A DNA stretch of 54,737 nucleotides, counting the filler, from Sluysia triapertura (Eukaryota), in the NCBI GenBank assembly GCA_046118255.1. It is 4 parts of 4 records of this genome, joined end to end, with 100 filler letters (N's around TTAATTAATTAA, not from the genome) between each part and the next. Parts side by side here need not be neighbours in the genome. Positions count along the whole stretch, not along the records: positions 12,995 to 26,670 come from JBJNIA010026172.1; positions 26,771 to 41,901 come from JBJNIA010238327.1; 2 more parts are not named here. The stretch is one strand, 5' to 3'. Of the stretch, positions 1 to 54,737 are shown piece by piece; within the stretch, counting starts at the first letter, position 1, and each line of letters starts with the position of its first letter. Below the pieces are notes generated by a model, which saw only the letters and a program-made list of their open reading frames with translations, searched no databases and was not told where the DNA came from. Made by a program: the position numbers and the translations under genes.

Positions 1-75
1 TAGTGTTCGTGATGTAGTTGGTGTAATTGATGGTGATGATGGATGATATGTATGTTGTGTTAAAGTGTGACACCA

Positions 76-2330
76 CAAGCTCCTATTGCGAAATTACTGG
101 CATCTGTTAGTATAAAAGGTTTACTCATATCTGGAAACATTAATATTGGTGCGGTTGTTAATTTCTTTAATTCAATAAATGCCTTTGTTCTTTAGTCCAT
201 TTGAATATTACATTTTTCTGAGTTAATATTCTTAATATTCTTAATAGCTTAATATTCTTAATTGTCAAGCTATTTTAGCAAAATCTTTTACAAATCTTCT
301 GTAGTAATTTGCCAATCCTAAGAAACTTGGAACTTTCTTTACACTATCTGGTTTTACAACTTTCTATATTTTTTGGATTCGGTTTTATGCCTTTTTGTGG
401 AAGTATGTATCCTAAAAATTCAACATGTTCCTCAATCCATACGAATTTAGTTGGTTTGATTTTCAATCTCGCTACTTCTAGTCTTTTAGAGTATTGTCAA
501 TATCAACTACATGTTCAAAATCCTTTGAAAATATTATAATATCATCAATATATACCATTACATTTTTACATCCCGGTAAGACAAAATTCATGCATTTTTG
601 AAATGTTGCTGGTGTTCCTGTTAATCCAAATGACATTTTCTCGCATCCATATAATTCGTCTCCGCAGGAAAAAGCCGTCTATGTTTAACTTTCTCGGCTA
701 TCTATTTGCCAATATACACTTCGAAGATCTAAAATATTTTGCATTTCCTAATTTATCTAACATTTCATCGTATTTCGGTAATGGAAATACGTCTTGTTAT
801 TTTATTTAGTTCTCTAAAATCTATGCAAAATCTCATTGTTCCATCTTTTTTCTTTACTAGTAAAACTGGCGAAAAACTTGGTCTAATAACTCCAGCCTTT
901 TTCATTGTATCTATTTGGTCTTTCATTTCTTGTTGATTACATAATGGAATTCGATAAGGTTTCTTACATATAACTTTATCCTCAATCAATTGAATTTCGT
1001 GTTTAATTATTACAGCATCTCCTATATCATACTTATTCCTTGCTATCGCCCATGGATATCTGTATATGACTTTATATATAATGACTTTATATAATGTTGA
1101 TAAGTTAAATTCTTATTCTTCATAATCTTCTTCATCTTTAATATTTCTTTGTAGTTTTATATTCTTATTCATTGGTTTATCATTTGATACCATATTTATT
1201 TGTGTTTGTAATTTATAATTAACTATTTCTCCAGCATATAACCATTTGTTTTCATCTATATAATTTATTATCCTTATTGGTACATTTCCATCATAAATTT
1301 TACAAACTGAGTCAGCTATTCATATATTTAATTTTTCTTGATTAATTTTTGAAGCGATAAACATTATTGGACCATTTCTCAGATTGTTTTTCCTGGTATT
1401 CTAGATTCGGTTCTACTATGTAACCACCGAGGTTCTTCTAATATTACGTCATCATCATCTGTCGGTCTATCGGTATATGTATCCATTAATTTTGCTTTAT
1501 TAAAATCTAGTGAAACTCCTTTAGTTGAGACATGCCTAATATCATATCTTCAGGGCATTTTCTTATTACTCTACATTTTATTTCAATTTTATTCTGTCCA
1601 ATTTCACATAATATTTTTAATACTCCTAATATCTCAATTTCGTCTCCTGTGAGGTACGAATGTTGTTTAGCTAAATTATTCAGTTCTTTAGTAGTTAATA
1701 ATGATTCACTTATTAAAGAAACTATAGCTCCTGTGTCTACTAATGCGGATAACATTCTTCCATTAACCCTCATATCTACCATGGGTCTTGCAGCATTATA
1801 ATTATTATTCTCACATATCATATAAACTTAATTTCTTTGCGGAGGTTGATAAGGATTTTGTTTTTCTTCATTAATTTGTTCGGAATTACTTGTTCTATAT
1901 TAATTGTTTGTAAAGGAATTTCTTCTGTTTGCTTTCTCTCTTTTTTCAAAGCATTTGGCTGAGCATGAGCATGATGATATAGTAAAAATTTAGCTAAAAA
2001 CGGGAAACACACATCCTATTATTCCGATATTTTATAAATAGCTACAAATCTTATAAATCTTATTATTAAAATAAGTATTTAGTTTTAAGTTTTTTGTGTC
2101 TAAACCTTTCTTTGCTTGCATAATTGTTTTTTCACATAAATAAATTCCTTGATTTCTTGTCCGAATCTAATTACTAACTTTTTTGATACAAATATCAATC
2201 CGTCTTCTTCTTTGTTAGCCATTAAAATTGTTGGAGTTTCCACTTCATTTAGTCTTTTTCTTTCTGATATATCTAAATTATCTTTATAAATTTGTTTCTT
2301 ACCTATTTCTTCTGCAGATAGTTAACCTTC
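76..2330 (-). mobile_element. Degraded Ty3/Gypsy LTR retrotransposon pol (protease - RT - start of RNase H), frameshifted
   Basis: Minus-strand translation gives protease LSALVDTGA (ORF 1507-1821), RT N-terminus KKPYRIP...[23 protein letters not shown] (ORF 765-989), GTPATFQ, catalytic YIDD at 541-552, FLGLANYYRRFVKDFAK, and APILMFPD..KPFILTDAS near 100-155. PR-RT-RH order is Gypsy-type. The boundary on the gag side (~1820-2330) is approximate. Confidence 0.92.
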
Positions 2331-2473
2331 ATTTCATAAATCCGGAAATTAAATTTAATTTAATTTGTTTAAAAAATATTAGTGGGCATTGAAAGTTTTC
2401 TAATTAATATATTAATATAGATTAGAAAACATCATAGTTTCTAATCAAAATATGTTATGAGGATTATAGTTAA

Positions 2474-2862
2474 CAATTTGACCGCCTATTATTTTAATCG
2501 CAGCTATACTTAAACCACCGGCATTTATTTGCATTTTTTGAATTCGAATTTTTTTACAAAAATTATAATTTTTTCAATATGATGGCCCCAAACTGTACCA
2601 ATAAGGTATAGATACTAATTAAAAGGATTTGTTTTTTAATTTTTAGCAAATTTATAATTATATTACATTTAAGTGTATATTTATAATTGTACGTATAAGA
2701 AAATGGCTATATCAGTATCATTTCAATTGACAAGATAAAACATGTAAGACCATCAATACAGATGTGTTGTTAACAAACATGTTACAGATTGCATTAATGC
2801 AACCCCGGCGGTTAGTGGTAGTAGCGTAACATTTCATTTATGCAACGCCGGCGATTTAAGTG
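2474..2862. mobile_element. Putative piggyBac-type MITE
   Basis: Flanked by TTAA (2470-2473, 2863-2866). Imperfect inverted ends CAATTTGACCGCC / GGCGATTTAAGTG and subterminal inverted CCGGC motifs (ACTTAAACCACCGGCATT vs AACGCCGGCGATTTAAGT). Confidence 0.45.
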
Positions 2863-3539
2863 TTAACATTATTTTTGTTTTATTCGTTATGCATCATCAT
2901 ATTTCCTAAATTGCGTGGCATTCTATCCAAATCTCTATGCGATTTTTTAACAAAACTTATCCGATAGTATAATCAAAATATTGTCTAAACAGATAAGTGA
3001 ATAATAAAAAGCGATATTATCTTGAAATGATGTGACAGAACTAACTGCAATAAGTGTTAGGTGAACGATAATTAAATTTTTATATCGAAATATTTTATTG
3101 AAATCTATAATAAATGTACAAAAACTACAAAATCAAAATGTACTTAAAGCTTATAGTTTAAGGAAGGTTGTCCTGTTTCGGGAAAACAAACATCATTGAA
3201 AGATAATGTCATCTACGTAATTACATGAATTGATTAAAGATCTATTTCGGTGAGTTTATTTAAGATGTACCTTGACTAATAATGTCACTGATTCTAATAA
3301 TTCGCTTTCATTTTCATGCATTTTTTCAAGTATTTTTTGTAAACAATTTATTGCATTTGCTAGACAAACTTTAATCTCACATTTTTATTTTTGTTTTTTT
3401 ATTGTACAGGTGCATTTTTGATAATGTACTTTTTACTTTTCAAAAAACGTTTAAGTAATATGTAATTTCAAAATTAGTAAAGAAATTAAAATCAGGTAGA
3501 AAAATGTGAAAAACAATTATTTCATTTTTAATTATTTTA

Positions 3540-3542
<3 letters not shown>

Positions 3543-3591
<49 letters not shown>

Positions 3592-3602
3592 TATTATTAT
3601 TG
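3543..3602. repeat. (TTA)n microsatellite
   Basis: Near-perfect TTA tandem run. Confidence 0.95.
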
Positions 3603-6600
3603 TAAAAATTAAAAAAGGTTTTGTGTTAAAAGAATTTGAATGTGTCTACATGAACTCTTAATCTCTGATAGTAACTTCGTCGAAATTTCTCTGTTTTATG
3701 GTATGCCTTACATGATTTGAGCTTTAAAACTTTATCTGAAAATGCAAATCAAGATTCAAGAGATTAAATTATTAATATCAATATACTCTGTATCGCTATA
3801 ATAATTCTAATTTATATGGAGGTATAATTTGTTATTAATGTACACTTCAAGTGATATCTATACTCTATATATTACATTTACCTTATCTGGAGGTATAAAT
3901 TCGAATACTCGTCTCAATTATTCGAGATAGAAGTGCTTATAATTTTATTCCTTAAAAATCGTATATGAATTCAGTTCCTACTAAACCTTGATTAATTATG
4001 TATAATTAATTTTATTTGTACTCTATTCAATTTTATTTTTAATACTTTATTTTAATTTAATAATAATTCTAATCTTTTATATTTTATTTATACAACTTTA
4101 ACTTTAAGATTTTAATTTTGCTTTATATTAATAATCTCAGTAAATTTTATTAATCAATAATCTTTCTAGTTTCAATTACTCTGGTAGACTCTATAAATTT
4201 ATTTTAACAATCGAATTTTTGGGTGTTAAATAAGTTTGAGTTATGTGATTTTATAATTTTTTGTAAGAAATTAGTTTTATCTTATTTATCTTTGATAGCC
4301 GAGGATTATGAATATCACAAACGTTCTTAATTAACAAGAGAATAGACTGTATGAAGAGTACGTAATAGAATGGATTTATATTGATGCGATAAAAATAATG
4401 ATTGCAAAAGTTGTTATTGACATGGTTTGAAAGATCTTGAAGATGTATTTGAGTAACAATAACTAGAAAGATAGCATAAAAGAATTTGATTGTGTGAAAT
4501 ATAAAGTGTTCTCAGTGGAAATTTAAAATTATTAAGATAACATTTATAATTCTGATTGGAATTAGATAAACTTTAGTGAAGTATTTCATTTGTTTATAAG
4601 TTACTTTATCATATTCAATGTTAAAAGGATGATAATGATAAATAAAATTAGCATAAAATTGACTAAAACTAATCACGGTTTTGGAAGAAATTAATGACTG
4701 TTGTAGTCCAAGAAAATAGTTAGCAAAGTGATCACCTCGGAATCCATGAATATGACCATTCCAAGCCGAACAGTAGGTTGGATAGTAGCTACATAATCCG
4801 TGTGACATTCCCACTTTGAAAGGAACAAAACTTTTTGCACTAAGACAAAATTTAAAATCTATAAAATCAAAACTGAAAATTTGGGTTATAACATGATCAC
4901 ATTTAACGAAAACCACAGAAAAAGCACAAATTCGTTTTCCTATCTGTGAACAGGTTAAAGTTGTGAAACTGAATCATTCATTAAACTGATATTATCTAAG
5001 TTTTTAAAATCATTATTATGATGAGTAGAAATTCTGATAAAAAGAAAATCCAAGCAATCTCTTTTGATTTTCTTGGGACAAACTTTGAAATTGAAAATGA
5101 TCAAGAGTCGGTCAGACTCTTTAGAATAACTACTAACACTACGTATTACATGAATGTAATTCTGTAGAACATTTGTATTTACAACACTTTATAATCGTTG
5201 ACAAACATATTTGTTAAAGCTAGTGGTAACAGTAGATTTTTTACTAATTGTCATAATTTGAAAACTTGATAAACATTTAGTAAAGGTTTCGTGCAAACCA
5301 AAATATCAACAATGAAGGTTATACAAAACATTAAATAACACTGATAAAGCTTCAATGTTTGAAAAATAGCAATTTGTTTCACACATCACCAAAATGATTC
5401 GAATAACACCAGCCGACTTGAAAACATCACATCAAAACTCACTATCTTCTGCAATTCTATCAAAAATTTTATAAAGATAAAGTATAACATATTGCACAAG
5501 TTTTGTGTGAGCACTGTCTGAAACAGTTTCATTGATTGGCACTATTTTCCATTAATTTTGAAAAATTTCTTGAAAATAAGTATCTTAATTACTTAATGTT
5601 AGCTTGTAAGCCTGAAACAATGAATCATATCTTTTGATGACAATATTGGTCGAAAATCCTTCTTGAAAGAGAAACATAACTTCATAAGTCCAATTTTACT
5701 TTTCACCAGCTTTAAAAATTTTGGACATTTTAAAAAAAAACAAAATTTTAACATTTTTTAAAATGTGAAATATTAAAACAAAAACTTATAATAAATACAA
5801 ATTATAATGTACACAAAAGTTATTCTTTTTCTTAACACAATGCATACATTGTACATTTATACATTATATACTTTATAATACAATCTTTAACTAAATTTAT
5901 CACAAAACTTATAGCATTAAAAGGTTTTACAAAGAGTCCTATTTCAACATTTTTAAAATATAAACATCTACATAATAAATTAGAATTTCAGGCGTGTTGC
6001 CAAAGTGGACGAAGGAAGCAATATCAACAAGAACACGTATGATATAATTTGTAGATTACTATAATTTTATATATTAATGATTCAGTTATTATGAATTTTG
6101 TAAGTTGAGTGAAATGTGATAAAGTTGTGAGGTGGATGAAATGTTTATGAATGAGGTTGTAGTTTTGCTTATGTTTATTTATGTGTTTAACAACAAAAAT
6201 GAGGTGTACAGCTGTGGCACTACAATGCCCAATTACTAGAGTCATTAATCACTTTTATTTAGATAATGCTTTATGTGAAAGTGAATTTTCATGTGATTAA
6301 GAAAAATTGCAAAGATGTTTTAAGAGGGTTATTGTTTTATAGGAAATTTGTAATCTAAGGGTTTATGTTATGACATATGGAACTTAATGTGTTGTGAATG
6401 GTGCATTTAATTTATTTCTGTTTTATGTGGATAATGTAATATGCAACTTTGAATTATTAGGTGAACCTTTATTTTTATTTAGTTAAACCAAAAAACCAAT
6501 ATCTTACCTTGTAACAAAAGAATTAAAGTGTAATCAGTTAATTATTACGCGAATGTGATTTTTTTGGTAAATTTTGCTTCGATAGTAATCGCTAAATTTG

Positions 6601-7525
6601 TTGGGTTATCATTTTCGCTTCGACAGAGATCGCTAAAGTTGTTTAAAGTTGTTTAATAAATTTTGCTACAATGGAGATCGTTTAAATTGTTTGTTCCAAT
6701 AAGGATTGGTAAAAAATGTGTCCAACCGTTAAATTGTTCTTGTTATTATACTTTTCTGGTTTATTAATGAAGATAGCAAAATAACATAACAAATAATTAA
6801 TATTATTGTCAACTAAGTATAAATAATTATAAGATAAAATTAATAATACATGAAATTCATTATCAATATAAATAGTTAGAACACAAAATTTATTATTGAT
6901 ATACAAGATTTGCCAATAACTATAAGATACAATTATTAGTTTAATACACAAAATTTATTATTTAATTACTAAATAAGTTGTTAAATTACTGATACATAAG
7001 GTATTATTATTATTAATATTAACATTATAATTGGTTTTTTGGTTTTATATGATTTTACTTTTAATTTTTTTATTTGTTAATTTTATGCAATCTTAAATTA
7101 ATCTTTGTCGATTACAATGCTTTTAAATATTACAATACTTCTATCTATTCTATCTCATCTCTTATTTAAGTTATAATGTTATTAAGATATAATGTTATTA
7201 AATTTTAATTGTACGTCATCTTTATTTAATTCTAATTTAATACGATTTATTTTATTTTAAAACAATGAAGTCTAATGTTTATAAATTTTGATTTCTCATT
7301 GTCTCTATTTAATCTCAATTTAAGTTAATTATTATTTATAGTTTCAATTTCAATAATTGTTATTCGCTATTAAATTTTGATTTCATAATATTCTTAAATA
7401 ATCTCAATTTAAGATAATTTTAAAGCATTATAATCGTAATAATTATCAATTTAAATTTACAAATTTTACATATTATCTTATATTTTATTATTAAATTGAA
7501 AATTATGTTGAAAGGATTTATATTA

Positions 7526-7526
<1 letters not shown>

Positions 7527-7590
<64 letters not shown>
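7527..7590. repeat. (TTA)n microsatellite
   Basis: TTA tandem run. Confidence 0.95.
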
Positions 7591-7591
<1 letters not shown>

Positions 7592-8548
7592 GTTTTAATT
7601 TTTTTGTTTCAATGTTTAGAGATCAAAAAGTTAAATTTTCTTTAATATTTTATAATTACAAAAAAAATCCATTATTTTTTACTATATGGTTTTGAAACAT
7701 ATTTGAATATTTTGTGATATCCAGAGCTTTAAGTATAGTTTTAAACATTTATAATTATTAAAATTACATTAATATTTGCTATACAATGTAATGTAATGTG
7801 AATTTTCTTTTTATTCCATTAGAAAATACGATAATTTACGTGCTATTAAATGGATAAATTCATTTTTTGATAAATTTATCTAATGAATTTAATTTAATTT
7901 TTACACTATTATCTTTAGATCTGATTAATTAATTTTAAAATATGTTCTTCGAAATCTTATTATTTTTTAATTTTATTATTATAATAATCACTTATTATAA
8001 TTATTACTTTTATTACTATTATAATTTATTATTATCACAATAATAAAAAATCCGTAATACGATAGAAGTTAGTATTAGAAGTAAGTATTTTAATAACACA
8101 AAATTAATAAAAATTACCTAGTTACAAAAGCGAATATTTACTGTTACTTGATATCTAATTTAATGATATCCAACTTAAGAGGAACACTTGAATCGATACG
8201 ATAAAAGCAAACCGGACTAAGCATCCTGCAAATGAAGATGTTAAAATTTATAGAACCAGAAACTCCATTTAAGAACACTGCTACTTAATTTTGAAGTGGT
8301 TACGAATCCATGATTCTGCTTTTACCTGAATAAAGAAGAAAAGAAATAGAACTAAAGAAAAAATGCTCATTAATGTTACATATAATGATGTTACTAGTGT
8401 TTTTCATTATGGTGTTGAATATTGTGAAGGTTGTAAAGGTTTATGGGGGCTGTGTTCTGGTATTTTTGTACTGAGTCTAAAATTTGTTGTTTGAGTATTG
8501 TAATTTGTGTGCAGTAAAAATTTTACTGATATTATTTTTATCTAGTCT

Positions 8549-8602
8549 GCCCAATCAGAGTGTTTTTAAAATTAATGAGAATAATTTGGACTCTGATTGG
8601 GC
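8549..8602. repeat. Perfect 13-bp inverted repeat containing CCAAT boxes
   Basis: GCCCAATCAGAGT (8549-8561) and ACTCTGATTGGGC (8590-8602). Confidence 0.85.
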
Positions 8603-8938
8603 GATGATGAATTGATTTTTATTTAACTGCAAACCATCATCAGTAGTGAAGTGTAAATGACAGATGTGAATGAGATGTTACAACTGACGATGGTGACAAC
8701 AAATTTCGATTTAATTTATTTTGTAAAAATAATTAATAATAACAATAAAAACAACAGCAATAATGATAACAATAATAATAATAATAATAACAATATTAAT
8801 GATAATAAAAATGGAGAAATTATTGTTATTATTACGTAATTTAAATACATAAATCCTTATTCTATTAAACATGATCTTTTCTGTATATCTTTTTCTTTTC
8901 TTACATATATGAAATAAAAAGGAATAAGACAAATGTTG

Positions 8939-9002
8939 TACTGCGAAGGAACAACAACAACTAAGTGTATAATGTATCGTTGGTGGTTGTTGCTTCGCAG
9001 TA
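8939..9002. repeat. 64-bp hairpin / mini-MITE flanked by TA
   Basis: Arms TACTGCGAAGGAACAACAACAAC and GTTGGTGGTTGTTGCTTCGCAGTA are near-complementary. Confidence 0.75.
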
Positions 9003-12000
9003 TGATAATGAAATCTTTAAAGTTTTATTAACTTTGTTTTTTACAGATGTAATGGTTTAGGTTGTAAGTGAAGTGAAGAGTGTTAGAATAATTTATTGAA
9101 ACTTATTTGAGGTTTATACTTTGAAAACAATATTTATGCATTGAATTTAATGGTTTTAAATGCCTGCTGAAAGGCTGAAGTTGTTTTAATTTTGAATGAT
9201 GATTACAAAATAAGTCTTAACCATGAATATGTGTATGTGATTGAAGGTTTTGATATAAATGATCTATGTTTCAAAGGTATTTGTTAGGGTTATTTGGTAA
9301 AACTGTTATGTTTAGGGTTTGTGAAGGTTTCTCTTATGATTGTGATTTGTTTGTTGAAATATTTAGTGAATGAATGTTATATATTGTTTGAGCTGAATGT
9401 CGAAGTTTGTTATGTTATAGATGGTTGAGATATTAGTTAATTTGTTGGTGTACATGAGTTAATGAGGTGTTGTGATTATCGAATGTTGTTTTATGATGTT
9501 TGGGTTGATGTAATTCGAAAGTAGAAAATATGATTATTGTGAAAATTGCATTTTAGTGAAATTTGATTTATGAATATTAGATTTCGTATTTTGATTAGGT
9601 TTGAATTATGAGTGTTGACCACTACAATGCTGTTATGAGAAGAAATGTCATCTTGTCTTCTATATAATTAGTTGTTAAGACATCTTGACACAAATGTGTT
9701 GACTCTACAACAGAAACATACTTATCTAAAAACGTAAAAAATAGATTTAGTAAATTTTGAATTATTATCGAATTTACATTTTCATTTACAATCGCCAGTA
9801 CTAAGTTACAAAAACGAAAATAATCTTTTTAAACAATATTTCAGATCATAAAATACGACATTTCTGTCGGGTTTAACATGTTTCATGGTATTGAAATCTT
9901 AAAAAATTCAACACAAAGTCTTTATTTATTTCATATGATGTTGCATATGAAATTGGCAATTTTAAACAACAGACAGTTGTTAAGTAAAATAATAATCATC
10001 ACCAGTTATTTTCAAAATCTTAATTCAAGTATCTCCTATCTTCCAGGAGAAGTGATCACTTGTGGTAGATATTCATATACTATTTTACTAAGTTTATGAT
10101 ATGTCTTATTTTTACAACAAACTTTGTTGACCGTGATTAATTAGTTTTAATTTATGTAATTTTTAGCTTTAATTGTTTCAGGAAACGATAATGAATTATT
10201 CGAGTTTTGGAATCCATTTAGGATACCATTGTAAAAGCAACTCATTGGTTTCAGAGATTTTTCGAATTTGTTTATTCTTTGATAAGAAAGGCAAATATCT
10301 AATTCTTATATTTTTCCTTTTCATTCAATTCATGTGGTACTCAAAGAAACTGAAAATTGTAACATCTACAAAAACGGAATAATATTTTACTTCAATGTGA
10401 TATATCGAACTTATATTTAAAAATCCTTAATTATTCTTAATTTAACACAGAAAAGATCCACACAATAAATTTCTTGCTTAATTTACTTTGAAGAAAATTA
10501 AATTAAATTATTAATAAAAGTAACTTGTAATAAATTAACTTTGTAGTATTAATTAATTCAAATATTTTGTGATTGAATTATACGAGAAAATGATGAAATT
10601 TACACATTATGGTCCGAAGTAATAAATGTATGATTTAAAAATTATTTTTTTCACAAAAATGAAATATTGTTTTAAACAAAGATCTCACAAACGATAAAAC
10701 TAAAATAATTATTTTCATTTATTTTATAGCTAATCAAAAACATACAAATAATACGTAAAAATTAATAACAATAACTTGAAGCACACTAAAAATGAAAAAT
10801 TTATCGTATTTATTTGTACATCATAAAATAAAATAAAATAAATATAAAGTATCATTAAGTAATAATAATGATGATAAATTGGATAATGTCTATTAATTTC
10901 CTTTTTCAATAAAATAATATTTTTAGTTTTTAAAAGTAAACTCTGTTTTATTTAATAATAAAAATAAATACGATTTTGCATTGTAAATTATTTATTCAAA
11001 AAAGAAAATTAAAATAGCTTAAATATATTTGAGATGAATTAGAAATATAATCTTTTTAATACTATCATATGTGATTTATTGTTATTATTATGATTATGAT
11101 TATTATTATTATTAGCAGCATTAGTAGTAGTATTAGTATTAGTATTTATTATTATTATTAATATTATTATTATTCTTTCCAAATAATTCAGTAAACAACT
11201 AGGACATATCAAATAGTAAAGTATAAATAAATTGAACAAAGATATGTCATGTTTAATTTGTCTTTTTATTTAAGAATCTTTATTCATATTATTCATAAAG
11301 AAAAGCTTTCATTTCATACTTTTGTCTAATTTCCATTACATTTATTGACTATCATAATTTGCTAATTGGTATATATATAATGCACCAATCGACATTGTAT
11401 TATTTAAATATTTCAAGATTTCGATACAAAATGCGTATTTTATAAACAACAAATTGTTACAATTACAATAGGACATGCGTAATCGATTGTAAAATTACGA
11501 ATATTTTTGAATACAAGTGTATCATGTATTGTACATTTTTAGAATGACTAGAGAAGAAATCATCACAAATAATTAAAAGTATAAATGACTGTTTCCGTAT
11601 CAACGAACTATTTAGTTCAATGAATAAAAAAGGCTTTTTAAGATTCTATAAACTGTTTTATTAAATTTAAATTACTGGAGTAATCTCACTTTGTATGAAC
11701 AATGACCATTTAATTGGCTCGTAACTTAATGTGGTTCGATTGATGATCAATTTATCACTCATATTATTAGTACTTTATTTATCAACCAGACTATATTTAA
11801 TTTTTGCTAAACGATATGGAGTAATTATAATTTTTTATAATGCTAAGAAATTTACAAGTAACGAATTTAAAAATTTTATTTAGAACTCTAACATTTAAAT
11901 TAACAAATTTAATAAACTCTTTAGGCTTAAGGCATTTAACAACAATTTAAAAAATCATTAGCAACCAAACAACGAAATTAACTACTATTATTTATTATTT

Positions 12001-12775
12001 TTTATTATACAACAAATATAAATGTACGTACAAATGGATAATATTGATAATAATACTACAAGGGAAAATGTAGATTTTGCAATCATATAAAACTTATATA
12101 AATAAATATAACTTTTAAATTTAAATATAAATAAACATATTTAATTGTATTATTTTAATTTTGTTTAAAAGTATTTGTTACACTATTAACTGTTTTACTC
12201 AGGACATTTTCGTGATACATTTTTTCTATGCGATCAAAATGAGAACAAGAAATGTAATAATAACATTTATTTAAACAATCGCATAAAGATATAAATTCTG
12301 TTAGAATAATACTTTTAATCTGACAATTACAAACAATATCAAAAGTTGGCAACCAGTCTTTTTCACGACTAGAAAAAGAAGGGAGTGAAATTTCTTGATC
12401 ATATGTATATTATTTGGTTTTTTATATAAATTTCCAAAGCAAATATAAATTTAAAAAATTTCTCAGTGATTTATATCATAGCAGTAGACAAAGGTACAGG
12501 TTTTTACGAACAACGGGATTGTCTGCATTAACGATGTCTTTAATATTTTAGAAATTCATCGAATGTATCGAGGAAAAGAACTATCCCTTAATACTTAATA
12601 ACCACAAATTAAGTATATTATATCAAATAATAAAAAAAATTTACTTTATACAATTAATTAAACAAAATAATGAATTATATCGAATTTTATAAAAATAATA
12701 TAAACAAAATAGTATAAGAGAGTATAACAAAAAAGTATAATAAAAGTTATAAATTAGGGTTTAAAAAATAAATGA

Positions 12776-12780
<5 letters not shown>

Positions 12781-12813
<33 letters not shown>
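12781..12813. repeat. (TA)n microsatellite
   Basis: TA dinucleotide run. Confidence 0.95.
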
Positions 12814-12816
<3 letters not shown>

Positions 12817-12894
12817 TATAAAACTTTGTCACGGAACTCAGGAAAACTTTGCGTTTGCATGTGAAATGAAAGAAAATCACAAAGAAATTATTTC

Positions 12895-12994
12895 NNNNNN
12901 NNNNNNNNNNNNNNNNNNNNNNNNNNNNNNNNNNNNNNTTAATTAATTAANNNNNNNNNNNNNNNNNNNNNNNNNNNNNNNNNNNNNNNNNNNN
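12895..12994. other. Artificial contig linker (N44-TTAATTAATTAA-N44)
   Basis: The same 100-bp construct occurs three times; the 12-mer puts stop codons in all six frames. Confidence 0.95.
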
Positions 12995-13091
12995 GATAAA
13001 AAGGTTTTTATGTCAGTGATAAAGTTTTAAAGTTATTCACATTTTTCTTCCCATGGGGGGTAAAATTACCCTCCAGGTTGACTGACAAAGG
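12995..13091. mobile_element. End of a putative piggyBac-type MITE, cut by the gap
   Basis: Subterminal GGGGGGTAAAATTACCCTCC palindrome, then terminus ...GACAAAGG followed by TTAA (13092-13095). Confidence 0.4.
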
Positions 13092-14257
13092 TTAATGCCA
13101 AAGATAAATTTTTAATAAAGAAATTATTAAAAAATTAATAAACAAATTATTTAAAAATATTTTGATGAATAATTATCAATTTTTTCGGAAAAATAAAAGC
13201 AATTTATAAAACAAACTACTTAAACGAGAACTCATTTGTCTTACTAGTCTGCAAAATCAGGAACCTCTCTGCGACATATGTCGAAACATTTGAAAAGTTT
13301 ATCAGACAAACATAAAATCCTTTAATTGGAATTTGATTTAATTTAATGTCCACGTAAGTTTTTTTGTGAATAAGTTTATCTACAATATTAGAATTAAAAT
13401 ATAATTAAATTGTTTTTTCATTTTCACGCCCAAGAATTACTCCTGGGTTAAACTATATTTCTAAAATCTGTTTATTGTGTTTCATTCACTTTAAATACTT
13501 TACGCGCATAGGAATTTCATTTTATAAACAAAAAAATCTTGAAATCACGTATTTAAATCGTTGACTTCAAGCGAACACGTTAATCAAATTTATATTTGCT
13601 AGAGTATAAGTTGTTAGGAAATATAATAAATCTCAGCAATTAAATCATAAAAGACACTGAATAGTTCGATTACTGTGAATGGTATGTGTTACAAAGAAAA
13701 CATTTCAACAATGATACAGCTATAAGGAGTTTGTGGTTATGAACTGAATATCTCTTTCTTTGAATCTTAATTGATGGAAGTTATGTAAGAAGTCTCATAA
13801 TACTTTATTTTTTAAAGAATTTAAATACTATCACAATATATCAAAATTAAAAGCAAAATTCTTTCTAATTTTAAAGTATCATAATGAATTATTGTGTATT
13901 AAGCATATTTCAGTACGCCACAGAAGAACATAACCTGTTATTAAAATGTAATGAAGTGCAGAGAAGATGTAGAATGAAAATCGAAAGTGTGTAATATTTA
14001 TATTGGGAATGAATCAAATTGTGTAATTTAAAGTGTTTGCATGTGGAATTTCAATAAAATTATAAGTTTGGTTTTGAATCACCACACGAATTATAACTGC
14101 CATGCGTAAACCAAATAAGAACCCTAACTAAATAATAACTGCGACCAATTAATAGTTTTATTTAACTTATAACTTCGTTCAACTTTTGAACAAGATTGTG
14201 AGAGTGATTAATTTTCAATCTTTCATATTTCTGATTTATTCATATATTATTTTACAG

Positions 14258-14940
14258 AGGATCCAATTACATATTCGTTATAATAACACATCATTGTGGA
14301 CAATACCTTATTGTATTCCTGATTGGCATTGTTTTTGTATTACGGGCGTTTATTATGTAATATGATCCTATAAACCATATTACATTTAATAATTTTCTAT
14401 ATTTTTCATGTGATTTTATTATTTTACAGTTGATATCATATTATACATAGACGTTTATGGCATCTTAAACCAATATAACTCTTTTGTCACGATCTATGTA
14501 ACATATTTCCATGTTACATTAATGGCCGCTGTCATTATCCTCATTACTGTTATTGTTTTTGGTTGTAACTATTATTATATTGTTTGACACTTATTAATAG
14601 ATTATTTCTCTAACTCGTATTATTAAAAGTAATTTACATATCATGTAATATCAGTAAGTTCATTGAATTATCGATGGTTCGCTGGAAAGCTGTTCTAAGA
14701 TGGAAATTTATGTTTGTTTTATTTTGAAACTGCTACTACTTATTCACCATATTTAATACAATGTTACTCATTTATTATACTTTATTACCCATATTCAAAA
14801 TATGACGAGGAACAATTCACAATTCGCATTTCAATAAAACAAATGCATATAGTTCATTTTATTGGTTCATTTATTCATCAGTAATGTATATTTCTCTGTT
14901 ATATTCTTTTCTATAAAGCACCGAAAACAAAGTACTGTAA
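14258..14940 (+). pseudogene. Probable heavily decayed ELOVL elongase pseudogene
   Basis: Collinear fragments: DPIT after a TTTACAG acceptor (cf. DPRT), SKFIELS at 14653-14673 (cf. SKFIELxDT), FNTM..YY (cf. LNSxVHxxMYxYY), IKQMHIVHFIGSFIH at 14834-14878 (cf. LTTLQILQFVTVLIH in the exon at 28810). Many stops and frameshifts; HxxHH motif not found. Confidence 0.45.
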
Positions 14941-15699
14941 CTCTGTGTAAATTATGAATTAATTATAAATTGAAGCTTTTGTGTTTTACCTAATTTGTTT
15001 TTTACGAAAAATAAATGGCATTAATGAATAAACTATCACTTTCTAAAGATAAATGCTTAGAAATATGACTTTGATGTAACAAAATTATGGGAAAGAATAC
15101 ATTTTCATGCTACGACAAAAATTAATGCCATAATAAATGCAAGACATCAAAATAAATATCTTTACAAGCATCAATTTAATATGTACTTTAATGATACTTA
15201 GGTATTACAACATATATAAATTTAATTTTAGATTATAAAACTAATTAAAATAGCTAATTTTTACGGTATCTGTGTCGACATGCTTCGCAACATTTTAACA
15301 TTAGGAATACTAATAAAATTCAACATTCTAGTGTTATTTTATCATGTATAGACATTTTTTCATGAAATTATTAAATTAAACAATTTTTTATTAATTAATT
15401 AATAAATTCACTTTTATATTTTAACAAGTAAAGCTTTATAAAGGATTCTTTTTTCGTTCTTTCTTTACTTTTGATTTAAATATTTTATACACTTCCCTCC
15501 ATTAACACATTTCTTATTTTTAACACACTTTATTTTTTAACTTTAAACTATAACCCTTATATCTACTTCAGCTTTAACCAAACCTAACTCATACATTACG
15601 TATTGTTTCGATTTTTCAATATATTTCATTTTATTACTTTTATTCCAATCACATTTTTAACACTTAAAATCAGTGTCATAATTATAAATTAAAATATTT

Positions 15700-17400
15700 T
15701 CTAATATTGCCATTTGTGCATAATGACTATTCGATCTTCAATTTGAGAACTATTAAATGATAAAATCACATCTTTCTATAACGCGTGAAACATATTATCA
15801 TGGTAGGCATTCTTATGCTAATGACACCATTTATGTATTAAATTTAAAAGCATTAAAAGTTTTTGAAAATGTGAATAGTTATCCACGTTTAAGATTAATT
15901 TCATTGAACGGTTTTGTAACTTCATTATTAATTTTTAAAGTTTGAAATATACCTTAAATTTAATTCTAATTTTTCATCAGTATGTTCATTATGTATAAAA
16001 TTTAGATATGAAAATTTACCATCTGTTTTTATTAACTCAAATTTAGTATCATTATCGGAAAAATGTTCATATTCGAACTGTATAGTTTCATAATTCAAAT
16101 TTCTCTTGACGTAATTTTTAATAATTATGTATGGATTAAACTAAAGCAGCTTTCCACAACGAATGTGATAGCATTATTATCTAGTTGAGTGAGTAGAAAA
16201 CTATTTCTTGATAATTATCACTAGCTGAGTTTTAAGTTTCCATATCTTAAAATTTTTTTTAATTTCTAAAATTGATTCAATACGATAAAGTAATAGTTTT
16301 TCATGTATTTTTTCTTGATAAAATATTCCTTGTACCACCTCATTACCTTTTAACACAACGTTACAGAATTTAAATAATTTGAAATATTTATTATTGACTA
16401 TTTTTATAAAATGAATTGTTGAAATTTTTAATATTCTTTATTTTTCGTTTGTTTTACATTATATTTCTGTCATACCTCCGTAAATTAGTTGAATTAATAT
16501 CTTTGGGTTTAAGTCCATCATGTCCTCGGTCTTTACTATGATTGTATGCATCCATTAATAATTTAATATATTTTTATTACCAAGTTTTGCAAAATACTTT
16601 TAAATCCTTGTCATATAATTCTACCTATCAGTGACTAAACACTGACAGTAATTAATATCACATTTTCGTAGTACTTTTTCACATTTATTTTGAAACTTTA
16701 TATAAATCAGTTTGAAAATTTATATTTTTATCGTTTTTAATTAATTCGATACTGCTTCACTCATGTATTAATATTTGCTATTAAATTTTGAAAACTTATT
16801 TAAGTTAAAATATATATGTATCCAATATTATTATTTTCTGAACTTGGAATCATTTTACTTATATTATCCTATTTGGGTTCTCTTGATTTACATTTGTGTA
16901 ATGTAAATTTTAGTCTCTTTAAACTATAATAATAAGGTTCGCCTACGGTTAACAGTTCATGTTTAGCTCAGTATTTTCGCAAGTTTTATATGTATTTTAA
17001 AGAGGGTCTAAATTTTCCTTTATTGGTCGACTGTGATTTAATGTATATAAGACTATTTCGGAGTTATTTTATCTTCTTGTTTATATTGAACTTTATTTAT
17101 TTTACAAGATTAAAATCTATATATTCTTATTATTTTTAAGAAATCTTGTCATAACTGTATTTCTTAGTCACTGTAAATGTTTCGACCCTTATCGTAGAAA
17201 ATTTAATTACTCAATAGGCCAATTAACGTGACAACTCTATATTATTTTACTAGGAATTAGTAATCGTAAAATAAATTCTCTTATTAACTTTTTTTAAAGA
17301 TTTTATATTATTTATTCAACTTTAAATTACTAGATTACAGAAATTTCTGACTATAATTATTATATTCTTTTTATTCAATAATTTTATACATTTCTTCACT
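15700..17400 (-). mobile_element. Very decayed non-LTR retrotransposon (LINE) ORF2 remnant
   Basis: Minus strand KDRGHDGL near 16510-16535 (cf. KAPGxDGI) followed at a plausible distance by FSKTFN near 15855-15870 (cf. DFSKAFD). Boundaries approximate. Confidence 0.35.
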
Positions 17401-18579
17401 ATTTTATAGCCATTAATATTTCTTTCTCAATTCCAGTTTAACAATATAATAAATCAAATTTGGAAGTCTCGAAGATTATACACAAAAATAATAAAATGTT
17501 ACAAGTAACTTCACAAAAATTGCTGAAATAAATATAAATATATTATAGTTAATTATTAGACAAAGCAAAGTTCTAATATTTTAATAAATTTTACAAATAA
17601 ATTACTTCTAACTAAAATTAGATATTCTTATTGTTCAATAGTTTAAGTCGGTATTTTATGTCTTAAAAAACCAAGACAAATCCAACAATTAAAAACATAA
17701 AATTTTTATCTTAAAACTGATTTGATATTTGAATCAAGTTAGATCACTCTGATGAACTTTCGACAATAAAAGCTTTTTCCGATGGATTATCTCTGATCGA
17801 AAGCAAATTAACAAGATCACGTCAACGTTGAGTTGCACGAAAAAGGGACATAAAGACTTAAATTTGGAAATAGTTAATGTTTTGATTTTAAAGAAATTTG
17901 GTGTAAAGAAAATGACAATCTTTATTGTAAATTGTTTTGTTCCAAGGATTATATAAGATTGATAATGTATGGGTTCGGTAAGCGTTTTATGAACCACTCT
18001 TTATGATTTGAAGTCCTAAAATAATTACAAACCAAATTGAAATAAAGTTTATTTAATTTTTAATAACAAACTATTATATGATTAAAATAAATTGTGTTCA
18101 AATTATAAAAATAACTAGATATATAGTTTTTAATTAATTTTAGGACAGCCTTAAAATTTTTACAACCAATCGCAATTAAAATTAATAAACACTGGGGTAA
18201 TGAAAGAATAAGACAATAGGAATTTATAATGATAAAATACATAATACACAAAATGACAGTTGTAAATTTTTACTTTCTTGCACAAAATAATCGGGTATGA
18301 GGCTAGGTAAACATATTTTTGAGAAGAAAAGTCAGCATTAAATTAGAGAGACAGCAGTTGATCAGTTAGATGTTGAATGGTGGATTATAGTTATTTAACA
18401 CTGACGTTTTTATTATCGATAATATGAATTGACGTATTATTTTTGTACGTTAAGTATAATGGAAGAATTTGTCATTGTGAGGTTGTCTAATTTGTTTTTT
18501 TTTCGTTGTTGATGTGTCTCTAGTTAAGAAGTTTACTTCAACGGGTTTACATTACCAGGATTGTTTGGGCTTTATTTAG

Positions 18580-19007
18580 ATTACTAAATAGAAACATGAA
18601 TTTATCTACGTTTACATTGTTAGATATAAGTTGTTGTTCCTTCATTTACGTCCACATTGTTAGACATCAATATTACTTTATCATTACCAGCATTATTAAG
18701 TAGACATGCGACTTTATCTACCTTTACTTTATTAAACATCTAGATTAATTTATCTTTATTTGGATTATTAAGTAGAATTATGGCTTTATGTACATTGACT
18801 TTGCTAAATATCTAGATTACATTGTCTTTATTTACACTACAAAATAGTAATGTGGCTTTACGTACATTTACTTTGTTAAGCATTAAGATTACACTACCTT
18901 TATTTACACTATTAAATAGAAATATAATTTTATCTACATTTACTTTATTAAACATCAATACTACAATAACTTTATCTACAATACTAAATAGAAATATAAT
19001 TTTATAA
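18580..19007. repeat. Degenerate tandem repeat, 36-bp subunit with 72-bp higher-order period
   Basis: ACTTT(A/G)(T/C)TAA..AT recurs about every 72 bp (~18726, 18799, 18870, 18942), alternating with TTTATTTACACTA-type subunits. Confidence 0.8.
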
Positions 19008-19249
19008 TAGAGTTTAAAATACATGTTTTTACCAAGTTGACACTAATAATTCTCAAGATAAAAGAATTATTCAAGCTAAACACAGTATGTTCAAATCTTC
19101 TCTGCATTATTTTATCTGGGTAATTTTGGCAAACTATTTGTAAACAATAAGTTTTGTTGTGCTACAATATTTGTGAGAACTACTAAATTATATTCATATA
19201 GTTTTGCAACATTTTATGTTGCAGTATATTAAAGAATTATTACATTATT

Positions 19250-19265
19250 TTTATTATTATTATTA

Positions 19266-19321
<56 letters not shown>
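19250..19321. repeat. (TTA)n microsatellite
   Basis: TTA tandem run. Confidence 0.95.
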
Positions 19322-20764
19322 TTAATTTAACGACAAATAACCTTTGCATTAGCTTTTAAGGATCGAACCAAATTTCCATTGATTTTTTCTTCTTTTTTAT
19401 ACTGAAATTTATGTATACTTAACATAAATGTTTAATAATTTGTTCATCCAAATGCATGACTTATTAATCTGCCAACAAACAGTAGAAAAAATTGCACCCA
19501 TAAATCCACCATTTTTTGTTAATTAAGTCATTTTGAATTTAGACTTTTGTATTTTGAAATATATAAATATTTGTTTTTTGGATTCATTAAAATTTATTTT
19601 ACCAACAATTATTTTTATTAATATATCAACTAAATCATCAGTTACAAATTAAAAAGTTGACTTTTAAATTGGGTCCATTAAAATCCATTAAATCAAGTTC
19701 AAATTTCATTTTTCTTTGTTACAACAGTCGCAATTAATTGTTTAACGTCCTTGACTTAATTAGGTTTAAATGCAACATTTTAAAATTAGTCACATTTAAT
19801 TTAGTACATTGTTTCTAATAACGTACGCATTTCGATTAAAAATATAAACAAGACGATATTGTTTAAAGTCTAAAAACAAATATCCAGAAAAACGCTTCGT
19901 AATATATTTTATTTAATTTCATACTTTTGCTAAGATTGCGTTTTATGTTAAGTAATTATAATTATNNNNNNNNNNNNNNNNNNNNNNNNNNNNNNNNNNN
20001 NNNNNNNNNNNNNNNNNNNNNNNNNNNNNNNNNNNNNNNNNNNNNNNNNNNNNNNNNNNNNNNNNNNNNNNNNNNNNNNNNNNNNNNNNNNNNNNNACTA
20101 CTAATTATTTTTTCTTCTACATTGTTGATGGTTTTGTCGATAATTGATGGAAACTTTGCTATAACTTACAGTTAATTACCATTCATTAATAATAACCCAC
20201 ATGATATTATTATTATTATTGAGATGACGAAGAGTGGATCAAAATTTGACAAAAATACTCTACTTATAATAGTAATTAGTTTGTTAATTATTAATTTTTC
20301 GTTAAAATTTGGACAACTAAATCTGCAGATATAATCGAACAAATAATTTCATTATCGAAAAATTAATTTTATTATTGTATTATTTGTCAGACTCAGAATT
20401 AGTTGTTATTAAAAGTATTCTGTGTAATTATTAATCAGTATGCATTCATGTGTCACGCAATTATTATTAATTTTTAATATAGAATTTAGAATTACAAAAT
20501 AATGAATTTTTATTCTTTAAAAAATTAATGTTTTTAATATTTTTTTAGTGCTAATAGGCGAGTTGTGTAACTAACCAACAGAATGATAAAATATTAAGCT
20601 AAAGTTAGTATTATTATTAACTACACATTTCATCCTTTAATTTCGCTTATATTAACTCTTGAATTTTAACTTCTGAAGTATAATTGTAATTTAAATTTAA
20701 TAATCAAAATATAGTGAAACAATATTGAAGAATAATAAAGATAAAAAGCATTTTAGACATTAAA

Positions 20765-20940
20765 AAATATCTTAGAGATTCCAAATACCATTGTAATTTT
20801 TTTGGGATCTTTGAAAGAACTTAAGATAATCTCAAAGTACCTTTGAACGTGTAAACCTTATAATCATTTAAGATCTTGCAAACTTTTAAGATTCTTTGAA
20901 ACTTTGATAATCGTTTAAGACCGTTAAATAATCTTTTAAA
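20765..20940. repeat. Dispersed repeat with ~10-bp internal periodicity, copy 1
   Basis: Shares AAAGTA(C/T)CTTTGAAC(G/T)TGT(A/G)AACCTT and CTTATAATCATTTAA with 42880-43098. Confidence 0.65.
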
Positions 20941-23880
20941 TAATTGTACAATAAAATAACAAAGACAAATTTGATATTTTAATATTTGTCATAGATAGAT
21001 AGAAATATAAGTAGGACTAGCGAAGGTAAAGACAACATAGTAAATTCAACACTCTGACATAATCATTATAAACACATACGTAAACAAACTTCAACTCAAC
21101 TTAACACAAATATTAAAAACCAACAAACAACATACAACACAAATCAAAATGAAAGAAATTTTCACATACCATTATCACAATAATGATAACAATACTTATA
21201 TTAACATTTAAACACAACTATCATCTAAAATTTAATATTATTTTTATAATATTAAACATTATCGTCATCGTATTATTGTTATTTTTTTATTCTTCGATTT
21301 TTATTACCTCCATTTGTATGTTTTATAAGTGCTTCATTGACTGACACACATTCATTATAATTCTGTTTTAATGAATTATTTAAATAATTCTTCGTACTTT
21401 ATATAGAGAAAATTATTTTCCATTCTGGAATAAATTTCAAACAACACCTTAATTAATTTTTCAAATAATAACATACAAAATAGTAGCATAAAACAATTTT
21501 AATCTTTCGCTGATAAAATTTATGTTATAAGACTCTTTCAAGAAGTCTTATTTGTTACGGTGAACTTCGCAGTCTCAATGATGAAATAATCTGCAAAATA
21601 AATAACTGCTCAAAAAACGTTTAAAATAAATATTTCTTAAATTGAAGTAACTTAGTTTTTCACTTAAGTACTTCATAATATTTCAGATATTTTATTATTA
21701 TTTTAAGAAAATGTTCGTATCATTAATGTTTGTGGACGGCTTTATGTTTTTATTATATTTAATAAAGTTATAAAATTTTAATGTTTCTTTAGCATAAAAA
21801 ATTTAATAAAAATTTTATCTATTTGTTTAAAAAGTTTAATAATTAACTTAACAAAGATTAACAAATTTATAACAAACAAATATTTTTTATTAAAAAACAA
21901 AAGAAACAATATGAAAACACACATGCAAAGTTAGATGTAGGTGGATGATATCCTTCAATAACTGTGATACGTAAATTACAATCCCCAGACCGGCCACAGT
22001 TGTTTACATTTCAAATGTAAAATATGATTATAATTCATTAATTAATAAAAATAGCAAAAACTGACCAATAATATTAGTTAATTCTACATTTCATATTGTT
22101 GCTAGTTGGAAATATTGATTTTTTACGTATTATATATTATTAAACAGAAAAATGTTTTTGAATATTTTTAATTTTTATCAACTTTTTACTTAATAATAAT
22201 TATTGTTAATAATAATTTTTAAAAATTGTCTTTCGAGAAATTGATCCGACACAAAAAAAACCATGAAAATGTCATTATATTAAGTATGTCGAATGTCTTC
22301 ATAGCATTACTTCAGATGGGGATGTTTTATCGATGTATGTACTTTGAGATTTGTTTCCTAATTTAGCAGTAGAATGATGTATGTACTGTAGATTACTGAT
22401 TGTTCCACACAGACCAAAATTACGACGTATTTTATCATTTGGTTTAGTCTTTATTATAATATTTGAAAATCTTTATTGATAAAATTAATTTAATTTCGTT
22501 AACATTGATGGTTTTGAATGAAAGATGTTGAAAGATTGAGAATTTAAAATGTTTTGAAGTATGACAAATAGTTTTAGTGATGTGAAAAAAAGTAAAAAAA
22601 TTTTAATAATTTTTGAAAAGTAACAAGTGAGTACAAGATTTATAAATAGGAGTAATACTTAACTAAATATGCTAATGAAAAAAACTTCGCTTTAATTATA
22701 ATGATGTTTTAAAGTAATTTTGAATTATGAATTTTTTTGTTGTACTGAATGATTTTATTGCTGACAAAATGTATTGCGATGTTTAAAGTTTTAGTGGTTT
22801 TGTTGGAAAATAGGTAAAATGTTATGGAATGTGGTTTTATGTGCGATATGCTACATTGAATTTGAAATGTTATGAATTAAATTTTTAAGTATATCTTTGA
22901 TGATTTTCGATGTTGAATGTGATTTTGACGTTATGAAATTTTATATTTAGAGTGTTTGAAAGTATTAACAATTATGAAATATTCTGAAGAGTGATTTTGT
23001 TGTGTATTGTTGAAATAAAATTTTTAAAATATTGGGTTGGCCACCACCACTAGTAGCAGGCATACGTCGTAACCTCTGTATGTTCTGTATGTATGTATTT
23101 TCTGTACGTAGTTGTAATGCTACAGATGAATCACTGATGCGATGTAACCGACTTTTTATTATTAATTGTGGCAGTTTTGGTGGTATTTTGTGGTAATTAT
23201 TTCGTTTATTATATTTTATTTATAGGAAATATGTTTAGTAATTCAGTGTTAATTGAATATATTTAACGGAAGCTGCACAGGGCCCAGTCCTGATGGCGGC
23301 CCTTATATAGCCGATGAATGAGAATACATGTGCTCCTTCCGAAAATTTATGTATGCTAATGATATTCTAATCCATGAATTTGCTGTTTGGTGCCATATGG
23401 CGACCTGTCTGAGGCTAGTTATGGCTCTGAATTTAATAATTCTGCGAATATTTTTAATTGTATTTCATTCTTCATTTATTTTCAAATAGAAATAATCGTA
23501 AGATTCATCTAAAAATTCTTTATTCGAATTACTTGGTTTATTTCCCGTACTAAACAAAATACAGCAATACTGTTGTCATAGAAAATATCAATAATTGCCA
23601 TAATTTTATTCAGAACAGACAGTTTTAACAACAAATTTAATGTAACAAAATATTCAAGCTTTTATTGAATCAAAATTTCACTGAAAATTTCTATAAAACA
23701 CCATTTACATATCCGAACGGTTGTTCGAGATGTAAGTTCAACCCCAGTATAGTAAACTCAAAATCAATTCGTCACAATCACAAATCAACAAATCTTAAAT
23801 AAACAAATTACTAAACAAGTTACTTGATACATGCAAAACATAAAGACAGTCATAATTTATAATTACCATAGTTTTACAAT

Positions 23881-24014
23881 CGTTAGGGGTAAAAGGCCTA
23901 AAAGTGCCATTTGGGAAAATTGAATATATTAAAAATGAAAATTGTTAGGCGGGGCTGATAGCTCAGTGGTAGAGCATCGACTGCGCAGACGATGGTCCCG
24001 GGTTCGATCTAACA
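23881..24014 (+). mobile_element. tRNA-containing LTR-like element, copy A (4-bp TSD CAAT)
   Basis: CGTT...AACA ends; CAAT at 23877-23880 and 24015-24018; A box TAGCTCAGTGG and B box GGTTCGATC; 3' part of the tRNA deleted. Confidence 0.85.
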
Positions 24015-24590
24015 CAATTATTATCACAATAATAATTACTATTGTTATAATAATTTTCTGATTGTGACTACTATTGTTGTTATAAGTGTTTTCATTCATT
24101 TATTTCCTTTTCGTATGCATGGGTTTTGGTGCTCAAATTTATGATATATTTACCATTTCTAAAATTCCGTTTCCTGCTTGATATAATTAGATCTACGATG
24201 AACTGACGAAAATTATACCATTTAATAAATTAAACAATTTTTATACGTAAAGTCAAAACATAAATTAAAAAAATTGGTTAAACTTTGAAAACAATTCCCT
24301 AATTAATATAAAAATATTATTAAATTAATTTAAATTAATGAAATTAAAATATCGATATTGGTAACTCTGAAATAAAATGTATGATAATAAAGTTATTGTT
24401 TCTGAAGTTATAGTTTCTGTTTGATAGAAGTTTGATTTGATAAACAAAATTATGGAGATATTTTTTGAAATTTTGAAATTTATTTGACATTTTTTTTCGC
24501 TAGTTTTAAACTGTCAGTTAATCGTTTACCATATGTAGCTACAAGATTTGAATATAATAAAAAGGATAATCATATCTGTTTTTTTAAAAA

Positions 24591-24644
24591 TGCTCAACTT
24601 CGATAGTTGAGGTCTTCAGTGAGAAGTCCCGGCTCAGTCCACAT
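24591..24644 (+). mobile_element. Decayed fragment of the same tRNA-like element
   Basis: CAGTGAGAAGTCCCGGCTCAGTCCA resembles the family core CAGCGAGAGGTCCCGGGTCAGTCCA. Confidence 0.55.
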
Positions 24645-24648
24645 AAAT

Positions 24649-24775
24649 TGTTATACTTCATAAAATGGACTGACCCGGGACCTCTCGCTGCGCAGTTCGA
24701 TGCTCTGCCAACTAAGCTATATTCACTTACTATATTCAATTATACCAAATGGCACCTTAGGCCTATATCCCAACA
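24649..24775 (-). mobile_element. tRNA-containing LTR-like element, copy B (4-bp TSD AAAT)
   Basis: Reverse complement reads TGTTGGGATATAGGCC...GAAGTATAACA; AAAT at 24645-24648 and 24776-24779. Confidence 0.88.
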
Positions 24776-25381
24776 AAATCACTACATTTAAAACCAAATA
24801 ATCATTCTAAGCATGGACATTTGATCAAAGATATATCTGAGATTATTTTAAATTAGACAAATTCGAAAGACAGAAACACAAGAAACAAAACAATTCAGTT
24901 AATAAAACCTTAGTGAGTCTTATTAATGCATTGTTACTTTTCATTTGTTAAATTTCCTTATTGTATTATTTAATATAAAATTGTTGCTCGTTTTACTTAT
25001 GTTGTCTGAATATAATTTAATGGAGCTTTATAAATATTAAAGTTAAATTAAATGTTATTTATTATATAAGAAAAATTACAAAATTTCCTAACAAATCTAA
25101 TATTTTAAGGTTACGAATAATTCTGTAAAATCTATTTCCCTAAAAATTTTAATTAATTTACTATTCAACCTTGCATTGTTCATATCGATTACAAAAATAC
25201 TTACAAAACATTGTAATCTATTTTTTTACTTTTAGAAAATTAACTAATTTAATATTCAATATGTTTTGTTTGTAATTGAAGATAAATTCCTTTGTTCTTA
25301 TCATACATAATTCTGTATTATTGTTAGAAATAGTAAAACACAAATATTATTCTATTTTCGTACAAAAATTTTCTTATTTAT

Positions 25382-25918
25382 TTAAAAGTCATGTAAAAAT
25401 TTCCGAGCACTTGATAATAAAAATTCATAATTTTCGTTTGAAGTTTCATTAATGGTTTGATTCAGAGCTACTTTTTGCCATTTTCCCTATAAAAACATAA
25501 TATTCATTGTAGATTCACTAACATCACTAAAGGTTTGTATTACTCTTCGAATTGATAATTGTGGTTCACAAAATATCGGTACTTCCAAACCAGTTAACTT
25601 ATTCATAAAGTTTAAGTGATCGTTTGCAATCTTGCTTGAATTAATTTTCAATGAATCTTTAGCACAAAAAGATTTGCCCTTTGAAGTACTAGCGTGATTA
25701 TTTCTACTCACGTTATTATAATCAGATTCATTTTCATTATCATAATCATCATTAGTGTTAACTTCTTCATCATAATTATCGTCGTCTTCATCATCATCAT
25801 CATCAAATATCTTTTTCAATGATTTACTAAAAAAATAAATCAATCAATATAGTCAAATAAATTTAAGAATTTACTTTTTATCAAATTTTGAAATTACCGT
25901 TGCATTTCGTCTCTTCAT
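25382..25918 (-). CDS. Candidate 3-exon gene for a ~150-aa acidic protein of unknown function
   Basis: Exons 25918-25875, 25826-25523, 25486-25382 join in frame through GT-AG introns of 48 and 36 nt: MKRRNATVISKFDKNKSLKKIFDDDDDEDDD...QTFSD|GKWQKVAL...FLHDF*. No recognised homology; could be a young pseudogene. Confidence 0.5.
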
Positions 25919-26436
25919 TAGAATTAAATTAATAATTTAAATGATTAAAATTCTAACTCAAATGACCCATATGTGTGCAATCAATGAAATTTGAAATAAA
26001 TTTTTTGTGCTCCTGTGTTAAATGTGTATTAAATGTAGAAAAATGGCATCTAGATCAGTTTTATCAACTATTAAAATAATATGATTGCCATTACTATAAA
26101 ATTTACTTTCATATTTGTTAGACTGAATAAAGTTTCTTACTTGGACGATATTGCAGCAGTTTATTTATGGTCAAATATACATTTTATTTGACAAATATTT
26201 TTATTATAAAGCTACATTCAGGAGAAACCCTATTTAAGCAAAAAGGATGATTGTAAACGAGTTGAATAATGAACGAACTGAATGATAAATAACAATGTAA
26301 AGAATGAGAATGAACGATGTTAACGAAATAATTTATTTAATGATAATAATATTAAGTGAAATCTTTATTTAAATAATAACGAATTGAACATGTTAAAATG
26401 TTTGAATTATAATTTAAAATGTTAACGAAATAATAT

Positions 26437-26579
26437 TATTGGGATATAGGTCTCAGTTGCCTTTGGTATGGTTGACTATAATAGTCTAAAAGTTGTTAGA
26501 CGTGGCTGATAGCTCAGTGGATACAGCAGCGAGAGGTCCCGGGTTCAGTTCTGGTCAGTCCATTTTATGAAGTCTAACA
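26437..26579 (+). mobile_element. tRNA-containing LTR-like element, copy C (4-bp TSD ATAT)
   Basis: TATTGGGATATAGG...GTCTAACA; ATAT at 26433-26436 and 26580-26583; keeps the T-arm, 3' acceptor strand TCAGTCC-A and TTTT; middle of the tRNA deleted. Confidence 0.88.
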
Positions 26580-26670
26580 ATATGATGAACCACAAAAATA
26601 TAATAGGAATGACTAATTTTAATGAAATAAATAGTTATAATATACTATATTCAATGATGAGCCTAATATA

Positions 26671-26770
26671 NNNNNNNNNNNNNNNNNNNNNNNNNNNNNN
26701 NNNNNNNNNNNNNNTTAATTAATTAANNNNNNNNNNNNNNNNNNNNNNNNNNNNNNNNNNNNNNNNNNNN
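26671..26770. other. Artificial contig linker
   Basis: N44-TTAATTAATTAA-N44. Confidence 0.95.
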
Positions 26771-26847
26771 AGGAGAAACATGAGGTTCCTTCACGAAACC
26801 CATGGGCTCGAAGGGTTCCTAGAAGTATAAAAGGTTGAAGACCCCTG
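26771..26847. mobile_element. Terminus of a hAT-type MITE, cut by the gap
   Basis: Ends in GGTTGAAGACCCCTG, the reverse complement of a CAGGGGTCTTCAACC hAT/Charlie-style TIR. Confidence 0.55.
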
Positions 26848-26860
26848 ATATATTTAATTA

Positions 26861-27860
26861 AAAAAGCGGAAACAATTATTGCCTATTGAAATTGGACAAA
26901 TTTTGGCCTATAGAGATGCAAATTTGGGAATAAGAGAAATTGGACGTTTCATTAACGGAAATGCAAGCACAATCAGTCGATTTCTTCAAGATCCGAGAAT
27001 TATGACAAGAAAATAAGAAGAGGGCAGAAACCAAAGTTGATATCGAGAGACAAAAGAAGCATTCTTCGCAACGTCAATGACAAAAATATGTCTCCAAGAC
27101 AGATTAAATTGGTCCATTAGCTTCCTTGTTCAATAAGAACTGTCCAAAGGGTTGTAGGCAACTGCCAACACTTAAGATATGAGAAGAGGAAGCCTAAACC
27201 GAAACTCACAGCAGCGCACAATTCGGCACGGGTCACCTGAGCACAATTATACGTATCATGGATTTAAAAATGACATAGAATTATATTCAGTGACGAGAAG
27301 AAATTTAATCTTGATGGCCCCTATGGATGCCAGTTTTACTGGTATGACCTGAGAAAGAGTCCATAGTACTTCAAAAAACGTGGATTCGGAGGTGGTTCGA
27401 TGATGGTCTGAGCAGCCTTTGGTTGGAATGTGAAAACAGAAATTGTGTTCTTAGACGGTAAACAAAACTCACAAAAGTATATTCAAATACTCAATGAGTT
27501 CCTCATCCCCGTCACAGGTCAAATTGGAGGCCGAAACTGAATCTTCCAACAAGACAATTGTTCAATCCATTGCTTCGCGGAGACAACTAAATGGTTTGAA
27601 GATAACCAAATTCGGGTTTTGAATTGGCCATTTTGTAACCCTGACTTAAGCCCCATTGAGAACCTCTGGGGTTTACTCGTTCGGAAGGTTTACCGGAATG
27701 GACGCCAATTTAACAATGTAAAGGTTTTGAAAGCAGCCATTCTTTCTGCTTGGGAAGAAATCAGCCTTGAGGAGATGAAAAATCTAGTTAGCTTAATGCC
27801 CAAAAGAATTATGGAAGTCTTAAAGAAGAATGGTGACTTTATTTTTACGTATTTTACGTG
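26861..27860 (+). mobile_element. Tc1/Tc3-like DD34E transposase pseudogene
   Basis: N-terminal HTH region (IREIGRFINGNASTISRFLQDP), IIFSDEKKFNLDGP, GFGGGSMMV, IFQQDN, then 34 residues to WPFCNPDLSPIENLW. Several in-frame stops and a frameshift. The KFNLDGP motif is characteristic of Tc3. Confidence 0.93.
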
Positions 27861-28151
27861 AAATCAATATTTGACGTACATTTTTTCAATTTAAAATTAA
27901 ACTTTTCAAACAATATTTAACTTGCTCATTCACTTCCAATAGAGAAACAGTGAATTAGAAATTTAATTAATTTTTTAAAGTACCTTACATATTTTATTTA
28001 TATTATTTTTGAGACTTTAAAAATTTATTTTATCTTTTTCTAATTTTTAATAAGGATAATAACTTGTGCTATTTATTTCGTTTTGTAAGATATAAATAAA
28101 GCAGATATATGATAATGCCGAAAATGAACTTTGAATAGGATTACCAAATTA

Positions 28152-28644
28152 CAACGCCGGATAAATGGGTGGGCAAACCGGGCGCCTATATAAAAATAAA
28201 ATATTTTTTACATTCATTATTTTTTTAGATTTAACGAATTAAAATCATTAGACATCGATAATTTTTTTCTTTAAACTAACCAAATAAAGGTTACAATGTT
28301 AATTATAATATTGTAAACTATTTACAAACTGATTTTCAAAAAAATTAATTTAATTAACTGTGTTATTGAATTTTTAATAAATCTTGATGCAACAGGAATA
28401 ACCATAACTTACATTCAAAATTCTCGCTCCTTCGTGGCTCAAACTTCAAATACGCTTGTAAGTAAATAACTATTGTATTATTTTTTAAATAAATACATTT
28501 TTTACACACTTCTTTATTGTGTAATTTTGATTTTTTGCCTTTTTTTCTATTTTTTTTAATTCGCAGTAAATTTGTATATTCTTATATAAAAGGGTGCCAA
28601 ATTTTGTTTTGCCCGGTACGCTCAAAATCCTAGATCCGGTATTG
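28152..28644. mobile_element. hAT-type MITE with 8-bp TSD, in an ELOVL intron
   Basis: CCAAATTA duplicated at 28144-28151 and 28645-28652; imperfect TIR CAACGCCGGAT / ATCCGGTATTG; subterminal GGGCAAA / TTTGCCC. Confidence 0.85.
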
Positions 28645-28809
28645 CCAAATTAGCTACAAATATTTGAATTTAAATAATGAAAAAATAAAATTGGTAAATT
28701 ATAACTAATATAAATTTAGAAATTTATTATTCGAAAGACGTTTCATTGTTCATAATTAAAAAAACACTATATTACTAATTGATTTATATTATTAATTGAT
28801 ATATTTCAG

Positions 28810-29141
28810 GTAGTTTTGTTACTATTCCATTTCTATTGAATTCTGGTGTTCATGTATGCATGTATTTTTACTACGGCATGGCAGCATTAGGTCCACGATT
28901 TCGTAAATATTTATTCTGGAAACAATATTTAACAACATTGCAAATATTACAATTTGTAACGGTCTTAATTCATGGTATGTACATTTGGCGAATTGAATGC
29001 AATTGTGCGAAGATGTTACTACTTCCTATTATGGGAAATACATTTGTATTTTTAATATTATTTCTAAATTTTTATATACAAACTTACTCAAAAAAAGATC
29101 GAATTATTGAAATTAAAGCGGATAATGTTAAAAAAGAATAA
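28810..29141 (+). CDS. ELOVL: Very-long-chain fatty acid elongase (ELO/GNS1/SUR4 family), last coding exon
   Basis: TTTCAG acceptor ending 28809; LNSGVHVCMYFYYGMAALGP, KYLFWKQYLTTLQILQF and LFLNFYIQTY motifs; basic C-terminus; AATAAA around the stop. Upstream exons not found on this contig. Confidence 0.93.
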
Positions 29142-31412
29142 AAGAAATAAATTCTAAATATAATCAGCTACTAACATTGAAATGTTTAAATATTTATTTT
29201 AAAATTATTAATAATATTTTATTTATTAAAGTACATTTTATTTATTTAAAATACACTTTAGTTTCGAATGTTCAATGAAAACGATGTGTTATTTGTAAAA
29301 TTGAAATCAGTTATGACAATCTTTATATTATATAATAATGATTCAATTAAATTGTCTTTTAATAATTGTTGTCAACTTTTTCTTATTGGTTGATTATAAT
29401 TAACAAATAAAATGCTTGCTTAATATTACAATTTTATATATAACTTTGGATTATACATGGCTGATTTTACATTTTATATGCAATTTTTGTGCAACTTTAG
29501 ATGATCCGTTTAGTTTCTTTATTTAATATATAGGCGTTCCGTTTTTAAATAAAATAAATTTTATCTAAATAAATGTTTTAATTACTTATGTTTCTACAGA
29601 AACTTATTCGAGATAAAGGTTTAAGATATCTATAATTGATCATTTTGATGTAAATGAAACAGATTTAGTTGAAATTTACAGAATTATAAATAAGGATATA
29701 TTTCTGATCTTAGTTGTTTGCAGTATTAATTAGTTTTAAATAATGATAATTTATAAATTATAAAATCATATTATCTTGTGTATGTGAACGAAGAGGCTTT
29801 ATATTGATTTAATTAGTATTATACAATTTTGTCGAAATTACAGTTGCTTCATGTATAACATTGAAAAAGAGTAAATGTGTTAGGGTTTGTCGTATGCTAA
29901 GTAATTAAGAAAATGAACACATTTCTTTATTTACAAAAATATTTCACTTAAAATTAAAAATAGAAAAAATTATTGAAAGAATTCTTTTTTTGTGACTTGT
30001 AATTCTCAGTAAAATGCATTTTTATTTTTATTTGCCAAATGAAATTTATTCGTATGTCATAGATTTGTCATCTATGGTTTATAATGTACAGATTTATATT
30101 TTATTTTGTTTTACTCATTGTAAGAAACTGATGAAAACAACTTTTGGTTAAATTTATACATATTAGTCAAATTTATATATAGCATGCCGTAGTACACACA
30201 GATAGTATTTAATTTTAAGTAAACACGATAAATAAAGGTTAAGTTTTAAAATTCAGTCATTAAATTTACAAATATAAATAAATAAGACAGTCTTGCCATT
30301 TTTATTTGAAAATATTGAACAAATATTTTAAGTTGTATTTATATGACAGCTACAATAAATTAGTTGACATCTGTGTTAAGGTTTCATTAACTATTTTAGT
30401 AAATTAATTTTGAATTTTTGATATAATTTGAAATTAAAAAATTGAAATAAAGTTAAAATAAATAAATGTTCTTAATCTTTGGTATTTCGATGCTTATTTA
30501 GTGATTACGTATTTCCTCAGACTGAAATAGTTTTAAGAATGCATTATAACTTTATAACTTTATATTTTATAACTTTATTAAGAACTTTTAATATACATTA
30601 TAAGCTTATTTTAATTTTCTTTTGTAAACATAAGCTTATGTTTATTTAGATCACACTACTTCTTAAAAAAGCACTTCTATTTTTGTACAAATAATTCTTA
30701 GATAATTTATGCATATATCAAATCATAGAAATTTTATACTCATAGTTTATGGGAATAGATAGTGAAATTTATTTTACTATAAAGATAATCAATTAATTTT
30801 AATTGTGGAATTTATTAGAATTTACAACTTCACACTATAATTTACACTAAGGCTAAGCTTAAGAATATATTTTGACAAATTTTTTGTTTAAATTATTGGA
30901 AATATTATTTTTTGTTTAATTAGACTTGTAATGATTTTAAAACTTTCATCGAAAATATTTCAAAAAAATTTAAGGTTAACATTTCAATTATTAATTTTTA
31001 TTTACATAAATAAAACATTTTTTATTTTTTAAATTATTTTGTTCAAGTATTTATAATTTTTTTATTAATTTTGCTATTATTTTATGTACTTTAACAAATT
31101 TTTATAAAAAAATTTGTTTGTTTTATTATTAGGCAAAATATTTTAAAAATTTATTAAGTACAAATGTTTTTTCTTGATATAATATGATAGTCAGCGTTTT
31201 ATATGATTTTTTATGAATAAGTTCTCATTTAATAAAGAGTCTGCTCTAATTTTTTTTGTTAAATTGCTTACAATATCTTCAATATCTTAATTTTCTAAAG
31301 AAAGTTCAAGCTTGCAAGACTGTATGACACTTCGTATGTGACCTTGAAATATAATCACTCAATATATTATAAACGTTTCGAACGATTAGAAATATTTAGG
31401 AGAATGCACTGA

Positions 31413-31414
<2 letters not shown>

Positions 31415-31465
<51 letters not shown>
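31415..31465. repeat. (AAT)n microsatellite
   Basis: AAT tandem run. Confidence 0.95.
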
Positions 31466-32407
31466 TCACATTTTATTATCAGCGACGTTTTAATAAAGTT
31501 TGTTATTTTTACCATAACGATGATGGTTCTGTAGTTATAAATTAATTCAAAAAATTATTTATCTCAAAAATTCAGAAGACGATGAAGATATATTACACAA
31601 AATGAACTTTAATAACTATACATAATTTGAATATTAAGAATTTCTTGATAAGAATGTCAATATTTTAAATAAGATTTAAAGTTACCTTTAAACTAGCTGC
31701 AAACAATTAAAGATCTTAGTTGTGTTTTCACTCTTGGATTAAACAAGAGAAAACCTAATAAAGAATTAACAGATTCTTCCAAAAAACGAATAGATTTAAG
31801 ACAATAATCAATTTCATAATGAACTACGTTTGACGTTAGTTTATCCGACTCCGAATATTTTATTCCACAAAAAAGATCTGGACTGATTAGAAAATATTCT
31901 ATTATTTTATTTTGCATAAAATTTAATAATCTAATGGATATTTAATAATAATTATTATTATTATCAATTAATTTGGTGGATACACTACTTATTTTTATAA
32001 CTAAACATTTAAACAAAATTCGGAATCTCAATATAATTTTTAAAATATCACAATATTCTTTTACAATAATAATCAAATATTCTTTAATAATAATGTCTTC
32101 AATACTTTTTAAAAGTTACAAATCTATAACTATAAAATTCTAAAACTTACTACCAGGAGTGATACAACTCAATATCAATAAATGTTGATGTCTGTATTAA
32201 CAACAATAAAATAGTAAAAAGCGCAAGTTACTAACCTTCATAAATACCCTTATTGTGTGTTTTAATAAGCTGCTGAAGAATCAACTTCAATCTCACCATT
32301 TTCCACAAATGAATTGAGGTAGGTCCTTAAAGCTTGTTTTAAATAGCTTTCTTCTATTTCTGTCTTGTTATTTCGTTATCTTTTTCTCATTTTGCTAAAA
32401 AAAATAT

Positions 32408-32541
32408 TGTTAGACTTCATAAAATGGACTGACCGGCACCTCTTGCTGCGCAGTTCGATGCTCTACCACTGAGCTATCAGCCCCGTCTAACAATTTTATT
32501 TTATTATAGTCAATTTTACCAATTAGACCTATATCCCAGCA
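32408..32541 (-). mobile_element. tRNA-containing LTR-like element, copy D
   Basis: Reverse complement reads TGCTGGGATATAGG...TGTTAGACGGGGCTGATAGCTCAGTGGTAGAGC...TCAGTCCATTTTATGAAGTCTAACA. The TSD is imperfect (ATAT on one side, one base short on the other). Confidence 0.85.
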
Positions 32542-32662
32542 TATTGAAATGTTTTGTTCTTCTTTTATGTGTGACTGTGCAATAATGAGTTCAAAAAATT
32601 AAAATTTAATGCGTGAAGTGTGTAAAGCTAACCTTACGGTTCTTTTAAAATAAATATATGTA

Positions 32663-33757
32663 AAGTGATCTCCGAATATCCCTGGATACTATTTAGAAAA
32701 TGCAAAAAAGAAAATAAATAAAGAATCTTCCTGTTGACTACTAAAATAAAAAAGGAGCACGGACGGACAGAATGAACCTTTGAACATTGGTTTAAAAATA
32801 AAAGGGTCCCTGAAATTCGAGTGTTTTAAAAAGCAAAGATGTGGTACTCCATCGAATAATTTATTGAAATATTTTTTTGTAAAATTTTTACTATTGAATG
32901 TGTCAACACCAATGTCAAAGAAATTAAAAGTAGGACAAAGCACAGAGCATCTATCTCAATAAATTCTCAAACCAGTCTTTCAGTGTTCACGGTGTATGTA
33001 CAAAACGGGGAGGGTACCTCAAAAGGATTGCCACAAAAGGCAATACCGTTATTAGATAATGATTCTTGTCATCCATATGAAAACAGACAATGGCCTTATA
33101 ACCTATGGATCAAAAAGTTATCTCTTTAATGAAACGACATTATCGTAATGATCTCCTTAGAAGCTTTTGCAGCGAGAATGACGATTTAATGAATTTATGG
33201 AAAAAATGACAACGTTGGATGCAATACATGGAGCTGTTAAATCTTGGAACAAAATTAAACCAATGACACTAGTTCGATCGTAGTTGAAAATTTTGCCAAA
33301 TGCAGAAAGTAATGTTTCGGACTCTCTCGAACCTGAGATATGTAACATTTCAGAATTATGTGAACTGATGAAAAATTTAAATGGCTTTGAAAATTTTGAT
33401 GACCAAAATATTTAGAAATTTGATGCATCTGATCCAGGATTCTAGGATTCAAATCCAAATGAAAATGAAAGTGAGGTGGAAGATATTACCATTCGTATTA
33501 GTCACGACAGAGCACTGACTTCTGTCGATACTTTACTAGAATACGTCGATGTAATATCTTTAAGAAAAAGTCGATATGATATTAAAACGTCATCGAGAAA
33601 TTCACTTAAACAACCCAACATTACCGATTTTTTAATAAAGTATTGAATGTATTTTCATTGTTTTGTATTATACTAGTATTTTTGTATTATTATCTTGCGG
33701 ATTATCCGTGATTTTCGAGTATCCCCATCATTAGCCCGGATAATCGGTAATTTACTG
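32663..33757 (+). mobile_element. Internally deleted Tigger/pogo (Jerky-like DDE) transposon
   Basis: KNLPVDY*NKKGA, GLPQKAIPLLDNDSCHP, PMDQ, AVKSWNKIKPMTLVRS*LKILP and KQPNITDF motifs; right TIR CGGATAATCGGTAATTTACTG followed by TA; decayed left TIR near 32663. Confidence 0.85.
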
Positions 33758-36700
33758 TATTAGTTTGCATATTTACATATTTACATCAATGACTGTTGCA
33801 CAATGTAAATAAACAGACATAACACAAAGATTCTGTTTGTTATGAAAAATATAAATATGGATGTAAACATAAAATAAATGGTTTTTGTATTTATTTAATA
33901 AAAAATGAAAATTATGTTTAGATCTTAGAAAAACCATTTAACGAAAACCAACTGGTAAGAGTTTTCTGAAAATAAACGAGAAAATTGATGAATTTACACA
34001 CGTACTCATTTACAATGTTCAGTTTATTATAAAGCAATACTTTTTCATTAATCAATGTTACAAACATACTTTCTGAACTCATTTATGGATACAAAACAAA
34101 CAGTGATTTCAAAAAATTATAAATTATATTTTTAAATAATTTTATAATAAAATTATATATTTAAGCCGAATAACTATGTACTTTTAATTAGATTGTTTTT
34201 CGTTATTTTAAATTCATCAGAGTTATTATTTAAGTGAGAGTTTGGCATTATTTATACAGTGATCTATGAAACAAATATTGATCATGTACANNNNNNNNNN
34301 NNNNNNNNNNNNNNNNNNNNNNNNNNNNNNNNNNNNNNNNNNNNNNNNNNNNNNNNNNNNNNNNNNNNNNNNNNNNNNNNNNNNNNNNNNNNNNNNNNNN
34401 NNNNNNNNNNNNNNNNNNNNNNNNNNNNNNNNNNNNNNNNNNNNNNNNNNNNNNNNNAAGCTACCTAAGTAGATGTAAGTATTAAGAAAATTAATTATAA
34501 AATAATCAAAAATGTGTATTTTTATTACAGTACTGATAGTCAGGTTCAGGTTAGTTTTAGAACGAAATACGTCAATTTGAATAAATGGAAAAGAAACCCA
34601 ATTGTAATGAACAATAGACCGCAAAAGGTTTAAGATGCCACTTATATTATTTATAATATCATTTTCTTTTGCATTCTGTAAAAAATATCAAATATAAAAA
34701 TGGAAGTTGTTGTCTGAAAATGAATAAAAGATGATAATAATAGTAATTAAAAGTAATTGATAATAATAATTATTATTATTAGTTTATTTTTGATTATAGA
34801 TACAATTTTGTTAACCATCTAATTATGTTTTTATTCTAAAAATATAATTTATGATAATATATCAAATAAGTAGTGCTATGATAACTTTCCACATAACAGT
34901 TCAATTATTATACAAAATTTTAGAACTCTTACTGATCTAAAATTGACTCTGAGTTATCTATAACCCTTAATATTTCAATGTAAATATGTTTCACACAAAA
35001 TTAAAACAAAATTAATTAATATTTTATTTGTTGTTTAAAATTTAAAAATAATTTCATAATTAAATAAAATTTTAAAATTACATATTTAATTTTCTGAAAT
35101 TCAATTTTTGAACAATGTTTTTTATATCTTTTTATTAAAATATTTTATACAAACAGTTTCAGTTTTATTTAAAATTTCAAAATAAAATACGCATTAAAAA
35201 TAATCCATTAAAACAAATTCCTTTATATCAAATAATTAACTTATTAAAGCATATTATAGATAAACGAAAATAAAATATATACATTAAATTGTCTAATAGA
35301 ATAATAATATAATTATATATAAATTACACTATGCAAGAAAATAGTGTAACACCATGACAGGTAACAATAAATCAATTAAAATAAAGCAAAAACCAAAACT
35401 TGTTAACAATCACTTACTTCTACATTTTACATATTCTCATACAAATAAATTCACTTCTCTAAATTCAAAATAAAATAAAAAATATTATTGTTTTCATTTG
35501 CATAATGCTATTATTGACGTTATTATATCTTGTCATTATTAATGTTACCTTATTTTGGCTTGTTATTATCATTCTGTTAATATTATTCTCCGCAATTTTT
35601 ATTTTTATCAAATATTGTTAACTTATCACTACCAAAATTGTTAAATTTCTTATTCTTTACATTAAATATGTTTATTAACAGAAACCTTACCTTGAATATA
35701 TATCATAACAAAATCAATTGTATCTGTTTATTTTAAGAAAAGATTTTAGTCCAATATTAGACAAACCTGGATTATATAAATTAAATATTCTGAAAATCCT
35801 AAAAATTATCAATATTTTCCATTAAGAAATAATGAAATTTTACTCTATTTTTGTTGCTGTAAAACTAAATTTAAACTACATAGTAAATGTCAAATCAAAG
35901 AAATTCTAATTTATCGATCGTACTGAATTTCAATTAGGACTTGATGTCAGAAACATTACAAAATTAATCTTTCTTTAATGTAAAACTATTTTTCTAAAAA
36001 TGACATATATTACGAAGGTGAGGATATATTTCGAAAGTGATATTGGCATGAAGCTAAAACCTTGAAACCTGAATTAGAAAATATATGTATCTTGTCATAT
36101 TGATTATTTTTTAACTCGGGTAATAACATCTAAACTAATGAATAACTTATTTGTACCGTTATTATTGATTATTTTGTGTGCGTATTCCCTCAGTTTACGA
36201 GAATATCAAGACATCATTGTCAATAATTATATAATTACAAAAATTGGGATTATTATCAATATTATTAATGATAAATGCTTATTTCCACATATAAGTTTCC
36301 GGAACTTTTATACCATCGTTAATAATACAGCATTATATATTGCCTATCATTTTCATAATCATGCATTTTATGATGCGAAGTTAAGAAAGGTAGCAATACT
36401 GTACTTCATTGTAAAGTTGATCCTCTTTATAATGAAGAGAAAGTTGTGCATTTTATTTTTGAAGTTTTTGTATTCGTGCCAATAATTTTGATAGGCTTTT
36501 CAAAATTTTAAAATTAGCTACTTTTAACTTATATGTGATGTGCTTGGCAAGACGAAGCTGAATATCTAATAAATAATTCATCTTCTGTAGTTACCAATGA
36601 GGTATACGAATGTTATATGATTCGAAAAGATTTTTTGAAATTTGATGTTTTATATTGTTTGTTTTTATGGTCATATAACCATCTAAAATAATAAAAACAT

Positions 36701-39700
36701 TTCTCCAGACCTTAAGTGACAATGATTTCCACTTGTAAACATTAAACTACAACTTTGTGCCAATCAATGAAACGTTTTTAATGATTAAATCTCTATTTTG
36801 TTCAGTGTAATTGAAATATTTTGGCCATTAATTTATTTTATTTTACAAAGTTGTAATAAATGTAAATTTGAGAGTTGACTTTGATTTTGATTTACTTCTC
36901 ATTGTCATTGAAATTGTGTTTAAGTTTTCAATCTGATTAAATTAATAATAATAATAATAATATTAATAATAATAATAATATTAATGAATTAATTTCCGGA
37001 TATATAAAATCTAGTTAAAAAATTATCTCAACTTAAAATATAGTCTTTAGTAATATTATTGGTTTCATTAAATATTGTAAATTCATTTATTAAAATTGAT
37101 TTTAAGATAAAAACTGAATATTGTTTTTATTTTTATTACATCTTCATCGAAAAAATAATATTAAATATAATAATTATTAAATAATCAATTTAATAAAAAA
37201 TAAACAATTAAGGTAAATATGTAATAAACATAAATTGTTACCTAAAGTAAACAATTGTTTTTTATTATTAAAACTTTCTTGTATAATTTTTCTAACAAAT
37301 AAATATTTATTATTTGATTTAAAGATAAATATTTGTTTAAAATATTTGGATAAAATATTTCTGGAGAGTAAACTTAGTAAAACATCAGAAATAAAGATTA
37401 TTATTTATTATTTATTTTGTTTATCCACGTCAAAATTAAAGTCATGTTTCGATTTTCTTAAATTCCATTAAAAATATGGGGAAAAATTAACACTTTTAGT
37501 GATTTTTATAAACCTTTAATTACTTTGTTAATATTTTGTACAATTTTGAATGCATTTTTTGTTTGTGAATTAATTATTAATTGTTAATAAATATAATTGA
37601 CATAATGTATTAAAGATCTCGTTTTCGAATGACAATTTAAATAATTTAAGCTTCATTTTAATTATATTAATCTTTAAGCATTCTGTTTTAATTGTAACAT
37701 TATAAATATTTTTAATTTACAATTTTTGCTTTATTTAACAAAATCGATAAAATATTTTATGCAATTAAAACTTTTTAAATAAATGTGCATTTAAAGAATC
37801 GATAATGGCATAAATGAGAAATAATTCAATAAGAAACATTTAATGATTATCAAGTGTTGTATCAAGTGTTGCATACAATATTTTTTATTATATGTATAAA
37901 AATCTTAATCCAAATTTAATTCGAATATAAAAAATTGAATTTATGAGTCATTAGTTTAATTAAAGAAAAATAATCATAACTTTATTGTTTCTAATATAAA
38001 CAATTAATTTCGATTATTTTTAAACTTCTTAGTCTAAAACGATACATTTTTAACTTTACATCTTGAATTATTGAATGTAACGATGAATTATTGAATTTTT
38101 AACTTTACATAATATTGAATGATGGTAAAAATGATATTGCGACAAGTATTAATTGTGATGAAAATACAAAATAAAAAGTAATGAAATTTTAGCTTTAATG
38201 TTTAATTAATAAATCGTTTAAATGTCCTCTTTGTGATTTATGAATTGTATATGCATAAACAATGTTTATTTTCGAATGTTTTTATTTTACATTACGAAGA
38301 GTGAGTCACAGTTAGTTCAAGATATTAATGTATTACTGAACTTGTGTATGCGTGCGAGTATAACCTTTCTGATTGGTTATTCCATGAATCATTTGTATTT
38401 ATGAATGTAATAACTGATGTTCTGATGCAAATCTGTTGAATGCACAATTGATTCAAATAAAGCTATTATAATACTAGATAATACATCAAAATCCTACATT
38501 AATTATGACTAAAAATAAATTTAAGAAATTTAACTTACCAATAAAGTTAAATTTTAATTATTCTTTGACTTAGAATTTTTATTGATTTTAGTAAATAATT
38601 AAACAATTCATGAATTTATACTATTTTAATACAAGAATAATTTGAGTATAAAATATTATACACACAAATAGCAATGTTAAGAGTAAGATATACACTAAAC
38701 AGTAGAATAAAAGTTTTATCAGGTAAAATCCGCCCCATAGGGTTGCCTTTAACCCTTTCAATCCTACCGAATTATATGTCACAATAAATTTTTAATAAAC
38801 ACCGCAAAAAAACGCTATGTAACTTATACTGTCCGGGACATAAATCTCACCAAATTGCATATTAGTGCTTATTATACTAAAAATTAGAGGCAAAGGTCGT
38901 TTAGAAAGGTTTATTTGTATTATATGTTATATATCACAATTGCATCATAAATATATAATATATAATTGTATTATAGATTATATAAGGTTCATGTAAATAC
39001 AATTTGTGTATTGTGATTGGTGTAAAAAAGATGTTAGGTTAATTCTCAGTAATAAGCAATAAGTATGAACATAGTTATATTTCTGTAAAAAAAGTGTGTC
39101 AACACAACCTAGTACACATTGTCAATTCATTTTTAAATTTGCATAATTGAACCGATGTGGGTTTATTTTAAAATAACCAATCACATTATAGTTTAACTGG
39201 TTTTGGAAATTAACATTAATTAAGTTTGATAAAATTAAAACATTTTCAAACAAATTCAATTTTCATATAACTTAAAATGTAAAACTATTCAAATATAATT
39301 AGTTTATTTAAAATAATTTATTTTAGTTTTGAATTTATTTATCTAAACATTGAATTTGTTTTTAAAAAATATTTTATGAATATTATATGAAAATAATAAC
39401 TTGAGAAAATGAGAGGCATGAATAAGTCACTGGAGGTAAAATAATGCTTAATATAATATTAAAAAAAATCAAATAATGTGTAAATAAATAGAGTATACGA
39501 TAATTAATCTTTTCTGTATGTAATTGTATATAATCGAATAATTGTTGTAGCGTTTATTTAATATTAATTCTAAATAATTATCTAATGACACAAATAAGAT
39601 CAATTCATTGGTAGTGCCATTCACTTATTTAAAATACAAACTTAAAAATGTAATAATTTTATTACTTAAAATTTATAAATATTTAAATTTAAAAATAAAA

Positions 39701-53455: not shown

Positions 53456-54289
53456 CTGAATAACAAAAATAATGATTATATATTTTTTTTCAAATACAAA
53501 TAATAGTAATAGTTATCTCGAATGTTTCAGATAATTATTTAGAACTTTTCATAAAATCCAGGTATCAACTTGATTACACTTACAATGGTAAAAGTTCTAA
53601 TTAATTCGCGTAGTACACAATGGCTGAATATAGTAAATTTACTTTCTAATACAAAATATCAATTATGTTTCAGGCTTCAGTATTATAATACGACCTTATT
53701 TGAAGAAACATTAATTATAAGTGTAAACATGTAATCAAAAAATAAACCTTAAAAGTGTAATTGAATTAGATCACAAATGAAGGACAAATAAACAGTTACG
53801 AAATGTGAAAATTCATTCGAAGTTGTTAATCGAGTATATGAATGCGTGAGAAAATAATTTAAGTTCCGTCCACCAAAAGCATAGGCATGCATTAGACCCA
53901 TAAAATAACCAATTAAATTAACTCATTGGTTATCTATATAAAAAGTCAGTAAGTCAAAACAATTTTCATGCAACTGTAGGGAGGTCTCATCTGCAGAAGA
54001 ATTTTAAAAAAATGCGATAAACAGCGAAATTGTTGTTTTACAATTTTTAAGTTAAAATTAGTTATAGTTTAATATTAATAAGTTGTGAAATTATAAGAAC
54101 AATATTACAAAATTCCTACAAATTACTGATTCAATATAAGTGTTTTGTATATATATATATATATTAGACTAATGACTTTTTGTGATAAAATTCAACATTT
54201 TCAAGGATACTATGAAACCATTAATCATAAGTGTATAAAAAACAATGTCACGAAAATGTAAAATTTTGGAAAATAACTACTTTCTCTAA

Positions 54290-54699
54290 AACATTATGGT
54301 GAAAGTAAAATAATAGATAAAAATGCGTTTATTGAGATTGCCATTGTATTATTGAAACGGAAGTCAATGTTCCTGGATTCACAATCTAGGTTGGAATCGG
54401 TAGCATTGGCCTAGTTAGCCTTTTCTTCTTTGAAGGAACGAAAGTGTTTCTTATTGACTTTCATTTTCAACAAGAGGTAGCACCTGCGCACTTTTCCTAG
54501 ACGTTGGATTGGACGCCGAGGACTTCTAAAGAACACAGTTACGCTAAAAAGCCTAGGACAATTGATCAACTAAAACTAAATATTCAGCACGAATTGAACC
54601 AAATTTCAGAAGAAACTTGCCAGAAAGTATATCGCAAAAGTTGTCAAAAGATGTCATGCTTGTATTGAAGTTCAAGGCGGACATTTTGAACATTTGTAA
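54290..54699 (+). mobile_element. Decayed Tc1/mariner transposase (rosa/DD41D-like) C-terminal part, in a CNOT6 intron
   Basis: FHFQQEVAPAH, FPRRWIGRRG, YAKKPRTIDQLK and CIEVQGGHFEHL* motifs with deletions and frameshifts. Confidence 0.8.
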
Positions 54700-54737
54700 A
54701 TATTAAATATTAAATTTGTGGTTTTTTAATATCTAAT

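Follow-up and report, generated by a model that had tools for sequence, protein, structure and literature searches.

Four homologous copies of one short repeat family are present in the window, i.e., the whole stretch of 54,737 nucleotides which was analysed; they have fixed ends, 4-bp flanking duplications and an internal tRNA-derived module. We consider it probable that these copies are solo LTRs left by a new TRIM of the Helenus type; TRIMs are small, non-autonomous LTR retrotransposons. The family is probably new and very abundant, but not a new kind of element; the class was described in 2024.

Copies, ends and flanking duplications

The first-pass annotation had reported four homologous copies of 127–143 bp, and their positions and strands (Table 1) were found to be correct. 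Pairwise identities were 69–85% over aligned columns in all six pairs. A profile made from the four copies recovered these four in the window at E ≤ 3e-34 and no others near; the next-best matches had E values of 0.3 (24617–24642) and 8.6. Together the copies account for about 1% of the window, and no tandem array in the window overlaps any of them.

Table 1. Features of the repeat family and of its surroundings (positions along the window)
Feature	Position	Strand	Remarks
Repeat copy 1	23881–24014	+	134 bp; box A and box B kept
Copy 1 TSD, CAAT	23877–23880 (left); 24015–24018 (right)	+
Copy 1, inner left end	23943–23950	+	one change
Copy 1, tRNA module	23952–24011	+	Rfam tRNA 18 bits, below 29-bit cut-off
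Inverted piece of tRNA 3' part	24617–24641	+	about 25 nt; 3 nt beyond copy 2 TSD
Repeat copy 2	24649–24775	-	127 bp; left end TGTT intact
Copy 2 TSD, AAAT (= ATTT)	24645–24648; 24776–24779	+	AAAT as read on + strand
Copy 2, retained parts	box A 24708–24719; T4 24662–24665	-	3' acceptor strand also retained
Repeat copy 3	26437–26579	+	143 bp
Copy 3 TSD, ATAT	26433–26436 (left); 26580–26583 (right)	+
Copy 3, inner left end	26494–26501	+
Copy 3, parts	box A 26510–26520; box B 26542–26547; T4 26563–26566	+	box B degenerate
Repeat copy 4	32408–32541	-	134 bp
Copy 4, parts	box A 32466–32476; T4 32421–32424	-	box B deleted between CCGG microhomologies
Copy 4, tRNA module	32425–32483	-	nearest to tRNA-Cys(GCA) gene
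Copy 4, inner left end TGTTAGAC	32485–32492	-	perfect 8-nt inverted repeat of right end
Decayed Gypsy-type pol	63–1827		in the window

The consensus ends proposed earlier need some correction. AACA is found at the right end of all four copies (family right end TAACA; copy 2 reads TATAACA). The left end, TGTT, is exact in copy 2 only; the other three copies read CGTT, TATT and TGCT, each being one substitution away from TGTT and each at a different position. The outer ends form an inverted repeat of only 4 bp, with 4–5 of 8 bases matching; this short repeat, together with the lack of a long TIR, gives them the character of LTR ends. No poly(A) or simple-repeat tail was seen at any of the four copies, as had been noted before.

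The three perfect and different 4-bp duplications of the first-pass annotation are exact (3 of 4 copies), and none is longer when the ends are set by homology. Since 4-mers at the same spacings match in 1.15% of 158,783 position pairs in the window, the probability of three or more exact duplications among four copies by chance is 6e-6, and it would be 5e-4 even at a rate of 5%. The flanks of copy 4 show a 3-bp match only, ATAT (32404–32407) versus AATA, which would be compatible with an ATAT duplication minus one base.

The copies are decayed in different ways. From copy 1, the alignment shows the loss of the 3' acceptor strand together with T4 and some of the tail, read as a deletion between short TC microhomologies. 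In copy 2, neither the inner left end nor box B is present, and the 5' acceptor strand of the tRNA is missing as well; copy 3 has an 11-nt gap in the D/anticodon region.

The tRNA-derived module and the inner left end

As first described, the tRNA-like part lies inside the element; it starts at element position 59–72 in the three copies which retain its 5' end. Box A is found in 4/4 copies and box B in 2/4; TTTT follows directly after the acceptor stem in three of the four, and then a short tail. For each copy, the alignment to tRNA-Cys was better than 300 of 300 shuffles, and these comparisons trace the module back to a gene resembling that of tRNA-Cys(GCA), the anticodon loop being broken here. 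The loop of copy 1 contains a 2-nt GC duplication with respect to tRNA-Cys(GCA); such a 2-nt duplication occurs in three copies, and the region is partly deleted in the fourth. The earlier statement that the copies carry a tRNA gene needs correction, as the module encodes no working tRNA: ARAGORN detected 0 tRNAs in the window, the Rfam tRNA scores are below the cut-off of 29 bits (copy 4 reaches 24.2 bits, with E 0.0037 in a search of 181 bases) and the anticodon loop is altered. Acceptor stem and D arm of the copy 4 module fold like those of a tRNA, and the D stem is paired in 16/16 cells across the alignment; when folded whole, none of the four copies exceeds shuffled sequences in stability (z -1.2 to +0.3). 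A search of the whole window against Rfam gave one match, judged to be due to chance, and miRNA/snoRNA matches near 24620 were hairpin-derived and far under the cut-off.

Copies 3 and 4 have a second, inner left end which forms a perfect 8-bp inverted repeat with the right end (p 0.0025 for copy 3 and 0.0021 for copy 4 against shuffles, the two values not being independent). In copies 1, 3 and 4, no duplication adjoins the inner unit; that of copy 4 has a fold z of -1.9 versus shuffles. Speculatively, the inner left end could be the fossil of an older LTR of about 100 bp, the U3 of which was extended later. The inner left end was absent from the first-pass annotation, which also mentioned neither the origin from tRNA-Cys nor the apparent copy number, which is very high. 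That the segment upstream represents a 5' LTR which has shrunk, followed by PBS and PPT, is no more than a lead: a CA-TT-TGG motif occurs in 2/4 copies, but the bases after it are AT-rich, unlike between copies and without resemblance to a tRNA 3' end, and LTR replication would not yield unequal LTRs.

Affiliation of the family

The combination of TG..CA-type ends and a duplication of constant length, 4 bp, suggests an enzyme of the integrase family, in agreement with the earlier reading, and the Helenus class which had been cited there exists. Helenus (TRIMp3, Kojima 2024) consists of two LTRs around a short internal region, with a total length below about 1.3 kb, a PBS after the 5' LTR and a PPT before the 3' LTR, and would be mobilised by a Gypsy element with a shared PBS; its animal LTRs are 104–323 bp long with 4-bp TSDs, Pol III transcription is predicted, not validated, and families known only as solo LTRs are on record (PMC10886601). 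The copies of 127–143 bp are within this size range and share with animal Helenus LTRs the TGT start, the short upstream part, the tRNA module, the T-run and a tail ending in ACA, as well as box A, a GGTTC box B, a non-functional anticodon arm, 4-bp TSDs and the occurrence of solo copies. By eye, parallels in layout are seen with Helenus-2_TeGr (104 bp), Helenus-2_PiIm and Helenus-1_LAn; Helenus-1_LiLo is another of the closest known families. The ends, TGTT..TAACA, are more like those of fungal families than like the TGTA..TACA ends of the animal families compared. Two internal motifs matched no listed family in the Kojima 2024 supplement, where line breaks can hide matches. In contrast to Helenus, the second inner left end is present here, and PBS, PPT and a two-LTR form were not seen at the four window copies.

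In a Helenus-type element, the upstream 58–71 bases would correspond to U3, the tRNA module to R and the short tail to U5. By analogy to Helenus and Cassandra, Pol III would start at the tRNA module of the 5' LTR; the T4 being leaky, the transcript would extend beyond it, across a short internal region, as far as the corresponding module in the 3' LTR. Reverse transcriptase and integrase would be supplied in trans by a Gypsy-type element; integration at AT-rich sites would produce the 4-bp duplication, and recombination between the LTRs would leave a single LTR between the duplications. In favour of this reading, one Gypsy subgroup is known to target ATAT (PMC5408687), and a decayed Gypsy-type pol is present in the window.

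None of the four copies in the window has a PPT directly upstream or a PBS directly downstream, as is expected of solo LTRs. The only TGG downstream, behind copy 2, is part of the inverted tRNA fragment; this fragment was considered as a self-primer site and rejected, since it is situated outside the duplication of copy 2, and copy 2 is therefore not a 5' LTR. The two-LTR copies or tandem arrays which had been suggested as a check were not detected in the window: 0/4 copies are paired (an internal region that had been collapsed would not be visible in contig tables), the distances between same-strand neighbours are 2,422 and 7,632 bp, and each copy has a duplication of its own. This lack of a two-LTR copy in the window counts against the Helenus reading. 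From Table S3 of PMC10886601, the probability of finding 4/4 solo copies is > 0.3 in 7 of 10 animal rows; it is ≤ 0.11 in the other three, which counts against solo LTRs of a Helenus-type TRIM, as does the absence of box B from two of the four copies. Ratios of solo to full-length copies of up to 111 have been described for TRIMs (PMC13570524). An autonomous element with matching ends, also proposed earlier, was not found in the window with the motif list, and the Gypsy remnant has no recognisable LTR with the ends of the element.

A rather unlikely explanation, and still the strongest of the alternatives, is that the single unit is itself mobile as a MITE-like element which captured a tRNA-Cys gene and a T-run and is moved by a Ginger2-type (Gypsy-integrase-like) transposase; it could have originated as the inner unit of about 100 bp and been lengthened via a cryptic left end 50–60 bp upstream. 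Ginger elements have TGTNR ends and 4-bp TSDs, AT-rich for Ginger2 (PMC2836005), to which ends and TSDs of the family conform, and Ginger2 MITEs have 16-bp TIRs starting with TGTTA and AT-rich 4-bp TSDs (PMC3845634). The perfect inner inverted repeat in copies 3 and 4, the occurrence of 4/4 copies as single units, as in non-autonomous Ginger2 elements, and the very high apparent copy number would also be accommodated. However, the duplications adjoin the outer left end and, in copies 1, 3 and 4, not the inner unit; only 4–5 of 8 bases agree between this outer end and the right end. Ginger TIRs measure 40–270 bp (PMC2836005), or 16 bp in MITEs (PMC3845634), and a TIR of at least 16 bp is absent here; 0/4 sites are TATA, the preferred target of Ginger2 (RTATAY; PMC2836005, PMC3845634), with only four sites to compare. 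Non-autonomous Ginger2 elements also differ in their length of 500–650 bp, and no tRNA module has been reported for them (PMC2836005, PMC3845634). Moreover, tRNA module, T4 and tail are positioned as in Helenus. A literature search yielded no description of a tRNA-bearing MITE, which is weak evidence either way.

Somewhat more generally, the unit of 135–150 bp could be the whole mobile element, with a tRNA promoter and integrase-type ends and without an internal region, present in tens of thousands of copies, moved as DNA by a Ginger2-type transposase or via head-to-tail arrays, and with an older 100-bp version nested in it. This proposal is rather unlikely; if true, the unit would be either a MITE with a tRNA module or a retroelement of an "LTR-only" kind, and the spread of the solo-only Helenus families would have to be reconsidered.

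Origin as an ordinary tRNA-Cys-derived SINE with acquired 5' sequence, inserted by a LINE, would account for boxes A and B and for an apparent copy number within the range of SINEs, and tRNA-derived SINEs are known in flatworms (PMC2770079). Yet the tRNA begins 58–71 bp inside the element, both ends are fixed and TG..CA-like, the duplications are exactly 4 bp in 3/4 copies, there is no tail, and T4 follows immediately after the tRNA, so that the upstream part would be missing if Pol III transcribed a copy standing alone. SINE2 elements are characterized by a tRNA head at the 5' end, variable TSDs and a 3' tail; their exclusion in the first-pass annotation is well founded, and a SINE is very improbable. 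Least credible of all is a non-autonomous member of another DNA superfamily with 4-bp TSDs, e.g., Sola1, whose hallmark AWWT targets (PMC3845634) would fit three of the four sites (AAAT/ATTT, ATAT and the inferred ATAT of copy 4), but CAAT is not AWWT, AWWT-like sites are common at 24% GC, and the 28–36 bp TIRs starting with GGACC of Sola1 MITEs (PMC3845634) are missing here, the ends being TGTT/AACA.

Among other TRIMs, Cassandra and Ajax resemble the presumed Helenus-type family in having a captured small-RNA gene as internal Pol III promoter in the LTR; they differ by their 5S instead of tRNA sequence, the TSD of Ajax is 5 bp, and Cassandra is a plant element (PMC10886601). The ta-TRIM of taeniid tapeworms is a flatworm TRIM with many solo LTRs, a Gypsy-type partner (lennie) and 4-bp TSDs (in 52 of 57 cases, including an ATAT), but full-length copies with PBS are known, and it is not known to have a tRNA module or Pol III promoter ("polymerase III" occurs 0 times in the report on it; PMC4558846).

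Abundance and genomic context

Contigs from one public run, possibly the source of the window itself, were compared with the element. They pile up roughly 30,000–50,000-fold over the element. This depth corresponds to about 25,000–54,000 copies, a rough figure, depth not being a true copy number. The largest Helenus family comprises 5,575 LTRs, counted with stricter thresholds (PMC10886601), and the depth-based number here would be about tenfold higher, a point against the Helenus reading. In its favour, copy 2 has its left end at 24775, and 156 contigs break there into unrelated AT-rich flanks (agreement 0.44); 72 contigs run past 24009, where T-arm and acceptor strand are followed by T4 and by the right end known from the copies (agreement 0.82). 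Because of these 72 continuing contigs, and of a depth on the box B-bearing part of copy 1 much greater than that on the deleted version in copy 2, box B and the full acceptor stem seem to be kept in the majority of the family.

If the copies are indeed solo LTRs of a Helenus-type TRIM, such elements, whose animal hosts belong to six phyla with flatworms not among them (PMC10886601), would extend to a further animal lineage with an AT-rich genome, probably, on weak support, a flatworm, and would reach copy numbers typical of SINEs. Pol III promoters would have been seeded throughout the genome, and counts of tRNA-Cys pseudogenes would be inflated. Since the family seems so abundant, it should be a good test case for the Pol III drive and the Gypsy partner of Helenus; should a two-LTR form not exist, units with a tRNA module would have a novel mode of movement.

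Outside this genome, the right-end motif gave 0 matches in metagenome contigs and 0 in viral contigs, and the motifs of the inner left end and T-arm had 0 matches in prokaryote genomes. One metagenome match of the box A motif proved to be a genuine tRNA-Cys gene, not surrounded by an element, to which the module of copy 4 was aligned; one viral match of the left-end motif (22 nt, without the tRNA part) was judged to be chance. The predicted empty site of copy 1, where the flank is of low complexity, had no exact match among the joints listed, which counts against the Helenus reading. In its favour, the two flanks of copy 1 meet in eleven contigs with no element between them (seen in 3 of the 15 joints listed), and from flank depth and these skipping joints the host site of copy 1 is another repeat.

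Ends, duplications and age of the copies

The positions given for four copies of the tRNA-carrying repeat in the first-pass annotation were borne out when the window sequence was rechecked; a profile search of the window recovered all four at E ≤ 3e-34, every other match having E ≥ 0.3. The copies are mutually 69–85% identical over aligned columns. At ends defined by homology, the different 4-bp flanking duplications (TSDs) ascribed to three copies proved exact in 3/4, and a TSD longer than 4 bp was found in none of the four; the flanks of copy 4 show a 3-bp match, compatible with ATAT minus one base. Across the window, 4-bp flank matches occur at a rate of 1.15%, which gives a probability of 6e-6 for at least three in four; the matches thus recur above chance. 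The proposed TG-type start held in part: TGTT is intact in copy 2, and copies 1, 3 and 4 each carry one substitution, at different positions. In the alignment every copy has a private deletion of 8–25 bases, several of them between short microhomologies, and on account of these separate deletions the window copies are regarded as old.

A second, inner left end was found within the element. In copies 3 and 4, the right end recurs at position 50–58 as an 8-mer in inverted orientation, without mismatch (shuffle p ~0.002 each, to be counted as one observation, since the two copies are related). Copy 1 has one change in this 8-mer, where the family base makes up 98.6% of the depth in X1, a public run whose contigs were compared with the window; copy 2 has lost it. 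The inner left end lies 9 bases before the tRNA, and the ~100-bp unit from there to the right end by itself resembles the smallest Helenus LTRs, e.g., Helenus-2_TeGr. Since it is the outer left end that the duplications adjoin, and the inner unit of copies 1, 3 and 4 lacks one, the inserted unit is here taken to be the long one.

tRNA module and abundance

ARAGORN called no tRNA in the window, and the Rfam tRNA model scored 24.2 bits for copy 4 and 18 bits for copy 1, both under the 29-bit cut-off. The predicted fold of copy 4 contains an acceptor stem and a D arm; box A is present in all copies, box B in two of four, and TTTT after the acceptor stem in three of four. A box A motif scan of metagenome contigs yielded one locus, on the 1-kb contig L001, where ARAGORN identified tRNA-Cys(GCA). 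This gene aligned with each copy better than 300/300 shuffles and is identical to copy 1 in the first 24 bases, the anticodon loop differing by a 2-nt GC duplication; as the contig was found via the element motif, the likeness is partly by construction, except for the anticodon-arm match. L001 carries two tRNA-Cys(GCA) genes, 347–419 and 572–643 (−), 150 bp apart.

Run X1, from which the window itself may stem, contains the region. Its contigs were aligned to 23800–26640 at 80% likeness, and 9,616 of 6,252,256 records were placed. Depth was 16–18 for unique contigs and, summed, 786,000–870,000 for the tRNA module; division by 16–25 gives 31,000–54,000 for the module and 25,000–40,000 for the right end, summed depth being no copy number and usable for the order of magnitude only. 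Scaling four copies per 54 kb to the 735 Mb of X1 gives ~54,500, if 735 Mb is the genome size. The 5' segment reached about one-third of the module depth. A probable reason is that the predominant 5' form is close to that of copy 4, a copy outside the compared stretch 23800–26640: in 167 contigs the match stops at 23938, and their upstream consensus is like copy 4 (agreement 0.54). Since 72 contigs run past 24009 through T arm, acceptor strand and TTTT to the same right end (agreement 0.82), the family majority is considered to have a complete tRNA frame, the window copies being deletion derivatives.

The left end of copy 2 is a breakpoint for 156 contigs, whose flanks beyond it are unrelated (agreement 0.44). 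In eleven contigs the two flanks of copy 1 are joined with no element between them; because copy 1 was inserted within another repeat (flank depth ~7,000), these are likely empty paralogous sites. Its exact predicted empty junction, in a low-complexity flank, was not among the joints listed (15 of 124). As loose ends were likewise represented by 6 of 748 rows, and a collapsed internal region amounts to few contigs, the tables leave room for two-LTR copies or a free inner unit without demonstrating either.

Relation to Helenus and alternative readings

Gypsy-type integrases and the related Ginger transposases both produce fixed TG..CA-type ends with a 4-bp duplication (PMC10886601 and PMC2836005). 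The copies also share with Helenus LTRs the order of upstream part, tRNA, T-run and short tail, as compared by eye with portions of the PMC10886601 supplement, other portions of which may contain closer families. Ends, duplications and layout together argue, with moderate confidence, for solo LTRs. Transcription, read-through, integration and recombination are steps which we infer: Pol III would transcribe from the tRNA module of the 5' LTR, the transcript would read through the TTTT, a Gypsy partner would carry out reverse transcription and integration, and LTR–LTR recombination would then leave one LTR. Against solo LTRs, the apparent number is very high, and none of the four copies is paired or adjoins a PBS or PPT. 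Of 11 rows for animal Helenus in Table S3, ten were used (Helenus-2_CGi was dropped, its LTRs numbering < 2x the internal count); the probability that 4/4 copies are solo is >0.3 in seven and ≤0.11 in three.

The main rival, a Ginger2-type MITE having captured a tRNA gene, would appear a minority possibility of some weight. TGTTA ends and 4-bp AT-rich TSDs do occur among Ginger2 MITEs, but their TIRs are at least 16 bp and TATA is preferred (PMC3845634), neither of which applies here. That the unit itself is mobile in one piece, and not an LTR remnant, is rather unlikely. A tRNA SINE, already doubted in the first-pass annotation, fails by ends and layout and is very improbable, and a Sola1 element, failing on the same counts, is likewise very improbable.

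Comparative analysis thus indicates a real, very abundant, Helenus-LTR-like family; membership in Helenus (TRIMp3; Kojima 2024), three defining features of which are present, is provisional. Helenus was described from six animal phyla, flatworms being absent (PMC10886601), and "Platyhelminthes", "Schmidtea", "Macrostomum" and "Cys" have no occurrences in the supplement. Titles in the literature covered, which excludes most subscription journals, revealed no follow-up on Helenus/TRIMp3 in further hosts, and no tRNA-bearing MITE was found within the same coverage. PMC4558846, PMC5408687, PMC2770079, PMC13570524 and PMC9659126 served as other comparison literature.

Surroundings of the copies

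Features of the window
Feature	Position	Strand	Remarks
Copy 1	23881-24014	+	TSD CAAT
Copy 2	24649-24775	-	TSD AAAT/ATTT
Copy 3	26437-26579	+	TSD ATAT
Copy 4	32408-32541	-	
Repeats flanking copies 1 and 2	23800-23880, 24036-24400, 24780-25100		summed depth 200-7,900 vs 16-18
Inverted ~25-nt copy of copy 2's tRNA 3' part	24617-24641	+	3 nt outside copy 2's TSD; shares its box B deletion
Decayed Gypsy-type pol	63-1827	-	aspartic protease, RT, RNase H start; many stops/frameshifts; truncated near 80
Broken Tc1/Tc3-type transposase	26858-27858	+	between copy 3 and ELOVL exon
Fragments just past copy 4	32750-33643	+	no Pfam match
Possible second Tc1-like piece	54277-54665		no Pfam match
6-Phosphogluconate dehydrogenase gene	43656-44541	-	very short introns; one 33 nt GT-AG, 44425-44457
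CCR4/CNOT6-like last exon	52858-53475	-	long Asn- and His-rich tail
Tandem array	18640-19005		period ~72 bp, 77% identity
44-bp dispersed repeat	22040-22083, 48635-48678		91% identical; unrelated to the tRNA-carrying family
Gaps	12895-12994, 26671-26770, 41902-42001		44 N + 12 bases + 44 N

The window derives from an animal, has a GC content of 24% and contains introns. Among 120 listed matches of the 6-phosphogluconate dehydrogenase, mostly from vertebrates, identity does not exceed 79%; parasitic flatworms typically have very short introns. Among 25 candidates, the CCR4 exon is 75–78% identical to an unnamed protein, 64–67% to Macrostomum lignano and 57–59% to mosquito. Together, these identities and the short intron make a flatworm host a tentative suggestion. 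No LTR of the Gypsy-type pol was recognised at 63–1827. Judged by eye, the fragments past copy 4 resemble a pogo/Tigger transposase.

The inverted piece beside copy 2 forms a hairpin with it (z −7.2), and an X1 contig spans the junction. The piece could be a duplication made by template switching, or else an older copy invaded by copy 2; no TSD for such an older copy was found. One of the gaps was examined and contains a six-frame-stop linker, an assembly artefact.
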